The position numbers and the translations under genes are program-made. A stretch of 64,000 nucleotides of DNA from a virus, in IMG/VR virus record IMGVR_UViG_3300045988_088194; one strand, written 5' to 3'. This document shows, piece by piece, positions 1 to 64,000 of this stretch. Under the pieces are notes generated by a model. The model saw nothing but the letters and a program-made list of their open reading frames with translations. It was not told the DNA's origin and ran no database searches. How positions within the stretch are numbered: the first letter of the stretch is position 1; every line of letters starts with the position of its first letter.

Positions 1-525
1 GTCCATGATGATGGAGTAAAAGAGGTAAATGTCAATTTCAGAGGAAGAACTGATAAGGCTAATATACCTGAACATTTGTACAGAAAGCTTAAAGAACTGT
101 TTGACAATGTTGATTGGTTTAAGATATTTGATATCACAGGTACCACATCCATTACCCTCTATGGTGAAGGCTATGGAGCCAAGATTCAGAAAGGAGGTAA
201 CTACATAAGTTCTGATGTAGATTTTATCCTCTTTGATGTTAAAGTTGGTAAATGGTGGCTGCAAAGGGATGCTGTTGAAGATATTGCAGATGAACTCAAC
301 ATCAAAGTAGTCCCTCTTATAGGATATATGACTATCCCTGAGGCAATTGAGTATGTCAAGAAAGGCTTTAAGTCTACTATTGCAGAGAATGAGGATTATG
401 ATGCTGAAGGTCTTGTTCTTAAGACTCCTACAGGACTCCTGAGAAGGAATGGAGAAAGGCTTGTAACCAAAATCAAGACAGTTGACTTCAGAAAATACAG
501 AGATAGTCAAGTGATGAAATCATGA
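1..525 (+). CDS. ATP-dependent RNA ligase-like nucleotidyltransferase, C-terminal part (5' end outside window)
   Basis: Frame 1 is open from nt 1; the track start at 76 is an internal TTG. Ligase motifs seen: III LYGEGYG, IIIa FILFDV, IV EGLVLK, V LVTKIK. Confidence 0.6.
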   Translation, partial: VHDDGVKEVNVNFRGRTDKANIPEHLYRKLKELFDNVDWFKIFDITGTTSITLYGEGYGAKIQKGGNYISSDVDFILFDVKVGKWWLQRDAVEDIADELNIKVVPLIGYMTIPEAIEYVKKGFKSTIAENEDYDAEGLVLKTPTGLLRRNGERLVTKIKTVDFRKYRDSQVMKS

Positions 526-710
526 AGCAGTGGACATCAAGAGAGTTTCTAAGGATGCTTAGAAAGAATGGATATACTTACAGCAGACATAATGGGGACC
601 ATCATATCTATGTAAGTGAGGGAGGAAGGCATATATCTGTACCTCAGAAACTTGAGTGTGTCATTGCAAGAAGACTAATTAAAGAATATAATTTGAATAT
701 TGAACTATGA
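522..710 (+). CDS. hicA: HicA-like mRNA interferase toxin (YcfA/HicA family)
   Basis: 62 aa. The pattern REFLRMLRKNGYTYSRHNGDHHIY...ISVPQ matches the HicA core (L..L.k.G....r..GSHh......l.vP). ATGA overlap with the upstream gene. Confidence 0.6.
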   Translation: MKQWTSREFLRMLRKNGYTYSRHNGDHHIYVSEGGRHISVPQKLECVIARRLIKEYNLNIEL

Positions 711-949
711 GTTTAGGAGGATACCCATTGGGAGCTGACCAGGACCCAAGAGCTCCCTGGAAAGAAAAAGATGTCTTTGTAGATGCTACAGTAAGTATCA
801 CATATCATAAGACTATAAGGGTCAAACTTAATGAGCATTATGATACTCCTGACCTCTACAATGCTGCACAGGATGAGGTCTATGATGATGTAAAAGCACT
901 TTCTGACAATGGCTGGTATGAGGATGAATTTGAAGTGGTAGAAGAGTAA
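707..949 (+). CDS. small acidic hypothetical protein (possible non-canonical HicA partner)
   Basis: 80 aa, strongly acidic C-terminus (YEDEFEVVEE). Overlaps the hicA-like stop by 4 nt. No recognisable HicB motifs. Confidence 0.4.
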   Translation: MSLGGYPLGADQDPRAPWKEKDVFVDATVSITYHKTIRVKLNEHYDTPDLYNAAQDEVYDDVKALSDNGWYEDEFEVVEE

Positions 950-1530
950 TGGCAACAGTTTATTTCATATCAGATGCTCACTTTGGACATAAGAACTTGA
1001 GTGAGAGATTTAGAGGAATGTCTGTTGAAGAGTCAGATGAATTGTTAATCAGGAATTGGAATAACAAGGTAAAGAAGAAAGATGATATTGTCTATTATCT
1101 TGGTGACTTTTCAATGGATGCTCCTGAACTTCTTGAGAAGTATCTTGACAAATTGAATGGAAAGATATACATCATAGGAGGAAACCATGATACAAGAAGA
1201 GTGTGTACCAAATTCAAAGAGTTAGGCATTACTGTACTTGGATGTATGGAATATAAGGGCTATATGCTCACTCATATGCCTGTAGATAGAAGGATGATTA
1301 AGGAAGGTCCATTCAGAAGATATAGAGGAAACATACATGGGCATATCCATGCTTATGAACTTGTTTCCCCAGACTATATTTCTGTGGCTGCTGACCTCAA
1401 TAATCTTACTCCTATGACTTTTGAGGAGATTATTGAGAAGCAGAAGAAGAAACATCAATTGAAAGTCAAACTCAAGAACTTCCTTATGTATGTTACCTTT
1501 TTGTTTAACAAAACTTTTAAGAAGAAATGA
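949..1530 (+). CDS. calcineurin-like metallophosphoesterase
   Basis: Motifs SDAHFGH, LGDF, GGNHD, GHIH in canonical order. Confidence 0.8.
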   Translation: MATVYFISDAHFGHKNLSERFRGMSVEESDELLIRNWNNKVKKKDDIVYYLGDFSMDAPELLEKYLDKLNGKIYIIGGNHDTRRVCTKFKELGITVLGCMEYKGYMLTHMPVDRRMIKEGPFRRYRGNIHGHIHAYELVSPDYISVAADLNNLTPMTFEEIIEKQKKKHQLKVKLKNFLMYVTFLFNKTFKKK

Positions 1531-2213
1531 GAATATTGGTTATAGGTGACATACATGGTCACAATGGCTGGGATAAAATAGTCTTCAAGGAGGATTGGGA
1601 TAAAGTAGTCTTCCTTGGAGATTATTTTGACAATTATAAGAATACTCCTGGAAAAGAGCAAGTTACTAACTTCAAGGAGATACTTGCAATGAAGGCTACT
1701 CACCCTGATAAGGTAGAACTTCTTTATGGAAATCATGACCATTCCTATCTTAACAAGGAGATGTGCAGTGGTTATAAATGGCAAAATCAACTTATTTATG
1801 AAGAAGTACTTAAGGGAGCTAAGGATAAAGGTTGGCTTAAACCTGTGTATATTCATGATGACATTATCTTCTCTCATGCAGGAGTGTCTTCATATTGGCT
1901 CAAAGAGGTAGCCCAATTAGCACATCCTCAGGATATTACTTGGGAGAATGTTCCTCTTGATAAGTTCAACTTCAATGGACTTACTGGATACAATTCATTT
2001 GGAGATACACCTTCACAGAGTCCTATCTGGATTAGACCTACATCTCTTCTGCAATACCCTATTGATGGATACAGGCAGGTAGTAGGACATACTCATATGG
2101 GGGCTCCTGTGAATAGAGATGGAGTATGGTTCAATGATATGATGCCTAAGTATTATATCATTATTGAAGATGGCAACATAGAATTTAAGGAGAATAAATA
2201 TGAGATTAATTAA
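1527..2213 (+). CDS. metallophosphoesterase, lambda-PPase/ApaH-like
   Basis: Motifs GDIHGH, LGDYFD, GNHD, SHAG, GHTH. Overlaps the upstream stop by 4 nt. Confidence 0.8.
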   Translation: MRILVIGDIHGHNGWDKIVFKEDWDKVVFLGDYFDNYKNTPGKEQVTNFKEILAMKATHPDKVELLYGNHDHSYLNKEMCSGYKWQNQLIYEEVLKGAKDKGWLKPVYIHDDIIFSHAGVSSYWLKEVAQLAHPQDITWENVPLDKFNFNGLTGYNSFGDTPSQSPIWIRPTSLLQYPIDGYRQVVGHTHMGAPVNRDGVWFNDMMPKYYIIIEDGNIEFKENKYEIN

Positions 2214-3042
2214 ACCTTCTTATGAAATATGGGAGCAGGAGTCTGGTCTTGAAGGTGTCTATAAGATGATAGAGAAGGTAGGTAGAGTCTGTTATAAATC
2301 AGAAGATAAGATAGCAGAAGGAACTGCAAAGTCTTTTGTAGACAGACTTATGAAATCAGGACATGGTGCTATGTTGGAACATGGTACTATATATCTGATG
2401 ATTCCAAATGACCACCAAGCATATAATTTCTTCGGAGATAATTGGGTAAGAGACACCTATGGTGCATCTCCTTATTCTTCAGTAGTTTGGGATAGTGATA
2501 AAATTTACATTACAACTAACTTAAGAGTGCTGGTGGAGAATGGTTGGCTTGATGACTTGAAGTATCTTTGTGAACCTACTGAGTATCATGTTAAGAGAGT
2601 TACTGTACACTTTGTATGTGATAGAGGAGTATCCCATGAATTTGTAAGACATAGAGTGTTTAGCTTTGCTCAGGAGAGTACAAGATATTGCAATTATTCT
2701 AAGGATAAGTTTGGTAATGAAGTTACTTTCATTGAACCTTGCTGGTACAATACCTCTAAATCAAATGACCTTGCTGATGAGTATTTTATTAATAGTTTAA
2801 AAGATGCTGAACGGTTATATTTTAATCTATTAGACAATGGGTGGAAACCTCAGGAAGCAAGAGCAGTATTACCTAATGCTTTGAAGACAGAACTTGTAAT
2901 GACAGGTTTTGTGGATGAATCTGGATGGATAAACTTCTTTAATCTTAGAGCATTGGGGACTACAGGTGCACCACATCCTCAGGCTAAAGAACTTGCTGAA
3001 CCACTCTTTGAAGAGTTTAAAGCCAAAGGGCTTATTAAATAA
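2200..3042 (+). CDS. thyX: FAD-dependent thymidylate synthase ThyX
   Basis: ThyX signature RHRVFSFAQESTRY (RHR..S....S.RY) plus upstream GHGAMLEH. Confidence 0.85.
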   Translation: MRLIKPSYEIWEQESGLEGVYKMIEKVGRVCYKSEDKIAEGTAKSFVDRLMKSGHGAMLEHGTIYLMIPNDHQAYNFFGDNWVRDTYGASPYSSVVWDSDKIYITTNLRVLVENGWLDDLKYLCEPTEYHVKRVTVHFVCDRGVSHEFVRHRVFSFAQESTRYCNYSKDKFGNEVTFIEPCWYNTSKSNDLADEYFINSLKDAERLYFNLLDNGWKPQEARAVLPNALKTELVMTGFVDESGWINFFNLRALGTTGAPHPQAKELAEPLFEEFKAKGLIK

Positions 3043-3059
3043 TCACTAAAAAAAAAACA

Positions 3060-3692
3060 ATGACAACATTTATGAATAGGGATAAATTAAAAGTTGGTAA
3101 TATACTTTCTGAGACAACTCACTACAAGGTAGTAGCAAAGTTTGGAGACCATATTGACTGTATTCTTCAGGAAAGTGGAGATAAAGTAAGTCTTGGAAAT
3201 GACTATGCCTTGAAGTATTGTTCTTCAGGAGATGTCTATGAAGAAATCAAGGAGGTAACCAAGGAGGATAAGGCTGATGGAACTCCAGGTATAAGGTCTA
3301 TCTTTGAGAACATCCATTCTTCTGAGGTATTTACAGTGGTATTCAAAAAGCAGGATAAAAAGAAGACCAGAAAGCAGATAGCAGAGGAGAAGAACTCTCA
3401 GATAAATGAGGCTATTGCTATGATTAACAGAGCCAAAGAGCAGAAGAAGTCTATGGCTGTAGCCTATACTGAAGCTCTTCAGTTCATTCAGAACAATCCT
3501 GTTCAGGATTATATTGAAGGAGAGAGTAGAACTCTCAGAGGATACAAGATTCAGTTCCAATCAAGAGATGGAAGATATGACTGTGTGGATATGGACATTG
3601 AAAGAACTGATACTGAGAGTGGTATAAGACCAGTTAATATCAACACCATCAGCTCTTTAATCTATAAAGGTGTAAAATATGTAGTGAAATAA
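3060..3692 (+). CDS. hypothetical protein
   Basis: 210-aa ORF with ATG start after an A-run. Lys-rich central linker. No motif that I can name confidently. Confidence 0.5.
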   Translation: MTTFMNRDKLKVGNILSETTHYKVVAKFGDHIDCILQESGDKVSLGNDYALKYCSSGDVYEEIKEVTKEDKADGTPGIRSIFENIHSSEVFTVVFKKQDKKKTRKQIAEEKNSQINEAIAMINRAKEQKKSMAVAYTEALQFIQNNPVQDYIEGESRTLRGYKIQFQSRDGRYDCVDMDIERTDTESGIRPVNINTISSLIYKGVKYVVK

Positions 3693-3734
3693 AAATATAC
3701 ATAGAAATTCACTTACGGAATAATTAGATTTATT

Positions 3735-3766
3735 GGGGAGACTAATAAAGTCTCCCTTATTTTTTC
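3735..3766 (+). terminator. intrinsic terminator
   Basis: Stem GGGAGACT/AGTCTCCC (3736-3743 / 3749-3756) followed by TTATTTTTT. Confidence 0.7.
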
Positions 3767-3841
3767 TTTATAAAATTAGTAATCAAATTAGAGAGTATGT
3801 AGATTAATACTTAATAACTTGGTTAATTAAAATTAAATACT

Positions 3842-3849
3842 TATCTTTG
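3842..3849 (+). promoter_or_regulatory. Bacteroidota-type -7 box TATCTTTG
   Basis: Matches TAnnTTTG, 26 nt upstream of the giant-ORF ATG in a very AT-rich spacer. Confidence 0.5.
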
Positions 3850-3875
3850 TCCTAAATCTAAATTATTATAATAAT

Positions 3876-6800
3876 ATGGCTTGTGTAAACACAAAGGAAA
3901 AAAGTTTTAAAGAGCTAGTTTCTAAATATGGTGCTTCATCAGGAACTGTAGAAAATGCCATTAAAATTTATATGGATAAAAATAATCTTGAGACCTATGA
4001 TACTAATTCTCAAGATTTCATAGACCATATGGATTCTTATTTTCAGCTTAAAAGCAGTAATTTCTACTCTTCTAAAGGTAAGTACAATAGAGCTCATGCT
4101 CTTTGGGAAAAAATAAATCCTACACAAAATGTAGCAGATATAAAGACTGCTACTAAAGAGTATAATGCTCTTGTTGAAATATTTGGAGAAAATAATGTTA
4201 CTGTTTTTGAAACTTCAGATGGAGGATTTAGAGTTAGGGCAGCTGAGCCTATATTTGGTGACGGTATTACTTCAGATAAGAAATTATTGAAGGAAATGTC
4301 TGACATTCTTTCTAAAGCTCCTAGAGATAAAAATGGTAATCTATTAGCTCCTAATGGTAAAAAGTCTAATTTAACTGAAAGACAATATGCTCAAGTAAGA
4401 ACTAAAGCTTTTAAAGAGTGGTTTGGTGATTGGGAAACATTAGCAGAAGGACATAATAAAAAACTTAATTTACCTGATAAACCATCTGGTCTTACTGATA
4501 CTTGGATAAAAGATAATATAGTAGAATTTAAAGGTTTATCTACGGGAACTAAATATAATATAGGCTATTCTGGTGGAAGATATTTTATCGTTATAAATAT
4601 TAATGGAATTAATGTTCCATTCTATAAATCCTCAGGTTTAGGTGGAAAAAAGAATGTTGAAGCAGGTAAATGGTATCCATTTTTTGGGATATCTAAAAAA
4701 GGATGGTTAAATAAGACTACTGAGGAGGAAATAAACAACTACTATAATAGTCAAGTACTTGAATTAATTTCTAATAAACTAGATTCATTATTTAATAATG
4801 AAGACTATGGTATAGAAATAGTAAATGGTATTCCAGTAAAGAAGGGTAAACAAGCTAATAACGCTATAGATTTAAACTTTACAGACGGAGAAAAAGTCAT
4901 AAATAAAGACCTTAATCCTACTGAAAATCATAAAGATAATACTGTAAATATAGTAAATAGTAATATTGAAAAAGTTAAAAGGAGTATATCTTATACTACT
5001 TTAAATAATAAAGTCTCAAAAGTAGTAGATGAAAATGGTGAACCTTTGGTTGTTTATCATTATACAGATAATGAAAGTCTGACTAAATTTAGTACAGAGT
5101 TTGATAATTATTTCTCAAAGGAAGGTGGTACTAAGAAAGCTATATTCTTTACAACAGATAATGTTGTACCTGGTAGTGAAGATAACTTCTTAACTAATAG
5201 AAAAGCTAAGCTGGCATTATTCTTAAATATAAAAAACTTAGAAGAGTTTCATGGTACTAAAGAAGATTTGCATAAACAAGGAACTTCTTATAGAGAAATA
5301 GTAAATAAATCTTCTGAAAGAGCAGGTCTTGAAAATGGTATAGTATTTACTGGTTTTGATGATAACAAGAAGGAGAATCAAACTATATATGTTGTTCATA
5401 ATCCAAATCAAATTAAATCAGCTACTAGTAATACAGGAGCTTTTTCTAAAATTAATGATAGAATAGACGATTTTGAAAGTAATGTAAAAGTTACTGTTGA
5501 ATATACTCCTATAGGAAAAAGTAGACAAACTTATACTATTAGAGGGAACAAAATCTTTAATAAAGAAGGTAAAGAAGTCTTTAAGACAGACAGTGTAGAT
5601 AGAAACAAGATTTTTGCCAATCTTGCAGTACAGCAAGGTAGAGCAGTAGTAGTAAATCATAAGAATAAAGAGTATGTTGTAAACAACAGAAATCAGATTA
5701 TCTCTGTTACTACTGGTAAAATGATGCAGTGGGATGAAAAGAATGGAGATAGAAATGCAATCATTAAAGCTGCTCAGGAAAAGTTTAGTAAAAACAAACC
5801 CTCTGAAAGTATTCAAAAATCTGCGTCTTTTAATTGGGGAAGAACTTCAGATAATAATTATGAAGTATCTTCAAAAGGAGATAAAAGATTTTCTGCTCTT
5901 AATGCTACCTTTAAGAAAGGTACTGTTATAGATGGAGTAGATGTAGGAGGAATGACCATTGAAGATGTATATCAGAAGGTCATTAAAAAGAGTGGTAAAG
6001 GTAAAGCTCCTGCTGTAGATAGTAAGTTAAATATTTCTTACAGAGTAAGTACCGAAGGAATTACTAAGCAATATGGAGTAGTAATAGATAAAAATTTAAA
6101 AAGAAATTATAGTGAATGGCAAAATGCTAATCCAAATGGTATAGTTGCGTATAGAGTTAATTATAGTAAATACAATACCCCTGAAGAAGCACAAGCTGGT
6201 AGAATAGGTAATCCATTTTCTGAAGGTATAGGACAAGCTAATAAAGGGGAAGATACTGTACAAAAGTTCTTTATTTGGCTTACTACTGGAAATAACTTTG
6301 GTAATCCAAAAGCTACTGAAGAATATAGACAAGCCATTCTTCATAAACTAATTAGTACTCCAAAAGGAACTAATATATTATATTATACTGAACTCAATAG
6401 ACCATCTCATGCAACTGTATTAGGTTATTTAATTAATCATAAGGAATTTATAACAAACTATAAAGATAGTGCAGAAGATTTCTCTTATACTGAAGGTTAT
6501 TTACCATTGTGGCAAGAATGGGCTAAACAAAACCCTGAATTAATAGAGGAACTAAGAACTAAAGCAGCAGGTAAAACTCTTACTGACCAGTTTGCTAATA
6601 CAAGAGTAAGTCAGGCAAGAGCTTTGGCTGATATTCTTAATTCTACTAATACTAAGTCAGAAACTATAGAAGAAGCTCCTATATTTGAAGAAGAAAATAA
6701 TAATATGCAATCTGCTAAAGAACTTGTAGATAGGATGATAGCAGATTCAAGAGAGCATATTAAATTTAACAAAGAGGACCATTCCTATATAGTAGATGGA

Positions 6801-9800
6801 AAAAAGGCTGATACCAGTGTTACTCAGTTTATACATGGTAAGAAAGACCTTGGTCAATGGGGAACAGCAGCCTCTGCCATAGGTACAACAGCAGACAGTG
6901 TCACAAGAGACTTCTTCAAAGGTGAGCTGAAAGATGAATATCCAAACTTGTCAGATAAGGACCTTTCCTTTCTCAAGCATGACTTGAAGAGCCTTAGGAA
7001 CTTCTTTGACAAGAAGTTTGGAAAGGACAAATATACAGTAGTGACTGAAGAGTTCCCAATAGCCTCAAAGTATACATACACTGACAAGGATGGAAAACTT
7101 AAGGGAGGTGTAATGGCAGGAACTATGGATATGCTTATCTATGATAATGAAGGTAACTTCTATATCTATGATATGAAGACTTCAAGAAGTGGTCTCAATG
7201 AGAACAAGGTTGCTGGATATGCAAAGCAGCTGACACTCTATAAGGCTATTCTTGAGGCCAATTATCCAGAGCTGAGAGGCAAGATAAAGGAGCTTAAACT
7301 TATTCAGTTTAGGGTAGGTTATCCACAACCTGGAGCTGACTTCATCTATTCAGCAACTGATGGTCAGTTATATCTTAATAATGTTCCTATTCAGGAGACT
7401 GAAGACTACTATGCACCTCACTTGGATTTTACTGGAAACAGTCTTGACAATCAGGTGCTTGTTCCAGTAGAACCTGTAAGTATGGATATTCACTTTGAAG
7501 GTATGACTGAAGATGAGGTAGAATCAATGAGGGAGGAAACAAGAGAGCCAGAGAGTACTGAGTTCTCACAGAATGAAGTAGATAGCCAGAGAGATAACCT
7601 CTATGGAAACCCTCTGCTTTCAGCTACAGAGAGAACATTCCTTGCTAACAATGTAATGAGTCTTACTTCCTTTATTGTTACTCACTTACAGACAAATCCT
7701 GAGGCTAATCAGTTCTATTTTGGAGACCAATTCAGTAGGCTCAACTTTACTAAGATGTCAAGAGAAGACATCATAAGTACTGTTGGGGTAACAAAGATAT
7801 TTGAGTATATAAAGGAAAGATGGTATAATCCTGATAACAGGACTGACATTGATGATTTTGATACTCTTGACAAGTTACAGATAGCCTATGACAACTGGGC
7901 AGCCCTTGTGAAGTCTGCCTATGCAAAACTTATAACTCTTGAAGGTGTTACAGTAGTTGCTGCAAGACCTGATGAAATAAGTAGAGAGGATATTGAGACC
8001 TCTTTTCAAGAACAGATAGATGCTGGTGAACTTGAAGAGAAAGAAAGGGAGTATTGGCAGCTTGGTATAAGAAACATATCAGCAAGGTCAAGTCTTAGTG
8101 GTGATATAAGAAGGTCATTTGAAAGGCTCTTTGCCATAGACTCCAATGGAAATCCTATAAAGGACAAGTTTGGTTTCAATTTTGATACTTTTGTAGATTC
8201 TGGTGTTGCTGTAAATAGTATCCTTGAATGGACCAGAACTGCTACAACTGTAGAAGAGATGGAGGAGATACTTGATGGAATGAAGGACTCTTATCCTTGG
8301 CTTAACTCTATCCTCAATAAGATAAAGGAAGAACCTTTCAGGTCTCAATTCTTTCAGAATTTCAGAAAGGACTTTACACAGTATAGTATTGTAACTGTGG
8401 AAAGGGATGAGAAAGGAAATAAGGTATATCAGACTCAAATAATTAACACTAAGGGAGCATCACAGTCTGTACTTGATGAGATTACTACCTATTATAATTC
8501 AGGACTTATGCAGAACATCATAATCACTGCTGATGGTATTGAAGGTAAGGGTAGGGTTAATGTCAAGAATGTTGAGGCTCTTAAGGCTGAGAAGGACAAA
8601 ATAGTATCTGACCTTAAGGGTGCATTCACTGCTGTGAGAAAGGAAGTATATAATAACACTCTCAAGAACTCTGTACCTAAGATTACAAAACTCCTAAATG
8701 AGTTAGGAATAAGAGTAGATGCCAAGACAGTCTCTAATACCATAGTTGGTAAAGAAAGACCTAAGGACATTAATAACTCCCCAGTAATGAAACTTCTGAG
8801 TGAAATGTCCTATATGTTTGATGCCTTGCTATCAAAGAAGGACTCTACCTCATATAATCCTCTTCTTAAAGGGGAGGAGAAGAACATCTATGGAAATTAT
8901 AAATCTATAGTTGGACTTATGAGCAAGTATATTCAGGACAGTATTGAGTCATCATCCTATGAGAATGGCAAGATGCACTACTCTTTTGTAACTCCTTCTT
9001 ATATGGGAAAACTTATTCTCAATCTGAAAGATGCCATTGGCAATCCAAGCAAGTTCAATTCATTTATGGAAGAGAATTATGGGTCATATAGATGGTTCAG
9101 GGAAGAGGATGGAACTTGGAATAATGCATGGCTTGAGTTGATTTCTGAAAGTAAGGATGCAAGACAAGGCTTGGAACATAAAGTTCAGTTGTCATTTGAT
9201 GGAACTCCTTACACTGATTTGAGTGAGTTGGGATATACTCTATCTCTTATGAGTGAGTACTTCTATGATAAGGGAAGTAGAGGAAAAGGTCCTCAGTGGG
9301 CATGGTACAGAGTTCCTATGCTTTCAAATAAACCTTCTTCCGAATTTATAAGGTTCAAGAGATACTCAGGTTCTGAATATAAGAGAAGAATCAAGAGGGG
9401 ACTCAAAATGGTTCTCAATCAGGAAGTTCTTAGGTTCAGAGCTGTACTTGAAAGAAGTGTGAATGCAAACATTGAACCTATCTCAAACTTTGATATAAGT
9501 TCTAAAGTCCTGAAGAAGAATCCTCAGATTGAGGCTAAGATGAGAGCTGGAGAACCTCTTACTCATGATGACCTTGTGAAGAATGGAAAACTTATAACTG
9601 CTGCAAGTGGAGCTTCCTTTAAGTTCCTTGAAGCTTTCAATCAAAATATAGTTGAAGGTGATGAGCTTGGAATGATGCTTATAGACAAGATAAATGGTGT
9701 CAGTGTAAATGAGGATTCTTTTGACAAGTTAGTCAATCAGAACCTTGATTCTTACATGGACATTATAGTAAGCAAGGAGATTTCACAGTGGGAGAAGATT

Positions 9801-12800
9801 GGTCTATTTGATACAGAGGAAGTCAGAAGGGGCGAAGATGTTGAAACAAGATATAAGTACATATCTAATCTTACAAGGTCATACTCAACTATAAAGAAAG
9901 AACTGTTTGGAAAGGAGAGAAGACTCTCCAAGGAACAGAAGTCTGAGATAATGCAGGTTATGGAGTCTGAGGCTAAGGCTAATCTTGAAGAGTATGTATG
10001 GAATGATATGTTTGCAACTATAAACATAATCCAACTTACTGCTACAGACCTTGCCTATTACAAGAATGTAGAGGACTTCCAGAAGAGGTATGCTCAAGTC
10101 CATTCTCCTGCAATGAGATTGAATATAACTGCAAGGGATTCAAAGGGTAGACTCTATTCTGCTGATGGAATGGAAAGAACCATGTACATTACAGATTATG
10201 AGGTAGAGTCTGACATAATTCCTAATGTTGAAGAGATATTTGACCAGAGGATTTCTTCAATCTCTGACCCTTCTGAAAAGGCTAACATGAAAATGATGAA
10301 GGACCTCATAGTTGATTCTTTCAGGAAGATTAATGTAGCAGATGCTCAGGGGTATTCATCACCTACTTCATACAGAAAGAAGATGGGTATGATGGGTAAG
10401 TGGTCTGATGAAATGGAAGAGGCTTATAATAGAATCAAGAGAGGAGACTTCAATGTCAATGACCTTGGTGTTGTCTGGCAGCCCTTAAAACCTTTTGTCT
10501 ATTCCCAGATTAGGAAACCAGGAGGTTCAGATGCTCTTTCTGAACTTAAGGTTCCTGTTCAGAACAAGAACTCTGAATATCTTCTCCTCCTTGCAGATGC
10601 ACTTATGAGAGGGGGAAAGAAGCAGAGCAAACTTGCTGCTATCTTTGATTTCATGGAGGAATCTGCCTATGATGGCAGAGAGACCCAATTCAATCCAAAG
10701 ACCAACACTTATGAGGTTGTAAAGGAAGGTACATACAATGGAAAGGGTATTGATACTGTCCAGTTTGAATCATCTGTGAAGTCAGGAAAGTCTGGAGTTG
10801 TGAACATAAATAAGGTAGAATCATATGAGGAAATTAAGAATATCCTTAATGAGGCTACATATATCAATTCTGACAGAACTGCTTCTTCTGATAATAATAA
10901 TGACAGATATAATGTCAATTACATCCATACAATCCCTTTTGAAGATTATGGCATTCAGCAGGAAGTTCCTGCCCACTTGGTAGACCATGAGCAGCTCATG
11001 GGTTCTCAGATGAGAATACTTAGTATAAGTGACATTACCCCAGGTACTGAGTTCCAGATAGGAGATGAACATCTTAAGAGTGATGAACTTATCAGTGAGT
11101 ATCAGAATCTTATAAAAGAAAACATTGAGCAGAGTTTTGAAAGACTGTGTAAAGATTTCAAGGTCAGAGGAACAAGGCTTGAAAGGAATAAGGCACTTGA
11201 GAAAATACTTCAGGAAGCTATTGAAAAGGACCAGAGGTATGGTGCTGATATACAGAGAGCTTGTTCTCTTGATAAGAATGGAGAATTTATAATCCCACTT
11301 AGTGACCCTATACAGTCTATCAGAATACAGCAACTTCTCAATTCTATTATAAAGAGCAGGATAAACAAGCAGAAGGTAACTGGTGGTCCAGTAGTTCAGG
11401 CTTCAGTATTTGGTATGTCAGATGACCTTTCAATAAGATTCAAGGACAAAGATGGAAATCTCATTGAAACTTATAGTGAGTTTGTAGAGAAGAGGGGTTT
11501 CTCAAAGGATAAATCTTCAGCAGCTAAATATAAGAAGTTCATTAATGACAAACAGGCTTCTGTGGCATACTTTGAGTGCTATATGCCTATTCCTTCTTCT
11601 GAACTTGAAGAAGCTCTTACAAGATATGATAAGGATGGACATGCATACATAATATCAATGGAAGAAGCAGTTAAGGAAGGTATAATTCCTGAAGAAATGA
11701 GAAAGGCTATTGGATATAGAATTCCTACAGAGGATAAGTATTCTATGGCTCCTCTCTATATAAAAGGATTTCTTCCTAAAGCAGCTGGAGAGGCAGTGAT
11801 GCTCCCTAAAGAGATTACTCTTCTTTCAGGTTCTGACTTTGATATTGACAAGCTGTATGTGATGCTTAAGACTTTCACTCTCAAGAGGAGAACTGATTGG
11901 GGTAAACTTGAAAAAGATATTCTCAAATCAAGCAAGGCTAAAGGAGAAGAGAGAAAGAAGAGAAAGGAAGCCTTGAGGATAGTCATTGAGCAGATTAAGG
12001 CTGGAATGGAGTTTAGTGAAGGCACCTTTGAAATGGCTGTGCATGACTATTATTATGACCATAGAGACAGGTATGATAGAGCTTCTTTTGAACTGTCTGA
12101 TGGTGGTACTGATAGAAGGAACAACAGGATATTTGACCTTCAGTGGGCTGTTCTCACTAACCCTGACACAATGAGCAAGATGTTTAATCCTGGTTCATTT
12201 GATGTACAGAAGAAGACTGCAAGAATTGTAAGGATACTTCAGGAGACAAAGGGTCATACCTATCAGGAGTTGAGCAAGCTTAATCTTGACCAGCTTGATG
12301 AAATACTTGACTCTTCAACTGACAGGAATATCATCTACTCAACTTCTCAGGTGTACTTCCATAAGCAGAATATGACTGCTGGCAAGTTGATTGGTATATT
12401 TGCTAATAATAACACCAGTCACGCATTTATTTCTATGCAGGGAATAGACTTAAAGTTAGGAGATGACCTTAAGTTTACATTTGATGGAGTCACAGTAGAT
12501 GAGAATCAAAATAATAGATTGGACCCACTGAAAGGAAAAAATGGTAGTTTAATTAGTAAAACTATTGCAGGTTTTCTTGCAGCCTCTGTGGATGCTGTGA
12601 AGGACCCAGTACTTAACTTTATGAATCTTAATACATTTACTTCTGGACCAGCAATGGTTCTGGCAAGACTTGGTTTTGATTCTGACAGTATAGGTCTGCT
12701 TCTCTCTCAGCCTATTATAAGAAGGGTGACTGATGAATACTTCAGGAGGAACAATGAGGGTTACATCTCAGCTGAGGACCTAATTGATGAGTTTCTTGAA

Positions 12801-14399
12801 CAGGACAAGAATGCAAAGGGTTATGAAAAGACTCTTACTCTAACTAACTTCTCTAAAGAAGAACTTGCTCAGGGTATATCACTTAATAGTGATAAAGGAG
12901 ACTTTCAGACAAGAGCACTTATTTTGTTCAAGAGGTTGTCAAAAATATCACAGGACTTTGGCACACTTACATTCCTTACTAAGTTCAACTCAGTAACCAA
13001 TGCTGTTGGTCCAACCATTGCAGATACCCTTGTAATGAAGCAGAGATATAAGAAGTTCCTTGACAAGTTTGAGGATGGCAATGCAATCTTCTCAGATAAT
13101 GCAAAGAATGTCATTCAGAACTCTCCTATTCTTGATGCCTTCTATACAACCACAGTATCTGATACTGGGGCTTCTCAGTTGATATTCCAGGGATATTTCC
13201 CTCAGTACTCTGATAAATTCAATCAGGTTCTTGGAAAGTTCAGAGAAACCACAAAGGCAAATGTAGATAGCAAGACTATCAATTCCCTTGTCAGTGACTT
13301 TGTTCTTTACAAACTTACTGGAGGACCAAACCCAGTTCTTAATTCAGATGGAAAGGTAAGAGAAGAGTTCATCCATGACTTTATAGTAGAGTTTAAGGAG
13401 AAGGCTGCTGGAATAGTAGATAATGAACTTATCAAGATTATAACTGTTAAACCTTCTACTGGAAAATGTCCTGTTCCAACTTTGGAAGCAAAGACTGGTG
13501 GATATACTCAGGATGTTCAAGAGAGAGTAAGAGATGCTTGGACAAATCTTATAACAAATGAAAGTACAAGAGACCTTGGAGTCAAACTATTCTTCTACAA
13601 TATGTACAGAACAGGACTTTCATTCAGTCCTAAGACTTTCCTTCACCTTGCTTCAACTGATGTGAAACTTGCAATTCCAGGATATGTTGAAAGTATTAGG
13701 GATATCAATTATAATGACTCCTTTGATGTGAATGACTTCCTTCTTCAGTATAGAAGGAATCATACAGACAACTTCAGGGTTGTTCCTCATATAACACAGA
13801 GAAAGGGAATTGCATCTTCTATCACTGAAGATAGAGCTGGTAACAGGAAGATAACCTTCACATTTGCTTCAGACAGTGCTTCTTCACAGTTCATTGTCAA
13901 GAAGGTAAAAAGGGGAAGTGGAAAAGTATCTACTAAAGAGACAATAGCTGCTCCTGTTATCCTCTATAATGATAAGGTGTATTTCAATCCTGAAATCAAC
14001 TCAGATGGTTCTATTACTTATACTGAAACAACAACTCTTGGTAATACCAACAACTTCCTTGAATATGATATGAATGAATCTGGAAGTGAGATAAGAACTT
14101 CTATTCAGAGAACTTCTGAAGAAGATGTACATGAGAAGGAGGTTCAGGAGTCTCCAGCAAGAGAAGTTCCTGAGGATGATGGAGAGACTGAAGCAGTAGA
14201 GCTCTCAGAGACTGATATTGAGAATATACTCAGTGAGATATTTGATGAGGGTGAACTGGACAGTCTTATGACATCTCTTGTCAAAGGACAATCAAAGAAG
14301 GTAGACAAGTATAAGAGTATGATTGAAGAGCACACAGACTCTGAGACTGCTTCTAAGGTTATGAAGAAAATGATAGATATTGTAAAGGGAATTTGCTAA
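3876..14399 (+). CDS. giant virion RNA polymerase polyprotein (crAss-type vRNAP) with N-terminal polyvalent-protein modules and a PD-(D/E)xK nuclease domain
   Basis: Uninterrupted 3507-aa ORF. DFDID (DxDxD) at nt 11835-11849. Nuclease motifs D1085, D1099-M-K1101, Q1118xxxY1122 (nt 7128-7241). WFGDWE at 4419. VVYHYT...QIKSA module at 5016-5450. GNPF...HATVL DUF4326-like module at 6150-6440. Confidence 0.8.
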   Translation: MACVNTKEKSFKELVSKYGASSGTVENAIKIYMDKNNLETYDTNSQDFIDHMDSYFQLKSSNFYSSKGKYNRAHALWEKINPTQNVADIKTATKEYNALVEIFGENNVTVFETSDGGFRVRAAEPIFGDGITSDKKLLKEMSDILSKAPRDKNGNLLAPNGKKSNLTERQYAQVRTKAFKEWFGDWETLAEGHNKKLNLPDKPSGLTDTWIKDNIVEFKGLSTGTKYNIGYSGGRYFIVININGINVPFYKSSGLGGKKNVEAGKWYPFFGISKKGWLNKTTEEEINNYYNSQVLELISNKLDSLFNNEDYGIEIVNGIPVKKGKQANNAIDLNFTDGEKVINKDLNPTENHKDNTVNIVNSNIEKVKRSISYTTLNNKVSKVVDENGEPLVVYHYTDNESLTKFSTEFDNYFSKEGGTKKAIFFTTDNVVPGSEDNFLTNRKAKLALFLNIKNLEEFHGTKEDLHKQGTSYREIVNKSSERAGLENGIVFTGFDDNKKENQTIYVVHNPNQIKSATSNTGAFSKINDRIDDFESNVKVTVEYTPIGKSRQTYTIRGNKIFNKEGKEVFKTDSVDRNKIFANLAVQQGRAVVVNHKNKEYVVNNRNQIISVTTGKMMQWDEKNGDRNAIIKAAQEKFSKNKPSESIQKSASFNWGRTSDNNYEVSSKGDKRFSALNATFKKGTVIDGVDVGGMTIEDVYQKVIKKSGKGKAPAVDSKLNISYRVSTEGITKQYGVVIDKNLKRNYSEWQNANPNGIVAYRVNYSKYNTPEEAQAGRIGNPFSEGIGQANKGEDTVQKFFIWLTTGNNFGNPKATEEYRQAILHKLISTPKGTNILYYTELNRPSHATVLGYLINHKEFITNYKDSAEDFSYTEGYLPLWQEWAKQNPELIEELRTKAAGKTLTDQFANTRVSQARALADILNSTNTKSETIEEAPIFEEENNNMQSAKELVDRMIADSREHIKFNKEDHSYIVDGKKADTSVTQFIHGKKDLGQWGTAASAIGTTADSVTRDFFKGELKDEYPNLSDKDLSFLKHDLKSLRNFFDKKFGKDKYTVVTEEFPIASKYTYTDKDGKLKGGVMAGTMDMLIYDNEGNFYIYDMKTSRSGLNENKVAGYAKQLTLYKAILEANYPELRGKIKELKLIQFRVGYPQPGADFIYSATDGQLYLNNVPIQETEDYYAPHLDFTGNSLDNQVLVPVEPVSMDIHFEGMTEDEVESMREETREPESTEFSQNEVDSQRDNLYGNPLLSATERTFLANNVMSLTSFIVTHLQTNPEANQFYFGDQFSRLNFTKMSREDIISTVGVTKIFEYIKERWYNPDNRTDIDDFDTLDKLQIAYDNWAALVKSAYAKLITLEGVTVVAARPDEISREDIETSFQEQIDAGELEEKEREYWQLGIRNISARSSLSGDIRRSFERLFAIDSNGNPIKDKFGFNFDTFVDSGVAVNSILEWTRTATTVEEMEEILDGMKDSYPWLNSILNKIKEEPFRSQFFQNFRKDFTQYSIVTVERDEKGNKVYQTQIINTKGASQSVLDEITTYYNSGLMQNIIITADGIEGKGRVNVKNVEALKAEKDKIVSDLKGAFTAVRKEVYNNTLKNSVPKITKLLNELGIRVDAKTVSNTIVGKERPKDINNSPVMKLLSEMSYMFDALLSKKDSTSYNPLLKGEEKNIYGNYKSIVGLMSKYIQDSIESSSYENGKMHYSFVTPSYMGKLILNLKDAIGNPSKFNSFMEENYGSYRWFREEDGTWNNAWLELISESKDARQGLEHKVQLSFDGTPYTDLSELGYTLSLMSEYFYDKGSRGKGPQWAWYRVPMLSNKPSSEFIRFKRYSGSEYKRRIKRGLKMVLNQEVLRFRAVLERSVNANIEPISNFDISSKVLKKNPQIEAKMRAGEPLTHDDLVKNGKLITAASGASFKFLEAFNQNIVEGDELGMMLIDKINGVSVNEDSFDKLVNQNLDSYMDIIVSKEISQWEKIGLFDTEEVRRGEDVETRYKYISNLTRSYSTIKKELFGKERRLSKEQKSEIMQVMESEAKANLEEYVWNDMFATINIIQLTATDLAYYKNVEDFQKRYAQVHSPAMRLNITARDSKGRLYSADGMERTMYITDYEVESDIIPNVEEIFDQRISSISDPSEKANMKMMKDLIVDSFRKINVADAQGYSSPTSYRKKMGMMGKWSDEMEEAYNRIKRGDFNVNDLGVVWQPLKPFVYSQIRKPGGSDALSELKVPVQNKNSEYLLLLADALMRGGKKQSKLAAIFDFMEESAYDGRETQFNPKTNTYEVVKEGTYNGKGIDTVQFESSVKSGKSGVVNINKVESYEEIKNILNEATYINSDRTASSDNNNDRYNVNYIHTIPFEDYGIQQEVPAHLVDHEQLMGSQMRILSISDITPGTEFQIGDEHLKSDELISEYQNLIKENIEQSFERLCKDFKVRGTRLERNKALEKILQEAIEKDQRYGADIQRACSLDKNGEFIIPLSDPIQSIRIQQLLNSIIKSRINKQKVTGGPVVQASVFGMSDDLSIRFKDKDGNLIETYSEFVEKRGFSKDKSSAAKYKKFINDKQASVAYFECYMPIPSSELEEALTRYDKDGHAYIISMEEAVKEGIIPEEMRKAIGYRIPTEDKYSMAPLYIKGFLPKAAGEAVMLPKEITLLSGSDFDIDKLYVMLKTFTLKRRTDWGKLEKDILKSSKAKGEERKKRKEALRIVIEQIKAGMEFSEGTFEMAVHDYYYDHRDRYDRASFELSDGGTDRRNNRIFDLQWAVLTNPDTMSKMFNPGSFDVQKKTARIVRILQETKGHTYQELSKLNLDQLDEILDSSTDRNIIYSTSQVYFHKQNMTAGKLIGIFANNNTSHAFISMQGIDLKLGDDLKFTFDGVTVDENQNNRLDPLKGKNGSLISKTIAGFLAASVDAVKDPVLNFMNLNTFTSGPAMVLARLGFDSDSIGLLLSQPIIRRVTDEYFRRNNEGYISAEDLIDEFLEQDKNAKGYEKTLTLTNFSKEELAQGISLNSDKGDFQTRALILFKRLSKISQDFGTLTFLTKFNSVTNAVGPTIADTLVMKQRYKKFLDKFEDGNAIFSDNAKNVIQNSPILDAFYTTTVSDTGASQLIFQGYFPQYSDKFNQVLGKFRETTKANVDSKTINSLVSDFVLYKLTGGPNPVLNSDGKVREEFIHDFIVEFKEKAAGIVDNELIKIITVKPSTGKCPVPTLEAKTGGYTQDVQERVRDAWTNLITNESTRDLGVKLFFYNMYRTGLSFSPKTFLHLASTDVKLAIPGYVESIRDINYNDSFDVNDFLLQYRRNHTDNFRVVPHITQRKGIASSITEDRAGNRKITFTFASDSASSQFIVKKVKRGSGKVSTKETIAAPVILYNDKVYFNPEINSDGSITYTETTTLGNTNNFLEYDMNESGSEIRTSIQRTSEEDVHEKEVQESPAREVPEDDGETEAVELSETDIENILSEIFDEGELDSLMTSLVKGQSKKVDKYKSMIEEHTDSETASKVMKKMIDIVKGIC

Positions 14400-14400
14400 T

Positions 14401-17400
14401 ATGGTTAAATCTTGTGTTTATGTTCCTACAGTGAAAGTAGGAAACCAGGAAGTGGATAGCCAGCTCTTTAGGGAGCTGGTTACCTACACTGGTAATAGAG
14501 AATCAGCAAAGTACATTTGGGGACTTACTCAGGTTCCTGAGTTCATGAGTTCTCTTAAGGGTATTGAGAAGGATAAGAATGGAGAACCTACTCTTTCTTC
14601 TCTCACTAAGGCTATTGATATAGACAGTCTATTAGATGAAGGTATATCAATAGAAGGTGCTAAGAAAGAACTTGGTGCTATAAATAGTAAAGGGGAACCT
14701 GTTATACATTCTTCTACTGATGAGATTATCAACTCAGTAGTTAAATTCAATAAGAACCATCCAAAGATGGTTGCTGATATTGGAAGTAAAGATGGAGGAT
14801 ATGTAATAAATGTTGAGCCTAAGACTCCTCAGAATGCAACCTCTCCTGAAAAGCTTGTATTCAACAGTTCTCTTAACAATCAGTTGAGGGGTATCCTTAG
14901 AAGGCTTGGGTTTGATGTTGAGGTACTCAGTACTCCAAGATTCAATGCTATGTTCAGTCCTGAGAATGCAAGAACAAATGCAGAAGGATTAAAGACAGTC
15001 ATACAGATAGCCAAAGGTCAGAGAGGGGAAGATGCCTTTCCCGAAGAGTTCAGCCATCTTATGATAGAAGGACTTATCAACCAGCCTTTAGTTCAGAGGC
15101 TTGTAAATTCTGTAGGTTCTTATGAAGTCCTAAAGGAAATTCTTGGTGAAAACTTTGATACCTATGTAAGGCTTTATAAAGGAGATATGGAATCTCTCCA
15201 GAAGGAAGCTGCTGGACAACTGCTTCAGAAGTATATCACTGGTGAGAGTCTTCCTGTAAGTAGGCCTTCTCTGCTTGAAAGACTTTGGAATTGGATTAAG
15301 TCCAAGTTTGGCAGTATGTCTGAAGATGATGTTGATAATATCATACTACAGGCCAATAGAGACGCTTCTCAGGTAGCAAGTTCTATCCTTGATGAGTCTA
15401 TACTTCCATTAGTAGATAAAGACCTTATAGTTAATGCAAAGACCTTGTACAATGTAGAGAGGTCTGTATCTGGAATGGAGGAACTGGCTCAGAAGGCTCT
15501 TGAGGTTGCAAGTAAGAGACTTGAGATTTTAAGATTAAGAAGTAGAAGTGGTAGATATAGTGAAGATGACCTTAAGTCAATAAAGAATCTTCAGGACCTT
15601 ATTGAAAAGAAGAAATACTCCAAGAGCTGTCTTGCTTTTCTTTCAGATAGCCTTCAACAGTTAGAACAACTGAATACCAACTTAAGTAAACTTGATGCTA
15701 ACAACCTTAGTGAAGAGTCAGACTTGAACAGAATCAGAAAGATTAGTTCTACTCTAAGGAAAATTAAGGAGTTCTCAGATGCATATGAGCCTATCATCAA
15801 ACAGATGATGAGTATAGATGCTATGAAGGAGAGAGGAGAGGTTGAACTGTCTGCTGAAGATGCTGCTACTATTGCAGACAAGGCTTCCTCTGTATTCAGA
15901 ATAATCACCAAGATTAACTCTGGGTATAAGAGCATGAGGTTCAATACTCTTTACAGCTTCCTTAAGATGTACTGGGGGGAGGATAAGATTATTGATTCTG
16001 GAAAAGATAAGGGCAAGAGAATTACTCTTGAAATGATAATGAAGATGGCTGATAAGGATATTAACTTCCTTGACAGATATATCAGTTCAATGAGTGATGC
16101 ATCAGACCCAATGCTGTCTCTTGTAGATAAGGTAGTCAAATCTACACAGTCTAAGAGGGATTCAGTGCTTGAGGAGGTTCTTGCAGGAGTGAGAAGTGCC
16201 CATACTAAACTTTCACAGGCTGGATATACTACAGACTTTATGTATGAGAGAGACAAGAATGGAAAGCTTACTGGAAGAATAATAAGTGATATTGACTTTG
16301 TTAAGTTTAAGGAGGAGTATGATGCTGAGAAGAAGAGACTTATGGATGAAAAACTTCCTTACTATACAGTCAAGTCAAAACTTGATGCATGGGAAAGAAG
16401 ACATACTGAAACTGTTCTTATAGATGCAGACTCAGGTAGAAAGGAAGAACTTCCTAAGAAGAGTCTTTATGGTGTTGACAGAATAAGTAAACTTGCACCT
16501 GCACAGAGAGAGTATTACAACACTATGATTAACCTTAAGGCTACTCTTGACTCTCTAATACCAGCAAGGTTTGCAAATACTTTCAATGCAGTCCAGATAA
16601 GGAATGATGTTACTGAAGCCATCATGGATAATGTGACCAATCCTAAGAAGTCTGGGAAGATGGTTATAGAGAACCTCAAGGACAGTTTCCTCAGAAGAAG
16701 TGATGACACTGACTGGGGAGATACAACAGTTCTTGGTGATGGAGAATCCCCTATTCTTACTAAGGCAAAGAAGATAGGTCTGGATTTCTCAGGTAATCCT
16801 ATACAGAAACTGCCAGTGTACTATACAACTCCTCTTGAAGATATGGAGAGGCTGAGTACAGATTTCACCTCATCTATTATGGCATACGCATCTATGGCAA
16901 TAAACTATAATGAGATGAGTAAAGTGATTGATGTACTTGAACTTACAAGAGACCTTATCAAAGAGAGGGAAGTTCAGCAGATGTCTGGAGACTCAAAACT
17001 GATAGATGCTTTCAAGGTTGTCCATAAGAAGTTCAGTAAGAACTATACCAAGTCTGGAGAAAGAACTAACATTGGAGAGAGAATAGATGATTATTATGCT
17101 TCTGTTCTGTATGGTCAGCATAAGAAAGATGAAGGAGCTTGGAATGTTTTTGGTAAGGAGATAGATAAAGCCAAGACTATGGATGCTTTGAAGAGTTATA
17201 CAGGAGCACTTGGACTTGGTCTTAACCTGTTCTCTGCTATAAGCAATGTCACTATGGGTAAGATGCAGTTGTTCATAGAGGCTATGTCTGGAGAATACTT
17301 CAATATGAAAGACTCAGCCATAGGTAAGAAGAACTACTATGCACTTCTTCCACAGTATATGGCAGAACTTAACTCTACAAAGAAAACAAGTAAGCTTGGT

Positions 17401-18480
17401 CTCCTTATAGACAAGTTTGATGCTCTTGAAGAGTTCTATGGAAACCTTAAATCACAAGGGTATTACAAAGGACCTTTGTCAAGAATTATAGGTTCTGCAA
17501 ATATATTCTTCCTTAACAACATGGGAGAGCACTATCTTCACAGTAGGAATATGCTGGCTATGCTCAATAATGTCAAAGTAAAGGACAGAAGTGGAAAAGA
17601 GATGAGCCTGTTTGATGCTTTTGAAGTAAAGACAGACCCTGAAGGGGCATCAAAGATAGTCCTTAAGGAGGGAACAAAAGACCTTGATGGTAATCTTCTT
17701 TCTACAGAAGGGCTTGACAGGAACTCTGAATTGTATGAAGAAGTGGAGAAGAGATATGATGACTTCATTACAAACCAGAAACTAAGGATTGGAAAGGTCA
17801 ATCAATCTCTTAATGGTGCATTCAATGAGACTGACAAAGGAGCTATCCATAGATATTCTCTTGGAAGACTTGCTATGCAGTTTAGACAGTGGATGCCTGC
17901 CCATTACTCAAGAAGGTTCTCAAGTGCAAGTTATGATGCCAAACTTGACCATTGGAGAGAAGGTTATTACAGAACTATAGCAAGATTTGCTATAAACCTT
18001 ATGAAAGATATAGGCAGAGCAAAGTTTGACCTTGCAACCAACTGGAACAGTCTTAGCACCCATGAGAAGGCAAACATAAGAAGGGCTTTAACAGAACTTG
18101 GAATGTTTGCTACACTTTCAGCACTTATTGCCATGATAGGACCTGAGAAGGATAAGAAAGGCAGATGGGGCGAGAGAATGATTGTATATCAGCTTAAGAG
18201 AATGCAACTTGAGACTGGTGCCTCTATACCTTGGTTCTCAGCCATTGAGAATGCATGGACCATATTACAAAGTCCAGCAGCAGCCATAAACAGTTTCAAT
18301 GGACTGCTTGATTTGGTTAAGTTCTGGAACATGTTTAATGAACTTGAATCTGGAAGATACAAGGGGTGGAGTGAGTGGGAGAGAGATGCTTCACAGGCAA
18401 TTCCTCTTTATGGTCAGCTTAGGAAGATAGCAGACCTCTCTGAGGAAGATTATATGTACACTATATTTGCTGATAGATAA
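14401..18480 (+). CDS. large virion/ejection-associated protein (hypothetical)
   Basis: 1359-aa ORF starting 1 nt after the vRNAP stop. Coiled-coil-rich. Its position next to the vRNAP matches the large cargo-protein genes of crAss-like phages. Confidence 0.5.
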   Translation: MVKSCVYVPTVKVGNQEVDSQLFRELVTYTGNRESAKYIWGLTQVPEFMSSLKGIEKDKNGEPTLSSLTKAIDIDSLLDEGISIEGAKKELGAINSKGEPVIHSSTDEIINSVVKFNKNHPKMVADIGSKDGGYVINVEPKTPQNATSPEKLVFNSSLNNQLRGILRRLGFDVEVLSTPRFNAMFSPENARTNAEGLKTVIQIAKGQRGEDAFPEEFSHLMIEGLINQPLVQRLVNSVGSYEVLKEILGENFDTYVRLYKGDMESLQKEAAGQLLQKYITGESLPVSRPSLLERLWNWIKSKFGSMSEDDVDNIILQANRDASQVASSILDESILPLVDKDLIVNAKTLYNVERSVSGMEELAQKALEVASKRLEILRLRSRSGRYSEDDLKSIKNLQDLIEKKKYSKSCLAFLSDSLQQLEQLNTNLSKLDANNLSEESDLNRIRKISSTLRKIKEFSDAYEPIIKQMMSIDAMKERGEVELSAEDAATIADKASSVFRIITKINSGYKSMRFNTLYSFLKMYWGEDKIIDSGKDKGKRITLEMIMKMADKDINFLDRYISSMSDASDPMLSLVDKVVKSTQSKRDSVLEEVLAGVRSAHTKLSQAGYTTDFMYERDKNGKLTGRIISDIDFVKFKEEYDAEKKRLMDEKLPYYTVKSKLDAWERRHTETVLIDADSGRKEELPKKSLYGVDRISKLAPAQREYYNTMINLKATLDSLIPARFANTFNAVQIRNDVTEAIMDNVTNPKKSGKMVIENLKDSFLRRSDDTDWGDTTVLGDGESPILTKAKKIGLDFSGNPIQKLPVYYTTPLEDMERLSTDFTSSIMAYASMAINYNEMSKVIDVLELTRDLIKEREVQQMSGDSKLIDAFKVVHKKFSKNYTKSGERTNIGERIDDYYASVLYGQHKKDEGAWNVFGKEIDKAKTMDALKSYTGALGLGLNLFSAISNVTMGKMQLFIEAMSGEYFNMKDSAIGKKNYYALLPQYMAELNSTKKTSKLGLLIDKFDALEEFYGNLKSQGYYKGPLSRIIGSANIFFLNNMGEHYLHSRNMLAMLNNVKVKDRSGKEMSLFDAFEVKTDPEGASKIVLKEGTKDLDGNLLSTEGLDRNSELYEEVEKRYDDFITNQKLRIGKVNQSLNGAFNETDKGAIHRYSLGRLAMQFRQWMPAHYSRRFSSASYDAKLDHWREGYYRTIARFAINLMKDIGRAKFDLATNWNSLSTHEKANIRRALTELGMFATLSALIAMIGPEKDKKGRWGERMIVYQLKRMQLETGASIPWFSAIENAWTILQSPAAAINSFNGLLDLVKFWNMFNELESGRYKGWSEWERDASQAIPLYGQLRKIADLSEEDYMYTIFADR

Positions 18481-18521
18481 AAAAAAGAGGAAGTAGTTAT
18501 TCTACTTCCTCTTTTTTTTTC
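18481..18521. terminator. bidirectional intrinsic terminator between convergent genes
   Basis: A-run, stem AGAGGAAGTAG/CTACTTCCTCT (18486-18496 / 18502-18512), then a T-run. Confidence 0.8.
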
Positions 18522-18535
18522 TTTTTGTAGTATCT

Positions 18536-21500
18536 CTATCTACAATTCTTTATAGTGTCAATAAGACTGTTGAATGCTTCTGCTGAGGTTATAGTCTCAG
18601 GACTTGGAAGATTATTCTCTGGATTTCTTATGAAGTCCATAAACTCTTCAACATTCTTAAATCCAAGCTCTCTGAGAACTCCCCTATTTCCTCTTATATA
18701 AGATGAAATCTGTAGTTTGGTTTCATCAGATATTGGAGTGAAGGATTCAGTAAGAGTAAATGTAGGTTTTGACACTTTGGTTTCTGGTGCTTTCTTTACT
18801 GGCTTTGAAGCTTCTTCTCCTCCAAGGATAGCCATAGCAAGTTCATCAGATATAGTCTCCATTGAGATTCCATCTTCAGAGTCTGCTGGTTCTTCCTTTG
18901 CTATTTCCTGCTTTGGAACTTTGTCAGAAACTCCATACTGAGATTCAAGATATGAAAGATTAGCACCTTCAGCAGCTTCCATTGCAAGTGCAGTTTCCCC
19001 TACTTTCCTGTTCTGAAGTTCTTTCTTATGAAGCTTCTCTGCCTTACTCTTAAGTTCCTTCAGAGAGTTTCCTGTCTTGACAACTCCATTGACTATACCA
19101 AACTCTGTACTATCATTGGTATAAACTCCTAAGTAAAGTCTCTTACTACCTGAAACTGGATTTATCAAGCCTTGGTTTATCTTGGAAAGTAAGGTGAGTT
19201 CATCTATACTATTCTGATTTGAAACTACCTCTCCCTTATCATCATAGATATTACCTTCTGAATCTATACTATAACTCTTGCTGTTAAGAGTCAATGTAGT
19301 CCTATTGAGAACATTCTGTATTCCCCTCTTTCCAGTATGACCTTTAAGAGCAATCTCACCTCCTTTAACAGATGGCTTACCTTCTGAATCAACTGGTGCA
19401 ATATCAAAACTTGCATTAACATTACCAGGCTGATATAAATCAGTGGTAAGTATGCCAGACTTGAGTATATCCTCTTGATACTGAGGGTCAGTAAGTTCTG
19501 AAGTAACTACATTGAATCTTAATCCAAGTTCATCACTTTGGAGTGCCTGAACCAGAAGTGCTGTTGCTTCATCCAAAGAGGTTGCTCCCCCAGTTATATT
19601 CTCTATAATTCCTGGTATAGATACAATATTTCCCTTCTTTGAGAAGGCTATATCAATCCCTTCTGGAAAATGCAGAACTTCCTTAAGGTCATACTTGGCA
19701 AGAGACTTCTGATATTGAGTGCTTTCTGGATTTACAAGAACTTCAGCATCCCTTCCTATCCTTTCAACTATTGGGGAGTCTCCCCATACATCAAGTGGAT
19801 ATTCAGTTTCTGTGAACCTCTTTGCCCTTAGATGTTTAGGATACCACCTTCCATCAGCCTCCTTGGTCATGAGCCATATAGAACCAGCCCTTGGATTCTG
19901 ATTATTAGTATTAAGTGGAACTATTTCAACATTATCAAGACCTGGAGTTTCAAATCTTGTATTATTGTAATAGATACCAATCCTAAGAGGTCTTCCTCTA
20001 AGAAACTCCTTTGTGAGGTCTTTATTCTCAACTGGTGAGTCTTCTGTAGACTTGACCATTCTTCCACTGTATATGTGGGTTACCTTAGTATAATAGGATG
20101 AAACAAATGCACTTCCTTCATTACTTTCAGAAGCAGAATACTCATCATTTACTGCATCCACTATATCATTGTAGTTCTTTATGGACTCCTTATTATTCTT
20201 ATTGAAACCAAGGACTCCTACTACCTGATACCTCTTTCCATCACTTCCCTCTATTGGATTCAGAGATTTGTCTTTTTCTCCTATTTCTACAGCAAGCAGT
20301 ATATGACTGTTAAGTCTGCTATCTGAAGATATGATAAGATGTATTGGCAAATCTTCATTTGCATCAACTCTATCTGCAAGATAGCCTTCATCCACATACT
20401 GAAAAGCTCCTAATTCCTGTAAGGCATTCACTATTGGATTGTTCCTTAATACAGCCTTTCTCTCTCTTCTATTCTTAAGAGGATTAAATTCATACTCAGT
20501 CTCAACCCAGCTTCTAAGTCCCTGTGTAATACCACTATCTTCAGGAGATGCATTATCCTCAACTTCCACATTACTCTCCTCACCAGCAGCAGGAAGAAGT
20601 CTGTTGTCATGTATCTTTGCAGCAAGTCTTCTTAGAGCAGTATTATCTTCCTTTGGAAGGGAAGCATCACCCTTCTTGGCTATATCTACAAGCTCATCCT
20701 GACTCTTTTCTTCAAGTCTTCCCTCAAGACTTTCTGGTTCTTCCTTAGAAGGTTTTTCTTTACCTTCCTTCTCACCTTCAGCTTCTTCCTCAGATAGAGC
20801 ATCCTTAACATCTGGAGAATCAGACAACATATCAAAGAACCCTTTCTTTCCAGCTTTCTTAGGCTTGTTCTTTGATTTCTTTGTATCCTTTCTTGAAGTT
20901 TTCCCTGACTTCTTCTGCTCTATGAACTTATCAACTATCTCTTGAAGAGTAGCCTTTACTTCTTCTGGTATAGAAGAGTCCTGTGCTTGGTCAAGAGTGG
21001 TAAGTATATCATCAAGTGATTCAGCATTCTCAAGAGCATCCTGTATGATGTTCTTAGCTGATATTACTTCGGGAGAAGGCTCTGTAGCAGACAGAATATC
21101 TGTGAATATAGCAGAAGACTCATCAAGGTCTTCATAAGTCTCTGCCAACTTCTTGAGAGTGTCATTACCACCATTCTTCAATGATTCTATTATATCCTTC
21201 TTTTGTTCAGGATAATTAGAGAATATTTCCCTAAGGTCATTAACTGAAGTTGCTGAGTCTGCTTTAAGTTTTGCTTCATCAAGAATCCTCTTCACATTAT
21301 CTTCCTTGACAGCTTTTATAGAATCCTGTACCTGCTGTGAGAAGAGCTCTGGATTCTTTGAAAGTGCAGTGTACTTATCAATGAACTCATTTCTTGCTTC
21401 ATATATTTTAAGCATATCAGATAAGTCCATGAAAAGTTTCATGTTCCTTAATGATTTATCCTTATCTTTATCAGCAAGAACTTTCTCATCAGATAGAGCA

Positions 21501-23842
21501 TCCCTGACTGCCTTTCTATTGAGAGTATTCAGCAAAGATTCAGCTGTAATATCAGTCAGTTCTCCTATCTTCTGGTTTGCATTTGCTCCAAAGAACCTTT
21601 TATCCCTATCCCCAATAACCTGAGAAGCTCCCTTCTTCACTTCTTCAAAGAGGGACTTGAATCTTGACTCCCAATCATCAATTTGAGTCATCATCCAAGT
21701 CATCTCCTCAAGATAGTCATCAGCCATATCTTCTCCATAGAGTGTCTTGAGGTTAGTAGAGATTTCAGAATACTTCTGAAGTTTGGTCTTTGCATCCCTG
21801 ACCTGCTTATTAACATGGTCAATTACTTCCTGGTCTGACTTACCTTCAAAGATTGACTTCCCTGTATTCTTATCAACTGCAAGATTTCTTATATCATCTA
21901 CATCATCCTGAGTTACATTTCCTGCCTCCTCTATAATGTCATATAAGTCCTGCAATCTTCCAGCCTTTTCAAACATTATAGCATCTGAAATAAACTGGGA
22001 ATGCTCTGCATTCTTATAATCAAAGTTACTTCCATTTGCAAGGGCAGCCTCCATATCATTCTGATATTTCTGATGCCTTATGAAGCCTTGATAATAGTTT
22101 AGGAACTCTGGACTTTGTACTCTCTGATTAAGGGCATCTACAAGGGATTGTGCCTGCTTCTTCTCTTCTCTGACATCAGAGATTCCTTCCCACAGTTCAC
22201 CTTCCAGAGATAGTTTTACTTTCTTCTTACCATTTTCTCCCTTCACTCTTGAGAGTTTAGGTATTCCAAGAAGTCCTGTAAGACCTCCTATGAAACCTTC
22301 CTCCCAGTTATCAGCATCTCCATATATATTAGAGAACCCCTTGACCATTGAGTTGAGGAATGTTGAAGTCTCTTCCTCAGCTTCAGGATTAACCTTTGCT
22401 CCATAGAAACTGTTGAGTTTTGAAGATTGCTGTAATCCTGTTCCCTCTGAGAACCAAGACTGCATCATCTCCTCATTCATCTCAGCCAGTGGGTTTGAAA
22501 GGGCTCTTGCCCATTTCTTTGCTATATTACCCTTTGATATAGAGAAACCATCCTTTGCACTTCCTTTTATAATACCATTGGCAAGCTTTCCTGTGTTATA
22601 ACCTCCAGATAGGAACCTTCCAAACTGCCATATGTTTGAGGCAGAAAGCATTACAGTATTAAGTCCAAAGTCAGCATTAGCCATAGCAGCTCTATACTCA
22701 GCAAGCTTGGCTATTGAGTCATTGTATCTTGTATCAATCTGGTTCTTTATATTAGCCCACTCAGCTTGTCCTTCAGGAGATACAAGTCTTCTTTCATACC
22801 TTATACCTGTCTCAGGTGAACCAGTCTGAACAAAAGAGAACCACTCTGGGTGTTCCTCAAACAAGGCATTCTCAATATTTGAAATATCCTTTTGATATTG
22901 GTCATTAAGGAGTTGCCTATGATATGTTTCCCATTCCTTACTATTTCCAATGGCCTCAATTCTTCCCTCACCCATAGCTGCATTTACTGCACCTACAGTC
23001 TTAAGAGTCCATTCAGCATTCCTCAACTGCTTGGCAGCCTTTCCTAAGTCTTCAGTGAGCTTTATTCCATCCATGAAGGCATCTCCAGACTTATAGGCCT
23101 TTGCTATCTCTGAAGCTGTATTCAGGGTTCTTCCTGATGCTGTAGTAACAGCTCCCTTGAAGGCATCCCTCACACCTTTCAGTCCCATAGCCTTTGACAC
23201 TGCACCTGCTGTGAGTTTACCTGAATATGCAGCACCTACGGTAAATCCAAGGTTCTTGAGGAACTTGTCTCCTATGAAGTTTGCTGAGAATATATGTTCC
23301 CACCATGGGTCTTCTTGTTCTGCTTTTGTATAGTAGTTTGGAAGGGCTGACTCAACCTTCTCATTGATGTCCTGCATAAGTACACTGAATGGGTTACTTA
23401 TGAACAAGTTACCAATCTCCCTCATAGGACTGTCACTTTCAGAAATCTTGTCTGTGTTCCCAAGAATGTTCAATGCTCCAGCTATAGTTCCAAGGACTCC
23501 ATCAGCAAAGGTAGTGGCAGCAAGGACAGAGCCTTTAAGTATGCCTGCACCTATCTGGTCATACCAAGGCTGTATGTTGGCTCTTGATTCATTCAGGTCT
23601 GCAAGCTCCCCAAGCTGGGTCATCCTCTTATCATACCTACTTTCTCCAAAATCCTCAACTCCAACATTTTCAACTGGACCTCTTTGAATGAGGTCCAGTT
23701 TCCTTGCTGTATTATCTCTCCAGTCTGGTCTGAAGTTCTGGAACATTGACACATAATCTGTACCATCTGCTGACTTGGTATTCAAGCCTTTAAGTCCAGA
23801 TACACCCATCTTTCTTGGGTCCTTTATTTCATTTTCTCCCAT
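18536..23842 (-). CDS. very large tail/ejection protein (hypothetical)
   Basis: 1768-aa ORF. Gly/Ala-rich hydrophobic N-terminal segments and a K/E-rich disordered linker. Last gene of the late operon. Confidence 0.5.
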   Translation of the reverse strand: MGENEIKDPRKMGVSGLKGLNTKSADGTDYVSMFQNFRPDWRDNTARKLDLIQRGPVENVGVEDFGESRYDKRMTQLGELADLNESRANIQPWYDQIGAGILKGSVLAATTFADGVLGTIAGALNILGNTDKISESDSPMREIGNLFISNPFSVLMQDINEKVESALPNYYTKAEQEDPWWEHIFSANFIGDKFLKNLGFTVGAAYSGKLTAGAVSKAMGLKGVRDAFKGAVTTASGRTLNTASEIAKAYKSGDAFMDGIKLTEDLGKAAKQLRNAEWTLKTVGAVNAAMGEGRIEAIGNSKEWETYHRQLLNDQYQKDISNIENALFEEHPEWFSFVQTGSPETGIRYERRLVSPEGQAEWANIKNQIDTRYNDSIAKLAEYRAAMANADFGLNTVMLSASNIWQFGRFLSGGYNTGKLANGIIKGSAKDGFSISKGNIAKKWARALSNPLAEMNEEMMQSWFSEGTGLQQSSKLNSFYGAKVNPEAEEETSTFLNSMVKGFSNIYGDADNWEEGFIGGLTGLLGIPKLSRVKGENGKKKVKLSLEGELWEGISDVREEKKQAQSLVDALNQRVQSPEFLNYYQGFIRHQKYQNDMEAALANGSNFDYKNAEHSQFISDAIMFEKAGRLQDLYDIIEEAGNVTQDDVDDIRNLAVDKNTGKSIFEGKSDQEVIDHVNKQVRDAKTKLQKYSEISTNLKTLYGEDMADDYLEEMTWMMTQIDDWESRFKSLFEEVKKGASQVIGDRDKRFFGANANQKIGELTDITAESLLNTLNRKAVRDALSDEKVLADKDKDKSLRNMKLFMDLSDMLKIYEARNEFIDKYTALSKNPELFSQQVQDSIKAVKEDNVKRILDEAKLKADSATSVNDLREIFSNYPEQKKDIIESLKNGGNDTLKKLAETYEDLDESSAIFTDILSATEPSPEVISAKNIIQDALENAESLDDILTTLDQAQDSSIPEEVKATLQEIVDKFIEQKKSGKTSRKDTKKSKNKPKKAGKKGFFDMLSDSPDVKDALSEEEAEGEKEGKEKPSKEEPESLEGRLEEKSQDELVDIAKKGDASLPKEDNTALRRLAAKIHDNRLLPAAGEESNVEVEDNASPEDSGITQGLRSWVETEYEFNPLKNRRERKAVLRNNPIVNALQELGAFQYVDEGYLADRVDANEDLPIHLIISSDSRLNSHILLAVEIGEKDKSLNPIEGSDGKRYQVVGVLGFNKNNKESIKNYNDIVDAVNDEYSASESNEGSAFVSSYYTKVTHIYSGRMVKSTEDSPVENKDLTKEFLRGRPLRIGIYYNNTRFETPGLDNVEIVPLNTNNQNPRAGSIWLMTKEADGRWYPKHLRAKRFTETEYPLDVWGDSPIVERIGRDAEVLVNPESTQYQKSLAKYDLKEVLHFPEGIDIAFSKKGNIVSIPGIIENITGGATSLDEATALLVQALQSDELGLRFNVVTSELTDPQYQEDILKSGILTTDLYQPGNVNASFDIAPVDSEGKPSVKGGEIALKGHTGKRGIQNVLNRTTLTLNSKSYSIDSEGNIYDDKGEVVSNQNSIDELTLLSKINQGLINPVSGSKRLYLGVYTNDSTEFGIVNGVVKTGNSLKELKSKAEKLHKKELQNRKVGETALAMEAAEGANLSYLESQYGVSDKVPKQEIAKEEPADSEDGISMETISDELAMAILGGEEASKPVKKAPETKVSKPTFTLTESFTPISDETKLQISSYIRGNRGVLRELGFKNVEEFMDFIRNPENNLPSPETITSAEAFNSLIDTIKNCR

Positions 23843-23854
23843 AAAATTTCATCT

Positions 23855-25663
23855 TTATAAAGGAAATGTTGAAACCTTTGAACTTGTCTTTGATGCTTCT
23901 GGTGCTGCACCATTGTATGAATTATACAATGCCCCATAGAAGGTATTCAACATATTGTCCATAGCCATCTTTGCCTCATTGCTGTTGGTGTCATATTGAG
24001 AAGACTGTGCAAAGTTTGTAATCATCTCCAGGAACTCATCTCCAGGAATTACCCCAACAGGTGTTGGAACTCCTATGTTATGGAATGCTGCTGAGTTATC
24101 TATTTCATAACTTCCATAGGAACCTTCTATAATGGACTTTCCAGTGACAGGATTAAACTGTATTGTTGCAGCACTGTCATTGAATATCTTGGACAGGGTT
24201 TCTTCATCAGGAGCAGCCTTACTGTCTCCTAACTTATGAATCCTCTTTCTGACTTCCTTCTTATCTGACCTATCCTCTATTCCAGACAGAATAGCTGCTC
24301 TCAGTTCCCTCATTGCAAGGTCAGATTGAGTAGTCTTGAACTTTGCATACTTATTTACAGCTACAGCCTTCTTCAATGATAATTCCTGTTCTTTTATAAG
24401 AGAGTCAATATCATCTGTTCCATACTGTTTAGAGAGGTTAGTATAAGAGTTATATACAGGGTTTTCAGTCCTATACTCCTTATCCATCTTTGGAGTACTC
24501 CCTCCAACCATAGCGTATGAATCAAGGCTCCTCTTTAAGTCAGCTTGTAGATTCTTAAGTCCTATATCAGTATCAGGATTCCATTCTGGATTTTCATTCT
24601 GCCTTTTTGCTATATAGCTCTCAATTCTCTTTGCCTTGTCATCCAATACCCTGTTGGCATAGCCCATCCTTGATGTATAAGGAGATACAGTCTCTCCTCT
24701 ATCTATTGAGTCTTTATATGCCCTAAGATTCTTAAGGTCCTCATTCAGTTGTTTAGCATTGGCATCCCTGTCAATATTAAGCTCAGTTCCTACATAATCA
24801 TAGAAGATAGGCTGCTGAGAATCTTTTTCTCTCATCTTCCACCTTTCATAAGGTGAAAGGAAGTTTCTATCCTGTAGGGTATCATACTTAGTAGTACCAA
24901 TAGCATTATAGAGACCACTTGTTATATAGTCTATTGCTCTCTTCTTTGTACTATTATCAGCCCAAGAATCAATTCCTGAAGACTCATAAACCTGCTTTAT
25001 TATATTTCTGAGTTCCTCCGGAGCATCCTTGTTAAATTGAGAAGCAAGGACTATCTCTTCAGGAGTATATCCTGATTTTTCCATAGTCTGCCAGTATTGT
25101 CCACCAAGTATGTGTTCCCACTTCCTTGGGTCTGACCTCATAGATTTAGCAAGATTAGAAGCCATATCTCCAGCCTGCTTAGCAAGTACTGCTCCTGAAT
25201 AGGATGCTCCATAATCAATCTCTGGATTTGCAATGAAGTCATCAAGACTCATAGTAGAAGCATCCCTCTGATACATGAGGGTAGGATTCTCAGCAAGTGC
25301 CTTTCTTTGCTCATCAGCAAGCTGTCTCCTTCTTGTATAAGCCTGCTCTATTGGAGTTATCTCCTGAGAATATCTGCCCTTCATTTTCAGAAGGTTCTGT
25401 CTGCTTACCTGAGTAAGTCCTTGACTGGCAAGAGCATCAGCCTGACTCTTAAGGTCTTCAGAGTATCTCTTGTACATCTGATAGGCTTTAGGGTCAGTCT
25501 GCTCATTTGCTATATTCTCCCATACACTTGCTTTAGTATCAAGGTCTGCATATTCAGTCTCAAGAGCCTGATGTGCTACTGTAGCTTCCTGCAAGGGTCT
25601 TACCAACTCATCATAAGAGAATGGTCTGAACTTACTTCCTATAGTTACATATGATGTTGCCAT
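23855..25663 (-). CDS. virion structural/ejection protein (hypothetical)
   Basis: 602-aa ORF, start codon abutting the upstream stop. Confidence 0.5.
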   Translation of the reverse strand: MATSYVTIGSKFRPFSYDELVRPLQEATVAHQALETEYADLDTKASVWENIANEQTDPKAYQMYKRYSEDLKSQADALASQGLTQVSRQNLLKMKGRYSQEITPIEQAYTRRRQLADEQRKALAENPTLMYQRDASTMSLDDFIANPEIDYGASYSGAVLAKQAGDMASNLAKSMRSDPRKWEHILGGQYWQTMEKSGYTPEEIVLASQFNKDAPEELRNIIKQVYESSGIDSWADNSTKKRAIDYITSGLYNAIGTTKYDTLQDRNFLSPYERWKMREKDSQQPIFYDYVGTELNIDRDANAKQLNEDLKNLRAYKDSIDRGETVSPYTSRMGYANRVLDDKAKRIESYIAKRQNENPEWNPDTDIGLKNLQADLKRSLDSYAMVGGSTPKMDKEYRTENPVYNSYTNLSKQYGTDDIDSLIKEQELSLKKAVAVNKYAKFKTTQSDLAMRELRAAILSGIEDRSDKKEVRKRIHKLGDSKAAPDEETLSKIFNDSAATIQFNPVTGKSIIEGSYGSYEIDNSAAFHNIGVPTPVGVIPGDEFLEMITNFAQSSQYDTNSNEAKMAMDNMLNTFYGALYNSYNGAAPEASKTSSKVSTFPL

Positions 25664-27936
25664 TATCTTCTCCTCCTGTTCCTCTTAGTAAGCATTCCAC
25701 CTCTCTTATTCTTATATCCTACTGTTCCCCTACCATTGGTATAATAGTAGAGCAGACTTGGGTTAGAGGCTATCTGATTCATTATGAAGTTCTCTTGTCC
25801 AACAGCACCAAGGTTGTCAAAGAAATTAGTAAGGTTCATACTCTTTGAATTGGCAAGAGCTGTATCTGTTGCCTCCCTCATTCCAGCAGCAGAAGTTATA
25901 CCTGCAAGTCTCATCCTGTCTCTCATAGATGCTAATTGTGCATTTTGTGCAGCAGCCTTCATGGCAGCCTGTGAGTTATACTGGTTAGTTCCTCTATTGA
26001 ACTGTTCCACTGCCTGTCTCTGCTGCTCATTATACATATCCATCTTCATAAGAGTGTCTCCTACAGCATTCTGAGCATTATAGTCTGCTGCAAGAAGTCC
26101 AGCCATAACTTGTCCAGGATTACTTCCTGAATTTCTCAGTGCTGCTCTTGTTGCACCAGCCTGTCCTTGAAGTTTGCTAAGGTAATAATTCCTGTCAAGA
26201 GGTTTATAAGTGAGGTAGTTGTTTATAGGTCTGCTACTTACCCTATCTCTTGAAAGGTTATTTACTACATTAAGTATGAGGTCAGAGTTAGTATAATCTG
26301 GTTTCTCAAATACACTTGAGAGTGCTCCAATTGCTGAACCAACTATAGGAGCATATCTTGCAAAAGTAGATAATGGTTTTTGTTTTGGGTCTGTATCTGT
26401 AGAAGATTTAATAGATTTATGAGGAGTAGGAACTTGTAAGGTTCCAGCTCTTTCAGCCTCTATTATATCTGGGTTAATTCCAGTTTTAGCATCATCTATT
26501 AACTGTTGTTCATGCAGCATTTCATCCACTACATCTGGATTCCATCCTTTATACTCAGGGGGATTATTTAAGCCTTCTATATCCCAAGGACCTGCATACT
26601 TCCTACCACCAAATGCCATCATCTGTTGGGTTCCTTTCTTTCCTTTCTTCATTCTCTGCTGTTCCTGTAGAAGTGCAAGCTTCCCAAGTGAATCCTGTAG
26701 CCCCCTTTGACTTATAGGGTCATTAGGTCTTTCTGAGGACTCCTTGCTCATATCTTCTGCTATGAGTGCAAAAGTATATCCCCTATATTTGTTAGGAAGT
26801 CTTGACTCCTTAAGTTGCTTATCTGAAGGGTGAAGCCTATTTGAAAATACATAATCATTGAAAATTACTTCTCCCTCTTCTACAAGATTTGGTTGTCCAT
26901 CTGGAGCAATCCCCATAGGAACTCCTTCATGTGGATTATCTTCATGTGTTCCACCAGCTCCTACCATAGTTACTCCATTGAGAAAGTCTCCTCCATGAGT
27001 CTGATAGGCAGGAATGTCTGAATATAGATTACCTCCATCTTCAAACATATATCCCCCTAATGAGTGCTTCCATTTGCTTGCATTCCTTGCAAAGTTTGCT
27101 CTCTTTACCAAGGTAGAACTGTAGTCATCCTTATTGGCTAACACATGTCTTGCAAACTCCTGTACTCCCATTCCAGCTCTCTTTGCTGAGGCAGTAAACT
27201 TCCCTCTATTACTCTTCTTTATATGAATGGCTCCTCCATCTTTTGCATAGGCAGCCATCATTGCATTTCTTGCATTATCTTTCATAACACTATCTGCTTG
27301 ATAATCAAAGGCATCAATAGCTCTATTATTAGCATCTTTTGCTGCTAAATTGAGCATTTTTGCTTTCTTTCTTGCCTTACTGTTACCTGTGAATATCCCA
27401 GCAAGAGCACCGCCAAGACCTACAGCAGCACCTGCTACAGCACCCCAAGGACCTCCAACAGAAGCACCAGCAGAAGCACCTGAGCCAATTGCTGATAGAG
27501 TGTTCATAGCCATTTCCCCTCCAGATACTCCTCTAATATCCTTCATAGAGTAGTTATCCTTCTGGAAGTTTATACTATTGTAAGCATCAAGAAGTGAATC
27601 ACTGTCTGTGGCTTCAGAGAAAGTCTCATCCTTAAGTTCCTGTATATTACTTTCTATTCCAGTGGTATCAGCAGTCTGAGCATTTTTCATGGCAGAGTCT
27701 ACTATGGAAGTAACTCCTCCAACTACAGACCCAACACTATTAATAGCACTTCCTACATTAGAGAAGGAACTTTTCAAAGCATCTCCAGATGCCTTATTCC
27801 AGCCTAATCCCTTCTCCTTGCCATTATAGTCTAATATACCACCAAAATCTAATCTTCTTGATAATGGTCTATACCTTATTCCTGTAGAAAGGTCAAGTGT
27901 TTTACTATGCCTTCTTTTAATATTATACTTAGCCAT
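25663..27936 (-). CDS. virion internal/tail protein with Gly-rich membrane-like segment
   Basis: The start is moved to ATG 27936 (MAKYNIKRR) because a TACATTTG -7 box lies inside the track ORF (which extends to 27984). Segment GSGASAGASVGGPWGAVAGAAVGLGGALAGIF. Confidence 0.55.
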   Translation of the reverse strand: MAKYNIKRRHSKTLDLSTGIRYRPLSRRLDFGGILDYNGKEKGLGWNKASGDALKSSFSNVGSAINSVGSVVGGVTSIVDSAMKNAQTADTTGIESNIQELKDETFSEATDSDSLLDAYNSINFQKDNYSMKDIRGVSGGEMAMNTLSAIGSGASAGASVGGPWGAVAGAAVGLGGALAGIFTGNSKARKKAKMLNLAAKDANNRAIDAFDYQADSVMKDNARNAMMAAYAKDGGAIHIKKSNRGKFTASAKRAGMGVQEFARHVLANKDDYSSTLVKRANFARNASKWKHSLGGYMFEDGGNLYSDIPAYQTHGGDFLNGVTMVGAGGTHEDNPHEGVPMGIAPDGQPNLVEEGEVIFNDYVFSNRLHPSDKQLKESRLPNKYRGYTFALIAEDMSKESSERPNDPISQRGLQDSLGKLALLQEQQRMKKGKKGTQQMMAFGGRKYAGPWDIEGLNNPPEYKGWNPDVVDEMLHEQQLIDDAKTGINPDIIEAERAGTLQVPTPHKSIKSSTDTDPKQKPLSTFARYAPIVGSAIGALSSVFEKPDYTNSDLILNVVNNLSRDRVSSRPINNYLTYKPLDRNYYLSKLQGQAGATRAALRNSGSNPGQVMAGLLAADYNAQNAVGDTLMKMDMYNEQQRQAVEQFNRGTNQYNSQAAMKAAAQNAQLASMRDRMRLAGITSAAGMREATDTALANSKSMNLTNFFDNLGAVGQENFIMNQIASNPSLLYYYTNGRGTVGYKNKRGGMLTKRNRRRR

Positions 27937-27953
27937 TATATAATCATTTGCTG

Positions 27954-27961
27954 CAAATGTA
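27954..27961 (-). promoter_or_regulatory. -7 box TACATTTG
   Basis: TAnnTTTG on the minus strand, 18 nt upstream of ATG 27936 and just downstream of the terminator at 28006-28034. Confidence 0.5.
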
Positions 27962-28005
27962 AGAAAAATAATTGACTTAAACAATAAGGTATATAAAATG
28001 ATAAA

Positions 28006-28034
28006 AGAGTAGTAAGTAAATTACTTACTACTCT
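28006..28034 (-). terminator. intrinsic terminator
   Basis: 14-bp stem AGAGTAGTAAGTAA/TTACTTACTACTCT, followed on the minus strand by TTTATCATTTTAT. Confidence 0.75.
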
Positions 28035-28039
28035 CTTAA

Positions 28040-31000
28040 CTATTCAAAATATCTTACTGCCAAATCATGGAACTCCATTCTTTCATTAGAAAGAGTTGGA
28101 GTCTTGGACAGTTTAAGATATATCCAAGGGTTTCTTATTCTGTTCAATCCATAAGGATTGTCAGGACCTTTCTTATCTCTTGGAATATCCATTCTCCATA
28201 TTCTGAACTTCCTTCTTACATCAGGATATTTATCCCTTACATTAAAAGAATATAGAGGAGAAGTAGAGTCACCTATAGAAATCTTGTTTCCCTGATATTC
28301 ATTCCATACTTCAAGAGTATCAAAGGTATCTCCTGTAAGTTTTCCCTCACCAGGCATATAAGGATTATAATCTGGGTCACTCATATCAAACATGTCAGCC
28401 CTATATTCAAGACAACTGAATGTTTTGTCTCCATAAGGGTCAGGAGTAATTCTGTATAACATATGATAGCCTTGCAGGTTTCCAAACAGATTATTAAACT
28501 CTCCTTCACCCTGTATCCACAATTTATTTACTCCCTTGTTATCCTCTTTGAATGCTACAAATTTATCCTGAATATTAACCATCATTGGGACTTTTCCATA
28601 ACTGAAGAATGATGTAAATTGTCCAAGCATTTCATTATAGCACAGCACATCCTGTTGTTCCTCTTCATTCCCTCTAAGGAAGTAGACATCATCATTCACC
28701 CTATCCCAGTAAGCAACAAAGTTATTGAAGTCCGCAGGATTCCATAAATCAGTAGAATTGTTTCTTCCTATCCAATCCTTGAACCCCTTCTCATCAGAGA
28801 GAGATTTCACAGTTCCTGTAAACAGACTAAGTGAACTATTGATATTATCTATGAAGTAGATACCATTCTTGGTTTCAACTATAGACCACTTGTTGATACA
28901 TCCAGCCTTGTCAGTAATATACCTCTTTCCATCAACCTTACCTGAGTTGGCAATCTCAATAGGTACTCCTTGCTGGGTTCCAATCTGAGTTCTTGAATTA
29001 AAGAGTATCTCAGCAATACCCTTATCCTGGAATGCTATAAGTGAGTTCTGGAACCTTCTTATGGCTCTAAGTGGTCCCTTATCACCATCAAGAGACTCTA
29101 TTGATGCTAAAGTCAGATTAGTCCAAGTATCAATCTGCTCCCCTAAAGTCTTAGTTTTGGTCCAAGTGAACTGAGTAGGATACAGAGAATCAGTGCTACT
29201 ACTATCAATTACAGCAGAAGTATTGAATGAATCTTGTCTGGTGTATAACTCATTTATACTGTTAAAGGTTTTAGTATTTATAAGAGTATAGTCAGAAGTA
29301 AACATATTCTTGTCTGTTTTACCATTCAGATTTATTCTACTTTCAACCATTCCAGAGAATATTTCAATAATACTGTTCTCCTTATTTTCTGCATAAGGCA
29401 TAGTCTTCAAGACATCATACCTTTGATAATATGAATCTCCTTCAACTCCATAGAGAAGGTTAGTCTGTGTAATGTCTGTAACAACTCCACAGTCTACAAA
29501 GATATTCTTCTTGAGAGCATCTTCTTCTATACCTCCATATCTGAAGTCAGAAGTTGAGTAGTCCTGTATATCTCTATACAGTTCTCCAACAAAGATTATT
29601 GAAGTATCAAAAGAAGAGATATCTACCTTGCCATCATTCCCATAGGTATCAAGAGGTATAGACAAGTTATCTGGAGATACTACTATCTTGTTGAGAAGCA
29701 CTTCATCAAGAACCATAGCAGGTCTTGAGTAAGTGTATGAAACTCCAAGATAGTTCTTCATATATACTACCTCTCCAAGTCCTGTTCTAAGCTTGGTATC
29801 AGTCTTAATACTTACTCCCTTGTTTATGTCAGAGACAGTTAAGGTAGTGGTATTACTCAACTTGAACAAACTTGACTGATTTTCCCTTGAAGGAGAATAT
29901 CCAGCAAACAGAGGGGAGTAGGTAGATTTAACTCTGAATGAATATGTATCTGCATCTTCCTTAGTTACAGTTATAGACCCTATTATCTGGTCACTCTTTA
30001 CTTCAGTTCCTCCAGAATCTACATAGGAAAGGTTATAAGTTCCAGTTTCACTTCCTGGAGTAACAGATACAGTATATCCAGTTATAGCCCCTTCCTCTAG
30101 GACTGGGGCAACTGTTATGTTAAATCCTGGAGCTACATTCTTTTTGTACTCTACTTTCTCCCCTAAATGATATACTGAACTTCCTGATGCTTCTTCTACA
30201 AAGCAGATAGCCTTTGTATTTGGGTATTTGTTAGAGTTGTCATAATCATTCTTGAAAGACTCATAGGCATTACTACCAGACTTACTGTTCAAATCTATTA
30301 TATAGATAGTACCAGATTTTATGAGATTATCTGGAGTGTAGTATGGATAAGTGTTCATAATAAGAACATCATCCATTTGAAAATCTTCAATATACTCCTT
30401 CCAAGGAAGATAGTAATTTGTGAGTTCCAGACTATTTGTTTCTCCATTTACTGATGGGAGAACTACTATTTCATCTCCAATGTTCTTGAAGGATATGACA
30501 CAGTTCTTCTTACTCTTTGCAGAAAGGTTTACAGGTGAAGTTGAGACTCCAATCTTTGCCCAATTGACTGGGTCAGATATGAAGTCAAGACTATGGGTAT
30601 ATCCATTAAGACCTGTGGTATATACAGGATAGTTCTCCTCACTTGATGAGGACAAGACAAAATCATAGTTATTGTAATATAGTTTTTCTCCTCCTATATT
30701 TATAGACACATTATTGGTCAGCTCATCAGCAATGCCTATACTTTCTATACCATTTTTAGGTTCCCAAGACATCTTCATATAATAATTATACTCATCTGTC
30801 TTGTTCAAGTCCAACTCTTTTTTAAATTTGTTTACCCAGCAGAAGTTAGTATACAGACTATATCTTAGATTTGCAAGTATTTTGTTCTTTAATATATACT
30901 TCTCAGTATCTCCTGACTTATACAGTGCCCCTGACTTATGCCAAGGATATATTATATATGGGCTTGTTATATCTCTATCTTCAGTTGGATGTTTAGCATC

Positions 31001-33697
31001 TCCACTGAAGAAAGGAAGAGTAGGTGGCTGTTCTGGATAAGGAGTAGTGTTCTCCTTACTGAGATTATATGGAATGAAACTACTTTTAGAATCATCCTTG
31101 TCAGGGTTCATATAGAAGTTAGTTGTTCCAGCAGTAAGAGGAGAGTAACCTATAATTCTGAACTTGAAATCCTTAGAAAGAGAATTATAACTTCCAAATT
31201 CTATATCAGGGGAGTGGAATGTAATCAATGACTCATCAATGTAGAATCTATTTCCAAGACTTTGTCCATAGATAAGACCATTGTTTGACAGTATACCGTC
31301 AATCTGTACCTTTCCTCTCTGAAGTGGTCCAGTAGTTCTTTTATCACAGGCATTTCCCCAAAAGCTATGAGATGCTTCCCAATCTGCTTTAAGGGCCCTC
31401 TTCATTTCTTCAGTTGGTGATTGAGGAACATACTGTGCATACTTAGAATAACCTGCCCAGAGTGTTGGAATAAGGTCTTTAGTATAAGACCTACTAAATT
31501 CTTGCCATACTTTAGGAAACCCTGAGGTTGCATAAGCTTCTCTCCAAGATGAACCAACTTCAAATGTAGCCTCTGGTATCATATGCTCATCATCATTGAC
31601 ATCTGGACTTCCCTCAGAGTTAAAAAATTCAAATCTGACTTTAGCCTCAGCTCCAGTAACACCAAATAGACCAGCACAGTTGTCCTTGTAAAATGTAAAT
31701 ATGGACCATCTGACCCATACTGGTATAGTACTGGTGTCTATATCTTTCTTAGAGAAGTATGGAGGTTTTATATCTTCAGTATCACTCCCCTTGACATTCT
31801 GTAACTCTGCCAAAGTGCTCTTGTTTCCAGGTATCTGTGAGAAGTTAGTATTTGTAATATTATCACTATTCTTAGGTCTAAAGAACCATGATGACATTGC
31901 ATAAGGGGAGTTGAGAGCTCTCTGTGTTACATTGAACACAGTTGGGCTTACAAATCCCTGTGCTATAATTGACCTGTCAGATTCTGACATTACAGCCCTC
32001 ACAAGGATAGCCCTCTTATAAGGAGTGTGTTCAACTATAAAGGAAGATATTTCAGGAGGTAAAGTACATTTGGCAATAGCCTTATAAGTCCTCACAGAAC
32101 CTGTTTTAGGATACAAGGTATTTACCTTGTCCCCAATCCAATATACTGAACTTCTCCTTCCTGTATTGGTAAGGAACACCAGACCAAATCTGTACTTTTC
32201 TCCTCCCTTGAAGAACAGGAACTTATCTGAGCTTAAGTCTAACTGTTGGTCCTTATAATAGATTGACCCAAGACTGTTATTCTGAAATACATAATCATCA
32301 GATTCTGGATAGACAAATTCTATCATAGAACTCTCACCTGTTGATTCCCCTTCTGAATCTTTCTTTATAGTAGCATCTATGAGGTTCTTCAAATCCTCAT
32401 TGATAGAGTCTGTCTGAAGTTCTATGTTCCCTATGAACAGTGTATTGTCCTTTTGGGCAATGGTTCCAGCATGAATCTCAGTACCTCCAATATACAGAAG
32501 GGTTGTTGGGTCTATCTGAACATTATATGCTCCAGTGTCTGTATATGTAACTTCAGTAGATATTGGCAATGTAGCTACCTTGTTACAAGTTATGGTACTT
32601 GAAGTAACAAGTGAATAGATATTTATGTTATTAAATCTACTGTCCAGGTTCTTCAGGCTAATTTTGAAAGCACATGAAGAAGTTGAATCAGCAGGTGTAG
32701 CACTATCCTGACTACTAAGATTGTAGATGAAACTTTTCCCTATAATGTTAGTCTCTTGCCCAAAATCATTTGAGTAGGTAAAGTAATACTGTATGGTGCC
32801 ACTCCCAAATAAGGCAGTGCCAAGGAAAACTTTATCTACCTGTATTTCAAGGTCTGAACTAAACTCTGTAACAAAATCAAACTGACTTGGATTATCACTG
32901 CTATAGTCAAGTTTCTTTATATTGATAAATCTTGGCTGGTTAATTCCATCTACCCAATATACTTTTTGAATAGCTTCTGTTTCATAATTGGCAAGAGTTT
33001 CTATTGGATGTTTAGAATCAAATCCCAAGTTTCCATCAAACAATGATAAACCTCTCCAATTCTCTTCATCACTATGCTCTATTCTATAAATATGGTCTAT
33101 TTTTGTATCCTCTTCATGAGTAAATAGAACCATATAATTATTTAGTACACTATGCCCTATTAAAGTTCCCTTTAAAGTTATTGGAGTTTCAGTTGGAAAA
33201 TCTTTGCTCTCATATAAAAGGTCATCATCATTATTATCATGATAAATAATATTTATAGGATGATAGGTATAATTTTCCAATATATATCCAAAGTCTGCTT
33301 TTAAATACTCTACCTCTGAAATAGGATTAATTAAAGGATTCCCATCTTTAAATCTCCATTTTCCTGAACTGTAAGTATAAGTCATACTTCCAGTTTCACC
33401 TGACTTAAGTTTCCAAAGAAAAGTTAAAGAATGAGTATAATTTTCAATTTTAGAATCTACCTCTAAATCTCCATCAGCATAATAATCTATTGTATAAGCA
33501 GTACTTTTAATAAAAGGTTGCCCCTTAAGCTTTATTTCTTTATTACCTCTTTCATTTGTAACAGAAAGAAGGGTATCATGGTCTCTGGCTATTATTCTGA
33601 CATTAAAGTTCTCATAAGCAAACTCATTATTTGCTTTGCTTATTGAGAGGTCCCTTGTCATTCCTTTATTTTGAAATGATGCAATCTTCTGTTCCAT
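28040..33697 (-). CDS. very large tail structural protein (hypothetical)
   Basis: 1885-aa beta-rich ORF in the tail part of the late operon. Confidence 0.55.
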   Translation of the reverse strand: MEQKIASFQNKGMTRDLSISKANNEFAYENFNVRIIARDHDTLLSVTNERGNKEIKLKGQPFIKSTAYTIDYYADGDLEVDSKIENYTHSLTFLWKLKSGETGSMTYTYSSGKWRFKDGNPLINPISEVEYLKADFGYILENYTYHPINIIYHDNNDDDLLYESKDFPTETPITLKGTLIGHSVLNNYMVLFTHEEDTKIDHIYRIEHSDEENWRGLSLFDGNLGFDSKHPIETLANYETEAIQKVYWVDGINQPRFINIKKLDYSSDNPSQFDFVTEFSSDLEIQVDKVFLGTALFGSGTIQYYFTYSNDFGQETNIIGKSFIYNLSSQDSATPADSTSSCAFKISLKNLDSRFNNINIYSLVTSSTITCNKVATLPISTEVTYTDTGAYNVQIDPTTLLYIGGTEIHAGTIAQKDNTLFIGNIELQTDSINEDLKNLIDATIKKDSEGESTGESSMIEFVYPESDDYVFQNNSLGSIYYKDQQLDLSSDKFLFFKGGEKYRFGLVFLTNTGRRSSVYWIGDKVNTLYPKTGSVRTYKAIAKCTLPPEISSFIVEHTPYKRAILVRAVMSESDRSIIAQGFVSPTVFNVTQRALNSPYAMSSWFFRPKNSDNITNTNFSQIPGNKSTLAELQNVKGSDTEDIKPPYFSKKDIDTSTIPVWVRWSIFTFYKDNCAGLFGVTGAEAKVRFEFFNSEGSPDVNDDEHMIPEATFEVGSSWREAYATSGFPKVWQEFSRSYTKDLIPTLWAGYSKYAQYVPQSPTEEMKRALKADWEASHSFWGNACDKRTTGPLQRGKVQIDGILSNNGLIYGQSLGNRFYIDESLITFHSPDIEFGSYNSLSKDFKFRIIGYSPLTAGTTNFYMNPDKDDSKSSFIPYNLSKENTTPYPEQPPTLPFFSGDAKHPTEDRDITSPYIIYPWHKSGALYKSGDTEKYILKNKILANLRYSLYTNFCWVNKFKKELDLNKTDEYNYYMKMSWEPKNGIESIGIADELTNNVSINIGGEKLYYNNYDFVLSSSSEENYPVYTTGLNGYTHSLDFISDPVNWAKIGVSTSPVNLSAKSKKNCVISFKNIGDEIVVLPSVNGETNSLELTNYYLPWKEYIEDFQMDDVLIMNTYPYYTPDNLIKSGTIYIIDLNSKSGSNAYESFKNDYDNSNKYPNTKAICFVEEASGSSVYHLGEKVEYKKNVAPGFNITVAPVLEEGAITGYTVSVTPGSETGTYNLSYVDSGGTEVKSDQIIGSITVTKEDADTYSFRVKSTYSPLFAGYSPSRENQSSLFKLSNTTTLTVSDINKGVSIKTDTKLRTGLGEVVYMKNYLGVSYTYSRPAMVLDEVLLNKIVVSPDNLSIPLDTYGNDGKVDISSFDTSIIFVGELYRDIQDYSTSDFRYGGIEEDALKKNIFVDCGVVTDITQTNLLYGVEGDSYYQRYDVLKTMPYAENKENSIIEIFSGMVESRINLNGKTDKNMFTSDYTLINTKTFNSINELYTRQDSFNTSAVIDSSSTDSLYPTQFTWTKTKTLGEQIDTWTNLTLASIESLDGDKGPLRAIRRFQNSLIAFQDKGIAEILFNSRTQIGTQQGVPIEIANSGKVDGKRYITDKAGCINKWSIVETKNGIYFIDNINSSLSLFTGTVKSLSDEKGFKDWIGRNNSTDLWNPADFNNFVAYWDRVNDDVYFLRGNEEEQQDVLCYNEMLGQFTSFFSYGKVPMMVNIQDKFVAFKEDNKGVNKLWIQGEGEFNNLFGNLQGYHMLYRITPDPYGDKTFSCLEYRADMFDMSDPDYNPYMPGEGKLTGDTFDTLEVWNEYQGNKISIGDSTSPLYSFNVRDKYPDVRRKFRIWRMDIPRDKKGPDNPYGLNRIRNPWIYLKLSKTPTLSNERMEFHDLAVRYFE

Positions 33698-33698
33698 A

Positions 33699-34448
33699 TT
33701 ATGGCTGTATAGTTAGATACTCCTTTGCTCCATTATTAACAAAGCCATGCCTATGCTCACTATCTCTTATAAGAAGAGTTCTCCAAGAGTTGAACAGAGA
33801 CTCAGCCTTATCAAGAGTAAGCCTGTTAAATTCAGTTTCACAGTCTCCGACTGCCCACGCATATTCCTGCTGGGCATTCTGTAGAATGGCAGGCTGTAGT
33901 TTCCCTAAATCAAACAGTATAGTAAACTGCTGTTTCTTGATATAGGCTTCAAGGGCTCTAAGGAAGGAAGGATTATCAGGTAATAAAGGATAACCTTCAC
34001 CATCAGTTGCTATGGCATTATAGGCTATTTCTATATCTGTATCCTTGGTTGAGGTATATATGACACTTCCTTGAATCTTGTATGTAAGGTCAGTCCCATA
34101 TCTTCCTACATCAGGTTTCTCCTTGCTCATATGAAATGAGTCAGTAGAATATCTGTAGGATATATGAGACCTGTGGTTAGGTTCTATGCCATCAACTTTC
34201 TTGGCTGTCCTTACCTGTATCATGGATACATAATCACAAGGCAGCATACATCTGTAATTCTCTACATGAAGTAAAGCAGTCTTCTCTTCAAAGAGAGAAG
34301 GAACTCCTACTATTTGAATGAAGTCCAAGGTGTATTCAAGTATAGTCTCAAATGGAACATCCCTTAATAAGGGATGCCTCATGACCCTTGAGGCTAAATT
34401 TTTAATTGACGTTGTCTTTTCCATCTTTATATTTCCATATAAAACCAA
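33699..34448 (-). CDS. virion structural protein (hypothetical)
   Basis: 249-aa ORF. The true start may be the second ATG at 34424. Its 5' end overlaps the 3' end of the homing-endonuclease gene. Confidence 0.5.
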   Translation of the reverse strand: MVLYGNIKMEKTTSIKNLASRVMRHPLLRDVPFETILEYTLDFIQIVGVPSLFEEKTALLHVENYRCMLPCDYVSMIQVRTAKKVDGIEPNHRSHISYRYSTDSFHMSKEKPDVGRYGTDLTYKIQGSVIYTSTKDTDIEIAYNAIATDGEGYPLLPDNPSFLRALEAYIKKQQFTILFDLGKLQPAILQNAQQEYAWAVGDCETEFNRLTLDKAESLFNSWRTLLIRDSEHRHGFVNNGAKEYLTIQP

Positions 34449-35190
34449 GAGTTTTATTTCTTTTGCCTTTACAGCATTCAGTTATATGAGAGGCAGCACT
34501 TTTTCCTTTTCCAAAGTAGTCAGCTGCCTTCATAGCAGAAGGGAATTCCTGTATAAATTCTCCGTTTAATGTATATTGTTCTACTGCAATCTCATGTGAT
34601 AATATTGCCTTCTTTACACTCTCTTTAGACCAGGGGGCTGACTTCCCAAGCTTAGACTCCCTCATCTTTTCAATGGATTCTGGCTTATGCTTTTTACCGT
34701 AAAAAGGGTGATTTTCTCCAGCTATTTTATGATTTCCATAGTTGGGATTACTCTTTCCTTTATATTTTTCTCTAAAGCATTCAGCTAATTTTCTTTTTGT
34801 CTCTTCTGACAGGTGTTTCCCCTTATTTGGAGAAGGCTTCCCTTTTAGAGAGTTGCTCAACTTCTTTCTTGTCTCCTCTGAAGCTTTATATCCGAGCATT
34901 CCATCTCCACCATCAGTGATATTATAAGAAATACCTAAACCTTTATAGTGCCTTATAAGGTCTATCTCCAGAGATTTAGCTACAAGTTCATCTAATTCAG
35001 TAAATAGAACTTCATGCTTTATATTATCCCATCCATACTTTAGTATGGCATTAAAGAAGGCTTTGCATAGTTTATAATTCCTTCCCTTATTCCATCTACA
35101 TTTTGGACTCTTGGAGGTGATTCCTATGTATACTTTACCTGAAGGGGATGTATGTCTATATAAACTCCAGCAGTTAGTTGTCTCCTCCAT
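34402..35190 (-). mobile_element. free-standing GIY-YIG homing endonuclease with NUMOD3 repeats
   Basis: GKVYIGITS...YGWDNIKHEVL GIY-YIG core. Three NUMOD3-like repeats: SEETRKKLSNSLKGK, SEETKRKLAE, KPESIEKMRESKLGK. Confidence 0.85.
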
Positions 35191-35731
35191 GCCTAATTCT
35201 ATATAACATAAGGGAATCTATTTCCCCATTCTTTATTTTATGCTTAAGTCCTTTCTTGATTTCCCTGTTAATATGAAATTGATAGAAAGATTTATTTGGA
35301 TAGTCCGCCCTATACTTATTATAGAAGACTTTGAATACTTCTTTAGTTTCCTGTCTTACAAGCCTCTTATCCTTATAAGACTGTTCATCCTCATACCACA
35401 GTTTTAGAGTAGCGTCCCAATCTACTGGAAGATTGGTCCTAAGTTTACCTTCCTTAAACTCTACTGTAGTCTGTCTCTTCCTAAGTTCCAACTTTCCCAT
35501 CTTCTCAGGCAATACAATCTCTTCTCCTTGTATAATAAGCTGCCTTAGAATATCATTGGTCTTTCTTATGATACTCAGAAACTTACATTCAGTGAGTACA
35601 TATTCAGACTCCTTTGGTCTTGTCTTTCTATAGTAGTGGAAGGCATCTTTCACTCCCCAGGAATTTCTTACTTTATGAACTCTCTTTCCTTTAGCCTTCT
35701 TAGCAGAAGACATAAACTCCCTTATATCCAT
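35174..35731 (-). CDS. basic hypothetical protein
   Basis: 185-aa Lys/Arg-rich ORF. Its start codon abuts the upstream gene. Confidence 0.45.
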   Translation of the reverse strand: MDIREFMSSAKKAKGKRVHKVRNSWGVKDAFHYYRKTRPKESEYVLTECKFLSIIRKTNDILRQLIIQGEEIVLPEKMGKLELRKRQTTVEFKEGKLRTNLPVDWDATLKLWYEDEQSYKDKRLVRQETKEVFKVFYNKYRADYPNKSFYQFHINREIKKGLKHKIKNGEIDSLMLYRIRHGGDN

Positions 35732-36432
35732 TACTTAGATTCTTTAGTAGTTCCCATTCCAGACATATTATCCTTACTGTCATTAGCTTGGTCAGTAGGA
35801 GCATATCTTGCTCCACTTAACTCCTGTACCATCATCTGTATAAGAGGTGATATGAGAGTATCCTCAAGAGGAAACTCAGAATCAAGTATGTCACAATTAC
35901 CTTCAGACTGAGCAGAACATGCAAGTGCTGCTACCTCCTGTGCATTCTGAAAGACTGCATCTACTCTAAGTTTCTTCAGGTAAAGGAACTGGGGGTTAGA
36001 AGACTTTAGATAAAGATAGTCATCTGGTCCTTTAGTAGCATATATAATGTTTGACAGCCATTTGTTATTTCCCACATAAGGCATTCTTTCAAGAGGTATA
36101 TAGGATATATGTTCTGAGGTGAAGTAATCTACTGGATATATATGCCTTATTCCTATATTCATTACTGATGGCATCTTTTTGGTACTCCTAAGATACACAC
36201 CAGCACATGATGTCCCTGGTATGGCAGGTACCTCTATAAGGTCAAAACATATCTCCTGATAATTACTTCTGGTAACTTCCCCTTTTCTTGCATCCCTATA
36301 CCTCCTATCAAGAAGGAGTGCCCTATAGTTATTTGCAAGAAAGATGAGATGTTCTGGTGTATAAGTGGCATCATTTGAGATAAGTTTTAACTCATCTAAA
36401 GCCATATATACTACTTCTCTATATGTTGCCAT
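35731..36432 (-). CDS. virion structural protein (hypothetical)
   Basis: 233-aa ORF preceded by a -7 box. Confidence 0.5.
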   Translation of the reverse strand: MATYREVVYMALDELKLISNDATYTPEHLIFLANNYRALLLDRRYRDARKGEVTRSNYQEICFDLIEVPAIPGTSCAGVYLRSTKKMPSVMNIGIRHIYPVDYFTSEHISYIPLERMPYVGNNKWLSNIIYATKGPDDYLYLKSSNPQFLYLKKLRVDAVFQNAQEVAALACSAQSEGNCDILDSEFPLEDTLISPLIQMMVQELSGARYAPTDQANDSKDNMSGMGTTKESK

Positions 36433-36467
36433 AATTCTACTTATATTAACTAAATTAGACTATTGCA

Positions 36468-36475
36468 CAAATGTA
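36468..36475 (-). promoter_or_regulatory. -7 box TACATTTG
   Basis: TAnnTTTG 36 nt upstream of ATG 36432. It lies within the 10-bp inverted repeat TAGACTATTG/CAATAGTCTA (36455-36464 / 36497-36506). Confidence 0.4.
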
Positions 36476-36531
36476 AGGAAAAATAGTCATTTATACAATA
36501 GTCTAATCAAATTTGTTTATGTCCTGTAAAC

Positions 36532-36921
36532 TTAATTATCCCAATAGTCTGTCTTATATTCAGTGGTTCTTATGTTGTCACCTGCCTCAACAAACCTAAG
36601 TAAGTCATTCTCTGTTGCCCTATATGGCTGCATTCCTCCAGGACCAGGAAGGATAGTGCCAAACTGTGGTATCTCCTCACAGAACTGTGGATAGGGAATA
36701 AGACAGTTACTGCCATATAGACAGTATAGGAAACTTGCCATTACACTGTAGTCTTCTTCAGTAACAAAAATATTGAAGTCTGTGTTAAGAAAAGTATCTA
36801 CAAGAAGTAATCCAAGTATCCCAGCAACTGTATCATACCTCATGTATCCAGTCTGTTCTAAATGAACAAAGTACTCCATAAGGGCATCAAGAGCCTGCTG
36901 AGTTGTCTTTGCTGCATACAT
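36532..36921 (-). CDS. hypothetical protein
   Basis: I chose ATG 36921 (MYAAK), 1 nt after the upstream TAA. The track version (to 37029) would overlap the upstream gene by 107 nt. Confidence 0.45.
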   Translation of the reverse strand: MYAAKTTQQALDALMEYFVHLEQTGYMRYDTVAGILGLLLVDTFLNTDFNIFVTEEDYSVMASFLYCLYGSNCLIPYPQFCEEIPQFGTILPGPGGMQPYRATENDLLRFVEAGDNIRTTEYKTDYWDN

Positions 36922-36922
36922 A

Positions 36923-37480
36923 TTAATTACATCCACAAGGAGGGTTAAACTTTGCCCCATCTTCAGCAAACCACTTCTTGAATCTATCATTGGCAAGCTG
37001 ATATTGAGCAGTTCTAAGTGCAAGTTCAAATGCCTTGAACCTCAGTATATAGTCTATAAAATCCTTAGGCATCCCACAGCATCCATTTACTACCTTTCTC
37101 ATATGGTCCATACCCTGCTGATATATGGACTGCCAGTTAAGAGCAACCCCTAATGTATATTCAGTATCCATAGTACATGGAGTATCTGCTGAAGGAGTTC
37201 CTGCTACAGTAACATATACATAGAATATATGTCCATTTAATGAGGCAAACTTAAATCTGTCTGGTGTAATATTTATACTATGTTCCTTGACTGTTGTATC
37301 TTGATTTTCATAAACTACAACTGCATTAGAACTTGGTTTTCCTGTAGAGAAGGTATCTTCAGTATCAATGCTTATTGAGGATATATACATATCCTTGAAG
37401 TATCCATAAGGGGCTACCATAGCATCTATAAGAAGATTCTCTCCATCAGGAGTAATTCTTAAATCATTAAAGACTATCAT
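36923..37480 (-). CDS. virion structural protein (hypothetical)
   Basis: 185-aa ORF in the head-tail region. Confidence 0.5.
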   Translation of the reverse strand: MIVFNDLRITPDGENLLIDAMVAPYGYFKDMYISSISIDTEDTFSTGKPSSNAVVVYENQDTTVKEHSINITPDRFKFASLNGHIFYVYVTVAGTPSADTPCTMDTEYTLGVALNWQSIYQQGMDHMRKVVNGCCGMPKDFIDYILRFKAFELALRTAQYQLANDRFKKWFAEDGAKFNPPCGCN

Positions 37481-37534
37481 ACTAATTCAGTTGAAAGTAA
37501 ATAAAAAAAAGGGACCTAAACAGGTCCCTTTAGC

Positions 37535-38548
37535 TTATGAAAGTTCCTGGAGGAACATACTTGGCTCACCAGGGACAAGAGTCTTAATTGCTGCAATAAC
37601 AGCATTAATGTTTGAGTAGTCCTTCTCTCCTGGTCTTGGAACTACAATCTGGATGTCCTTCTCAGACTTCTGTACTGAAATTCCATCACCCTGATAGAAG
37701 TAATGGATGTTGATAATATCATACATCTTAGATGGGTCAACCAGATACTTGGTTGGAATAACATTAGGCCATCCCATATTTCTGTACTGGTCTCCTCTCT
37801 CACCCATGCAGAAGTACTCAAGGTCTGCAATGAGCTGTCCTTCAGGAAGAACTGCCTTAGTGTCATAGGATTCAACCTCTCCCCAGATTCTCTGGTCTCC
37901 ATCTACAAGAACAGTAGTTGGCTGAACTGAGAAAGGAATTACTGCCTGAGGCATTGTACCAAGATGCCAAGGCTGAACTGCTTCAGCAATCCTGAGTGCT
38001 GTATAGGTTCCTGTAAGACTCTTTGGGTCTACACCCTCTTCTACCTTAGTCTCTGTAGCACCATCATAGAGATAGATGTTTACAAGAGCTGTAACATCCT
38101 TAGAGATGTTAGCTGCAAGAGAAAGAGCCATCTCTTTATAGAAGTCTGAAGCCTTAAGTCCAGGGAATACATGAACCATACCATACTTGAAGTACTGGTC
38201 TGCTTCTGACATACCAATATACTCTCTGAATGCAAGTCTAAGCAGATAATCCTGCCCAGCTACTGGCTGACCACCATTTATATTAGGGTCAAGAGTAAGA
38301 GTATATCCCTTGAGCTTAGTAGCCATATCTTCAGCTCTGGTTGCTCTAAGATTGGTGATATTCTCAATCTTGATAAGGTCACTTCTCATCTTATCAAGAA
38401 GTGCTCCCATATACTGGAAATATATAGCATCACCTTCATTTGTCTTTGCTACAGTGATATCTCCAGCATCCTTAAGAGCTGCAAGGTTCTCTTTATAGGC
38501 ATTAGCAACATAAAGCTGCCTTACCTGATGCACTGAAAAAGCTGCCAT
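37535..38548 (-). CDS. virion structural protein (hypothetical)
   Basis: 337-aa ORF whose codon bias resembles that of the capsid gene. Confidence 0.5.
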   Translation of the reverse strand: MAAFSVHQVRQLYVANAYKENLAALKDAGDITVAKTNEGDAIYFQYMGALLDKMRSDLIKIENITNLRATRAEDMATKLKGYTLTLDPNINGGQPVAGQDYLLRLAFREYIGMSEADQYFKYGMVHVFPGLKASDFYKEMALSLAANISKDVTALVNIYLYDGATETKVEEGVDPKSLTGTYTALRIAEAVQPWHLGTMPQAVIPFSVQPTTVLVDGDQRIWGEVESYDTKAVLPEGQLIADLEYFCMGERGDQYRNMGWPNVIPTKYLVDPSKMYDIINIHYFYQGDGISVQKSEKDIQIVVPRPGEKDYSNINAVIAAIKTLVPGEPSMFLQELS

Positions 38549-38578
38549 AAATTATTGTTTGTTAAAAATATTTGTAAA

Positions 38579-39253
38579 CTATTGTTGTGAGCCCCAGACA
38601 GACTTTGCAATACTTACTGCCCTGCTGAGGATTGCTCTATGAATTGCTGAACTTAATTTACAAGTTTGAGCTGTACTTATATCATTAATAGTCAGACCTT
38701 CTGATAAATTTTCAAGTATTATAGGTTCTGGTTTTGAAAGATATCTTATTGTATAAGATATAATAGGATATTTACTTATTAATTCAACTTTATTGGTTCC
38801 ACAGTCCAATCTTAATATCCTTCTTTCATTAGGTCCTCTAAATGGGCTATTCTTAGTTCTATATAAAGTGTCTTGTGTTACTGGAACTACATCCACTTCT
38901 CTTTCTGTAGAACTTCCACATTTAAGGGAATTATCCTTTATTATTGCCTTTTCTCCTGTCTTAAACCAAATGTCTGCATCTATATTAAAGAATACTGACC
39001 TTGAATCCAATCCATTACCTTCTACTTTAGTTGTATAAGTAACTTGCTTAACCAAAGGACTTAAATAATCAGTGACTTCTTCAGTACTTTCAAAAGGACT
39101 TCCAAGTTTTCCTGAATAAATATCAAGAACCAGAGCTTCTTGTGCTTGGGTTAAGAACAAGCTTTTCTCATATTCTGACAGTCCTGGGGCTTGGTTTGAC
39201 ATTATGTTGTTGTACATAAGGTCAAATTCCAGTGAAAACTCTTGTGTTGTCAT
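38579..39253 (-). CDS. virion structural protein (hypothetical)
   Basis: 224-aa ORF, tightly packed with its neighbours. Confidence 0.5.
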   Translation of the reverse strand: MTTQEFSLEFDLMYNNIMSNQAPGLSEYEKSLFLTQAQEALVLDIYSGKLGSPFESTEEVTDYLSPLVKQVTYTTKVEGNGLDSRSVFFNIDADIWFKTGEKAIIKDNSLKCGSSTEREVDVVPVTQDTLYRTKNSPFRGPNERRILRLDCGTNKVELISKYPIISYTIRYLSKPEPIILENLSEGLTINDISTAQTCKLSSAIHRAILSRAVSIAKSVWGSQQ

Positions 39254-39254
39254 A

Positions 39255-40244
39255 TTATTTTACCTTTGCTTCAATTGAAAGTTTAAGCTCCTGATTCTTA
39301 GGAAGATTAAGATATCTTGCAGCTACATTCAGAGTAGGGTCCTCATTATGGTCACACAGTGGTGAGTTGTCACTTCTGAGGTATAATTGGTCACCTCTCT
39401 TTGATATTACTCCTGCTTCAATAGCCTTACTGATAAGCACCTTAGTACTAAGGAGTGGGTCAGTGATTATCTTGAGGAACAACTTAGAATCAGCCTGAAT
39501 AAGGTTATTAATCTTGCCCTGAAGGAACTCAAGTTTTGAATTAGAGGCTACAGGTCTACCATCTATAAGTTCAATAATACACTTAAGAGTGTCTCTGTCA
39601 TCTTTAATTCTACCATATTCCATGTAGCACTTCATGGTAGCTGACATCCTTTCACTCTCCTGACTTTCCTGCTCACCCTCCTTAATCATTACAAACTGGT
39701 ATGTAGCCTTTGGCTTGTCCTGTAATGTCTCAAGAGAGTCTGCAATAAAGTTAGAGTTAGCCTTAAGAACTTTGTACTTGATATAATCATCTGGTACTGA
39801 AAGGTCAAGATAATTGTCTTGCTTTGTCAGTCTGACCTGATAGTTATCCCAGTAATTATTCTCCTTCTTATAGATAGAGAGAGCATTATATTCAAGCCCC
39901 ATAACCTCCTCAAGGAATGCCTTCTCATCATCTGTAAGTACATTCTTATATGCACCAGAAGACTCAAGGATAGGAACTGTAAAGTATCTTACTGCACTTT
40001 CAGCCATACCTCCATAGAGGATGTGCTTAGGGTTAGTAACAAGACCTCCCTCCTTAGGGACATGCCTGATAATTATTCTCTCATTTCTTAGGCAAGATTC
40101 AACCACTCTACTTGATTTTGGCTTCTTCTCACCCTCTATTCTTGCAGGTGGTTCATTACCTTCCATAGAACTAACTTCATGTACTGAAATTGGGCTATCA
40201 TCTATAGCTCCAAAATCAATAGACTCTTCCATTTTCTTTGCCAT
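39255..40244 (-). CDS. virion structural protein (hypothetical)
   Basis: 329-aa ORF immediately downstream of the capsid gene. Confidence 0.5.
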   Translation of the reverse strand: MAKKMEESIDFGAIDDSPISVHEVSSMEGNEPPARIEGEKKPKSSRVVESCLRNERIIIRHVPKEGGLVTNPKHILYGGMAESAVRYFTVPILESSGAYKNVLTDDEKAFLEEVMGLEYNALSIYKKENNYWDNYQVRLTKQDNYLDLSVPDDYIKYKVLKANSNFIADSLETLQDKPKATYQFVMIKEGEQESQESERMSATMKCYMEYGRIKDDRDTLKCIIELIDGRPVASNSKLEFLQGKINNLIQADSKLFLKIITDPLLSTKVLISKAIEAGVISKRGDQLYLRSDNSPLCDHNEDPTLNVAARYLNLPKNQELKLSIEAKVK

Positions 40245-40298
40245 TATTTATCTCCCTTTAAAAATAAAGGGATAGGGTACTACCCTACCCCTTATGAT

Positions 40299-41813
40299 TT
40301 ATGCCTGAAGTATTGCAGGTATAATTGACATTGTTCTTGTAGGGTCAAGAACACAGATTCCAAGAGTTGCCATTCTGTGGAATGTTGCTGAATCCTCATC
40401 ATGGCTCATGTATGGATTACCCATCTGACCAGTAAATGGATTTCTAAGACCCCACTCATAGCCCCTGAACTCTGTCTGACCCTTGATAGCACACTTGAAG
40501 ATATTAGGCTGGTCCATTGTACCAATGTACATAATGTCATACCTATATGAGTATGCTACACCACCCTCTGGGTGAAGAATCTTGTTTCTTACTGGGTCAT
40601 CATAGAATGGGTCTACATCAATCTTAACCCTTACTCCATTAGGAGCCTTATACTCTACAAACTGGAAACCAGCTGAGAGAGCATTCTCATGAAGCTTGCT
40701 CTGAGTCTTCTGAACTACTCCAATAGAGTTATTGTCAAGTACAAACTGTGTCCAACCTGAAACTGTCTTGAGGACTTCCTTGTGGAACTGAATTGCTCCT
40801 CTTTCACCAGTCTTGATAACAAAGTATCTGTCATTGAAATCAAGCTTAGATGCTGAAAGTTCATAAAGAGCATCCTCAATAAGTTTAAGTGAGAAGTGGT
40901 TGTAGTACATTGTATTGGCTACTTCCATCTGCTCAAACAGACCTGCACCAGTTTTAATAGCCTCACCTGACTTACCAAAGTTAAGGTACTCACCATTACT
41001 GTTCCTGTTGGAAACACCCCAAGCAAGTACATTATTCTTTGCTTCTGAGAACTGAAGTTCAAGTTCATAGTCTACATAGTGCATCCACATATTAGTGGTA
41101 TCCTTAACAAGCTTTCCACCTTCAGTTTCCTTAGTAATAGGAATACCTACTGCAAGCTTCTTATTAAGCATTGAACCACCAACCTTGTGATGAATCCTGA
41201 TAGTAGACCACTCATTTCTCATAGAAACTGGTGAGCTGAATCTGATGTCACCAACCTTTCTTGAGAAACTTCTTTCTACTGGAGCATAACCAATAGAGAA
41301 CCTTTCTCCTGCAAGAAGTCTTTCTGCTGGTACACCCTTAGAGTTAGTACCAAAGACCTCTACCTTATAAACCGCATTAGTTCCCTCAAACCTTGCTTCA
41401 CCAAGCACCCTAAGTGGATATGCCTCATTGAGATTACCCCAAAGGATTTCTCCATCAGCAAACCAATCTTCTGGGAACACAAGATAGAATGGAGCATAAC
41501 CAGCACCTACATTTGCATGTCCATCAGTTACAACCTGTCCATTCTCATCCCTTGCTTCAACAAGTGGAATGTTTCTCCTTGAAGAACCAATCACATCCCA
41601 GTAATATTCATTGTCATCATCAAACTCCCTTGTTGGGAACTGATTGAGGAATGTGTCAAGGGTCTTACCTCTGTAGTAGGCAAGCAGCTGCACCATAAGG
41701 TTTGTAGCCTTCTGAGGTGCCAACTGGAAGATTTGTCCAAGGTGGTTTTCCTTGGTTGTACCCTTCCAGTGCTGGAAGCCTAACATCTGAAATTTACCAA
41801 GCTTTCCTGCCAT
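40299..41813 (-). CDS. major capsid protein (putative)
   Basis: 504-aa ORF directly after an acidic coiled-coil scaffold-like gene. Size and position fit the conserved TerL-portal-...-MCP order of crAss-like phages. No alignment was run. Confidence 0.6.
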   Translation of the reverse strand: MAGKLGKFQMLGFQHWKGTTKENHLGQIFQLAPQKATNLMVQLLAYYRGKTLDTFLNQFPTREFDDDNEYYWDVIGSSRRNIPLVEARDENGQVVTDGHANVGAGYAPFYLVFPEDWFADGEILWGNLNEAYPLRVLGEARFEGTNAVYKVEVFGTNSKGVPAERLLAGERFSIGYAPVERSFSRKVGDIRFSSPVSMRNEWSTIRIHHKVGGSMLNKKLAVGIPITKETEGGKLVKDTTNMWMHYVDYELELQFSEAKNNVLAWGVSNRNSNGEYLNFGKSGEAIKTGAGLFEQMEVANTMYYNHFSLKLIEDALYELSASKLDFNDRYFVIKTGERGAIQFHKEVLKTVSGWTQFVLDNNSIGVVQKTQSKLHENALSAGFQFVEYKAPNGVRVKIDVDPFYDDPVRNKILHPEGGVAYSYRYDIMYIGTMDQPNIFKCAIKGQTEFRGYEWGLRNPFTGQMGNPYMSHDEDSATFHRMATLGICVLDPTRTMSIIPAILQA

Positions 41814-41851
41814 AAATTTTTATGTTATTGTTGTTTATTCAGAATAGGAGG

Positions 41852-42997
41852 TTAGACATCAAGATGCCAGCCCTTACCCACATAAGACTCAGGGTCTTCA
41901 TCAACTCCAGTTGCAAATTTCAGATTACCATCTGAGGTTCTTGCAGTATTGTTGATAGTGGTTTCAAGCTCTCTCAATCCCTTCCTCACTTCCTTCTTTA
42001 CTTTTCCTTTAATAAGCCCATCAAGGTTCTTGAAGCCATCAGTAAGAGTGTATATGAGACCTACATTCTTAAGAAAATCAAGTCTATTATCCATCTCATA
42101 CTTTTGTAATGCTGTGAAGAGTTCTCCTGTTTCAGGGTCCTTATAGACAGGCTTACTTATATTATCAAAGACCTTCTGTCTTGTAGCCTTGTCAATCTGG
42201 AGCTCTCCAAATACCTTCTCCTCTTCAAGTATGTTCTTCTTGAGAGTTTCAGCATCCTTCTTTCTCTCCTCAACCTCTTTTTCTTCTGCTTTCTTAGCCT
42301 CCTCTACTATAGAGTCATAAGAGTTCTTGAAGAACTCCTTATTGCTCTTTAGAGACTCTTTGGCATCTTCTATATCAGTGCCTGCATCAAAAGACTTCTT
42401 TACTTCCCTTTGAGCTCTTTCCTTAGAGTAACCTCTATTGATAAAGTCATTATAGATGAGTTGTCTTCTTAACTGTTCACCCTGTTCTGACTCATCTGAG
42501 ATATTCTCATCCTTGATTGAATCAAGATAGTTGAGTGTTCTCTCATACTTTTGGACTTCAGAAGGTTCAATTCCAGCATTCAATGCTTCATCAATCCTCT
42601 TCTGTCTTTCATCAAACTGGGCAGAAACTTCATCTCTTATAGCCTGGGCAAAGGACTCTGCATCCTTTATCTCCTTGGCTTTATCATCATCAAGGTTCTG
42701 GAAGATACCATCTTCTTTCAAGGCACTGGCAATGGAAGAGTAGAAGTTGGTTTTGGGAGAAGTACCAGACCTATCTGGTATGGTATCTTCCTTTCCTTGC
42801 TTATCTTCTTTTCCACTACCTACGCTCTCTGATTCAAATAAATCTTCTGCATCTACTTGAACCTCAGTAGTTTCTTTATTTTTATTATCATCCTCCTTTG
42901 GGTCAGGTGGAGTTTCCTGTGTCTCACTTCCTTCCTCATCAAAGAGATTATCCATCTCTTCTGGGCTGAGGATGTTGCTTAAATCAAGTTCTTCCAT
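41852..42997 (-). CDS. scaffolding-like protein (acidic, coiled-coil)
   Basis: 381 aa with a D/E-rich N-terminus and long K/E heptad-like stretches, directly upstream of the capsid gene. Confidence 0.5.
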   Translation of the reverse strand: MEELDLSNILSPEEMDNLFDEEGSETQETPPDPKEDDNKNKETTEVQVDAEDLFESESVGSGKEDKQGKEDTIPDRSGTSPKTNFYSSIASALKEDGIFQNLDDDKAKEIKDAESFAQAIRDEVSAQFDERQKRIDEALNAGIEPSEVQKYERTLNYLDSIKDENISDESEQGEQLRRQLIYNDFINRGYSKERAQREVKKSFDAGTDIEDAKESLKSNKEFFKNSYDSIVEEAKKAEEKEVEERKKDAETLKKNILEEEKVFGELQIDKATRQKVFDNISKPVYKDPETGELFTALQKYEMDNRLDFLKNVGLIYTLTDGFKNLDGLIKGKVKKEVRKGLRELETTINNTARTSDGNLKFATGVDEDPESYVGKGWHLDV

Positions 42998-43021
42998 ATA
43001 TTCTTCTCCTTAAACTTCATG

Positions 43022-43029
43022 CAAAGATA
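43022..43029 (-). promoter_or_regulatory. -7 box TATCTTTG
   Basis: TAnnTTTG 25 nt upstream of ATG 42997, immediately after the terminator. Confidence 0.55.
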
Positions 43030-43030
43030 T

Positions 43031-43078
43031 ATACAAAAAATATAAAAGACAATAAGGAAAATGTTTTCCTTATTGTCT
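43031..43078 (-). terminator. intrinsic terminator
   Basis: Perfect 15-bp stem AGACAATAAGGAAAA/TTTTCCTTATTGTCT (43047-43061 / 43064-43078), then TTTATATTTTTT on the minus strand. Confidence 0.8.
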
Positions 43079-43162
43079 ATAAACTTTTTCACTTAGAGTA
43101 ATACTACTTACCCTTCTTTCCCTTACCTTTACTTTTCTTACAAGCCATAATTTAATCCTCCA

Positions 43163-43315
43163 TTATTTAGTAAGTACAGAAGTCCACTCACCATTAATGA
43201 ACTCCTTTATATCCTCAATCTTGTTATCATCTGTCTTAGTAACCCAGTATACATTAGTATTATCTGGAGCATACTCAGATTCTACAAATCTCTTTCTGTT
43301 TGAAATTATCTCCAT
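43163..43315 (-). CDS. small hypothetical protein (50 aa, below the track cutoff)
   Basis: Hand translation MEIISNRKRFVESEYAPDNTNVYWVTKTDDNKIEDIKEFINGEWTSVLTK. The start lies 2 nt after the stop of the upstream gene. Confidence 0.4.
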   Translation of the reverse strand: MEIISNRKRFVESEYAPDNTNVYWVTKTDDNKIEDIKEFINGEWTSVLTK

Positions 43316-43317
43316 AA

Positions 43318-43785
43318 CTACACTATTTCAAGTTCTATATTATTGCCCTTCAGCTTATTGTAGAGTTCAGCAAACACTTTCTTACCATTCATAAGATATT
43401 CTTCTGATGAAAGGTTGCCTATTCCTATACATCCCTGTAACAAAGAATCTCTCTTTGGACCATCTGCAACATGAATAAGAACACCCTCATAACCCTTGAC
43501 ATCAATTAGTCTTGGAAGTTTACCTTTACATGTTTCCATATAGAAGGGATACTTTGAAAACTTAGGGCTTATTACATCCAGGGTGACTTTATATATCCCT
43601 TTTGGTATGGCAGTCTCACCATTTATCTTCAATAACTGTATCTGACCAATGTTCATATCCTGTGTTAGACCCCTATCCTTATCCTCTAAAGTATCACAGA
43701 AATAGACCCCATCTACATACAGCTTACCTAAAGTGTAGCTATTCCTTGTTATAGTTCTCTTTATAGTCAGTTTCATCAGTATCAA
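43318..43785 (-). CDS. endolysin candidate (DUF5675/YkuD-like fold)
   Basis: GETAIPKGIYKV...GVLIHVADGPKRDSLLQGCIGIG resembles the H...GC(I/V) L,D-transpeptidase-type catalytic motif. It lies downstream of two membrane proteins. Confidence 0.5.
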   Translation of the reverse strand: MILMKLTIKRTITRNSYTLGKLYVDGVYFCDTLEDKDRGLTQDMNIGQIQLLKINGETAIPKGIYKVTLDVISPKFSKYPFYMETCKGKLPRLIDVKGYEGVLIHVADGPKRDSLLQGCIGIGNLSSEEYLMNGKKVFAELYNKLKGNNIELEIV

Positions 43786-44131
43786 AATCTAATAGTTTGA
43801 ACAAATCATCAAGCTCTGAGTCACTATAGGGGCATCTATTCTTACAGGATTCAATTGTACAGATTTTACCAATCATCTTGATGACTACACTCTTAAGTCT
43901 TATAACTTCAGACTTATTCTTGTCTACAATCTTTGAATACAAATCAAGTTTTCTGCCAAGGTCTTTAACCATGTCCTGATATATATCTAAAGAAGCCTTC
44001 ATATTAGCTATCTGTGTACTATCTACTTCTGCATTATACTTCTTCTTTGAGAATAGAAAAGTGAAAAATGCAGAGCAGAATGTAGTTACAATACCTATGC
44101 CTGCTGTAATTAATACCCCTAAATCCATCAC
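43739..44131 (-). CDS. holin-like membrane protein
   Basis: 130 aa with an N-terminal TM (LGVLITAGIGIVTTFCSAFFTFLF) followed by a charged coiled coil. Confidence 0.45.
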   Translation of the reverse strand: MMDLGVLITAGIGIVTTFCSAFFTFLFSKKKYNAEVDSTQIANMKASLDIYQDMVKDLGRKLDLYSKIVDKNKSEVIRLKSVVIKMIGKICTIESCKNRCPYSDSELDDLFKLLDFDTDETDYKENYNKE

Positions 44132-44763
44132 TCGATAATCTTTATATATTTTTCCTGTTTATTTATTATATAAGGACTCTTCTCAATTACTACTGTCTCA
44201 ATTATCTTATGTTTCTTTTGAAACAGTCTCCCCAGCCAGCACTTCTTAGGAGGTTTAATAGTCTCTTTCCTTAAACTCTGTACTACATACCTCTCTGATA
44301 TGAACTTAGGAGAGGCAATTACAGTAGAAGGATATTCAAGTTTTAGATTAAGAGAATACCATTTATCTCTTAAAGTAGTATCTATCTTAACTTCTGGATT
44401 TCTAAAAAGAGTATCTCTGAATATCAAGGTATCAGTCTTTTTGGCTTCAGATAACTGATATTCAAGTTCCTTTATGTTCTTGTTCTTAATTTTAAGTTCC
44501 TTTCTGACTTCATTCATCTTTATAATGATGGAGTCATTAATATAGTTTAACTGTTCTACTGTAAGCTGCAATACTCTTCCCCTATTACTAAGGGAATCAT
44601 TGTCAGCAAACAAAGCCTTCTCATTGGCTATACTTATTGACAAATCTTCCTTCAAACCATCTATTCTTGAAGACTGTAGTGATATAACACTAATCATACC
44701 AAGTATAAGAACAGCCACTCCTATGTATATCCAACTCTTAAGTTTCATATCTTTTTCCTCCAA
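44128..44763 (-). CDS. membrane-anchored coiled-coil protein (spanin/holin-associated candidate)
   Basis: 211 aa with an N-terminal TM (WIYIGVAVLILGMISVISL) followed by a coiled coil. Confidence 0.4.
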   Translation of the reverse strand: MEEKDMKLKSWIYIGVAVLILGMISVISLQSSRIDGLKEDLSISIANEKALFADNDSLSNRGRVLQLTVEQLNYINDSIIIKMNEVRKELKIKNKNIKELEYQLSEAKKTDTLIFRDTLFRNPEVKIDTTLRDKWYSLNLKLEYPSTVIASPKFISERYVVQSLRKETIKPPKKCWLGRLFQKKHKIIETVVIEKSPYIINKQEKYIKIIE

Positions 44764-44767
44764 TAGG

Positions 44768-44775
44768 CAAAGGTA
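44768..44775 (-). promoter_or_regulatory. -7 box TACCTTTG
   Basis: TAnnTTTG just upstream of ATG 44763 and directly after the terminator. Confidence 0.5.
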
Positions 44776-44785
44776 AGAAGTATAA

Positions 44786-44826
44786 ATAAAAAAAGCAAGA
44801 GGTTAAGTAGAACACTTAACCTCTTG
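44786..44826 (-). terminator. intrinsic terminator
   Basis: 13-bp stem CAAGAGGTTAAGT/ACTTAACCTCTTG (44796-44808 / 44814-44826), then TTTTTTTATTT on the minus strand. Confidence 0.8.
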
Positions 44827-44848
44827 TTAATTTTATTCTAATCTATGA

Positions 44849-46528
44849 TTAGGACAATGTCCAAGAATCATTAGATGTGATAGTTAATGTCTTAGTCTCA
44901 CCAGCTGCAATGAATGACATTGTATCAGGAGAGAGGTCAAGAGTTGAGCTTGAACCCTGCTGGTTGAATGTAATATCCTTAGTAGCAGTCTTACCACCTT
45001 CACCCTCAGCTGAGATTGTAACAACAAAGCCACCTCTTTCATGTGTTGTAGGGTTAAGACCAACAGTAACCTTACCAGTATTAGTCTCAAGTGAGAAGCC
45101 TTCCTTAGCAGTCTTAACTGTATAATCAGCAGAGAGCTGTACCTTATTGTCTGCTGGAGTAGCCTCAGTCCTTGTAGCACCAGAAGTGTAAGTAACTGTC
45201 TGCTTCATAGCAGGAACAATCTGGTAAGTCTCACCAGGGGCATTCAAGGATACTGGAGTAGCCTGACCAATAGTTACCTCACCATAAGTTGCAGAGTTAG
45301 CTGCCTGGTATACAGTAACTGACTTAGTAGCAGTCTTATCACCTGCACCTGTTGCAGTGATTGTGATAACACCTGCTTCAGTCCTTGCAGAAACTGCTGT
45401 ACCCTTAGAAGCTGCTGTAATAGCATCACTGTAGGTAACTGCAATAGCGTCAAATACAGGACTTGTAGAACCAGTGTCATTAGAAATGTTAACTGTGGCA
45501 CCTGAAGTGTAGCTAATTGTCTGAGTAGCAATAGCTCCCTCACCAGACCATGTGATGTTAGATGAACCAATGGAACCGCCTGATGCTGGAATATCACTAA
45601 CTGAAGGAACTCTACTTGAGAACTCAACATCACCGTAATTAATTATGTTAGCATCCTGCTCTACAGTAGCTGTTACAGGGTCTGCGGCTACTCCATTTAT
45701 TGTAAGATTAAGCCTAACCGTTGCAACGGTAGTTTTATCTGAAACAACGGTACCTTTTGAAGGAACTGTTACTACTCCATTATCCTTGTTCACAGATACT
45801 CCGTCTGCTCCAGAAACTTTGACATACCCCAATGTTATAGGATATGTATCAGAAAATATTGGGCTTACAATAGTTCCTCCGTTTGTCTTTGATTCATTCC
45901 AACCCCATTGCTGAGTGATTTGTAATCTACTATCAGGCATCACATCTCTTCCAGATGCTTCTACTAATGGATATTCAAAGCCTGAAACTACTGGTTTACT
46001 GTAATTCTTAACACCTGCTGCTTGAGTAATTGTAACTTCTTCTGAATATACATTACCTGCTGCGTTCATAACTACAGATTTAAACTCTCTAGTAGATTCT
46101 GATTTATTCTCTGGAATAGTTACAGTAATAGTGAAGTCATATATTGCAGATGCACCTGGGTCTCCATCTACAGCAGTGTCTTTAAAACCGTCCCAAGATT
46201 CATCAGTTACTCCTGCTACAGCAAGTTTAACTGGAAGGGAGCCATCTGCTGTATCGAATCTACATACAAGATTAGCAGAGTTAGACCTACCTTGAATAGT
46301 TACATTCTGTCCAATAGCAACTGCTGAATAGGATACTGTTTCAATAGTAATAACCTCAGCAGCACCTACCTGAGATACAGCTGTGGTATCAGTAGCTCCA
46401 CCTGCTGTTGTACCAGTAATAGTACCCTCTCTGGCAACTCTACCAGTGTAGGCAGCAGCAGTAATTTCACTTGAGCCATTCATGGAACCTTCTGTGGTTC
46501 CAATAGTAATCCATTTTGGTTTAGCCAT
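44849..46528 (-). CDS. BACON/Ig-like repeat surface protein
   Basis: The N-terminus KPKWITIGTTEGS...VAREGTITG is the second half of a BACON domain. There are internal ...TVYQ / ...FNQQ repeat ends. The C-terminus FIAAGETKTLTITSNDSWTLS is a first half. Confidence 0.7.
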   Translation of the reverse strand: MAKPKWITIGTTEGSMNGSSEITAAAYTGRVAREGTITGTTAGGATDTTAVSQVGAAEVITIETVSYSAVAIGQNVTIQGRSNSANLVCRFDTADGSLPVKLAVAGVTDESWDGFKDTAVDGDPGASAIYDFTITVTIPENKSESTREFKSVVMNAAGNVYSEEVTITQAAGVKNYSKPVVSGFEYPLVEASGRDVMPDSRLQITQQWGWNESKTNGGTIVSPIFSDTYPITLGYVKVSGADGVSVNKDNGVVTVPSKGTVVSDKTTVATVRLNLTINGVAADPVTATVEQDANIINYGDVEFSSRVPSVSDIPASGGSIGSSNITWSGEGAIATQTISYTSGATVNISNDTGSTSPVFDAIAVTYSDAITAASKGTAVSARTEAGVITITATGAGDKTATKSVTVYQAANSATYGEVTIGQATPVSLNAPGETYQIVPAMKQTVTYTSGATRTEATPADNKVQLSADYTVKTAKEGFSLETNTGKVTVGLNPTTHERGGFVVTISAEGEGGKTATKDITFNQQGSSSTLDLSPDTMSFIAAGETKTLTITSNDSWTLS

Positions 46529-46550
46529 AAATTAAATTTAATTTAATGTT

Positions 46551-46576
46551 TTTTAAAAAGGGGAGTAACACTCCCC
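46551..46576 (-). terminator. intrinsic terminator
   Basis: Stem GGGGAGT/ACTCCCC (46560-46566 / 46570-46576), then TTTTT on the minus strand. Confidence 0.7.
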
Positions 46577-46594
46577 ATAAATTATTAACAATTA

Positions 46595-48193
46595 TTATTG
46601 AATACTCCAAGAAGTATTAGAAGTAATTTGCACTGTTTCCTTTCCTCCCTCTGCACTAAATTCTAATGAAGATGGAACAATTTCTAATTGTTCAGGCTGT
46701 TTTTCTTGCTGTATAGTAGGAATATCAGAGTCTGCCTTAAGAGTTGTAGGAGCAGCTGAATTACTTGCATTACATCTGATAGTAGCAGTTCTCTGGGCTA
46801 AGTTTGTATTTTCAGACCAAGTGAATATTCCATTACCTTTAGAGGTAATGCCTTCTCCCTGTACTACCATCCATAGTGTACCAGTACTGTCAGAAGTTAC
46901 ATCCCTTATTTCTGTAGAGTTATCACTGTATCTAACAGAAACCATTGCCTTTAAAGCTATGTCTCCTCCTTTAAAAGAAACATTGTTTATTGGATTAGGA
47001 GAAGAATCTGCTTGGGTAATTGTAAGATTATCCCAAACAATCTCTGAGACTACTTCAATGTTCTTAGTTTCAGTTTCAGTAACTGTATAATCCTCTTCAT
47101 AAGTCTTACTTACTGCACTTGATATCTTAATGTGAACCTTTGTATTATAATCTACTGTGATTGAATCCCTAACAACACCATTTAATTCTACAGTTGGTTT
47201 AAGGCTGGCAGCCATAGGCATTGGAACTACAGCTACAGTAAGAGTAACCTGTTCAGCAACTAAAGTTATATCTTTAACAGTGTCTTCTGTGATTGTTTGA
47301 GTACCACTCTGTGGCTCATAATGAGGAGCTTCTACAGACCAAGTAACTTCAGTACCATTTTTAACAATTACTGAATTTGTTACTTTACCATTTATAGTCA
47401 CTACTGCATCTAAAGGCTTCAGGACATTTATGGTAAAATTAGATTCATCACTTCCTATAACATCAAGAGCAACTTTGAAAGTGGTTGAATTTTGAACAAC
47501 TTCACTACCACTCTTTGTTATATATCCACTTTTAGATACTTCCCAAGTTACTGTTGAGCCTTTATCTATTGTAATGGATTTTCCAGTAACTCCATTAAGT
47601 CTAACTGTACAATCATCTGGAATTGGGCTTACAGTAAATGTTACTTGTTCTTTACTAAGTTCAGGTCTAAGAGTTATATCTTTATCTACCAAAACAAACT
47701 CTTCATAAGTTACATATCCTTCAGCCTGTACTTTAACATTGACTGTAGAACCATTAACAACCTGCAAAGAACTTTGCTCTATGCCATTTATAAATACAGT
47801 TGCATTAGGAGTAACTGGTTCTACAGTGAGTGTATATTTAGTAGTTAATGTACTTAGTACCCTGTTGATATCCTCTAAACTTTTATCAATATTACCAAAG
47901 TGTATATCAGCTTCCTTTATAAATGTATTCAATGAAGTATTGATTTTAAGCACCTTCTCTTCAAGAATTCCTATTCTCTGAAGTGCATCTCCAATATCAC
48001 TATTTATATTTTGTCTTACAAAAGTATAGAGTTGGTCTAAGGTCATTGACCTGTTTTTCCCATCCTTTACAAAGGCTATAAAATCTTTCTTACTAATAGA
48101 TGTCCAATCATCCAGAGGTTTAAAATCTGAATCTTTTTTACACATTGCAGAAAGCTTTTTTGATATTTCTTGTATTTGTTGTAATGTAAACAT
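46595..48193 (-). CDS. fibre/decoration protein with about 4 PEGA-like repeats and a C-terminal half-BACON
   Basis: About 70-aa repeats (..TV.ING......V.NG..V...V...GY....). The C-terminus is LEFSAEGGKETVQITSNTSWSIQ. Confidence 0.65.
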   Translation of the reverse strand: MFTLQQIQEISKKLSAMCKKDSDFKPLDDWTSISKKDFIAFVKDGKNRSMTLDQLYTFVRQNINSDIGDALQRIGILEEKVLKINTSLNTFIKEADIHFGNIDKSLEDINRVLSTLTTKYTLTVEPVTPNATVFINGIEQSSLQVVNGSTVNVKVQAEGYVTYEEFVLVDKDITLRPELSKEQVTFTVSPIPDDCTVRLNGVTGKSITIDKGSTVTWEVSKSGYITKSGSEVVQNSTTFKVALDVIGSDESNFTINVLKPLDAVVTINGKVTNSVIVKNGTEVTWSVEAPHYEPQSGTQTITEDTVKDITLVAEQVTLTVAVVPMPMAASLKPTVELNGVVRDSITVDYNTKVHIKISSAVSKTYEEDYTVTETETKNIEVVSEIVWDNLTITQADSSPNPINNVSFKGGDIALKAMVSVRYSDNSTEIRDVTSDSTGTLWMVVQGEGITSKGNGIFTWSENTNLAQRTATIRCNASNSAAPTTLKADSDIPTIQQEKQPEQLEIVPSSLEFSAEGGKETVQITSNTSWSIQ

Positions 48194-48195
48194 TT

Positions 48196-48348
48196 CTATC
48201 TTTGTTTATAAGTTACTTGCAATGTCCAACTGTCATTAGATTCAACAAGGAGAGTTTTAGATTCATCTCCTTGTGTGTTGTAATTTAAAGATTCTGGAAG
48301 AAGCCTAATATAAGAAGTGGAATTATTCTTTAATAGGTTTCTAAACAT
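48196..48348 (-). CDS. 50-aa minigene encoding an isolated first-half BACON segment (below the track cutoff)
   Basis: Hand translation MFRNLLKNNSTSYIRLLPESLNYNTQGDESKTLLVESNDSWTLQVTYKQR. The ATG is 2 nt after the upstream stop, and the stop is 2 nt before the next ATG. Confidence 0.5.
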   Translation of the reverse strand: MFRNLLKNNSTSYIRLLPESLNYNTQGDESKTLLVESNDSWTLQVTYKQR

Positions 48349-48350
48349 GC

Positions 48351-48797
48351 TCATTTAAAAATCCCCCAAACAGCTAAATTATTCAAAACACTTACAACTA
48401 TTACAGAATTTGCTTCTGAAACTGGACTCTTGCCATCCTGCCACTTAATAGTGGAATCTCCAATTACTTTATGTACTGTCTCTCCTATTGTAATATAATA
48501 AATCACTTCATTAGTAAGAGAAGGATTAGAAGTTATCATATAATCTTCTGTAAGAGCAGGAATTTCATGGTAAGTAACTCCTCCACCAAATAATCTCCAC
48601 TTTCCAGTAGTAGCATCTACAGAGTTATTAGGGTCATATTTATATGTATTCCTGTCTTCTTCACAGAATGAAATATGCCCAGGGTCAAGAAAATTCTCTC
48701 TATATTCCTTCATTTCTGCAAGAGTCTTAAAGGAGTCTCTTGTGAAATTAGGTTGAATACCTTTGAATGCTATATTAGAACTAAATGCTAATGCCAT
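48351..48797 (-). CDS. fibre-associated protein (hypothetical)
   Basis: 148-aa ORF following the fibre gene. Confidence 0.45.
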   Translation of the reverse strand: MALAFSSNIAFKGIQPNFTRDSFKTLAEMKEYRENFLDPGHISFCEEDRNTYKYDPNNSVDATTGKWRLFGGGVTYHEIPALTEDYMITSNPSLTNEVIYYITIGETVHKVIGDSTIKWQDGKSPVSEANSVIVVSVLNNLAVWGIFK

Positions 48798-48805
48798 AGT
48801 GCGTA

Positions 48806-50050
48806 TTACTTAAAGTTGAATTTAAATGTATCCTCATAATTAGGCTGAGTACTTCTATATATATAACATTCCTCTCCACCTATAACTTTTGTAGCAACAG
48901 GCTCTGGAGTTGTACTTGGTGTACTAATAACCCAGTTATCAGCTGCTGCACCTCCAGCATTAACATCTTGAACTTGTGTAAGAGTTCCAAATCTCTTAGG
49001 ATAAATGTATGTGCAAATACCTTCTACAGGAATTGTAATAGCAACATTATATGCTTCTTTACTTGTAGCTACTTCCTTAGTAAAACCATTTACTACCTCA
49101 TCTGAGAGATTATTGAAATCTGTGTCTAAAGGAGCCGCTCCATAATACCTATAATATGTTTTCTTGAAAGTGACTGTAGTGCTTCCATTATAGGTTTTAC
49201 CCTTGTAAACTACTACCACTCTATAAGTTGTAGTTGTAGTTACATCAGTGAATACCTTGTAGTTCACTGATGGGTCTACTGTTTCTCCATTTACAGTTAC
49301 AGAGTCTGGAGTAAGAGTCTGACCATTCTTCTGAAGTTTCCATGTTACAGTGATTACTTGAGTAGTACCTTCATCATATGTTCCTCCTCCAGATACAGAA
49401 AGGGTAGTAGGAAATACTTTTTCATCAAGTTGGGCAAGCAATTCATTCATTGCATTGATTTGCAATGTGATTACCTTATTCTGAACTGGATTTACAGAAG
49501 TTTCACTAAGAGCATCATCTACAGTTACAGGACTTCCTCCTTGGATTTCTATATTCCCTTCACCAGTTATTTCCTGACCATTGATAGTCTTAAACTTCTG
49601 GTTAGAAATAGCTTCACTTAACTCATCCTTAGAAGCTAAACCAGAAGTGTCAGGGATATCACTTTTAAGAGCATAGTTTCCTTTTGGCTGATAAAGTTCC
49701 TGTGCTTTTACTTCAGACAACAGTCCTTCTATTGAAGGTATATCAGACTTTTGAGCATATTCAAGAAGTGCTGTATTTAAGGCATCTTCTGTAACATAGT
49801 TTTTAAGGTCTGGAATTATAATCCCCAATTCTTCAAGAGAGAGGTTCCCTTCAAGAACTACATTATTAATCTTAGGTTTATTCTCTAAGTCATTGTAGTT
49901 TGAAGTTCCTTCTCCAGAACTGGTACCTATTTTTCTCCATCCTCCATCATACACATGAAGAGTGTTGATATTGTTATCACCTGCCTTTATCCAAAGGACA
50001 TTATGTAATGCAGGAGGAGTAGTAGAAAATACAATATCTCTGATTATCAT
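48806..50050 (-). CDS. fibre protein
   Basis: The motif YNDLENKPKINNVVLEGNLSLEELGI is typical of phage fibre shafts. It lies downstream of the portal gene. Confidence 0.55.
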   Translation of the reverse strand: MIIRDIVFSTTPPALHNVLWIKAGDNNINTLHVYDGGWRKIGTSSGEGTSNYNDLENKPKINNVVLEGNLSLEELGIIIPDLKNYVTEDALNTALLEYAQKSDIPSIEGLLSEVKAQELYQPKGNYALKSDIPDTSGLASKDELSEAISNQKFKTINGQEITGEGNIEIQGGSPVTVDDALSETSVNPVQNKVITLQINAMNELLAQLDEKVFPTTLSVSGGGTYDEGTTQVITVTWKLQKNGQTLTPDSVTVNGETVDPSVNYKVFTDVTTTTTYRVVVVYKGKTYNGSTTVTFKKTYYRYYGAAPLDTDFNNLSDEVVNGFTKEVATSKEAYNVAITIPVEGICTYIYPKRFGTLTQVQDVNAGGAAADNWVISTPSTTPEPVATKVIGGEECYIYRSTQPNYEDTFKFNFK

Positions 50051-50058
50051 AGCTAAAA

Positions 50059-52482
50059 TTATTTACTACTTACTGGTTTCTTGTTTATTTGTTTCTCCTT
50101 TAATCTGGCATCCTCTTCCTGCTTATCTCTCTGTACCTTGAGTTTCTCCCTTTCAAAGGCCATTTTAGTATCAAACTCTCTTATCTGCTCCCTAAGTTTT
50201 GCAGCTGCTTCTTCAGACATAGGCTCCTGAATACCATCATTAATGTCTACTTCTGAGTCCTGAAGTTTAGATTGAGCATTAATCTGGGCAACAAGAATCT
50301 TGGTCTCATTATCTCTCTGATTAAGCATATCTTCCTGCTGCATCTTCTGCATTTCAGTCTGCTGTTGCATCTGAGCTTGTTGCTGCTGAGCCTGAAGCTG
50401 CTGCTGTTGCTGCTGTTGAGCCATTTCCCTTATCTTCCTTTCATCATTCTCAACCATTCTTTGCTTTTCAGCAAGGGACGAAGCACCATATATCTTCATT
50501 ATAGTTGAGAATGAAAGGGTCTGATTCTGTAGGGCTGCCTGAGCAAGTGTCTCAAGTTGAGACTGTAACTTTTGAAGTCCTTCAGAGTTGTCTACTACAA
50601 GACCATAGTCAGCTTCTGCAAATTCATCTCCATCTATATTTACTATCTGCATTGAATTGTCAGACAGTATATACTGGAACTTCTTGCTTCTTCCTTTAAG
50701 GGCTACTTTTGCAGTTTCAAGGAAGCACTCAAGGGCTCTCCTCTTCACATCATCATGTATAGTAAAGAGCCATTCTGTTATATGTGATGACTGGAGAGTT
50801 GCTCTCTCAACACCACCTACAGTCTCTCTATTGCTTATCTGACCTTCTCTCTGTCTTGTGATACCTGCAACTTCAGACATCTCAAGCTTGATAAACTCAA
50901 GAAGGTTTATATATTGCTGTATGTTATTACCCCAGTCAGCATCAATCACACCTGTAGAGGCATTATTAAGTGCTCCTGCAAGCTTTCCTGTTGCAGCACC
51001 TATATTTCCCTCTTTGAAGGAATCTACTACAGCAATTCCATTAACCTTGGCATAGTACAACCATTTCTCTATTTCCCATCCTTTTGGAACCTTAGCAAGG
51101 TCAAGCTGTATAATCTTACCCCAGTTCTTAGCAATCATCTTGTTAAGTCTATCATGAACAGCATCATACAAATAGTTATACTGCTTCATCATATCAACAA
51201 GAGAGAAAGGTCTTGATTCATTAAGGTTATATATAGAACCTACTATACCAAAATGACATCTTGATGGATTTGAAAGCCTGTTGTACTGTACAACTCTTGG
51301 TCTCATATTGACATATATATCCTGACCAATCTTTGTTCCTTCCCAAGCTTCATTAATCCAGAATGTCTGCTCTTCTTCTCCTAAGTCAGGATTACAGATA
51401 TAAGTCTCTGGGTAGAAGTTGAAAGTCTCTTCACCTGTTTCAGGGTCATAGGACTTTACCTTCTTTATCTTCCTTCTTGATTTCCAGTACATTCTTAGAA
51501 CTCTAAGATTACCTGCAAGGTCATAAGGAAGCAGGGAGTTTACCACTGCATCTGAGAACAGGTTAAGTGGGTCAAAGTAGAAACCATCAGTAACTACTTC
51601 ATCCCCTACCATATTATTATTTACAAATCCATACCTCTCATCTATATTATCCATAGAGTCTGAATAGGCTTGACCTATATGGTCAGGCAGCTTTTCAATA
51701 TACTCCATATCCTTTTTAGAGAGAACATCATAGAAAGTATCTATAACCCTTCCTGGGCTCCAGTAATCTTCTATGATTATAACATCTGCATCTTCTATCC
51801 TATTGGAATAGCCAGACTTGAACACTCTTATCTTAAGAGGATTTACCCTTTCAATGACTGGTTCCCCTCCTACTATATCACACTGATAAATCTCTTCACC
51901 CACAGTCATGGCATCCATGAAACCATTGTTGAAGAGAAGTGGCATATTATATTCCTTTATATAATGATTGAGAAGAGCATTTGCTCTTATCTCTCTCATA
52001 TCCTGCCATTGGTATGTATAGTAGTCATTAAGCTTCTCTAACTCCTGATTGAAATCTTCCTCAGAGAGTGAGTTGTCAGCAATCAACTGTTGAAGTGAAG
52101 CAAGAAGCTGCTCCTTCTTATGGTCTTCAACCTCTGTTACAGCATTAGGATTAGTCACTACCACCTTAAAGTCAAATACCCTCTTTGACTCCTCACCTCT
52201 AAGAACATTCAGTTTGGAGTTCATAATAGGATAGTGCTGTATTCTGTCAGGTATGTAGCCTACCTTTATGCTTTCTGGGTTTATGATTGCTTCCATGTCC
52301 TCCATGTGGAGCTTTCCATTAAGGAGGTCATAGTTTATCTTCTTATGTATTGTGCTTTTCCTTACAGGAGAATAGTTGAAGAATGTCTTGGAATCTGCCC
52401 AATCCATACATTGCTTCCTCCACTTCTTTGTCTTCTGTGAGAAGGGCAGTTGTTGCCTTGGAAAATTAATAAATTCTGACAT
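50059..52482 (-). CDS. portal protein (putative)
   Basis: 807-aa ORF directly downstream of TerL, with a Gln-rich, charged C-terminal tail. Confidence 0.65.
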   Translation of the reverse strand: MSEFINFPRQQLPFSQKTKKWRKQCMDWADSKTFFNYSPVRKSTIHKKINYDLLNGKLHMEDMEAIINPESIKVGYIPDRIQHYPIMNSKLNVLRGEESKRVFDFKVVVTNPNAVTEVEDHKKEQLLASLQQLIADNSLSEEDFNQELEKLNDYYTYQWQDMREIRANALLNHYIKEYNMPLLFNNGFMDAMTVGEEIYQCDIVGGEPVIERVNPLKIRVFKSGYSNRIEDADVIIIEDYWSPGRVIDTFYDVLSKKDMEYIEKLPDHIGQAYSDSMDNIDERYGFVNNNMVGDEVVTDGFYFDPLNLFSDAVVNSLLPYDLAGNLRVLRMYWKSRRKIKKVKSYDPETGEETFNFYPETYICNPDLGEEEQTFWINEAWEGTKIGQDIYVNMRPRVVQYNRLSNPSRCHFGIVGSIYNLNESRPFSLVDMMKQYNYLYDAVHDRLNKMIAKNWGKIIQLDLAKVPKGWEIEKWLYYAKVNGIAVVDSFKEGNIGAATGKLAGALNNASTGVIDADWGNNIQQYINLLEFIKLEMSEVAGITRQREGQISNRETVGGVERATLQSSHITEWLFTIHDDVKRRALECFLETAKVALKGRSKKFQYILSDNSMQIVNIDGDEFAEADYGLVVDNSEGLQKLQSQLETLAQAALQNQTLSFSTIMKIYGASSLAEKQRMVENDERKIREMAQQQQQQQLQAQQQQAQMQQQTEMQKMQQEDMLNQRDNETKILVAQINAQSKLQDSEVDINDGIQEPMSEEAAAKLREQIREFDTKMAFEREKLKVQRDKQEEDARLKEKQINKKPVSSK

Positions 52483-52503
52483 TCTTAGTTCTTTTTAACT
52501 GTG

Positions 52504-52511
52504 CAAAAGTA
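52504..52511 (-). promoter_or_regulatory. -7 box TACTTTTG
   Basis: TAnnTTTG 22 nt upstream of ATG 52482, right after the terminator hairpin. Confidence 0.5.
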
Positions 52512-52516
52512 ATAAA

Positions 52517-52544
52517 ACTTATCCTATTAAACAATAGGATAAGT
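52517..52544 (-). terminator. intrinsic terminator
   Basis: 12-bp stem ACTTATCCTATT/AATAGGATAAGT, then TTTTATTACTTTT on the minus strand. Confidence 0.7.
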
Positions 52545-52562
52545 AAATTATTAAGGGTAGTA

Positions 52563-54818
52563 TTACTTTTTGCTAAATTTCATCAATCTATCATCATAAT
52601 TAATCCTGAAGAAAGGGTCATTACCTAAATAATCAGCTGATACCTTATCATCATCCCTCTTTATATCTCCCTGATACAGAATTACTTTCTCCTCTCTATA
52701 CAGCATTACCATACCTAATGCCCTTACCCTATCCACATTTACATCTGGATTAAACAGAATAAGCTCCTTAAGGAGAGCCCTATTTCTTATTCTATAGAGA
52801 TTGAATATGGTAGTCTCAACTTGCTCACCATCTACTTCCTGTACAACTGTTATTGGCTTAAGCAACCAATCCCTTATAAGAGTGTTAGCATAGTTGTTAA
52901 TAGGAGCTGTTGCATTCACTCCTTTTGATTTATTACCCACTCCTATGACTTTTATAAGGTCCTTATCCTTAAGATATTCAGGAGTATCTGCAAGAAGATA
53001 TGTGCAGTTCATTCTTGAGAAGTATGCAAATATACCTTTCTTATTGTTCTCATAGAGGCACTTTGCATTATAGAACAGACAAAGTTTCCTAACCATCTCA
53101 AAGTTCTCATCAGCATGTGTTTTCCTTCCAGTATACTCTGCTACTATCTGGTCTGTCCATAGGTCAAGAACAAAGGTTGAAGTGAGAGAAAGTGTAGCTG
53201 ACTCATCATCATCAACAGGGTCATGACCTATAATATACCTGTCAGGAAATACCCTACCCTCTCTGTTCTTCTCTGGAAGATTGAATATCTCAAGTGCACC
53301 TTCTACCTTATTATCTTTTAGAGGGAAATCTCTGATTGGCAAATCAGTAGTAGGACAGAACTCTACTTCTCCCTTGGCATTCTGTATCAGAGTACCTGTG
53401 TAGACATCATCAAACTCTCTTGGATTATTATCCAACTGATTAAGTCTTTCGTTCAGGTCTGTAACTGGAAACAGATTACCCTTTGTCTTAAGGATAGCTT
53501 CCTGTGGAGTTATAGGGATTTCAGCAATTCTCTTGGTTATTGAGTTGATGTCAGTAGAGTTATACTTTACAAGATACCTATCCCTAAGTATCTCAAGAAG
53601 AGCCTTTGTTACATCTGAATTTCCATCCTTATCATAACATTCTGCCCTATTCATATAACCAGGGAAGAAGAAAGTAAATAACTTTCTACCCTGACCCTCC
53701 TTATCATAGACATTTGGAAGGTCCTGCATATTATATCCAACAGGGTTATACATAATCTCCTGAGCTGAAGCAAAGTCAGACTCCTTATCTCCAGCAGTAC
53801 CATACATGAAGATAAGACCATATATATTCTCTCCATCCTCCACTGATGGTCTAAGAGTATTGTAAAGACCAAGAAGTCTTGGAAATGTACCAAACTCCTC
53901 TATAAGATAGAGTACACCTCTTGAACCTCTCAACTTAGACTCATCATCCTTGGATGTGATGCCTATTACTGAGTTAAGAGTTCCCTTCTTAGTACCACTA
54001 TCAAGGTCCTGGTAGCCCATAGTCCACTGAAGATTCTGCATGGTATTGACCAGTCTCTTTGAAGGGAACTGGGTATTCTGAGCACAGAAGTCTATATATC
54101 CAGAAAACATGTCAAGTATCTGGTTAGCACCTGACAGATACTTCTTTTCAGAGGCAGTTACAACACACTGTACTTTCTTGTTTACTTTAATAGATTCACC
54201 AAGTATGAACCTTTTTGCAAGAAGTGATGCACCAAAATAACTTTTTCCTTTGCCTCTTGAAGCTAGTTCAGCAGCATGATGCCCATTTTTTCTGGCTATA
54301 TTAAGATAATGTGATAAATAATAATGACCCTCCCAGAATTTAGGAAAGTCTATAACCCTATTAGCTCTTCTTCCTCCTTTTTCATCCTTTCTATCCTGAA
54401 GAATAGGACAATAATTGAGGAAAAAATATAGGTCACCAGTTATCCATTCACCATCAGAAGGTCTGACATAACCTTCATAGCATCTTCTTATTTCCTCTCT
54501 AATCCACTTACCAAACTCAGAATTTGGGTTTGGATTAGGCCTCAGGTCTGTAAATCTTCCAGTCTCCTTATAATGTATTGCTGTTGGTCTGAAGTAATCA
54601 CTATCCTCTATTATATGGGGCTTTGTTATATCAATTATAATCTTGCCTTCTTCATCCCTTGGAAGGTCACAAGCCCTTGGTCTGTTTTCTGAAATCAGAC
54701 TCCTTATGTATGGGGTGTTATTCACGAAGTCCCAAAATTGGTCCTGTATCTCTTGGGGTTCATTTTCCAGGTTGAGGAGTTCATAAGGAGTCTGGTATCT
54801 ATTCCATCTTATATCCAT
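52563..54818 (-). CDS. terL: terminase large subunit
   Basis: Walker A ASRGKGKS, Walker B-like VLYLIEEFG, and a C-terminal Asp-rich nuclease segment IIGHDPVDDD. 751 aa. Confidence 0.85.
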   Translation of the reverse strand: MDIRWNRYQTPYELLNLENEPQEIQDQFWDFVNNTPYIRSLISENRPRACDLPRDEEGKIIIDITKPHIIEDSDYFRPTAIHYKETGRFTDLRPNPNPNSEFGKWIREEIRRCYEGYVRPSDGEWITGDLYFFLNYCPILQDRKDEKGGRRANRVIDFPKFWEGHYYLSHYLNIARKNGHHAAELASRGKGKSYFGASLLAKRFILGESIKVNKKVQCVVTASEKKYLSGANQILDMFSGYIDFCAQNTQFPSKRLVNTMQNLQWTMGYQDLDSGTKKGTLNSVIGITSKDDESKLRGSRGVLYLIEEFGTFPRLLGLYNTLRPSVEDGENIYGLIFMYGTAGDKESDFASAQEIMYNPVGYNMQDLPNVYDKEGQGRKLFTFFFPGYMNRAECYDKDGNSDVTKALLEILRDRYLVKYNSTDINSITKRIAEIPITPQEAILKTKGNLFPVTDLNERLNQLDNNPREFDDVYTGTLIQNAKGEVEFCPTTDLPIRDFPLKDNKVEGALEIFNLPEKNREGRVFPDRYIIGHDPVDDDESATLSLTSTFVLDLWTDQIVAEYTGRKTHADENFEMVRKLCLFYNAKCLYENNKKGIFAYFSRMNCTYLLADTPEYLKDKDLIKVIGVGNKSKGVNATAPINNYANTLIRDWLLKPITVVQEVDGEQVETTIFNLYRIRNRALLKELILFNPDVNVDRVRALGMVMLYREEKVILYQGDIKRDDDKVSADYLGNDPFFRINYDDRLMKFSKK

Positions 54819-55110
54819 CTATCACCTCCTTTCCTTCCTCTGACATTACCCACTTGAGCACCTCATATGTAAAGAAAGGTTCCATAAGGTCCCATACCTT
54901 GGAGTCATCAGTTCCTGATGTATTTATAGACTGTTTTACCTTCAATACTGAAGTACTCTTTCCTGCAAAATGAAGAAACAGTTCCAATGTAAGTTCCTTA
55001 TATGCCTTTATCTTCAGTGGTTTGCTGGTCTTTCTTACAATGAACCTTATAAATGGATTCTTTGTTCTTTCTATTACCAACCTTGTAAGTGCCCTTATTA
55101 TCTCTTCCAT
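54799..55110 (-). CDS. hypothetical protein
   Basis: 103-aa ORF overlapping the TerL start by 20 nt. Confidence 0.45.
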   Translation of the reverse strand: MEEIIRALTRLVIERTKNPFIRFIVRKTSKPLKIKAYKELTLELFLHFAGKSTSVLKVKQSINTSGTDDSKVWDLMEPFFTYEVLKWVMSEEGKEVIDGYKME

Positions 55111-55125
55111 ATTTAACTTACTAAT

Positions 55126-55692
55126 TTATAAGATTATACCATCATCAAAAAGAGTCTTGTTATTACCACCTCTTGCTCTTCCAGCCTCTTCAAGTTCCTT
55201 TTGAACCGCCCTTTCAGCTTCGGAAAGAGACTTAGCAAGTTCTGGAATCTGTTTTATAGCAGAGGTTATGGTATTCACAGGATATACAGGCTTACCCTTA
55301 TCATCCCTTTCATTAAGGTCTATGTTCCTAAGAAACTCCCTTAACTTGTCTATGGCAACTCTTGTATCCTGAAGAAGCAGAGTAGAGGAGGTATTGCATA
55401 ACTTTGCATAGATGTCCATGGCTTCTTCAAGTTCCTTTGAAGGTTTGAAGTCTTCTGGAAGACCTTCCTGTATTTTTATCTCCTTTGCCCTTTCCTCTGG
55501 GTCAGTTATATACATATATGAACTGATTGGGTCAGTCATAAAATAAAGATAACTTATCTGCTGCCAGAACTTCTCCTTAGAAGAAGACCTATCCTGATTG
55601 AAAAGTTTCCTTATAGGTCTCACAAGATAGGCTTCATCTGACAACTTTAACTGGTAATTGTCATATTCTATTAACTTCATATCTATAACCAA
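55126..55692 (-). CDS. hypothetical protein (small terminase candidate by position only)
   Basis: 188-aa helical ORF upstream of TerL. Confidence 0.35.
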   Translation of the reverse strand: MVIDMKLIEYDNYQLKLSDEAYLVRPIRKLFNQDRSSSKEKFWQQISYLYFMTDPISSYMYITDPEERAKEIKIQEGLPEDFKPSKELEEAMDIYAKLCNTSSTLLLQDTRVAIDKLREFLRNIDLNERDDKGKPVYPVNTITSAIKQIPELAKSLSEAERAVQKELEEAGRARGGNNKTLFDDGIIL

Positions 55693-55721
55693 TAAAAGCC
55701 AGTCTATGACTGGCTATATAA

Positions 55722-56168
55722 CTAAGATACTATCTTGCTTGTTCCTGGGGCATAGATTCCAGCCTTGGCTGCTCTTGATTCTACTGTTTCCTCAGGGGTA
55801 TCATCTTCATATTCCTCTATGACAAAATCCACATCCTGTGTTTCAAGGAGCAAATGAGGGACTCCATCAAGTTCTATGATTGGAAGGTTATAGCCAATCA
55901 CTGGATTGTCCTCAATAACTCCATCCTTTAGAGAGCCTTGTTTATGTTTCATCACTGCATATCTTGCAGGATTAATCATAACTATATCTCCTACCTTAAG
56001 TCCAGCAGGATTAGAACCTACTGCTACAATCCTTTGATATTCCTTGACAGAACCTGCCTGCTTCTGTGCTACTACAAGACCACTTTCAGTAGTCTGGTCT
56101 TCCTCATATCTATCAAGTGTTGTCACTATTTTAGTAAATAGTGGTCTAATTTTCTTTATATTAAGCAT
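55722..56168 (-). CDS. GroES/gp31-like co-chaperonin
   Basis: IRPLFTKIV...ESGLVV......YQRIVAVGSNPAGLKVGDIVMIN follows the GroES pattern IRPL.DRV...e....GI.......g.V.AVG......VKVGD.V. Confidence 0.55.
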   Translation of the reverse strand: MLNIKKIRPLFTKIVTTLDRYEEDQTTESGLVVAQKQAGSVKEYQRIVAVGSNPAGLKVGDIVMINPARYAVMKHKQGSLKDGVIEDNPVIGYNLPIIELDGVPHLLLETQDVDFVIEEYEDDTPEETVESRAAKAGIYAPGTSKIVS

Positions 56169-56436
56169 TACTTCTACTCTTTAAACTATTGAGATACTTA
56201 AATCTCCTCTTCATTCCCAAATACCTGTCATAGGTACATATAAGTTTGCCCAATGATGGAACATTGAAACATGTCCTGAGCTCATTAAATTCCTCTTCAG
56301 TAAGGTTTTCCTTTAAAGGTAGTTCTGTGATTGTCTCTCTAATGAACTTCCAGAATGTCCTATAGGCTAAAGATACAACCTCTTCAGGTATTCCTGTTTC
56401 CTGAGAGACTCTCTCAAATATTGGCTTATAGTTCAT
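56161..56436 (-). CDS. small hypothetical protein (weakly HU/IHF-like)
   Basis: 91 aa, helical N-terminus then ...VPSLGKL. The resemblance is weak. Confidence 0.3.
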   Translation of the reverse strand: MNYKPIFERVSQETGIPEEVVSLAYRTFWKFIRETITELPLKENLTEEEFNELRTCFNVPSLGKLICTYDRYLGMKRRFKYLNSLKSRSNA

Positions 56437-56813
56437 TACTTCAATGTAAAGTATAACAGCAACTTAAATGAACCAGATTCTTCATCTATATTAGGTATGA
56501 ATCTTGGATTTATCTTTCCATCCACAATTATCTGATTCTTTCTAAGTTTACCCATTATCACTTGAAAGTGAGGAAGGGTTATATTGCATTCCTCCCTCAC
56601 TATTCTTTTGGTATCTTCACTCATCAATACCTTATCAAGTATATCTGGGTCTTTAACTACCTTACTTAGTTTATATCTCTGCTTGACAAATGCAGTAGCC
56701 ACATCCATTTCTCTTGCTGTAAGTCTATGGAATGGCTCAAGAAATTCAAACCATTTTCTAAAGAAGGAATCAATATTGCCTGGAACCATTACTACACTGT
56801 CAGGCTTCTTCAT
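56436..56813 (-). CDS. hypothetical protein, possible HTH regulator
   Basis: 125 aa. LTAREMDVATAFV resembles LuxR-type LT.RE..V. Confidence 0.3.
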   Translation of the reverse strand: MKKPDSVVMVPGNIDSFFRKWFEFLEPFHRLTAREMDVATAFVKQRYKLSKVVKDPDILDKVLMSEDTKRIVREECNITLPHFQVIMGKLRKNQIIVDGKINPRFIPNIDEESGSFKLLLYFTLK

Positions 56814-56815
56814 AA

Positions 56816-57112
56816 TTATTCCTTTGCTTTAGGCTCAGTAGTATCCTCTTCTGGTGTATCTTCAGAAAGAGTCATAAGTGACTCAATCTCTGTTACACAC
56901 TTACCTACAAATTCATCACTGAACATATGTGAGAACTCCATAACCTTGAACAGATAGTTGAGTCTCTCAAACATATTCTTATAGTTGAGGTCATTAAGAG
57001 CTCTTCTCAACTGCATATTCTGCTGTTGAAGCTGTCCAGCTATGTTCCTAAGTTCCTCATAACTGAGCTGCTTTGGCTGCTCAGGTGTCTGTGTTTTTAC
57101 TTTCTCTTCCAT
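56816..57112 (-). CDS. coiled-coil hypothetical protein
   Basis: 98-aa ORF. Confidence 0.4.
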   Translation of the reverse strand: MEEKVKTQTPEQPKQLSYEELRNIAGQLQQQNMQLRRALNDLNYKNMFERLNYLFKVMEFSHMFSDEFVGKCVTEIESLMTLSEDTPEEDTTEPKAKE

Positions 57113-57327
57113 TATACTTCTTCTCCTGTTAAAAAATTCCTACCATACTTCTGTTCATACATCTTCTCCCAAGTATGTATGTCAGTCTTACCAACTTCAG
57201 TACTACCGCATTCATCACAGAAATCAAGATAATCAGCATCTATAGAATCATCTACTGACTTAATGTTAAGTGATAGGCAATGCTTGCAGTAAAATACTGG
57301 TTCACTATTGAAATCTTGCTCTATCAT
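57112..57327 (-). CDS. zinc-ribbon protein
   Basis: 71 aa with CKHC...CDEC (two CxxC pairs). Confidence 0.5.
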   Translation of the reverse strand: MIEQDFNSEPVFYCKHCLSLNIKSVDDSIDADYLDFCDECGSTEVGKTDIHTWEKMYEQKYGRNFLTGEEV

Positions 57328-57590
57328 ATTACTCTTTTACCTGTGATTCTTTCCCAAATTCTCTTCTTCTCAATATTAGCCTCTCTACCCTTAGTATGCT
57401 TCTTGTTGTTAAAAGGTCTTTTTGGGAGAATATAACCAAAGCTGGTTATGTGTCCCTTCTTAAAGGCTCTCTTTACTGACTTAAATCTTTTGACACACTC
57501 AAAGTATTGAAGATTAAGTGTGTTTCTAAGCAAGTCCTGAAACTTTTCCTCTGAAATAGGAGCAACCTCCTTTACATTCTTCTCTTCCAT
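57324..57590 (-). CDS. basic hypothetical protein
   Basis: 88-aa Lys/Arg-rich ORF. Confidence 0.4.
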   Translation of the reverse strand: MEEKNVKEVAPISEEKFQDLLRNTLNLQYFECVKRFKSVKRAFKKGHITSFGYILPKRPFNNKKHTKGREANIEKKRIWERITGKRVI

Positions 57591-57601
57591 TGCCTTGAAA
57601 T

Positions 57602-57757
57602 TTAAGCATAATAGGTCAAGATAAACTGACCTCCTTCCTTAAGGAGAGATACAATAGCATCTCTCTGTATGCCCAGTTCATTAGACTGTTTTACTATCTC
57701 CCTGATAGTATCACCATAGATGGCATACATTATTTTAACATTCTTATCTTCTCCCAT
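57602..57757 (-). CDS. small hypothetical protein (51 aa, below the track cutoff)
   Basis: Hand translation MGEDKNVKIMYAIYGDTIREIVKQSNELGIQRDAIVSLLKEGGQFILTYYA. Confidence 0.35.
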   Translation of the reverse strand: MGEDKNVKIMYAIYGDTIREIVKQSNELGIQRDAIVSLLKEGGQFILTYYA

Positions 57758-57776
57758 AGTATTGAATATTAATCAG

Positions 57777-57859
57777 TTGCGGGAGGGGGACTTGAACCCC
57801 CGAGGCTAAAGAGCAGGAGCTTATGAGACTCCCCAGATACCAACTTCTGACATCCCGCA
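57777..57859 (-). tRNA. type-II (Leu-like) tRNA with anticodon CAU
   Basis: Acceptor TGCGGGA/TCCCGCA with A73. Anticodon arm GGAGT-CTCATAA-GCTCC. 14-nt variable arm TGCTCTTTAGCCTC. T arm GGGGG-TTCAAGT-CCCCC. Folded by hand. Confidence 0.6.
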
Positions 57860-57869
57860 ATATTTATTG

Positions 57870-57941
57870 AGCCTTCTATTGGAATTGAACCAATATCTAC
57901 TGATTACAAGTCAGTTATAATAACCTTTATACTAAGAAGGC
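57870..57941 (-). tRNA. tRNA-Thr(UGU)
   Basis: Acceptor GCCTTCT/AGAAGGC. Anticodon arm ACTGA-CTTGTAA-TCAGT. T arm ATTGG-TTCAATT-CCAAT. Confidence 0.8.
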
Positions 57942-57985
57942 AACAACACTCTTATAGTATGCTTATAAGCCTTAAGAGTTTATTG

Positions 57986-58068
57986 TGGGGATAGAGGGAC
58001 TTGAACCCTCAAGAGACATGCTCATGGGTGTTTAAGACCCACATGTTTACCAGTTTCATCATATCCCC
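57986..58068 (-). tRNA. tRNA-Leu(UAA)
   Basis: Acceptor GGGGATA/TATCCCC with A73. Anticodon arm TGGGT-CTTAAAC-ACCCA. Long variable arm. T arm GAGGG-TTCAAGT-CCCTC. Confidence 0.8.
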
Positions 58069-58075
58069 AATCCTT

Positions 58076-58534
58076 TTAATAGCTTCTTGTTGAATCACAA
58101 AGTTCAAACAAGTACTTGTACTTCCATATGTTGTGAATGAAAGTCTCACACTCTGACCTCACTCCTGCATATTCCACTGAATCTGGAATTGATGAGTAGA
58201 ATTTAAGGGTCAAGTTTTTTACCTCAAGAATGAACTCCATTGCATTAAGAGTGTCACTCTCAGTTCCAACTATCTTGTTTGGAGCTATATGACCAAGTAT
58301 TCCTTGCATCTCTTCTGCAAGAGAATCTTGATAGTCACTTAAAATCTCAAGAAACTCATCCAGATATACATGAATATTCCTCTTTGGAGCTGCCCAGTGA
58401 AGATTCTTACATTTAGTCTTCCATCCTTCAAGTCTATTTATAAAACTTATAAAGAATGAGAAGGTATCTGGAGTCACATCTTTTGGTGCCTGACCAGGAG
58501 CTGGTATAGGGTCTAAAAGTAAATCTCCTATCAT
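58076..58534 (-). CDS. Dps/ferritin-like four-helix-bundle protein
   Basis: KNLHWAAPKRNIHVYLDEF...DYQDSLAEE. Dps-type ferroxidase ligands (H, H, D, E) with H-to-D spacing of 15 and D-x3-E preserved. Confidence 0.55.
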   Translation of the reverse strand: MIGDLLLDPIPAPGQAPKDVTPDTFSFFISFINRLEGWKTKCKNLHWAAPKRNIHVYLDEFLEILSDYQDSLAEEMQGILGHIAPNKIVGTESDTLNAMEFILEVKNLTLKFYSSIPDSVEYAGVRSECETFIHNIWKYKYLFELCDSTRSY

Positions 58535-58542
58535 TTTCTTTG

Positions 58543-58550
58543 CAAATATA
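58543..58550 (-). promoter_or_regulatory. -7 box TATATTTG
   Basis: TAnnTTTG 8 nt upstream of ATG 58534, which would give a nearly leaderless transcript. Confidence 0.4.
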
Positions 58551-58594
58551 AGTATTTTATTTTAAACTTCCAAATAAAATTGTAAATTTTTTAG

Positions 58595-58668
58595 TGGAGA
58601 CTGTGGGAGTTGAACCACACTTTTCTGGATTTTCAGTCCAGCACATTTACCACTAATGTTAAATCTCC
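58595..58668 (-). tRNA. tRNA-Phe(GAA)
   Basis: Acceptor GGAGATT/AGTCTCC with A73. D stem ACAT/ATGT. Anticodon arm CTGGA-CTGAAAA-TCCAG. Confidence 0.85.
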
Positions 58669-58672
58669 AAAG

Positions 58673-58755
58673 TGGGAGTAAAAGGATTTGAACCTATTCA
58701 GTCTGAGACACCAGATTTACAGTCTGGCACACATCACCATCTGTGCAGTACTCCC
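58673..58755 (-). tRNA. tRNA-Tyr(GUA), type II
   Basis: Acceptor GGGAGTA/TACTCCC with A73. Anticodon arm CCAGA-CTGTAAA-TCTGG. Long variable arm. Confidence 0.8.
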
Positions 58756-58829
58756 AGTATATATAGTGTTCAAGAAAGTTCTTTTAGAGTAAAAAGGGTT
58801 TATCTCTTAAATCAGCTATGGAAGCATAG

Positions 58830-58902
58830 ACTCCAGGGTAAGAATTGAACTTACACAAAGTAGTTTTGCGGACTACTGCATTAACCTTTCTGCCACCTGG
58901 AG
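58830..58902 (-). tRNA. tRNA-Cys(GCA)
   Basis: Acceptor CTCCAGG/CCTGGAG with U73. Anticodon arm GTAGT-CCGCAAA-ACTAC. T arm GTAAG-TTCAATT-CTTAC. Confidence 0.8.
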
Positions 58903-58908
58903 AATCAG

Positions 58909-58981
58909 GGTGTCTTATTGGAGTTGAACCAACATCATCTTGAGCCACAATCAAGTGCTCTACCATTAAGCTAAAGACACC
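58909..58981 (-). tRNA. tRNA-His(GUG) with encoded G-1
   Basis: G-1 opposite C73. Acceptor GTGTCTT/AAGACAC. Anticodon arm CTTGA-TTGTGGC-TCAAG. Confidence 0.85.
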
Positions 58982-58983
58982 AG

Positions 58984-59056
58984 TGGGCAAGTAAGGACTT
59001 GAACCTTCATTTCCTGGGTATCAGCCAGGTTTCCTAACCAATTAGAAGACATGCCC
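58984..59056 (-). tRNA. tRNA-Ile(GAU)
   Basis: Acceptor GGGCATG/CTTGCCC (one mismatch) with A73. Anticodon arm CCTGG-CTGATAC-CCAGG. Confidence 0.75.
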
Positions 59057-59062
59057 ATTATG

Positions 59063-59135
59063 CAGATTCTTAAGGACTCAAACCCTAATCAAGGGTTTTG
59101 GAGACCCCTATGCTAACTAATTGCACCAAGAACCC
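59063..59135 (-). tRNA. tRNA-Trp(CCA)
   Basis: Acceptor GGGTTCT/AGAATCT with G73. D stem GTGC/GCAT. Anticodon arm GGGGT-CTCCAAA-ACCCT. The T loop TTTGAGT is atypical (T at position 56). Confidence 0.75.
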
Positions 59136-59138
59136 AAG

Positions 59139-59212
59139 TGGCTGGGGTAGAAGGAATTGAACCTTCATCCACAGATTAACAGTCTGTTGCTTGACCTTCC
59201 AGCTATACCCCA
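59139..59212 (-). tRNA. tRNA-Asn(GUU), 3' CCA encoded
   Basis: Acceptor TGGGGTA/TACCCCA (U1:A72), then G73 followed by CCA. Anticodon arm ACAGA-CTGTTAA-TCTGT. Confidence 0.8.
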
Positions 59213-59243
59213 GTTTCAACTAAAAAAAAACAAATGAGAAATG

Positions 59244-59315
59244 TGGACTCTTGGGGAATTGAACCCCAACTCTCTGCTTGCAAAGCAGAAGTGCTACCAT
59301 TATCACTAAGAGCCC
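59244..59315 (-). tRNA. tRNA-Ala(UGC)
   Basis: Acceptor GGGCTCT/AGAGTCC with the G3:U70 identity pair. Anticodon arm TCTGC-TTTGCAA-GCAGA. Confidence 0.85.
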
Positions 59316-59319
59316 AAAG

Positions 59320-59393
59320 TAGGGAAGAAAGGACTCGAACCTTCATCTTCTACATCCCAAATGTAGCCAATTAACCAATTATTGTACTTCCCT
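59320..59393 (-). tRNA. tRNA-Pro(UGG)
   Basis: Acceptor AGGGAAG/CTTCCCT. D stem CAAT/ATTG. Anticodon arm CTACA-TTTGGGA-TGTAG. Confidence 0.8.
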
Positions 59394-59408
59394 ATAACAA
59401 TCATATTG

Positions 59409-59494
59409 CGGAGAGCAATGTACTTGAAACATATCCCCCTAAGAGAACCTCATGTTTAGCAGACAGAGCCAGCAACCTTACTGGTTTACTCTCC
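59409..59494 (-). tRNA. tRNA-Ser(GCU), type II
   Basis: Acceptor GGAGAGT/GCTCTCC with G73. Anticodon loop CTGCTAA (stem has one mismatch). Long variable arm. T loop TTCAAGT. Confidence 0.65.
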
Positions 59495-59511
59495 TTTATA
59501 TCTCTATTATG

Positions 59512-59596
59512 CGGAAGAGTGAGGTCCTGCCCCCCATACCCCTCAGAGTACCCTTTGTTTTCAAGACAAGGCTGAGTCTCACTCAGTTACCCTTCC
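59512..59596 (-). tRNA. tRNA-Ser(UGA)-like, type II, with non-canonical D and T loops
   Basis: Acceptor GGAAGGG/CTCTTCC with G73. Anticodon loop CTTGAAA. 5-bp variable arm TACTC/GGGTA. T arm TGGGG-GGCAGGA-CCTCA, which lacks TTC. D loop lacks GG. Confidence 0.45.
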
Positions 59597-59602
59597 AATA
59601 TG

Positions 59603-59676
59603 CAGGCTATATGGGATTTGAACCCATCTTCTCCACTGTGACAGAGTGGCATCTTCACCAAGCAGACCCATAGCCT
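59603..59676 (-). tRNA. tRNA-Asp(GUC)
   Basis: Acceptor AGGCTAT/ATAGCCT with G73. Anticodon arm CCACT-CTGTCAC-AGTGG. T arm ATGGG-TTCAAAT-CCCAT. Confidence 0.8.
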
Positions 59677-59680
59677 ATGA

Positions 59681-59753
59681 TACTCTCAATAGGACTTGAA
59701 CCTAACATTTCTGCCTTGAAAGGGCAGCATCCTAACCTTTAGATGATGAGAGT
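59681..59753 (-). tRNA. tRNA-Glu(UUC)
   Basis: Acceptor ACTCTCA/TGAGAGT with A73. Anticodon arm CTGCC-CTTTCAA-GGCAG. Confidence 0.75.
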
Positions 59754-59791
59754 ATAATAGTTGGTATTTCACAACTACCTTAATTAGTTTG

Positions 59792-59864
59792 TTGAAGGGG
59801 AAAGATTTGAACTTTCATCTACCTGTTTCAAAGACAGGAATGTTCACCGTTACACCACCCTTCA
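59792..59864 (-). tRNA. tRNA-Gln(UUG)
   Basis: Acceptor TGAAGGG/CCCTTCA (U1:A72). D stem GTGT/ACAT. Anticodon arm CCTGT-CTTTGAA-ACAGG. Confidence 0.8.
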
Positions 59865-59876
59865 ATATAAGAAGGA

Positions 59877-60113
59877 CTAAGCCTTCTTAACAGTTTTCTT
59901 TGTTGCCTTTACAGGCGCTTCCTTTACTACCTCAACCACCTTTTCTACCTCTTTGATAATATCTCTCTTAAAGAGATAACCTGCTGCAAATCCAGCAATC
60001 ACTGAAACAAGGCAGGCAAGTGTAGCCCAGAATGGGAACAGCTTAATAAGTCCAAGTGACCCAACTACTACCACTGCTACAATAGCAAGTGCAATCCATC
60101 TTTTTGTATTCAT
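59877..60113 (-). CDS. small two-TM membrane protein
   Basis: 78 aa with two hydrophobic helices followed by a Lys/Val/Glu-rich tail. It is the first gene after a -7 box and lies upstream of the tRNA array. Confidence 0.5.
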   Translation of the reverse strand: MNTKRWIALAIVAVVVVGSLGLIKLFPFWATLACLVSVIAGFAAGYLFKRDIIKEVEKVVEVVKEAPVKATKKTVKKA

Positions 60114-60137
60114 CTTCTCTTTATTTGAATTGTTCTA

Positions 60138-60145
60138 CAAAGGTA
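60138..60145 (-). promoter_or_regulatory. -7 box TACCTTTG (extended CTTACCTTTG)
   Basis: 25 nt upstream of ATG 60113. The same extended box occurs at 44768 and 61939. Confidence 0.5.
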
Positions 60146-60170
60146 AGTAAAAAATTTGATATATGCAAAT

Positions 60171-60314
60171 TTATTTATACTTTTTTCTATTATTTTTCAA
60201 TAATCCTCCTTCATCATATATCTTCTTCATATCAGACAAAGAGCCTACTCCTGCTTTCAGGAATAGGCTCATCAAGTCTGACCTTTCCTTCATTGTAAGG
60301 TCATTCCATTTCAT
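60171..60314 (-). CDS. small hypothetical protein (47 aa, below the track cutoff)
   Basis: Hand translation MKWNDLTMKERSDLMSLFLKAGVGSLSDMKKIYDEGGLLKNNRKKYK. The ATG is 1 nt after the upstream stop. Confidence 0.4.
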   Translation of the reverse strand: MKWNDLTMKERSDLMSLFLKAGVGSLSDMKKIYDEGGLLKNNRKKYK

Positions 60315-60315
60315 A

Positions 60316-60927
60316 TTATCTATCAGCAAAGGATATCTTATATAAATCTACATAAATAGTTTCTTCTGTATTGACAACTGAAACTGCAATCCCAGTTTCA
60401 TTTTGATAATCTATATATAGGTCAGAAGCAGGAAAGTCACTTGGGAAAAAGTCTATTCTTCCTGTTTCTGGAATAGAGCCAGAATATGAAGAAGTAGACT
60501 GCCCCAGAGGATTAGTCCATCTTATGACCAGAGATGGTGCATTCTTATCCCATCCATCATTAGGGTAAGTATCTGCAAGGTAGTTTACTACATCATGTAT
60601 GTACTTTGCATCTATATTAAATTCTGCTGCGAATTCAAGAGTAGCACTGCCCTCCGTATGATATATTATCTCTGGATAAGATATCCCATAGTTCTGGCTA
60701 AAGGTAACATCATTTATAACTGAACTTACATCCTGAGATATCCTTACTGCCCCTACTATAGGGACACCTGCCTGTGCTATATTCAATGTGGCTTGTACTC
60801 CATTAGCAGTCCTTGCAACCATCTGAGATTTCCTCTCCCCTCCCATGTTTCCCATGGCTGAAATATTAACTGTTTCTACCCCTTCCGTGCCAGAGGTCTT
60901 GTCAAGTGTAATCCAATTAGGTTTCAT
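60316..60927 (-). CDS. protein starting with a second-half BACON segment
   Basis: N-terminus MKPNWITLDKTSGTEGVETVNISAMGNMGGERKSQMVART (W-I-T...SG...N...R pattern). Confidence 0.55.
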   Translation of the reverse strand: MKPNWITLDKTSGTEGVETVNISAMGNMGGERKSQMVARTANGVQATLNIAQAGVPIVGAVRISQDVSSVINDVTFSQNYGISYPEIIYHTEGSATLEFAAEFNIDAKYIHDVVNYLADTYPNDGWDKNAPSLVIRWTNPLGQSTSSYSGSIPETGRIDFFPSDFPASDLYIDYQNETGIAVSVVNTEETIYVDLYKISFADR

Positions 60928-61289
60928 TTTAACTTTCTTCTTAATTTCTTATTAAATACAAATTTAATCCAACTGTATCTTTTCCTACTCTTTAAGTAGT
61001 TAAGATTATTCTCATTGTTGAATGCTTCCTCTTCAAAAGATATATCACTGTAAGCCTTATCATAAGGTGGCAACAGCACCTCTAAAAGCCACTCTATAAA
61101 ATACCATATATAGAAGAAGATATATCCAAGTTCCTTCATCTGTTCTGTATGAATAGACTCATGATTAATGGTTCTTGGAGATACATAAGGCTCAGGTTTT
61201 CCCTTCTCCTGTCTTACAAAGAGAGTTCCAAACAAATTAATTGCAAAGAACCCCTTGAAAGGAATAAATCTATTGTAAATTATCTTCAT
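60924..61289 (-). CDS. small HExxH zincin-like protein (HExxHxxQ, DUF4157-like)
   Basis: INHESIHTEQ motif, followed by a hydrophobic helix. 121 aa. Confidence 0.5.
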   Translation of the reverse strand: MKIIYNRFIPFKGFFAINLFGTLFVRQEKGKPEPYVSPRTINHESIHTEQMKELGYIFFYIWYFIEWLLEVLLPPYDKAYSDISFEEEAFNNENNLNYLKSRKRYSWIKFVFNKKLRRKLK

Positions 61290-61318
61290 GGTATGTTAAT
61301 CTATGCCCTGCGGGCAGC

Positions 61319-61633
61319 TTAGATGACATGTTGATTAAGGAGAGAGTTTATACATTTGGCACTCCATTCTACTATAGGCTCATCATTATATTCATTGAGG
61401 TACTGTCCTTCCAAGAATATGGCATGGAACAGTTCATGCAATACAGTAACCCTGATATTATTCTCCTTATAAGGATTACCGTTTATATCTCTCAATGATA
61501 TTCTTATAGTCCTTGTATTTGGGTCTGTCTCCCCCAATAGGGTACCTCCCTCATCCGCCTTGAAGTATTTATCTTCAAACTTAATACTCCAAATAGAGTC
61601 AAATATCTTAAACTTTCTGTTCTTAAACTCCAT
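61319..61633 (-). CDS. small HExxH metallopeptidase-like protein
   Basis: VTVLHELFHAIFLEG motif. 104 aa. Confidence 0.5.
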   Translation of the reverse strand: MEFKNRKFKIFDSIWSIKFEDKYFKADEGGTLLGETDPNTRTIRISLRDINGNPYKENNIRVTVLHELFHAIFLEGQYLNEYNDEPIVEWSAKCINSLLNQHVI

Positions 61634-61744
61634 ACTTCTCCTTATTCTACTGAGAGTTTAACTAATAGACCTATCTTAATAAAGAAGGGACCTGGGTGGC
61701 TCTTTTTCATCACCCTGGCTTGAGATTAAGGCTCTCAACATATA

Positions 61745-61783
61745 TAGTCCATCCCCTGGTTATATAATATTAGTCCATCCCCT
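61745..61783. repeat. direct repeat TAGTCCATCCCCT x2 (26-nt period)
   Basis: Exact 13-mers at 61745-61757 and 61771-61783, inside an ORF-free region that is GC-richer than other intergenic DNA. Confidence 0.8.
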
Positions 61784-61938
61784 TTTATCACTGCCCTAAA
61801 GCAGCCTCCTCATTACCAACCCTTGGTCAATATCCACTACTTTCTTGACTTGGTGAGAAGCAGTTCAGTCCTATATATGCCCTCCTACCTAAAAAGGTAT
61901 CAGTATTCTCAGTATACTTGCTATTTCTACTGTAGGTG

Positions 61939-61946
61939 CAAAGGTA
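61939..61946 (-). promoter_or_regulatory. -7 box TACCTTTG (extended CTTACCTTTG)
   Basis: It sits about 300 nt upstream of the first minus-strand ORF (ATG 61633), which implies a long leader or a separate RNA. Confidence 0.4.
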
Positions 61947-62008
61947 AGTAAAATAAATGATAAATCCAAATAATTAAGGAATTATTTTTATAGGACCACT
62001 AAATTTTA

Positions 62009-62041
62009 TTTTTTTTTTGATTTTTTTTTTAATTTTTTTTT
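62009..62041. repeat. three phased T-tracts (T10-GA-T10-AA-T9)
   Basis: Runs at 62009-62018, 62021-62030 and 62033-62041, at the divergent junction and just upstream of motif copy 1. Confidence 0.9.
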
Positions 62042-62062
62042 CTATTTGTATGAGTGGGATAT

Positions 62063-62094
62063 AACAACACAACACTCCCCCTGGTCATTGGGAG
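62063..62094 (+). promoter_or_regulatory. conserved early-promoter-like motif, copy 1
   Basis: AACAACACAACAC-N13-TGGGAG, 57 nt upstream of ATG 62151. Confidence 0.55.
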
Positions 62095-62150
62095 AATGGG
62101 TTCCCTCCCCCCACACATCAGTGAACCCTAACACAAATACAGTTAGTACC

Positions 62151-62456
62151 ATGAGAACATTCTTAGGTAAAGAGGTAAGGACATACTCAGAGTCCTCCTG
62201 GAAGCTGGTCCCAGGAAGTGCCCAGCAGATTAAGAAGGCTGACCTCAAGAAGGTCAAGTCCATAGAGGTGAAATACTCAGAGGAGTATGACCACCTCTAT
62301 GCTGTGGTACTGCTTGACACAGGCTATGTGTCATGGCAGTTGGACCGCAAGTTCAAGGGTGAGGAAGGTGACACCATTGACCCAAGCACCTTCATGGTGT
62401 TCCAGCTCACCAATGGTGAGAAGACCATCACCAGGTGCACAGGTAGAACCCTGTAG
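62151..62456 (+). CDS. small early protein, paralog family A
   Basis: I use ATG 62151, because the track TTG start at 62046 would place the motif inside the ORF. Paralogous to 63334-63624 (RTY..W, L[DS]R, EEGD[TS][IV]D). Confidence 0.55.
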   Translation: MRTFLGKEVRTYSESSWKLVPGSAQQIKKADLKKVKSIEVKYSEEYDHLYAVVLLDTGYVSWQLDRKFKGEEGDTIDPSTFMVFQLTNGEKTITRCTGRTL

Positions 62457-62460
62457 CAGA

Positions 62461-62496
62461 GAGAGACCAGCAGTAGCTGGTCATCTCTTTTTTCTA
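62461..62496 (+). terminator. intrinsic terminator
   Basis: Stem GACCAGC/GCTGGTC (62465-62471 / 62476-62482) followed by TCTCTTTTTTC. Confidence 0.75.
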
Positions 62497-62500
62497 TAAA

Positions 62501-62532
62501 AACAACACAACATTGTTTTCATTCTCTGGGAT
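62501..62532 (+). promoter_or_regulatory. conserved early-promoter-like motif, copy 2
   Basis: AACAACACAACAT-N13-TGGGAT, 96 nt upstream of ATG 62628. Confidence 0.55.
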
Positions 62533-62627
62533 AAAAACAAGTCTAACAATTAATAGACTTAAACATTTTTATAGGCTTTGAGTAGCCTTATCCTTAGACT
62601 AATATTAAACTAATAATATTTTGTAAT

Positions 62628-62930
62628 ATGAAGAACATTCATAATTGTGATGAACTTATTAAGTTCTTGGTAAATGAGTTTGCATCATATCCTTTGGATT
62701 GTGTAGAATTTCAGGGAGATATAGTGGAGATTACTATGACTGATTATACCTATGAGGAGTTAGGTTTCATAGTAGATAATACTCTTATATCAATAGCCTC
62801 TAGTGCAGAAGGTTACTTTGATGTAAAAGCTTGTACAGCTCCTATTAAATTTGGAGGACTTGCTAGAAGTATATGTATACCAGACTATGTTAAGAATGAG
62901 CTTATAGCTACTTTGTCTGGAGAGTGGTAG
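62628..62930 (+). CDS. small early hypothetical protein
   Basis: 100-aa ORF, AT-rich. Confidence 0.5.
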   Translation: MKNIHNCDELIKFLVNEFASYPLDCVEFQGDIVEITMTDYTYEELGFIVDNTLISIASSAEGYFDVKACTAPIKFGGLARSICIPDYVKNELIATLSGEW

Positions 62931-62933
62931 ATT

Positions 62934-62965
62934 AAAAGAGGATAATATCCTCTTTTAGTTTTTTA
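62934..62965 (+). terminator. intrinsic terminator
   Basis: Palindrome AAAAGAGGATA/TATCCTCTTTT followed by AGTTTTTT. Confidence 0.7.
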
Positions 62966-62969
62966 TGAA

Positions 62970-63001
62970 AACAACACAACATTCTATCCATTATTTGGGA
63001 T
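62970..63001 (+). promoter_or_regulatory. conserved early-promoter-like motif, copy 3
   Basis: AACAACACAACAT-N13-TGGGAT, 59 nt upstream of ATG 63060. Confidence 0.55.
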
Positions 63002-63059
63002 AAACAATCTAATAAACAATAATTAGATTAATACTTACTAAACATTTTAAGTTAGGAAT

Positions 63060-63170
63060 ATGGAAAGAATATTAGGTGATATTTATGGAATACTTATGGC
63101 TGCTGTACTAATAGGATATATCATTGTATGGTTCTATAATGAAGAATGTAAAGGACCAAAAGATGAATGA
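63060..63170 (+). CDS. 36-aa single-TM micro-protein (below the track cutoff)
   Basis: Hand translation MERILGDIYGILMAAVLIGYIIVWFYNEECKGPKDE. It is positioned after motif copy 3 in the same way as the other early genes. Confidence 0.45.
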   Translation: MERILGDIYGILMAAVLIGYIIVWFYNEECKGPKDE

Positions 63171-63191
63171 CCTAATGTGTTATGTGTGGGG

Positions 63192-63245
63192 AACTCTCAG
63201 TTTTTATACCTTATAATATATAGGTATAGGCTGGGAGTTTAATTT
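63192..63245 (+). terminator. compound hairpin (possible terminator)
   Basis: Outer stem AACTCTCAG/CTGGGAGTT (63192-63200 / 63231-63239) enclosing inner stem TATACCT/AGGTATA. The T-tail is weak. Confidence 0.4.
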
Positions 63246-63255
63246 CTTAGAGTAA

Positions 63256-63287
63256 AACAACACAGCATATTCTCCATACTTTGGGAC
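63256..63287 (+). promoter_or_regulatory. conserved early-promoter-like motif, copy 4
   Basis: AACAACACAGCAT-N13-TGGGAC, 47 nt upstream of ATG 63334. Confidence 0.5.
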
Positions 63288-63333
63288 ACAAGATATGTGG
63301 ACCAACTAAGTTTAACTACAAACATCAAACACT

Positions 63334-63624
63334 ATGGGATTTTTGGACAAACTCCGTACTTATGCTGGCTCTTGGAGTGAGGCTGGCAGGGAACACCTCA
63401 GCAAGGCTGAGGTAGCTCAAGTGGCATCTGCCACAGTAGTTGAAGGCCAATATGGCCTTTCAATGTGCTTCGTGATGAAGGCTGGAGGCAAGAAATTCAT
63501 GCCTCTTAGTAGGGACTCTCAACTTGAGGAAGGTGATTCTGTGGACATTAAGTCTGTGGAAATCATCACCCTGGAAAGGGATGGTGATGAGGACATCTAC
63601 AGAGCAGATGGTACAGCAGAGTAA
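63334..63624 (+). CDS. small early protein, paralog family A
   Basis: 96 aa, shares its motifs with 62151-62456 and is GC-richer than its flanks. Confidence 0.55.
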   Translation: MGFLDKLRTYAGSWSEAGREHLSKAEVAQVASATVVEGQYGLSMCFVMKAGGKKFMPLSRDSQLEEGDSVDIKSVEIITLERDGDEDIYRADGTAE

Positions 63625-63640
63625 TCTGCCTCTTAACATT

Positions 63641-63690
63641 AGGACAGAATGGTCTATTCTATGACTGTTCTGTCCTTTTATTTTTATTTG
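63641..63690 (+). terminator. intrinsic terminator
   Basis: Stem AGGACAGAA/TTCTGTCCT (63641-63649 / 63668-63676) followed by TTTTATTTTTATTT. Confidence 0.65.
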
Positions 63691-63790
63691 TCTACTGTGA
63701 TGAACTTAGAGCAAATCACTGCATATTCTTGCAAAGATTGTCCTATTTTTAGTAACTAAATTACTTACAACTTACAATATTTTCACTAAA

Positions 63791-64000
63791 ATGAAAACAA
63801 TAGTATACATAATCAAAGGCATACTGATGTATTCAACTCTAATGTATTGGATTCTTGCTATCTGTCTTGCAGATTCTTTTACATTCACTGGAATACTGAT
63901 AGTGTTTGGAGTGGGGTTTGCAATGATATTCATCTGCAAGTACACACTCACACTTGAAGATGTGGCAATACTTACAGGAAATGACTCTAAAAAATTATAA
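63791..64000 (+). CDS. small membrane protein
   Basis: 69 aa with two hydrophobic helices. The stop codon is at the window end. Confidence 0.5.
   Translation: MKTIVYIIKGILMYSTLMYWILAICLADSFTFTGILIVFGVGFAMIFICKYTLTLEDVAILTGNDSKKL

What the first reader, a model, noticed from the sequence alone, without database searches (positions are those of the whole stretch)
3876..14399. One 3507-aa ORF fuses effector-like modules and a nuclease to the virion RNA polymerase
The C-terminal ~2300 aa carry the DFDID (DxDxD) motif at nt 11835-11849 and match the size of crAss-type virion RNAPs. An extra ~1150 aa sit in front of that. They include:
- a WFGDWE motif (nt 4419);
- a VVDENGEPLVVYHYT...NQIKSATSNTGAF module (5016-5450), of the kind described in phage and conjugative-element polyvalent proteins and predicted there to be ART-like;
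- a GNPF...HATVLGYLIN DUF4326-like module (6150-6440);
- a complete PD-(D/E)xK nuclease motif set (7128-7241).
In phage phi14:2 the homologous RNAP is packaged and injected with the DNA. Fusing these modules to it would therefore deliver candidate anti-defence effectors into the cell at the moment of infection.
Basis: partly seen in the sequence, partly recalled or inferred. Interest (0 to 1): 0.75.

Follow-up and report, generated by a model that had tools for sequence, protein, structure and literature searches.

The report
Effector modules fused to crAss virion RNA polymerase
A gut crAss-like phage has its virion RNA polymerase gene fused to an ADP-ribosyltransferase, a nuclease and several unknown domains. 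Most of this add-on is a recently swapped-in cassette missing from near-identical strains, but the general design is common in public crAss genomes.

Summary
The 3,507-aa ORF (3876-14399, +) is real, and the identical protein occurs on 7 long contigs. Its C-terminal ~2,200 aa are a crAss-type virion RNA polymerase: its DFDID aligns with the catalytic DFDID of phi14:2 gp66 (PDB 6VR4).

The N-terminal ~1,160 aa look like a polyvalent protein:
- a leader domain;
- an ART-PolyVal unit (Pfam, above threshold) whose "WFGDWE" prefix is separated from its core by an inserted domain;
- a ~135-aa unknown domain split by a nested GNPF...SHAT domain;
- a RecB/Cas4-like PD-(D/E)xK nuclease (Pfam, above threshold, motifs intact).

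The DUF4326 label for the GNPF module is not confirmed. Pfam gives no hit, and the remote profile and fold signals are weak.

New here:
- Residues ~75-945 are a compositionally foreign cassette (GC3 ~0.09-0.15 against ~0.35).
- It is absent from 93-97%-identical strains.
- It is built from modules shared at 80-89% nucleotide identity with phages whose polymerases are only 36-39% identical.

The architecture type is not rare. ART sits in the polymerase ORF in 11 of 80 IMG/VR relatives and in RefSeq cr116_1, and PDDEXK in crAss transcription proteins is published. Delivery of effectors at injection is plausible but inferred.

The parts
3876..14399 (+). Single 3,507-aa ORF (398 kDa): N-terminal effector-module array plus crAss-type virion RNA polymerase
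   Evidence: The identical protein is on 7 long contigs.
3735..3757 (+). Terminator-like hairpin ending the upstream gene block. A TAnnTTTG motif (TATCTTTG, 3842-3849) lies 26 nt before the ATG.
   Evidence: 1 terminator-like site found, 0.0 expected. Motif position. That TAnnTTTG is the Bacteroidetes -7 promoter consensus is from my own knowledge.
3876..4256 (+). D1: N-terminal leader domain (aa 1-127), starting MACVN..K.FK.L
   Evidence: Homologous D1 is found at the start of relatives' polymerase ORFs. An MxCVN start occurs in 27 of 80 IMG/VR polymerase ORFs. No Pfam family.
4098..6708 (+). Strain-variable, compositionally foreign cassette (aa ~75-945)
   Evidence: In L007 and L008 (93-97% nt identity in the flanks) it is replaced by 214 nt. 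In L003 it is replaced by 63 nt. GC3 is 0.09-0.15 against 0.34-0.37 for the rest of the gene. GC of a near-identical stretch (4254-6710) ranks 4th lowest of 308 equal-length windows.
4284..4445 (+). D2: 'APNGK.SNLT..QY..VRT..FK.WFGDWE' element (aa 137-190), the conserved prefix of ART-PolyVal units
   Evidence: In other proteins it is followed directly by 'N.P..ASKVVDENGEPLVVYH', and it is repeated 4-6 times in polyvalent proteins P0099, P0114 and P0117. phrog_30335 also matches.
4461..5012 (+). D3: unknown ~185-aa domain inserted between the WFGDWE prefix and the ART core
   Evidence: The insertion point is seen by comparison with P0009, P0038 and P0054. Part of it matches 'structural proteins' of Cellulophaga phages phi17:2 and phi4:1. 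No Pfam family.
5028..5444 (+). ART-PolyVal ADP-ribosyltransferase domain (aa 385-523)
   Evidence: Pfam PF18760, E 5e-13, 50.5 bits, above the 31.2 cut-off. H395 is conserved; the strand-2 aromatic is F424, not Y, throughout this crAss clade.
5466..5816 (+). D5: unknown ~115-aa module
   Evidence: It recurs as a unit in P0002, P0095, P0158, P0174, L017 and L091. No Pfam family.
5817..6035 (+). D6: N-terminal half (aa 648-720) of a ~135-aa unknown domain (NYEVSSKGDKRFSAL...TIE.VYQ)
   Evidence: D6 and D8 are contiguous in most homologues (alignment A4). AF2 model pLDDT 91, with no PDB fold match.
6093..6455 (+).
   Evidence: Alignment A1. 285 family members, mostly inside proteins of 2,000-7,500 aa. 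AF2 pLDDT 91. The DUF4326 relation is only weak.
6462..6680 (+). D8: C-terminal half (aa 863-935) of the D6/D8 domain (LW.EWA.QNPELIEEL...LTD.FA.T.VSQARALA.ILN)
   Evidence: phrog_9995 matches aa 873-924.
6711..7355 (+). RecB/Cas4-like PD-(D/E)xK nuclease (aa ~946-1160): D1085, D1099-x-K1101, Q1118xxxY1122
   Evidence: Pfam PDDEXK_1 scores 25-30 bits against a cut-off of 22. phrog_298 and phrog_1218 'exonuclease' match. It is retained at 93-95% identity in the cassette-less strains L006 and L007.
7881..14396 (+). crAss-type two-barrel virion RNA polymerase body (aa ~1336-3507). DFDID is at nt 11835-11849.
   Evidence: 33-35% identity over ~86% of the length to Steigviridae polymerases, including crAss001. 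PDB 6VR4, E 2.4e-37, with DFDID aligned.
14401..18480 (+). Downstream 1,359-aa gene of the transcription or cargo block
   Evidence: It is syntenic in L003, cr116_1 and IAS virus. No Pfam family and no HExxH motif.
18536..23842 (-). Convergent 1,768-aa gene of the same block
   Evidence: It is syntenic in L003 (1,767 aa) and cr116_1. No Pfam family and no HExxH motif.

Best explanation
This is a genuine gene for a crAss-type virion RNA polymerase. Its N-terminus serves as a modular slot for polyvalent-protein-type effector domains.

Shown:
- The polymerase body (aa ~1336-3507) is homologous to phi14:2 gp66 and the crAss001 polymerase, with the catalytic DFDID aligned.
- In front of it lie, in order: D1 leader; D2 (WFGDWE prefix), then inserted D3, then the ART-PolyVal core; D5; the D6/D8 domain split by the nested D7 (GNPF/SHAT) domain; and a PD-(D/E)xK nuclease.
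- The nuclease is a stable part of this polymerase lineage.
- Residues ~75-945 are a recently recombined, low-GC cassette. Near-identical strains lack it, and its modules circulate among very distant crAss-like phages.

Inferred:
- The homologous polymerases are packaged in the capsid and ejected with the DNA. The fused modules would therefore enter the cell with the first proteins and act before any phage gene is expressed.
- The ART would use NAD+ to modify a host target, by analogy with T4 Alt.
- D6/D8 and D7 probably process ADP-ribose or nucleotide-derived molecules. Their relatives are fused to DUF4326, Macro, SLOG and DUF488 domains.
- The nuclease acts on DNA. It may attack host DNA, or it may resect the entering genome end to expose the single-stranded template that gp66 prefers in vitro.
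- The conserved D2/'SKVVDENGEP' junctions probably also serve as recombination sites for module swapping.
For: Polymerase:
- establish homology and the aligned DFDID.

Domain identities:
- ART-PolyVal and PDDEXK_1 score above the Pfam cut-offs.
- The nuclease motifs are intact.

Nested architecture:
-.

D6/D8 partners:
- Its relatives are fused to DUF4326 (P0189, P0214, P0238), Macro (P0204), DUF488 (P0165) and Kinase-PolyVal (P0147), with SLOG PF10686 listed among precomputed domains.

Cassette:
- Colinear strains L007 and L008 (93-97% nt identity) carry 214 nt in place of w4098-6708. L003 carries 63 nt in place of w4254-6710.
- GC3 is 0.09-0.15 inside the cassette. It is 0.34-0.37 outside it and 0.35-0.42 in D1 of the cassette-less strains.
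- Module-sized patches at 80-89% nt identity occur in phages whose polymerase is 36-39% identical.

Generality:
- ART is in the polymerase ORF in 11 of 80 IMG/VR loci. D6/D8 is there in 5 and D7 in 1.
- Kinase-PolyVal and SF1 helicase domains occur in others. cr116_1 gp051 has ART.

Packaging precedent:
- gp66 is a virion protein that transcribes early genes and prefers single-stranded DNA (bioRxiv 10.1101/2020.03.07.982082).
- crAss001 gp47, gp49 and gp50 were found in virions by mass spectrometry (PMC10172136).
- The polyvalent-protein concept, including an ART fused to an N4-type virion RNA polymerase, is in PMC5512222.
Against: - No experiment shows that this N-terminus is packaged, ejected or active.
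- The ART of this crAss clade has F where the H-Y-D family has Y. The position of the catalytic acid could not be fixed: 'TIYVV' stands where several other members have 'EYVV'.
- D7 lacks the Cys residues of DUF4326.
- None of the three large proteins of this phage has a zincin HExxH motif, so there is no obvious way to release the modules.
- PADLOC and NCBIfam give no hit.
- Cassette-less strains are evidently viable, so the cassette is dispensable.
Confidence: 0.6

Rival explanations
1. The N-terminal modules serve the phage's own early transcription and DNA handling, not attack on the host. The nuclease resects the incoming genome end to give the polymerase a single-stranded template. The ART and the other modules regulate the polymerase or phage DNA.
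For: - gp66 transcribes single-stranded or denatured DNA well and double-stranded DNA poorly (bioRxiv 10.1101/2020.03.07.982082).
- The nuclease is the conserved part: it is kept in L003 and L006-L009.
- A PDDEXK domain recurs in transcription-block proteins of other crAss phages, for example IAS virus gp057 (PMC7886860).
- phrog_298 and phrog_1218 name it 'exonuclease'.
Against: - Most crAss polymerases surveyed have no fused copy of this nuclease: the query nuclease sequence hit 4 of 80 ORFs.
- The cassette modules are strain-variable and horizontally shuffled. That pattern fits arms-race effectors better than core transcription factors.
- ART-PolyVal is typical of polyvalent effector proteins (PMC5512222).
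Confidence: 0.2
2. The N-terminal extension is removed before or during packaging. It would be an assembly or targeting propeptide, or a late intracellular enzyme, so nothing beyond the polymerase is delivered.
For: - The gp66 authors suggest that N-terminal parts may refold or be cleaved on activation, and that fused polyproteins are probably cleaved (bioRxiv 10.1101/2020.03.07.982082).
- D1 is a conserved N-terminal cap of the polymerases that carry these extensions. That would fit a targeting signal.
Against: - The three large proteins of this phage have no recognisable protease motif.
- In polyvalent proteins generally, such modules are predicted to be virion-embedded (PMC5512222, PMC9503650).
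- The crAss001 capsid has megadalton-scale space for cargo (PMC10172136).
Confidence: 0.12
3. The modules are decaying passengers, inactive relics of recombination with no current function.
For: - The ART has F for Y and lacks the 'E' of the EYVV motif.
- D7 has lost the DUF4326-type cysteines.
- Strains without the cassette exist.
Against: - The 10.5-kb frame is intact, and the identical protein is found on 7 contigs.
- The substitutions are clade-wide and conserved, not sporadic.
- D7 keeps invariant R760, GNPF, W801, YY, E839 and [ST]HAT across 136 sequences.
- Modules are held at 80-89% nt identity across distant phages.
Confidence: 0.06

Closest known systems
phi14:2 gp66 (PDB 6VR4) and the crAss001 RNA polymerase (gp47): crAss-type virion RNA polymerases
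   Same: - The polymerase body is homologous (E 2.4e-37 to 6VR4; 33% identity over 85% of the length to crAss001), with DFDID aligned.
- The synteny with two other very large genes is the same.
   Different: gp66 has 2,180 aa with DFDID at residues 1361-1365. Here DFDID is at residues 2654-2658, so about 1,290 extra residues precede the shared core. They carry the ART, the nuclease and the unknown modules.
uncultured phage cr116_1 gp051 (RefSeq NC_055882, YP_010111550.1; Steigviridae, Pamirivirus)
   Same: - It is the closest catalogued polymerase (35% identity).
- It also starts with D1/D2 (42% identity over aa 1-188).
- It also carries ART-PolyVal, at aa 248-376, in front of the polymerase.
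   Different: - No D3, D5, D6/D8, D7 or nuclease match was found there at E<=1e-5.
- Its polymerase gene is interrupted by an extra ORF.
- It is annotated only as VOG3903 or hypothetical protein.
Polyvalent proteins of phages and conjugative elements (Iyer et al. 2017, PMC5512222), in particular the N4-like vRNAP + ART protein of Roseovarius Plymouth podovirus 1
   Same: - Several unrelated enzymatic modules sit in one polypeptide together with a virion-delivered RNA polymerase.
- The ART family is the same (ART-PolyVal, H-Y-D clade).
- D7 relatives sit mostly inside proteins of 2,000-7,500 aa.
   Different: - The polymerase is a two-barrel crAss/QDE-1-type enzyme, unrelated to the T7/N4 single-subunit type.
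- No zincin peptidase is present here, whereas N4-like polymerases are said always to carry one.
T4 Alt (head-packaged ADP-ribosyltransferase)
   Same: The concept is the same: an ART injected with the DNA that modifies host proteins at the start of infection (PMC5512222).
   Different: - Alt belongs to the R-S-E clade, a different ART clade.
- It is a separate small protein and is not fused to a polymerase.
PDDEXK domain in large transcription-block proteins of crAss-like phages (Yutin et al. 2021, PMC7886860), e.g. IAS virus gp057
   Same: The nuclease family is the same (PDDEXK_1; 33% identity to the IAS virus copy).
   Different: In IAS virus the nuclease lies in the gene downstream of the polymerase. 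Here, and in L003 and L006-L009, it is fused to the N-terminal side of the polymerase itself.

Membership tests
crAss-type virion RNA polymerase (phi14:2 gp66 family) | Significant sequence similarity to gp66, with the DFDxD catalytic motif aligned | tested here: met
   6VR4 matches at E 2.4e-37. GSDFDIDKLYVML aligns to GSDFDIDKMYVML.
crAss-type virion RNA polymerase (phi14:2 gp66 family) | Genomic context: a block of very large genes next to the polymerase in a crAss-like genome | tested here: met
   Genes of 1,359 aa and 1,768 aa flank it, syntenic with L003, cr116_1 and IAS virus.
crAss-type virion RNA polymerase (phi14:2 gp66 family) | Packaged in the virion and active on early genes | not testable with these tools
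   Known only for phi14:2 gp66 and, for packaging, crAss001 gp47 (bioRxiv 10.1101/2020.03.07.982082; PMC10172136).
ART-PolyVal (Pfam PF18760) | Score above the Pfam gathering threshold over the full model | tested here: met
   50.5 bits against 31.2; model positions 1-140 of 140; aa 385-523.
ART-PolyVal (Pfam PF18760) | H-Y-D active-site configuration (PMC5512222) | tested here: inconclusive
   H395 is conserved. The strand-2 position is F424 throughout this crAss clade. D495/D496 are present, but the catalytic acid could not be assigned: 'TIYVV' stands where several other members have 'EYVV'.
PD-(D/E)xK nuclease (Pfam PDDEXK_1, PF12705) | Score above the gathering threshold | tested here: met
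   25.2 bits on the whole protein and 30.1 bits on the segment, against 22. PHROG 'exonuclease' families also match.
PD-(D/E)xK nuclease (Pfam PDDEXK_1, PF12705) | Catalytic D...(D/E)xK motif plus QxxxY | tested here: met
   D1085, D1099-M-K1101 and Q1118-LTL-Y1122, read directly from the translation. That QxxxY is a RecB-family motif is from my own knowledge.
DUF4326 (Pfam PF14216) | Match to the Pfam model | tested here: not met
   No hit at E<=10 for the segment or for 11 D7 family members. One distant member, P0351, reaches only 15.3 bits against 25.
DUF4326 (Pfam PF14216) | Conserved C.C.P..CH cysteine cluster after the GNPF motif (invariant in the 4 bona fide domains aligned here, A2) | tested here: not met
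   The D7 family has Y836-Y837...[ST]844-H845 at those positions, conserved across 136 sequences.
DUF4326 (Pfam PF14216) | Remote profile or fold similarity | tested here: inconclusive
   - hhalign gives 87% probability (63% with a deeper profile), over about 35 columns around GNPF only.
- Foldseek against BFVD gives no significant hit (best E 0.43). Even so, 8 of the top 23 hits are DUF4326 proteins, with TM-scores (normalised to the query) of 0.29-0.46.
- Nothing was found in the PDB.
Polyvalent proteins (Iyer et al. 2017) | Two or more unrelated effector or enzymatic domains in one polypeptide of a phage or conjugative element | tested here: met
   ART, PD-(D/E)xK nuclease, RNA polymerase and at least four further modules are present.
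Polyvalent proteins (Iyer et al. 2017) | Linked to a protein that is transferred with the DNA | tested here: met
   The array is fused to a homologue of a virion-packaged polymerase. Transfer itself was not tested.
Polyvalent proteins (Iyer et al. 2017) | Processing peptidase (zincin-like MPTase; frequent, and always present with N4-like polymerases) | tested here: not met
   No HExxH motif and no peptidase Pfam hit in this ORF or its two large neighbours.

The most novel reading that the evidence does not exclude
The N-terminus of the crAss virion RNA polymerase is a hot-swappable delivery slot for effectors. Cassettes of ART and ADP-ribose or nucleotide-processing modules are exchanged between distant gut crAss-like phages. 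These include two uncharacterised enzyme families, D6/D8 and the Cys-less GNPF/SHAT domain. Exchange happens by recombination at conserved junction elements, and it produces strain-level presence or absence polymorphism that sets which host defences, such as NAD+/ADPr-based ones, a strain can overcome. In parallel, the fused RecB-like nuclease makes the single-stranded template that this polymerase needs.
Probability: 0.3. Interest if true: 0.75.

Novelty: new variant of a known kind. Interest (0 to 1): 0.5.

Why it matters
crAss-like phages are the most abundant viruses of the human gut, yet how they overcome Bacteroidales defences is largely unknown.

If the injected polymerase doubles as a carrier for exchangeable effector cassettes, two things would follow. 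It would explain part of the extreme size variation of crAss polymerase genes. It would also give a concrete, testable source of strain-level differences in host range.

The natural pair of strains, with and without the 2.6-kb cassette, is a ready-made experiment.

The two unnamed domain families keep company with DUF4326, Macro, SLOG and DUF488 domains. That makes them candidates for new enzymes of ADP-ribose or nucleotide-signal metabolism.

Tried and rejected
1. DUF4326 for the GNPF module.
- Pfam on the segment and on 11 family members at E<=10 gave nothing.
- A full HMMER search of 1.84 billion representatives, followed by Pfam on 10 distant small members, gave one sub-threshold hit.
- hhalign aligned only ~35 columns.
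- Foldseek against BFVD and the PDB gave nothing significant.
- Conclusion: not a member; possibly a distant relative.

2. D6/D8 as a DUF4326 relative.
- A MAFFT alignment put the D7 fragments onto D6/D8 in a suggestive colinear way. I therefore suspected that D6/D8, D7 and DUF4326 were all related.
- hhalign rejected this: probability 0.2% and 1.5%.

3. DUF4326 annotations on D6/D8 homologues. These turned out to be adjacent domains, not the matching region.

4. One joint structure prediction of aa 640-945. I abandoned it because MAFFT would not place the D7 fragments correctly. Two separate models were made instead.

5. The third homologous-protein search, on the polymerase core, returned only 11 proteins and was useless as a survey. 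It was replaced by the search for related loci.

6. Searches that found nothing for the N-terminal 1,200 aa: PDB sequence search, PADLOC and NCBIfam.

7. Assembly chimera as an explanation for the GC3 jump. This is rejected, because the identical protein is on 7 contigs.

8. Pfam on cr6_1 gp37 failed because the gene has 29 in-frame stop codons under the standard code.
Full report
OBSERVATION

The window holds one ATG-initiated ORF at 3876..14399 on the + strand. It encodes 3,507 aa, or 398 kDa.

- The exact protein is recorded on 7 contigs of 50-200 kb, for example ENA ERZ1310047 NODE_16, 98,404 bp. The fusion is therefore not an assembly artefact.
- A terminator-like hairpin (3735-3757) closes the upstream block of metallophosphoesterase, Thy1 and a small ORF.
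- A TAnnTTTG motif lies 26 nt before the ATG.

POLYMERASE PART

- The C-terminal 2,307 aa match annotated 'putative RNA polymerase' genes of Steigviridae at 33-35% identity over ~86% of the length. These include crAss001, cr116_1 and Kehishuvirus.
- They match phi14:2 gp66 (PDB 6VR4) at E 2.4e-37.
- GSDFDIDKLYVML aligns to GSDFDIDKMYVML of gp66, which holds the catalytic DFDID.
- In gp66 that motif is at residues 1361-1365. Here it is at 2654-2658, so about 1,290 residues are extra at the N-terminal side.
- Downstream lie a 1,359-aa gene and a convergent 1,768-aa gene, as in the relatives.

ANATOMY OF THE N-TERMINAL 1,160 RESIDUES

Pfam places two domains above their curated cut-offs.
- ART-PolyVal covers aa 385-523, at E 5e-13 and 50.5 bits (cut-off 31.2).
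- PDDEXK_1 covers aa ~1053-1147, at 25-30 bits (cut-off 22).
- PHROG 'exonuclease' families cover aa 936-1143.
- The nuclease motifs are intact: D1085, D1099-x-K1101 and Q1118xxxY1122.

I mapped the matches of about 240 database homologues onto the query. This gives the following map:
- D1: aa 1-127.
- D2: aa 137-190.
- D3: aa 196-379.
- ART: aa 380-530.
- D5: aa 531-647.
- D6: aa 648-720.
- D7: aa ~740-860.
- D8: aa 863-935.
- Nuclease: aa 946-1160.

Two nestings stand out.

First, D3 splits an ART unit.
- D2 ('LLAPNGK.SNLT..QY..VRT..FK.WFGDWE') is normally followed at once by 'N.P..ASKVVDENGEPLVVYH', the start of the ART core.
- The D2 prefix recurs 4-6 times in polyvalent proteins such as P0099, P0114 and P0117.
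- In the window, 190 residues (D3) sit exactly between WFGDWE and SKVVDENGEP.

Second, D7 splits the D6/D8 domain.
- D6 and D8 are contiguous in most homologues and form one ~135-aa domain (alignment A4).
- In the window, D7 is inserted between them.
- Other homologues carry different inserts at the same point, for example P0136, P0150, P0185 and P0203.

THE 'DUF4326-LIKE' CLAIM

Evidence against membership of the Pfam family:
- Pfam DUF4326 hits neither the segment nor any of 11 family members at E<=10.
- The cysteines invariant in the four DUF4326 domains aligned here (C.C.P..CH) are replaced by Y836-Y837 and [ST]844-H845. That replacement is conserved over 136 sequences.

Weak signals in favour of a distant relationship:
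- hhalign against four bona fide DUF4326 domains gives 87% probability. With a deeper profile it gives 63%. Both cover only ~35 columns around GNPF.
- The AF2 model (pLDDT 91) has no significant match in BFVD (best E 0.43). Even so, 8 of the top 23 hits are 'DUF4326 domain-containing protein', with TM-scores (normalised to the query) of 0.29-0.46.
- The model has no match in the PDB.
- One distant family member scores 15 bits on DUF4326 against a cut-off of 25.

I conclude that D7 is a family of its own, possibly a Cys-less distant relative of DUF4326. It has 285 members at E<=1e-3, and most of those listed lie inside proteins of 2,000-7,500 aa.

The D6/D8 domain is unrelated to DUF4326 by hhalign, and its model has no PDB fold match. 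However, its relatives are fused side by side to bona fide DUF4326, Macro, DUF488, SLOG and Kinase-PolyVal domains. Iyer et al. link DUF4326, SLOG, Macro and NADAR domains to processing of ADP-ribose derivatives (PMC9503650).

THE CASSETTE

Three relatives define the variable region.
- The Logan contig L003 is colinear with the window at 74-78% nucleotide identity. It has 63 nt where the window has 4254-6710.
- IMG/VR contigs L007 and L008 are 93-97% identical to the window over 1-4097 and 6709-21723, so they are the same phage at strain level. They have 214 nt in place of 4098-6708.
- L006 keeps only the last residues of D8 ('ADILNSTNTKSE...').

Composition marks the region as foreign.
- Codon third-position GC is 0.09-0.15 for aa 75-945. 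It is 0.34-0.37 for the rest of the gene.
- It is 0.35-0.42 for D1 of L006 and L007.
- The 44-residue stretch of L006 that contains this remnant is also low, at 0.16.

The modules also circulate separately.
- Individual modules occur at 80-89% nucleotide identity in contigs whose polymerase core is only 36-39% identical at protein level. Examples are L031, L037, L081 and L085.
- No locus in IMG/VR holds the whole cassette.

The region is therefore a recently recombined, foreign mosaic. The nuclease lies outside it and is conserved at 93-95% in the cassette-less strains.

HOW COMMON THE DESIGN IS

Among 80 IMG/VR polymerase loci, the stretch of ORF upstream of a fixed core position ranges from ~1,020 to ~3,030 aa. 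In the window it is 2,099 aa.

Modules found in the same ORF as the polymerase:
- ART in 11 loci.
- D6/D8 in 5.
- D7 in 1.
- This nuclease in 4.

Other findings from the survey:
- 27 of the 80 ORFs begin with the D1 signature MxCVN.
- Other extensions carry Kinase-PolyVal and SF1 helicase domains. By eye, some also have HExxH motifs.
- RefSeq cr116_1 gp051, the closest catalogued polymerase, has D1/D2 and an ART-PolyVal domain at aa 248-376. It is annotated only as VOG3903 or hypothetical protein.
- In Suoliviridae (cr6_1, cr56_1) the ART sits in the gene next to a ~4,400-aa giant.
- In IAS virus the PDDEXK domain is in the gene after the polymerase.

LITERATURE

- Yutin et al. 2021 already report a PDDEXK domain in a large transcription protein (PMC7886860).
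- The gp66 paper mentions fused polyproteins and a zincin domain in gp65.
- Iyer et al. 2017 define ART-PolyVal on an ART fused to an N4-type virion RNA polymerase (PMC5512222).
- I found no paper in the searchable library that describes ART or polyvalent modules on crAss-type polymerases.

MECHANISM

What is shown is the architecture, the family assignments of the ART, the nuclease and the polymerase, and the recent modular exchange.

What is inferred is function.
- gp66 is packaged and transcribes early genes. crAss001 gp47 is found in virions by mass spectrometry (PMC10172136). The fused modules would therefore enter the cell with the polymerase and act before any phage gene is expressed.
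- The ART most likely modifies a host target with NAD+, on the T4 Alt model.
- D6/D8 with D7 most likely process ADP-ribose or nucleotide-derived molecules.
- The nuclease may attack host DNA. Alternatively it may resect the entering genome end to expose single-stranded template, which gp66 strongly prefers in vitro.

Caveats:
- This ART clade has F for the family's Y, and its catalytic acid could not be assigned.
- The three large proteins of this phage have no peptidase motif.
- PADLOC and NCBIfam are silent.
- The cassette is dispensable, because cassette-less strains exist.

VERDICT

The finding is not a new kind of system. It is a polyvalent-protein architecture built on the crAss-type polymerase, and that design proves widespread but is essentially unannotated.

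What is new:
- the strain-level cassette polymorphism with its clear compositional signature;
- the nested domain organisation;
- two unnamed domain families.

Noticed in passing
window 11723/11724 (codon 2616, 'GYRI|PTE', 38 codons before DFDID); L003 7192-8087; L001 11522-12361: - In L003 the polymerase gene is interrupted exactly here by an 896-nt insertion that carries an HNH_3 ORF.
- cr116_1 has a similar interruption between gp051 and gp049, containing gp050.
- Many database polymerase fragments end at this residue (P0003, P0060-P0068, P0075, P0090, P0102).
- This looks like a recurrent group-I-intron or homing-endonuclease site. The window has no insertion there.
   Followed up: partly
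window 6036-6461 (junction between D6 and D8); P0133, P0136, P0150, P0162, P0185, P0203, P0205: The loop between the two halves of the D6/D8 domain is a hot spot for nested guest domains. Different homologues carry unrelated inserts of 50-290 aa at the same point. One type of insert has a 'GERTATTRY' motif.
   Followed up: partly
P0217-P0235 (about 524-aa proteins); P0226: The D6/D8 domain also occurs at the N-terminus of proteins that Pfam matches to the T7-type RNA polymerase family (PF00940). In P0226 a DUF4326 domain is present too. The same small domain thus accompanies both unrelated kinds of phage RNA polymerase.
   Followed up: no
window 3876-3980 and the first ~45 aa of 27 of 80 IMG/VR polymerase ORFs (e.g. 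L012, L022, L029): A conserved N-terminal signature 'MxCVN..SKEFK.L......S..T.E.I.H.Y' caps polymerase ORFs. I saw it in the ORFs with N-terminal extensions that I inspected, whatever modules followed. It may be a packaging or ejection leader.
   Followed up: partly
L006 aa 131-174 of the polymerase ORF (locus nt ~6410-6541): The cassette-less strain L006 retains the last residues of D8 ('ADILNSTNTKSEAVEEAPVFEEENNNMQSAKE'), and this 44-residue stretch has low GC3 (0.16). The window has 'DIL' at both aa 143-145 and aa 919-921. This suggests L006 arose by deletion between short repeats, not that it never had the cassette.
   Followed up: partly
L004 8734-13416 (cr6_1 gp37, the ART-bearing gene): The annotated CDS has 29 in-frame stop codons under the standard bacterial code. 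This fits the stop-codon reassignment reported for some crAss-like phages.
   Followed up: no
window 949-3042: Two adjacent metallophosphoesterase genes (949-1530 and 1527-2213) and a Thy1/ThyX thymidylate synthase gene (2200-3042) lie just upstream of the polymerase gene.
   Followed up: no
window 3735-3757 and 3842-3849: A strong terminator-like hairpin (GGGGAGACT...AGTCTCCC followed by a T-run) ends the upstream block. A TAnnTTTG motif (TATCTTTG) lies 26 nt before the polymerase ATG. By my own recollection this matches the Bacteroidetes -7 promoter consensus. That would fit host-polymerase transcription of this gene, as reported for phi14:2.
   Followed up: partly

Follow-up and report, generated by a model that had tools for sequence, protein, structure and literature searches.

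Ig-like folds and modular docking ends are used in several described systems to join proteins. BACON domains (Pfam PF13004, and the viral BACON_2, PF19190) are small Ig-like domains whose structure is represented in BoGH5A (PDB 3ZMR), and all described BACON domains are single-chain. In crAss-like gut phages, BACON/Ig-like 'modular adhesins' (PMC13370021, 2026) and BACON tandem repeats (PMC6949934, 2019) have been described near structural genes, with a probable role in adhesion to glycans or mucus, and such proteins have recently been linked to epithelial and mucus adhesion (PMC13370021). The dimeric head fibre gp29 (HFD) of crAss001 has an N-terminal region, a coiled coil and one sandwich (Bayfield et al. 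2023, PMC10172136). In chaperone-usher pili, and by strand exchange in the type V pili of Bacteroidia (FimA/Mfa1), an incomplete Ig-like fold in one subunit is completed by a segment of the next, giving a non-covalent fibre whose links are shared domains. Engineered split Ig-like domains such as SpyTag/SpyCatcher, split from CnaB2, reconstitute one beta-sandwich from two fragments and serve as universal connectors between unrelated cargo proteins. In the T4 long tail fibre (gp34-37 joints) and the anchor-branch tailspikes of Klebsiella, CBA120 and G7C phages, several gene products assemble in series or as branches, and conserved docking ends flank variable bodies and double as recombination boundaries. 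Here we examined a 64,000-nucleotide stretch of a crAss-like gut phage (IMG/VR record IMGVR_UViG_3300045988_088194; this whole stretch is called the window), in which single BACON domains appear as two halves encoded on separate genes.

Half-domains at the termini of the encoded proteins

An earlier note, made from the sequence alone, had claimed that BACON-type domains are split exactly at gene boundaries, with three products ending in the first half and two beginning with the second, and this observation was confirmed for all five termini (Table 1). We call the first half, at a protein's C-terminus, the C-half or socket, and the second half, starting at residue 1, the N-half or plug. The C-halves comprise about the first 33 residues of the domain and the N-halves the remaining 55 or so. 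The C-half of the minigene is TSYIRLLPESLNYNTQGDESKTLLVESNDSWTLQ, followed by VTYKQR and the stop. The 532-aa protein ends in ITSNTSWSIQ and the 559-aa protein in ITSNDSWTLS, whereas the 559-aa and 203-aa proteins begin with MAKPKWITIG and MKPNWITLDK, respectively. Two small corrections apply. The minigene, given before as 50 aa, can be read as 52 aa from the ATG at 48354 or 50 aa from the ATG at 48348, and because relatives start MFRNLL either start is possible. It also has 6 residues after the half-domain, whereas the other two proteins end 3 residues after the tryptophan.

Table 1. Features of the half-domain genes and their surroundings in the window
Feature	Coordinates (strand)	Half-domain coordinates	Description
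148-aa gene	48351..48797 (-)		Always precedes the minigene and is translationally coupled to it; possible partner or anchor of the minigene (inference only)
Minigene, 50/52 aa	48196..48354 (-)	C-half 48217-48318	Short conserved head (MS)MFRNLL, C-half, 6-residue tail; start overlaps the stop of the 148-aa gene (ATGA); socket only
532-aa base protein	46595..48193 (-)	C-half 46598-46696	N-terminal anchor or coiled-coil region, repeats of the PEGA-like head-fibre-dimeric sandwich, C-half as last 33 residues; socket only
Spacer	46529..46594 (-)		66 nt; second TAA, three further in-frame stops, intrinsic terminator hairpin at 46560-46576, A/T-rich leader before the ATG
559-aa extension protein	44849..46528 (-)	N-half 46364-46528 (residues 1-55); C-half 44852-44950 (last 33 residues)	String of about 5 Ig/cadherin-like sandwiches between the halves; plug and socket
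Terminator hairpin	44796..44826 (-)		Follows the 559-aa gene and marks the end of the fibre cassette block; lysis genes follow
203-aa tip-type protein	60316..60927 (-)	N-half 60766-60927 (residues 1-54)	Unrelated C-terminal domain after the N-half; 12-15 kb away from the sockets, behind two small HExxH-like genes; plug only

Whether profile alignment would show complete small domains rather than halves had been set out in advance as a way for the observation to fail, and the result was halves. In a Pfam search, residues 5-56 of the 559-aa protein aligned to BACON_2 columns 42-94 of 94 (15.0 bits) and residues 4-54 of the 203-aa protein to columns 42-93 (15.8 bits), both below the 25-bit gathering threshold, and the C-termini of the 532-aa protein and the minigene gave no hit on their own. 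None of these proteins therefore matches the whole profile above threshold by itself. Only joined halves passed: 532C+559N covered columns 2-94 at 40.2 bits (E 3e-10), in agreement with the canonical domain that the note had recreated from these two ends, while 559C+203N scored 27.7 bits and miniC+203N 30.7 bits. HMMs built from the two halves found exactly 3 C-halves and 2 N-halves in all six frames of the window, all at termini.

The break is a clean nick in a loop. In 344 of 412 unsplit domains, 7 residues lie between the two hallmark tryptophans. Split proteins have 3 residues after the first tryptophan (119/119 and 17/17) and 4 before the second, not counting Met (64/67). In the AlphaFold2 model of the 559-aa protein, residues 1-35 have pLDDT below 50 with no secondary structure, while the middle is above 90; the isolated N-half is thus not predicted to fold. 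The C-half has intermediate confidence (pLDDT 61-80) and might lean on the neighbouring domain when unpaired. Foldseek matches the body of this protein to protocadherin-like rods.

The stops and hairpin that the note had placed between the 532-aa and 559-aa genes are present, and they bear on the possibility that recoding produces one continuous polypeptide. The two genes are in the same frame, 66 nt apart, with a hairpin between them, which superficially resembles T4 gene 60, and in the related locus L004 the frame is open between the 417-aa gene and the next gene. However, the spacer together with the 532-aa gene's own stop carries five in-frame stop codons, beginning with a TAATAA double stop, and translates as two stops, LLIIYGECYSPF, stop, KTLN, stop, I, stop, F. 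The hairpin, GGGGAGTgttACTCCCC+TTTTT, has a T-tract and is a terminator. Among related loci, gaps range from an overlap or 2 nt up to 123 nt and the frames differ, and every plug gene keeps its own ATG and the MAKP start. No matching take-off and landing codons of programmed bypass were seen by eye in the sequence. Stop-codon reassignment is not supported either, since the 532-aa and 559-aa genes end in TAA TAA and TAA rather than TAG or TGA, and the 15 tRNAs include no suppressor. Readthrough, frameshift or bypass is thus very unlikely.

The DNA similarity between half-domain ends is also real, although the positions given in the note (44853 and 48228) shift slightly. The 21-nt sequence CAATGTCCAAnnnTCATTAGA occurs as a direct repeat at 44855-44875 and 48220-48240, against 0.02 expected by chance, and it is what the shared peptide SNDSWTL would give.

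Conservation, cassettes and a natural fusion

The split termini are widely conserved. All 120 listed homologues of the 559-aa protein start MAKP.WIT-like and end SND.W.LS, and 119 of 120 homologues of the 532-aa protein end in a C-half, with 3 residues after the tryptophan. Of the 150 best 50%-identity representatives, 73 start with the N-half at residue 1, and 21 of those also end with a C-half. The minigene is conserved as a 48-81-aa ORF in 19 protein clusters and at the same position in all related loci, and its pairing with the 148-aa gene is present in related loci L001-L009, L014, L016, L017, L021 and L022. The 203-aa protein has no close relatives in IMG/VR, but a positional homologue of 188 aa (P0219) is found in L020. 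The termini are the most constrained parts of the proteins, with pN/pS of 0.10-0.27 against 0.45-0.65 in the middle. Synonymous divergence is low there too (pS 0.11, against 0.4-0.5 in the middle), and part of the conservation may therefore reflect recombination rather than protein constraint. The same junctions appear in more than 1,000 independently assembled homologues from several sources and in 20 related loci (22 were retrieved in all). An artefact of assembly, sequencing or gene calling, for which there is nothing beyond the general possibility, is all but excluded by this replication.

Related genomes differ by whole cassettes inserted or removed exactly at these junctions, and base, extension and tip genes vary in number. 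In L005 and L006, the hairpin that ends the cassette block here is followed by an extra plug-only gene (170 aa). Nucleotide homology among loci starts at the ATG of the 559-aa gene, whatever lies upstream, and the upstream sequence is not conserved among loci carrying different upstream cassettes. In 15 distinct locus architectures, by our tally, 21 of 32 plug genes lie directly downstream of a socket-ending gene, and chains run from 1 to 4 modules. The other 11 have no socket gene directly upstream, for example the 203-aa gene, and the 551/554-aa genes that sit behind a tip gene in L001-L004 and L009. Sockets and plugs do not balance, with 3 against 2 in the window and 4 against 2-3 in L021 and L022. 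Different socket sequences (QTKGSWTIE, TSNTSWSIQ, NSNTSWSIE) all precede the same plug type, and no pairing code is visible. All cassette genes in the window are on one strand, the shared 21-nt sequence is a direct rather than an inverted repeat, and no recombinase lies among the neighbours, which does not fit invertible cassettes of the Mu Gin or P1 Cin type or shufflons, although no dedicated inverted-repeat search was run. The variation seen is at the level of whole cassettes and ordinary divergence; diversity-generating retroelements were not examined.

The absence of fused or split variants among relatives had also been named as evidence that would count against the idea, and a fused variant was found. 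P0162 (920 aa, locus L010) is a 532-like base fused in frame (SNSNWEFD-MAKPSWITLDK) to a 559-like protein through an intact domain. The AlphaFold2 model of the junction domain has pLDDT 94.2 and 9 strands, and the junction lies in a loop, with 4 strands before it and 5 after. Its best PDB fold match by Foldseek is 3ZMR, whose N-terminal domain is a BACON domain (E 8e-7, rmsd 2.5 over 95 columns). The two-chain version encoded in the window itself was not modelled.

A proposed two-chain junction

Our favoured explanation, held with reasonable but not full confidence, is that the fibre proteins of this phage join end to end through a non-covalent, two-chain BACON domain. In this view the upstream protein ends with the first four strands of the sandwich (SN.SW + 3 residues) and the downstream protein begins with the remaining five (M-AKPxWIT). 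After removal of the initiator Met the two ends would abut in the loop between the two tryptophans, and the assembled domain would be an ordinary BACON domain with one backbone nick. The 532-aa protein and the minigene would be socket-only bases, the 559-aa protein a plug-and-socket extension and the 203-aa protein a plug-only tip. Gene order usually mirrors chain order, and in the window the most likely chain is 532 to 559 and perhaps to 203. Every module shares the same junction sequence, so the junctions would also act as break-and-join points where cassettes are gained, lost and swapped between related phages. The halves, their clean complementarity, their conservation, the cassette polymorphism and the natural fusion are direct results of this analysis. 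That the halves pair in trans in the virion, which protein pairs with which, and that the chain is a head fibre or adhesin are inferred; neither inter-chain prediction nor experiment was part of this work, and this includes the pairing of the 559-aa C-terminus or the minigene with the 203-aa N-terminus that the note had proposed. The note had offered trans-complementation of half-domains and recombination handles as two possible explanations, and its interpretation is supported, since the evidence favours both and they are not alternatives.

Proteins that carry both halves, namely the 559-aa family and the 200-aa modules, might instead pair their own two ends, within one chain, as a reciprocal head-to-tail dimer or as a homopolymer. 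The 559-aa family always carries both halves, nearly invariant, the 551/554-aa genes of L001-L004 and L009 lack an adjacent upstream socket gene, and L018 has tandem paralogous plug-and-socket modules. On the other hand, the natural fusion links a head-fibre base to a 559-type N-half, and single-ended proteins of both polarities exist in the same genomes and cannot complete the domain on their own. AlphaFold2 does not close the 559-aa protein in cis, and its N-half stays disordered. The body of the protein is an extended rod of sandwiches like a cadherin ectodomain, so its ends are far apart. Homopolymers or reciprocal dimers are not excluded, but self-complementation appears unlikely.

It is similarly unlikely that the half-domains are only scars or handles, left by gene fission and cassette shuffling inside BACON repeats, kept because the shared DNA promotes exchange, and unpaired in the proteins. 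The cassette polymorphism at the junctions, the start of DNA homology at the ATG, the low pS at the termini and the 21-nt identity between two C-half ends would agree with this. However, pN/pS is lowest at the termini, the 3+4=7 loop arithmetic is kept in diverged families that share no DNA identity, and 73 representative clusters at 50% identity or less keep the same start. In addition, unpaired half-sandwiches with an exposed hydrophobic core would be a liability, and the fused relative is predicted to fold as one domain.

A more far-reaching reading, which is doubtful but compatible with the data, is that gut crAss-like phages and at least one other phage lineage use a universal nicked-BACON plug and socket as a combinatorial assembly system. 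Any plug could seat in any socket. Genomes encode more sockets than plugs, and some plugs lie far from the fibre locus; virions would therefore carry mixed, programmable chains of adhesin modules on their heads. The socket-only minigene would act either as a minimal anchor or as a chaperone-like cap that holds a plug until exchange, a phage analogue of donor-strand exchange.

If the halves pair in trans, separate proteins would share one small domain instead of docking through complete adaptor domains, an undescribed way to build and reshuffle phage fibres in one of the most abundant virus groups of the human gut. It would account for why these fibre loci are so mosaic, because every module has the same ends, and would predict which hypothetical genes form one fibre and in which order. 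Half-domains score below Pfam thresholds, so these proteins are annotated poorly. A natural, compact connector of about 33 + 55 residues might also be useful for engineering phage surfaces and protein assemblies.

Comparison with described systems

The 532-aa protein carries three or more copies of the gp29 sandwich (PF25641, E 5e-34, 116.3 bits against a cut-off of 30, in 3 stretches; 48% identity to gp29 residues 52-116) and has the same layout of N-terminal region, coiled coil and sandwich. In contrast, gp29 is 118 aa in the published description (the RefSeq ORF translates to 122 aa) and has one sandwich and no BACON half. Homology to its capsid-binding N-terminus (residues 1-58) was not found, as BLASTP aligned only gp29 residues 47-118 and capsid-binding residues 1-46 show no detectable similarity to the 532-aa protein; location in winged hexons, or elsewhere on the virion, was not measured. 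In the gp20-gp37 region examined, crAss001 has no detectable homologue of the 414-aa, 148-aa, minigene or 559-aa proteins.

We found no published description of this arrangement, and term searches of the papers on modular adhesins (PMC13370021) and BACON tandem repeats (PMC6949934) did not turn up half-domains at termini or inter-protein completion, although the domain family and phage group are the same. The T4 fibre joints and anchor-branch tailspikes use complete folded adaptor domains or trimeric interfaces, and we know of no case of a single small domain shared between two chains. SpyTag/SpyCatcher and similar connectors are man-made and locked by an isopeptide bond, whereas the split described here is natural; an isopeptide-forming triad was not looked for. 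Pili donate a single strand into a groove, whereas here the fold is cut roughly in half (4 + 5 strands). Their partners are repeats of one pilin, whereas here they are different proteins with different bodies, and no chaperone, usher or protease genes were recognised in the called-gene Pfam annotations of the loci retrieved. The proposed junction would work in a similar way but is not a member of the donor-strand systems. The closest relationship is with the BACON domain itself. The sequence motifs are the same (SN.SW, KP.WIT, SG.GN, R.G.ITV), the joined halves match the full profile and the predicted structure of the natural fusion superposes on 3ZMR, but here the domain is encoded on two genes and would have to be assembled from two polypeptides.

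Half-domains at the ends of the fibre proteins

The region lies in the late, leftward operon of a crAss-like phage, whose major capsid protein is 81% identical to that of Bacteroides phage crAss001 (Steigviridae). The gene order on the minus strand is terminase, portal, a 414-aa protein with a trimeric-head-fibre-like N-terminus, a 148-aa protein, the 50/52-aa minigene, the 532-aa protein, the 559-aa protein, lysis genes, scaffold and major capsid protein. The earlier note described half-domains of the BACON type at the ends of these proteins, and this observation held when the termini were re-verified by translation. The minigene, the 532-aa protein and the 559-aa protein end with ...L.V.P..L.F...G..K.L.V.SN.SW + 3 residues (the C-half), with 6 further residues in the minigene, and the 559-aa and 203-aa proteins begin with M(A)KP.WIT...SG.... 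(the N-half). HMMs built from the two halves found three C-halves and two N-halves in all six frames of the window, and nothing else. The similarity at DNA level that the note had seen between two C-half ends is also real, consisting of 21 nt found at two sites against 0.02 expected, and it encodes the shared peptide SNDSWTL. In the window, GC and AT skew change sign at two positions, matching the switch between rightward and leftward gene blocks.

Coordinates of the features in the window and in related loci (L numbers are loci retrieved for comparison)
Feature	Locus	Position	Strand
Terminase	window	52563-54818	minus
Portal	window	50059-52482	minus
148-aa gene	window	48351-48797	minus
Minigene	window	48196-48354	minus
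Major capsid protein	window	40299-41813	minus
21-nt identity, two sites	window	44855-44875 and 48220-48240	
Terminator hairpin with T-tract, spacer between the 532-aa and 559-aa genes	window	46560-46576	
Second terminator after a socket gene	window	44796-44826	
Two small genes upstream of the 203-aa gene	window	60924-61633	
Cluster of 15 tRNA genes	window	57776-59864	minus
Sign changes of GC and AT skew	window	18000-20000 and about 62000	
85-aa minigene homologue	L014	4728-4985	
Four consecutive genes starting with N-halves	L018 (also L019)	5377-9714	
212-aa gene with GIY-YIG-like start	L004	9567-10205	
212-aa gene with GIY-YIG-like start	L005	9454-10092	
133-aa hydrophobic gene	L016	5598-5999	
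Two plug genes with divergent N-halves	L021	10500-13574	

Profile alignment had been proposed in advance as the way to find out whether the terminal segments are complete small domains, and it showed that they are halves. Pfam aligned residues 5-56 of the 559-aa protein and residues 4-54 of the 203-aa protein to columns 42-94 of the 94-column viral BACON profile, both below threshold, whereas joining a C-half to an N-half gave end-to-end matches of 40.2, 27.7 and 30.7 bits against a cut-off of 25. An AlphaFold2 model of a natural single-chain version, the fused protein P0162 treated below, has pLDDT 94.2 and nine strands, with the junction in the loop between strand 4 and strand 5. The best PDB fold match of that model is the xyloglucanase BoGH5A, the reference BACON structure (E 8e-7, rmsd 2.5 over 95 columns). 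In an Ig-like sandwich both sheets mix early and late strands, and neither half should therefore be stable alone. Consistent with this, in the AlphaFold2 model of the whole 559-aa protein (58-sequence alignment) residues 1-35 have pLDDT below 50 and no secondary structure, while the body has pLDDT around 90 or above. The same model does not predict closure of the protein on itself in cis, and the body resembles extended cadherin-like rods. A monomer prediction cannot exclude head-to-tail self-association, which would explain the 551/554-aa genes that have no socket gene upstream (we call C-half-ending genes sockets and N-half-starting genes plugs).

The cut is a clean nick. In 412 unsplit domains from the multi-BACON proteins found in the profile search described below, the two hallmark tryptophans are 7 residues apart in 344 cases. 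Split proteins have 3 residues after the first tryptophan (119/119 in the 532-aa family and 17/17 plug-and-socket representatives) and 4 residues before the second, not counting the initiator Met (64/67). Unsplit relatives even carry the same loop sequence, for example SWTLT-AKPQW. Ala in second position favours Met removal, and the two chain ends would then rebuild the loop exactly.

Conservation of the junctions and exchange of cassettes

The termini are conserved far beyond this phage. The 559-aa protein has 1,298 homologues at E <= 1e-3, and all 120 of those listed begin MAKP.WIT-like and end SND.W.LS, although the bodies are only about 72% identical. Among ten genomic copies, pN/pS is 0.27 in the first 40 codons and 0.10-0.25 in the last 55, compared with 0.45-0.65 in the middle. 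Of the 120 listed homologues of the 532-aa protein, 119 end in a C-half, of several sequence types, and the exception is truncated inside the half. A search with the minigene found only ORFs of 48-81 aa, in 19 clusters, and no fusion to a plug protein. A profile of the two window N-halves was searched against 1.84 billion representative proteins, and the hits fell into two classes. One class is long proteins with internal complete BACON repeats, and the other comprises 73 of the best 150 representatives (at 50% identity or less to each other), in which the match runs from residue 1 of the profile to residue 1 of the protein. Of these 73, 52 are plug-only, mostly 160-230 aa, and 21 also end in a C-half.

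Phage GenBank records gave no DNA match for 44000-50100 and no protein match for the 559-aa protein, and only the PEGA-like domain of the 532-aa protein hit crAss001-like phages. PHROGs contained no family for the 532-aa, 559-aa, minigene, 203-aa or 148-aa proteins. No close relatives of the 203-aa protein were found in IMG/VR, so whether relatives carry it or fuse it to a socket was not examined. Directly upstream of the 203-aa gene, two small genes carry metalloprotease-like motifs, HELFHA in the 104-aa product and HESIHTEQM in the 121-aa product, and the same trio occurs in locus L020; no function or link to the plug protein has been assigned to them.

Nine IMG/VR loci (L001-L009) about 70% identical to the window show chains of cassettes.

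Gene order in the window and nine related loci, each beginning with the 148-aa gene and then the minigene(C); numbers are protein lengths, C marks a gene ending in a C-half and N a gene starting with an N-half
Loci	Following genes
window	532(C), 559(N,C)
L005, L006	532(C), 554(N,C), 170(N)
L004, L007, L009	417(C), 211(N,C), 222 or 361(N), 554(N,C)
L001, L002, L003, L008	314 or 463(N) two nucleotides after the minigene, then 551(N,C); no 532-type gene

More distant loci gave further chains, namely 539(C), 557(N,C), 635(N,C), 364(N) in L021; 520(C), 553(N,C), 430(N,C) in L022; 45(C), 209(N,C), 214(N) in L017; 85(C), 532(N,C), 347(N) in L014; and 502(C), 217(N) in L012. A different phage lineage (L018), which carries RuvC-like and DEAD-helicase genes nearby, has 201(N,C) followed by 807(N), and 210(N,C) followed by 210(N,C). 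Of its four consecutive genes starting with N-halves, three are about 200-aa paralogues that also end in C-halves (SNASWVIE, SNASWVIE and SNCSWQIE before the stop), and the system is therefore not confined to crAss-like phages. By our tally over 15 distinct architectures, 21 of 32 plug genes lie directly behind a socket-ending gene, and the block always sits between the portal/head-fibre genes and the lysis genes. We compared socket tails and plug heads in about a dozen adjacent pairs by eye and saw no pairing code; different sockets precede the same plug.

Some loci depart from the simple pattern. The 85-aa minigene homologue of L014 holds two tandem C-halves (...DVVTEAHWVIDG... and ...ISAGENWSIM before the stop), which would make a possible double socket or branch point; only the second C-half is terminal. 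The 635-aa and 364-aa plug genes of L021 have divergent N-halves that lack the first tryptophan strand (MAESLIKGGFTLTPKTGTGN..., MTFCKIPPSYTSGTGN...) but still match the half-HMM from position 8-11 onward. The plug may tolerate loss of its first strand. In L016, another locus with a plug-and-socket gene, a 133-aa, strongly hydrophobic (multi-pass membrane-like) gene sits between the minigene and the 568-aa plug-and-socket gene, an odd insertion in a fibre locus. L004 and L005 carry a 212-aa gene with a GIY-YIG-like start (MRGVIYKYTNLVNGKVYIGQT...) after the holin-like gene, probably a mobile homing endonuclease, which the window lacks there, since the 130-aa and 155-aa genes overlap.

Alignment of the 200 nt around the start of the 559-type gene in seven loci showed near-identity from the ATG onward, whereas the upstream sequences are unrelated, depending on which cassette precedes. 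Synonymous divergence is about 0.11 at the 5' end and 0.4-0.5 in the middle. The junctions are therefore also the places where cassettes are exchanged, which is the expected consequence of every module sharing the same ends. The view that the half-domains are only recombination handles explains the mosaicism but not the protein-level constraint in families that no longer share DNA identity.

A fused relative and the stops at the junction

The earlier note had asked for relatives with fused variants, and one such protein exists. P0162 (920 aa), encoded in locus L010 directly after terminase and portal, has the N-terminus and PEGA-like repeats of the 532-aa family, reads ...SNSNWEFD-MAKPSWITLDK..., continues into a 559-like body and ends in another C-half. 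At the DNA level gat is followed directly by atg with no stop. By Rosetta-stone logic this indicates that the 532-type C-half and the 559-type N-half belong to one domain. No fusion appeared among the 120 listed homologues of the 532-aa protein, and the split form is the rule.

It is unlikely that recoding produces one continuous polypeptide from the split genes. The stops are TAA and come in multiples. The 66-nt spacer between the 532-aa and 559-aa genes is in frame, but there are five stops counting the 532-aa gene's own, beginning TAATAA, and the spacer also carries a canonical terminator hairpin. Spacers range from overlaps to 123 nt, the frames differ between loci, and every plug gene keeps its own ATG. 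Readthrough, frameshift and bypass were considered for each junction type and rejected for lack of conservation, and no suppressor tRNA is present among the 15 tRNAs of the window. An artefact is excluded by replication.

Proposed assembly and comparison with known systems

Of the two explanations offered in the earlier note, trans-complementation of half-domains to dock fibre subunits and recombination handles for swapping cassettes, both are supported and they do not exclude each other. In the mechanism that we propose, a base protein is anchored on the virion. The 532-aa protein has gp29-type sandwiches and a layout similar to that of the crAss001 dimeric head fibre, but its N-terminal anchor is not detectably homologous, so that a head location is inferred. 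The terminal half-sandwich of the base would be completed by the N-terminal half of the next protein, giving a non-covalent joint; this step is likewise an inference and has not been shown, as docking between chains was neither modelled nor tested by experiment. Extensions would repeat this, and plug-only proteins with diverse C-terminal domains would end the chain, as inferred from architecture and synteny. Sockets outnumber plugs in the window (3 against 2), about 40 kb of the genome lies outside it, and no partners have been identified for the 559-aa C-half, the minigene or the 203-aa protein. More speculatively, the terminators after socket genes may set decreasing amounts of distal modules.

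The role of the minigene is also a matter of speculation. It is a minimal socket with a conserved head, (MS)MFRNLL, and might be a small anchor or a cap for free plugs. In L001-type genomes it directly precedes a tip gene. The 148-aa gene, with the conserved C-terminus ...NNLAVWGIFK, always directly precedes it and is coupled to it (ATGA overlap in the window). In L016 the same C-terminal domain is fused to a trimeric-head-fibre-type N-terminus (162 aa), and in L017 to a 268-aa protein, which suggests that the 148-aa domain and the minigene work together.

Term searches of papers on BACON domains in crAss-like phages and on the crAss001 structure did not turn up half-domains, and broader literature searches, which did not reach most subscription-journal papers, found no description of split BACON domains. 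The principle of completing an Ig-like fold with a segment of the neighbouring subunit is known from chaperone-usher and type V pili, and from engineered split domains. Those systems are defined by single-strand donation with a chaperone/usher or protease, or by an isopeptide bond, and these defining features do not apply here, although the absence of chaperone, usher and protease genes rests on the called-gene Pfam annotations of the loci retrieved and no isopeptide-forming triad has been looked for. What differs from them is a naturally bisected BACON domain, which in our reading is used as a general connector of phage fibre modules.

Follow-up and report, generated by a model that had tools for sequence, protein, structure and literature searches.

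A repeated fixed-spacing element upstream of early genes as a candidate promoter of the virion RNA polymerase in a crAss-like phage

The crAss-like phages rank with the most abundant viruses in the human gut. An unusual polymerase packaged in the virion, a relative of the eukaryotic RNA-interference polymerases, transcribes their early genes. Which DNA signal this injected enzyme reads is the question raised by four copies of a repeated element that precede small putative early genes in the phage DNA analyzed here. Among crAss-like phages, early 5' ends are mapped only in phi14:2, where no common upstream motif was found. Its virion RNAP gp66, which is resistant to rifampicin, transcribes the early genes, and the host RNAP the middle and late genes. 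A 2023 review of the order Crassvirales describes the phage transcription programme as broadly N4-like, and the word "promoter" is absent from it. A promoter consensus for a virion polymerase of crAss-like phages was not found in the searchable literature, nor was any later report; this suggests that the signal had not previously been defined for crAss-like phages.

The window, i.e. the whole analyzed stretch of 64,000 nucleotides, is identified by its sequence as a crAss-like phage, having a DFDID motif in a 3507-aa ORF and a capsid protein 81% identical to that of crAss001. No near-identical phage was found in GenBank. The candidate virion RNAP is the giant ORF (3876..14399, plus strand), in which the catalytic DFDID motif lies at aa 2654 (nt 11835-11849). 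Ahead of this ORF, at position 3842 on its sense strand, stands a host-type promoter, TTG...TAnnTTTG. This pattern was observed at ten intergenic sites in sense orientation, each no more than 150 nt ahead of its gene; the genes are nine on the minus strand and the polymerase ORF. None of these sites lies in the early block, and no TAnnTTTG was found in or downstream of any copy of the repeated element, in agreement with the first-pass annotation, which had called the two signals unrelated. A divergent promoter of the host type (TTG...TTACCTTTG, 61939..61985, minus strand) belongs to this other class and reads leftwards.

A pattern scan of the window with AACAACACARCAY-N13-TGGGA returned exactly four matches, all on the plus strand. 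Copy 1 (62063..62093) reads AACAACACAACAC-TCCCCCTGGTCAT-TGGGA with a C-rich spacer, and copies 2 (62501..62531), 3 (62970..63000) and 4 (63256..63286) lie upstream of an extra cassette gene, a 36-aa ORF and a 96-aa ORF, respectively. The first-pass annotation had reported these copies with the correct strand and starts; the length it gave, 32 bp, is one too many, with ends one base too high, and the element measures 31 nt (13+13+5). Its identical 13-nt spacing holds in all four copies, and the CAT that it noted at spacer positions 7-9 in three of them occurs in copies 2-4, not in copy 1. In copies 1-4 the ATG follows the end of the motif after 57, 96, 59 and 47 nt, which reproduces the 47-96 nt given before. 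Chance expectation for the pattern in the window was 0.01, none of 100 shuffles gave four matches, and no further match appeared even with 2 mismatches. The 9-mer AACAACACA occurs in the window only at the four copies.

The block that carries the copies is laid out as four units of candidate promoter, gene and terminator. Early gene 1 (62151..62456, plus strand; 101 aa, 50% GC), a distant paralog of early gene 4, is followed by a terminator hairpin (62458..62490, plus strand; z = -5.6) with an adjoining T-tract, and copy 2 starts 10 nt further on. The extra cassette gene (62628..62930, plus strand; 100 aa) is followed by a hairpin with a T-rich tail (62929..62961, plus strand; z = -4.3) and, 8 nt on, by copy 3. 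Early gene 3 (63060..63170, plus strand; 36 aa, hydrophobic) precedes a third such hairpin (63191..63240, plus strand; z = -2.5), from which copy 4 is separated by 15 nt. The earlier statement that copies 2-4 come right after hairpins was therefore borne out. Early gene 4 (63334..63624, plus strand; 96 aa) represents a family with 97 homologs, and a strong terminator (63641..63676, plus strand; z = -6.95) closes the motif-bearing block. Upstream of copy 1 lies a T-tract array (62005..62045, plus strand) whose length differs among relatives; the same arrangement is present in crAss001, DAC15, cr106_1, cr126_1 and L051.

No match to Pfam was obtained with the early proteins. The AlphaFold model of the gene-4 family was confident (pLDDT 88) and had no significant neighbor in the PDB; the best were weak OB-fold-like proteins with E>=0.2. 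A permissive-threshold Rfam search of 61300-64000 gave one sub-threshold chance match only. The plus-strand genes from 63791 to the TROVE gene have neither the motif nor a host-type promoter. Because their crAss001 homologs are early, the motif cannot be the sole early signal.

The gene content between the copies varies. The extra cassette gene is missing from the compared close relatives L014, L015, L023, L030, L031 and L038, is present in near-identical copies of the window genome from other assemblies, and has a homolog at the same position in L044. Depending on lineage, the hairpin-motif junctions flank a unit with 0, 1 or 2 different ORFs. Gene gain and loss concentrate in this inter-copy unit.

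Comparison of 25 sites from eight lineages, with gene-4 identity down to 56%, yielded the conserved core AACAACACA-N17-TGG. Positions 1-9, 12 (A), 26 (T) and 27-29 (TGG) are invariant or nearly so, and the spacing is constant, with a pyrimidine-rich spacer and unconserved flanks. Mean information per position was 1.39 bits in the motif, 0.53 upstream and 0.34 downstream. The earlier consensus RCAY...TGGGA is exact for the four copies of the window; among relatives the RCAY positions and the GA vary, so that TGGGA reduces to TGG and the element to 29-31 nt. With the refined core and up to 1 mismatch, the same four window sites were found at an expectation of 0.33. They scored 39-59 bits, and no other window site reached 8 bits. 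Copy 1 and ~35 nt downstream of it are identical in seven close relatives.

A relaxed pattern was run over both strands of 15 related loci (176.5 kb). Every one of the 46 matches fell on the strand of the early genes. Complete early regions had three each, the window four, and the remainder of the 176.5 kb had none. The background in ~700 kb of unrelated viral DNA was ~8 extra matches. In two relatives with contigs of 103-104 kb, which were scanned whole, the copies were confined to the early block, and relaxed scans of IMG/VR and metagenome contigs gave only single chance matches outside the known clade. The motif scan that the first-pass annotation had proposed thus returned no coding-region or opposite-strand matches in the window or the related loci, and the confinement to the early region in one orientation stands. 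An asymmetric, conserved element that is intergenic only and follows gene orientation has the character of T7-group-type promoters.

The distance from motif to ATG ranges from 20 to 185 nt across lineages. In L044 and L046 the ATG follows just 20-21 nt past TGG, so a transcription start would have to be at or near TGG. In individual cases from the first and last copy classes, lineages differ by compensatory changes in hairpins that begin with the GG of TGG. In a test for 5'-terminal hairpins 9 of 31 sites exceeded 90% of shuffles, which is ambiguous and was taken as a hint only. The downstream hairpins are unconserved in position or size.

These features bear on the possibility that the element acts in RNA, as a 5'-leader signal for processing, nut-like antitermination or translation on transcripts begun further upstream. 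Such a role would fit the CA-rich unstructured stretch followed by a hairpin in many copies, a boxA-boxB-like outline, and the downstream genes without recognizable promoters. However, neither promoter class is present on the plus strand upstream of copy 1, and the sites come after efficient-looking terminators, too late for antitermination. The variable ATG distance, the lack of conservation of the hairpins and the absence of an Rfam match also speak against it. The layout of a lambda nut-type site, with a box and a conserved RNA hairpin placed after a promoter and before the terminators that it overrides, was not found. An action in RNA is very improbable, and the antiterminator site that had been offered as an alternative fits poorly.

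A different repeat, CTCATTACTCCTCC-N7-YTGR, was found at syntenic sites in DAC15, cr126_1 and cr106_1, with four or five copies each. It occurs in DAC15 and DAC17, isolates on Bacteroides thetaiotaomicron, and also in uncultured phages related to Kolpuevirus 'frurule', which was isolated on B. cellulosilyticus. For the clade with the AACAACACA motif no isolate was found. In the two motif types AACAACACA and CTCATTAC, respectively, stand upstream of a common YTTGR. The polymerase cores of the phages with the window motif are 65-95% identical to that of the window. Those of DAC15, cr126_1 and cr106_1 share 73-76% identity with one another and only ~28% with the window's. crAss001, with 33% polymerase identity and the 81% capsid identity given above, has neither motif: the window motif was not found there with up to 3 mismatches, and neither a de novo repeat search of its early region nor a fuzzy search with the copy-1-syntenic sequence gave anything comparable. 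Only a weak ATTAATAG triplet turned up in crAss001. By these comparisons the motif type tracks the virion-RNAP clade, with three motif states in three clades, although this is confounded by overall relatedness. The pattern is that of a specificity element dependent on polymerase lineage, by the logic of the T7 group, at n=3 clades and with shared ancestry as a confounder.

The clade comparison also weighs on the main rival, a reading by the host RNAP, in which the elements would be promoters recognized with an alternative sigma factor or a virion-delivered phage protein. The promoter-like anatomy suits this reading equally. The overall length and two-part geometry are similar to those of the Bacteroidota housekeeping promoter (-33 TTTG / -7 TAnnTTTG): the 9-mer sits roughly at the position of the -33 element, and the T-rich 3' half, ATTCTTTGG, which ends in TTG, loosely resembles the TTTG of the -7 box. 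In addition, the DAC15-type motif ends in hexamers like TTGACA or TTGAAT, and the virion-RNAP transcripts of phi14:2 lack a common motif. On the other side, the TA of TAnnTTTG is missing, the invariant part is TGG and not TTTG, and where the -33 TTTG would be there is a CA-rich 9-mer; the sigma-A combination of a -7 TAnnTTTG with a -33 TTTG ~19-21 nt upstream was not found in the motif copies. Ten other genes of the same genome have the clean host consensus. Several ATGs lie 16-21 nt past TTG(R) and leave no space for a downstream -10/-7 box. Furthermore, phage clades whose virion polymerases are very different also differ in the upstream element, although their capsids are 71-81% identical and the cultured relatives all have Bacteroides hosts. 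Recognition by the host RNAP is rather unlikely on this balance. A separate candidate, in which TTG(G) serves as the host -33/-35 element with a box downstream, was ruled out for want of a conserved box behind it and because some ATGs are too near.

In DAC15, CTCATTACTCCTCC-N7-YTGR with at most one mismatch occurs only within the 1,842-bp exact direct terminal repeat, which was called with PhageTerm. The repeat begins 3 nt upstream of the copy-1-syntenic sequence and contains the homolog of early gene 4. From synteny with DAC15 only, a presumptive direct terminal repeat containing all four copies was placed at 62054..63645 (plus strand) of the window. Long contigs are circularly permuted assemblies, and one 1,581-bp contig spans exactly the equivalent of 62054-63623.

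Two further roles can be considered at this point. Repeats within a terminal repeat might serve DNA transactions, i.e. terminase action and packaging, initiation of replication or recombination of cassettes. The location of the homologous block in the DAC15 terminal repeat and the hotspot of gene gain and loss between the copies agree with such roles. However, the copy-to-copy distances are irregular (438, 469 and 286 bp) and tied to terminator-ORF junctions rather than to helical phasing, and copy orientation always agrees with that of the genes. The regular spacing independent of gene boundaries that is typical of iterons or packaging repeats was not found. Homologous recombination between promoter copies would explain cassette exchange equally well, and a primary function in DNA transactions appears extremely improbable. 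The element could instead be mainly an operator for a phage regulator, such as a small early or middle protein, with a weaker overlapping signal as the real promoter. It is repeated and strand-specific at every early unit, as an operator might be, and a small transcriptional regulator is annotated in the early region of crAss001. Against this stand the absence of dyad symmetry from the element, the position of copy 1 a few bases from the DNA end in the DAC15 analogue, and the fact that a 29-nt asymmetric element with fixed spacing directly after terminators leaves no space for a separate promoter. An operator is thus improbable.

The placement between terminator and ORF, the conserved core with decaying flanks, the exclusivity, the clade-different motif and the location in the DAC15 repeat make promoters the best-supported reading of the elements. 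We consider it somewhat more probable than its negation that the four elements are lineage-specific immediate-early promoters, read by the injected virion RNAP, with a start at or just after TGG. Each element would be the promoter of one monocistronic immediate-early transcription unit. The 9-mer AACAACACA would act as the lineage-specific recognition element, and the pyrimidine-rich 17-nt spacer would fix the distance to the invariant TGG, at which, or up to ~20 nt past which, transcription may start. The transcript would end at the hairpin terminator 8-15 nt ahead of the next copy. The predicted reader is the virion-packaged RNAP, the DFDID part of the ORF at 3876-14399, injected with the DNA. 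The first-pass annotation had proposed a promoter for this enzyme; this is supported in part, in that its promoter reading holds up best, with the virion RNAP tentatively preferred to a host RNAP with an added factor. Both initiation at the elements and the polymerase responsible we infer from the anatomy, conservation, exclusivity, contrast to the host-type promoters and clade tracking described above.

It is probable that the direct terminal repeat includes the entire block, which would place copy 1 a few bases from the DNA end, with transcription from it running inward, as expected of the first-entering end. A broader proposal, which we put forward tentatively and at somewhat less than even confidence, is that AACAACACA-N17-TGG and the DAC15-type CTCATTACTCCTCC-N7-YTGR are the missing promoter of the crAss-like two-barrel virion RNAP. 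Its specificity element would co-evolve with the polymerase, YTTGR would be a common initiation element, and all copies would lie in the terminal repeat, the first of them a few bases from the physical DNA end. Injected polymerase would in that case be loaded where the genome enters and move inward from there, which would couple early transcription to the entry of the genome. With a candidate promoter so sharply defined and of fixed spacing, and especially with its second flavor in another polymerase clade, the way in which the enzyme finds its start sites would become testable. If the proposal is true, the element would mark the immediate-early, terminal-repeat block in crAss-like genomes from metagenomes. 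It would also point to evolution of the polymerase together with its cognate early region, as one linked module, with capsid genes that stay conserved.

Several known systems can be compared. The early promoters of coliphage N4 are DNA hairpins with a 5-7 bp stem and a 3-nt loop, and its virion enzyme is a T7-like single-subunit polymerase. As in N4, the earliest genes are preceded by a few copies close to one genome end (the homologous block being the terminal repeat in DAC15), and the presumed reader is carried in the virion within a protein of roughly 3500 aa. In contrast to N4, the polymerase here has the DFDID motif of the crAss-like two-barrel polymerases. A hairpin promoter of the N4 type was ruled out, since folding of both strands of all four copies as DNA gave no conserved or shared hairpin within the motif.

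T7-group promoters (T7, T3, SP6, K11) are asymmetric elements of 20-30 nt with a lineage-specific upstream part that matches the own polymerase and a more conserved, often G-initiated 3' part at the start site. The asymmetric element found here likewise has an upstream part that differs between lineages (AACAACACA versus CTCATTAC) before the common YTTGR. However, the polymerase families differ, the T7 polymerase is made after infection and not injected, and the sequences show no similarity. PeSL cassettes of T4-type phages, reportedly described by Arbiol et al. 2010, are said to combine a terminator-like stem-loop and an early promoter that flank small variable ORFs of unknown function, with host sigma-70 early promoters. 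Stem-loops and candidate early promoters flank variable small ORFs here as well, and in both cases genes are gained and lost at the repeated signals. The promoter is of another type than in T4, with a motif that does not match the host consensus.

Thermus phage P23-45 has a tape-measure-fused virion RNAP, gp96, with an AT-rich promoter motif (PMC10770324). Sequence, phage group and host differ from the present case, and the P23-45 motif is tied to mapped starts and ChIP-seq (PMC10770324), whereas the evidence here is comparative. In both systems the first genes, pre-early in P23-45, are preceded by a conserved DNA motif, a two-barrel polymerase is delivered with the virion, and the motif is found only in relatives with that polymerase (PMC10770324).

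The window is from a crAss-like phage. The major head protein, the portal, and the large terminase are all encoded on its minus strand. Its capsid protein shares 81% identity with the one in Bacteroides phage crAss001, and a plus-strand ORF of 3507 aa (3876-14399) carries DFDID at residue 2654. No phage close to the window at the DNA level was found in GenBank. The minus-strand structural genes extend to 61633 and small plus-strand genes begin at 62151; the interval between the two blocks holds an array of T-tracts and a host-type promoter that points left. The Bacteroidota promoter consensus is TTG...TAnnTTTG. Ten sense-strand intergenic sites of this type, most in the extended form CTTACnTTTGC, lie upstream of the polymerase ORF and of nine genes on the minus strand. 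The early block contains no such site, and the genome therefore has two distinct upstream-signal classes, as the first-pass annotation had claimed.

A noncoding stretch of ∼300 nt (61634-61938, minus strand), nearly identical in close relatives, lies downstream of the host-type promoter at ∼61939-61985 (minus) and upstream of a SprT-like gene. It holds two copies of GGGGATGGACTA, had no Rfam match, and its fold was not significant (z = −1.15); unrelated sequence of comparable length takes its place in the related contig L030. Between this divergent promoter and the first motif copy lie three long T-runs (62005-62045), whose lengths vary between relatives. The array is also present in crAss001, DAC15, cr106_1, cr126_1, and the uncultured contig L051, and in DAC15 it lies just outside the terminal-repeat boundary. 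In crAss001 (NC_049977.1), the annotated gp2 (279-680, minus) is seemingly antisense to a SprT-like ORF; tblastn placed the window's SprT-like protein on the plus strand at 370-588 with 45% identity.

The pattern AACAACACARCAY-N13-TGGGA matched the 64-kb window exactly four times, always on the plus strand, at 62063-62093, 62501-62531, 62970-63000, and 63256-63286 (copies 1-4; chance expectation 0.01). All four copies noted previously were thus recovered, at a length of 31 nt rather than 32 bp. Allowing two mismatches gave no further match in the window, and the 9-mer AACAACACA occurs there only at the four copies. In a position-weight scan with a matrix from all relatives, the copies scored 39-59 bits, and nothing else in the window reached 8 bits. 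The distances from motif end to ATG were 57, 96, 59, and 47 nt for copies 1-4, in agreement with the 47-96 nt reported earlier.

Close relatives (IMG/VR contigs of 103-104 kb and several metagenome contigs) carry three copies each, at positions equivalent to those in the window. The window owes its fourth copy to an additional unit, copy 2 with gene 62628-62930, between gene 1 (62151-62456) and the gene for a 36-aa protein (63060-63170). The copy 2 spacer was found in one relative type and the copy 3 spacer in another, and the extra gene is also present in near-identical copies of this genome from other assemblies. Homologs of gene 4 (63334-63624; 97 proteins, down to 56% identity) led to the diverged genomes L043/L055, L044, L046, L054, L050/L053, and L052, all with the element upstream of their first three small plus-strand units. 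A relaxed pattern, AACAACACA (at most one mismatch)-N17-TGG, was searched on both strands of 15 loci (176.5 kb). All 46 matches were on the early-gene strand at early-unit junctions, with none elsewhere in these loci, and ∼700 kb of unrelated viral DNA gave only ∼8 further matches once those by which the DNA had been selected were set aside.

In a sequence logo built from 25 sites in 8 lineages, positions 1-9 were nearly invariant, followed by A12 (25/25), T14 (22/25), C20 (21/25), T22 (21/25), and T26 (23/25); TGG at positions 27-29 and the spacing were constant in all 25. Mean information per position was 1.39 bits in the motif, compared with 0.53 in the upstream and 0.34 in the downstream flank, with a sharp drop directly past TGG. 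The TGGGA proposed previously therefore consists of TGG and two variable bases (GA, AA, CA, TA, GG, AG, and CT were all seen), and the proposed RCAY is only partly conserved. The refined pattern AACAACACA-NN-A-Y-T-(pyrimidine-rich)-T-TGG had no match in the window beyond the four sites (0.33 expected).

A stable plus-strand hairpin with T-rich tail comes after each of the four small ORFs: 62458-62490 after gene 1 (z = −5.6), 62929-62961 after the extra gene (z = −4.3), 63191-63240 after the 36-aa gene (z = −2.5), and 63641-63676 after gene 4 (z = −6.95). Copies 2-4 start 10, 8, and 15 nt past the first three hairpins, in line with the earlier description of copies right behind a hairpin. The early region is therefore four insulated units, each comprising motif, leader, ORF, and terminator. 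An RNA-level leader or antitermination signal is quite improbable, because the sites come after terminators; moreover, no promoter lies upstream of copy 1, and the motif-to-ATG distance ranges from 20 to 185 nt. A packaging, replication, or recombination repeat, which should hardly be expected, fits poorly with copies locked to gene boundaries.

The proteins of genes 1 and 4 are distantly related paralogs (hhalign 88%, E = 3e-6), encoded at 48-50% GC versus 37% for the genome. Members of this conserved family occur in early regions across the Steigviridae. The family was confidently modeled by AlphaFold (pLDDT 88) as a small beta protein, and comparison of the model with the PDB gave no significant match. 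The middle unit (window 62501-62969; L043 4787-4920; L044 4330-4900) is a hotspot of gene turnover. In the window it holds the extra gene (100 aa), preceded by a motif copy of its own, and in L044 a homolog of this gene behind a degenerate motif. In L043 and L055 it has motif and hairpins but lacks an ORF, and may encode a small RNA. Past the motif block follow ∼5-6 kb of plus-strand genes (window 63791-64000; related contigs L014 4458-8160 and L031 4731-10260). From 63791 to the TROVE gene, the CA-rich motif and host-type promoters were both absent; the first host-type promoter in relatives precedes the TROVE-domain gene. The crAss001 homologs of these genes are early. Read-through or unrecognised signals must exist.

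In L044 and L046, one ORF has its ATG as little as 21 and 20 nt past TGG; if the elements are promoters, transcription would have to start at TGG or directly behind it. A role as operator for a phage regulator is improbable, given the asymmetry of the element and the lack of space for a separate promoter. In many copies a hairpin starts at the GG of TGG, with stems that vary between lineages by compensatory changes. First-copy stems are GGGAG/CTCCC in the window, GGGATGAA/TTCATCCC in L043, GGAGG/CCTCC in L044, GGCGG/CCGCC in L050, and GCAGG/CCTGC in L054; last-copy stems are GGCAC/GTGCC (L043), GGGGTAC/GTATCCC (L050), and GGGG/CCCC (L044). Middle copies did not show such hairpins, and a shuffle test gave an ambiguous result, with 9 of 31 sites folding better than 90% of shuffles. 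The resemblance to a 5′-terminal stabilising stem of a transcript starting at TGG is a hint only.

In DAC15, the gene 4 homolog lies inside an exact direct terminal repeat, annotated at 1,842 bp; direct comparison showed identical record ends, and the repeat of the DAC15/DAC17 cluster was called with PhageTerm. Long terminal repeats are also reported for crAss001. The DAC15 repeat begins 3 nt before the syntenic counterpart of copy 1 and extends 20 nt beyond the gene 4 homolog, and across the 99.5-kb genome the DAC15 motif (at most one mismatch) occurs only within it. By synteny, the window's motif block (∼62054-63645) is probably a terminal repeat; copy 1 would then stand at the very tip of the DNA at one virion end, reading inward. 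Contig ends gave no proof of a repeat. The Logan contig SRR25936232_387188 (1,581 bp) runs from 9 nt upstream of copy 1 to the gene 4 stop codon, almost exactly the repeat predicted from DAC15; its ends could equally reflect strain-variation breakpoints.

From the literature, the polymerase clade, and this location, we infer that the motif is probably read by the virion polymerase. In phi14:2, the rifampicin-resistant virion RNAP gp66 transcribes the early genes, and host RNAP the middle and late genes from sigma-70-like promoters, a division that agrees with the two signal classes in the window. Upstream of the phi14:2 early transcripts, no shared motif was seen, and in vitro gp66 was active only on single-stranded templates. 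In its catalytic part, the window polymerase is 33% identical to crAss001 gp50 (best GenBank match 37.5%). The polymerase cores of phages that carry the AACAACACA motif show 65-95% identity to that of the window. The polymerases of DAC15, cr126_1, and cr106_1 (three genera) share 73-76% identity mutually and ∼28% with those of the window or crAss001. These phages and L051, counted for the motif only and outside the polymerase comparison, carry CTCATTACTCCTCC-N7-YTGR at the syntenic junctions instead, in 4 or 5 copies on the early strand with fixed spacing. In crAss001, neither motif nor a comparable repeat was found. Motif type thus appears to follow polymerase clade, with three clades giving weak statistics for co-variation. 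Both motif types have a 3′ YTTGR and a pyrimidine-rich tract in common and differ in their upstream elements. Host RNAP with an alternative sigma or injected factor would account for the anatomy equally well; it is nevertheless a rather unlikely reader, as it leaves the absent TA, the invariant TGG, and the clade-specific upstream element unexplained.

The giant ORF 3876-14399 also contains an exonuclease-like segment (PHROG matches, aa 936-1143) besides the DFDID polymerase part. The identity to crAss001 of 33% for the polymerase versus 81% for the capsid suggests that the polymerase module and early region diverged or were exchanged independently of the structural module. In crAss001, ATTAATAG occurs three times within ∼130 nt (102331-102464, minus) in a long noncoding region past the terminator of the first early ORF; two of the three copies are followed by N3-TTTG(G/A). 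This phage may use the array as its own early signal or as an operator.

The element is a candidate early promoter specific for a phage polymerase and offers a concrete, mutable sequence for the question of the crAss-like virion RNAP promoter; a counterpart motif is present in the cultured phages DAC15 and DAC17. In the literature that could be searched, no consensus has been described for promoters of a crAss-like virion RNAP. Among known classes, Bacteroidota sigma-A promoters were rejected on the consensus test and N4 hairpin promoters on the hairpin test, with no N4-like hairpin within the motif. Gene turnover between copies would result from recombination between repeated promoters, as in the PeSL cassettes of T4. 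T7-group promoters, with a common 3′ part and a differing upstream element, follow the same logic as the crAss-like motifs, with their shared 3′ part and clade-specific upstream element. Functionally, the closest systems include the early promoters of the N4 virion RNAP and the AT-rich promoters of the tape-measure-fused virion RNAP of Thermus phage P23-45 (PMC10770324).
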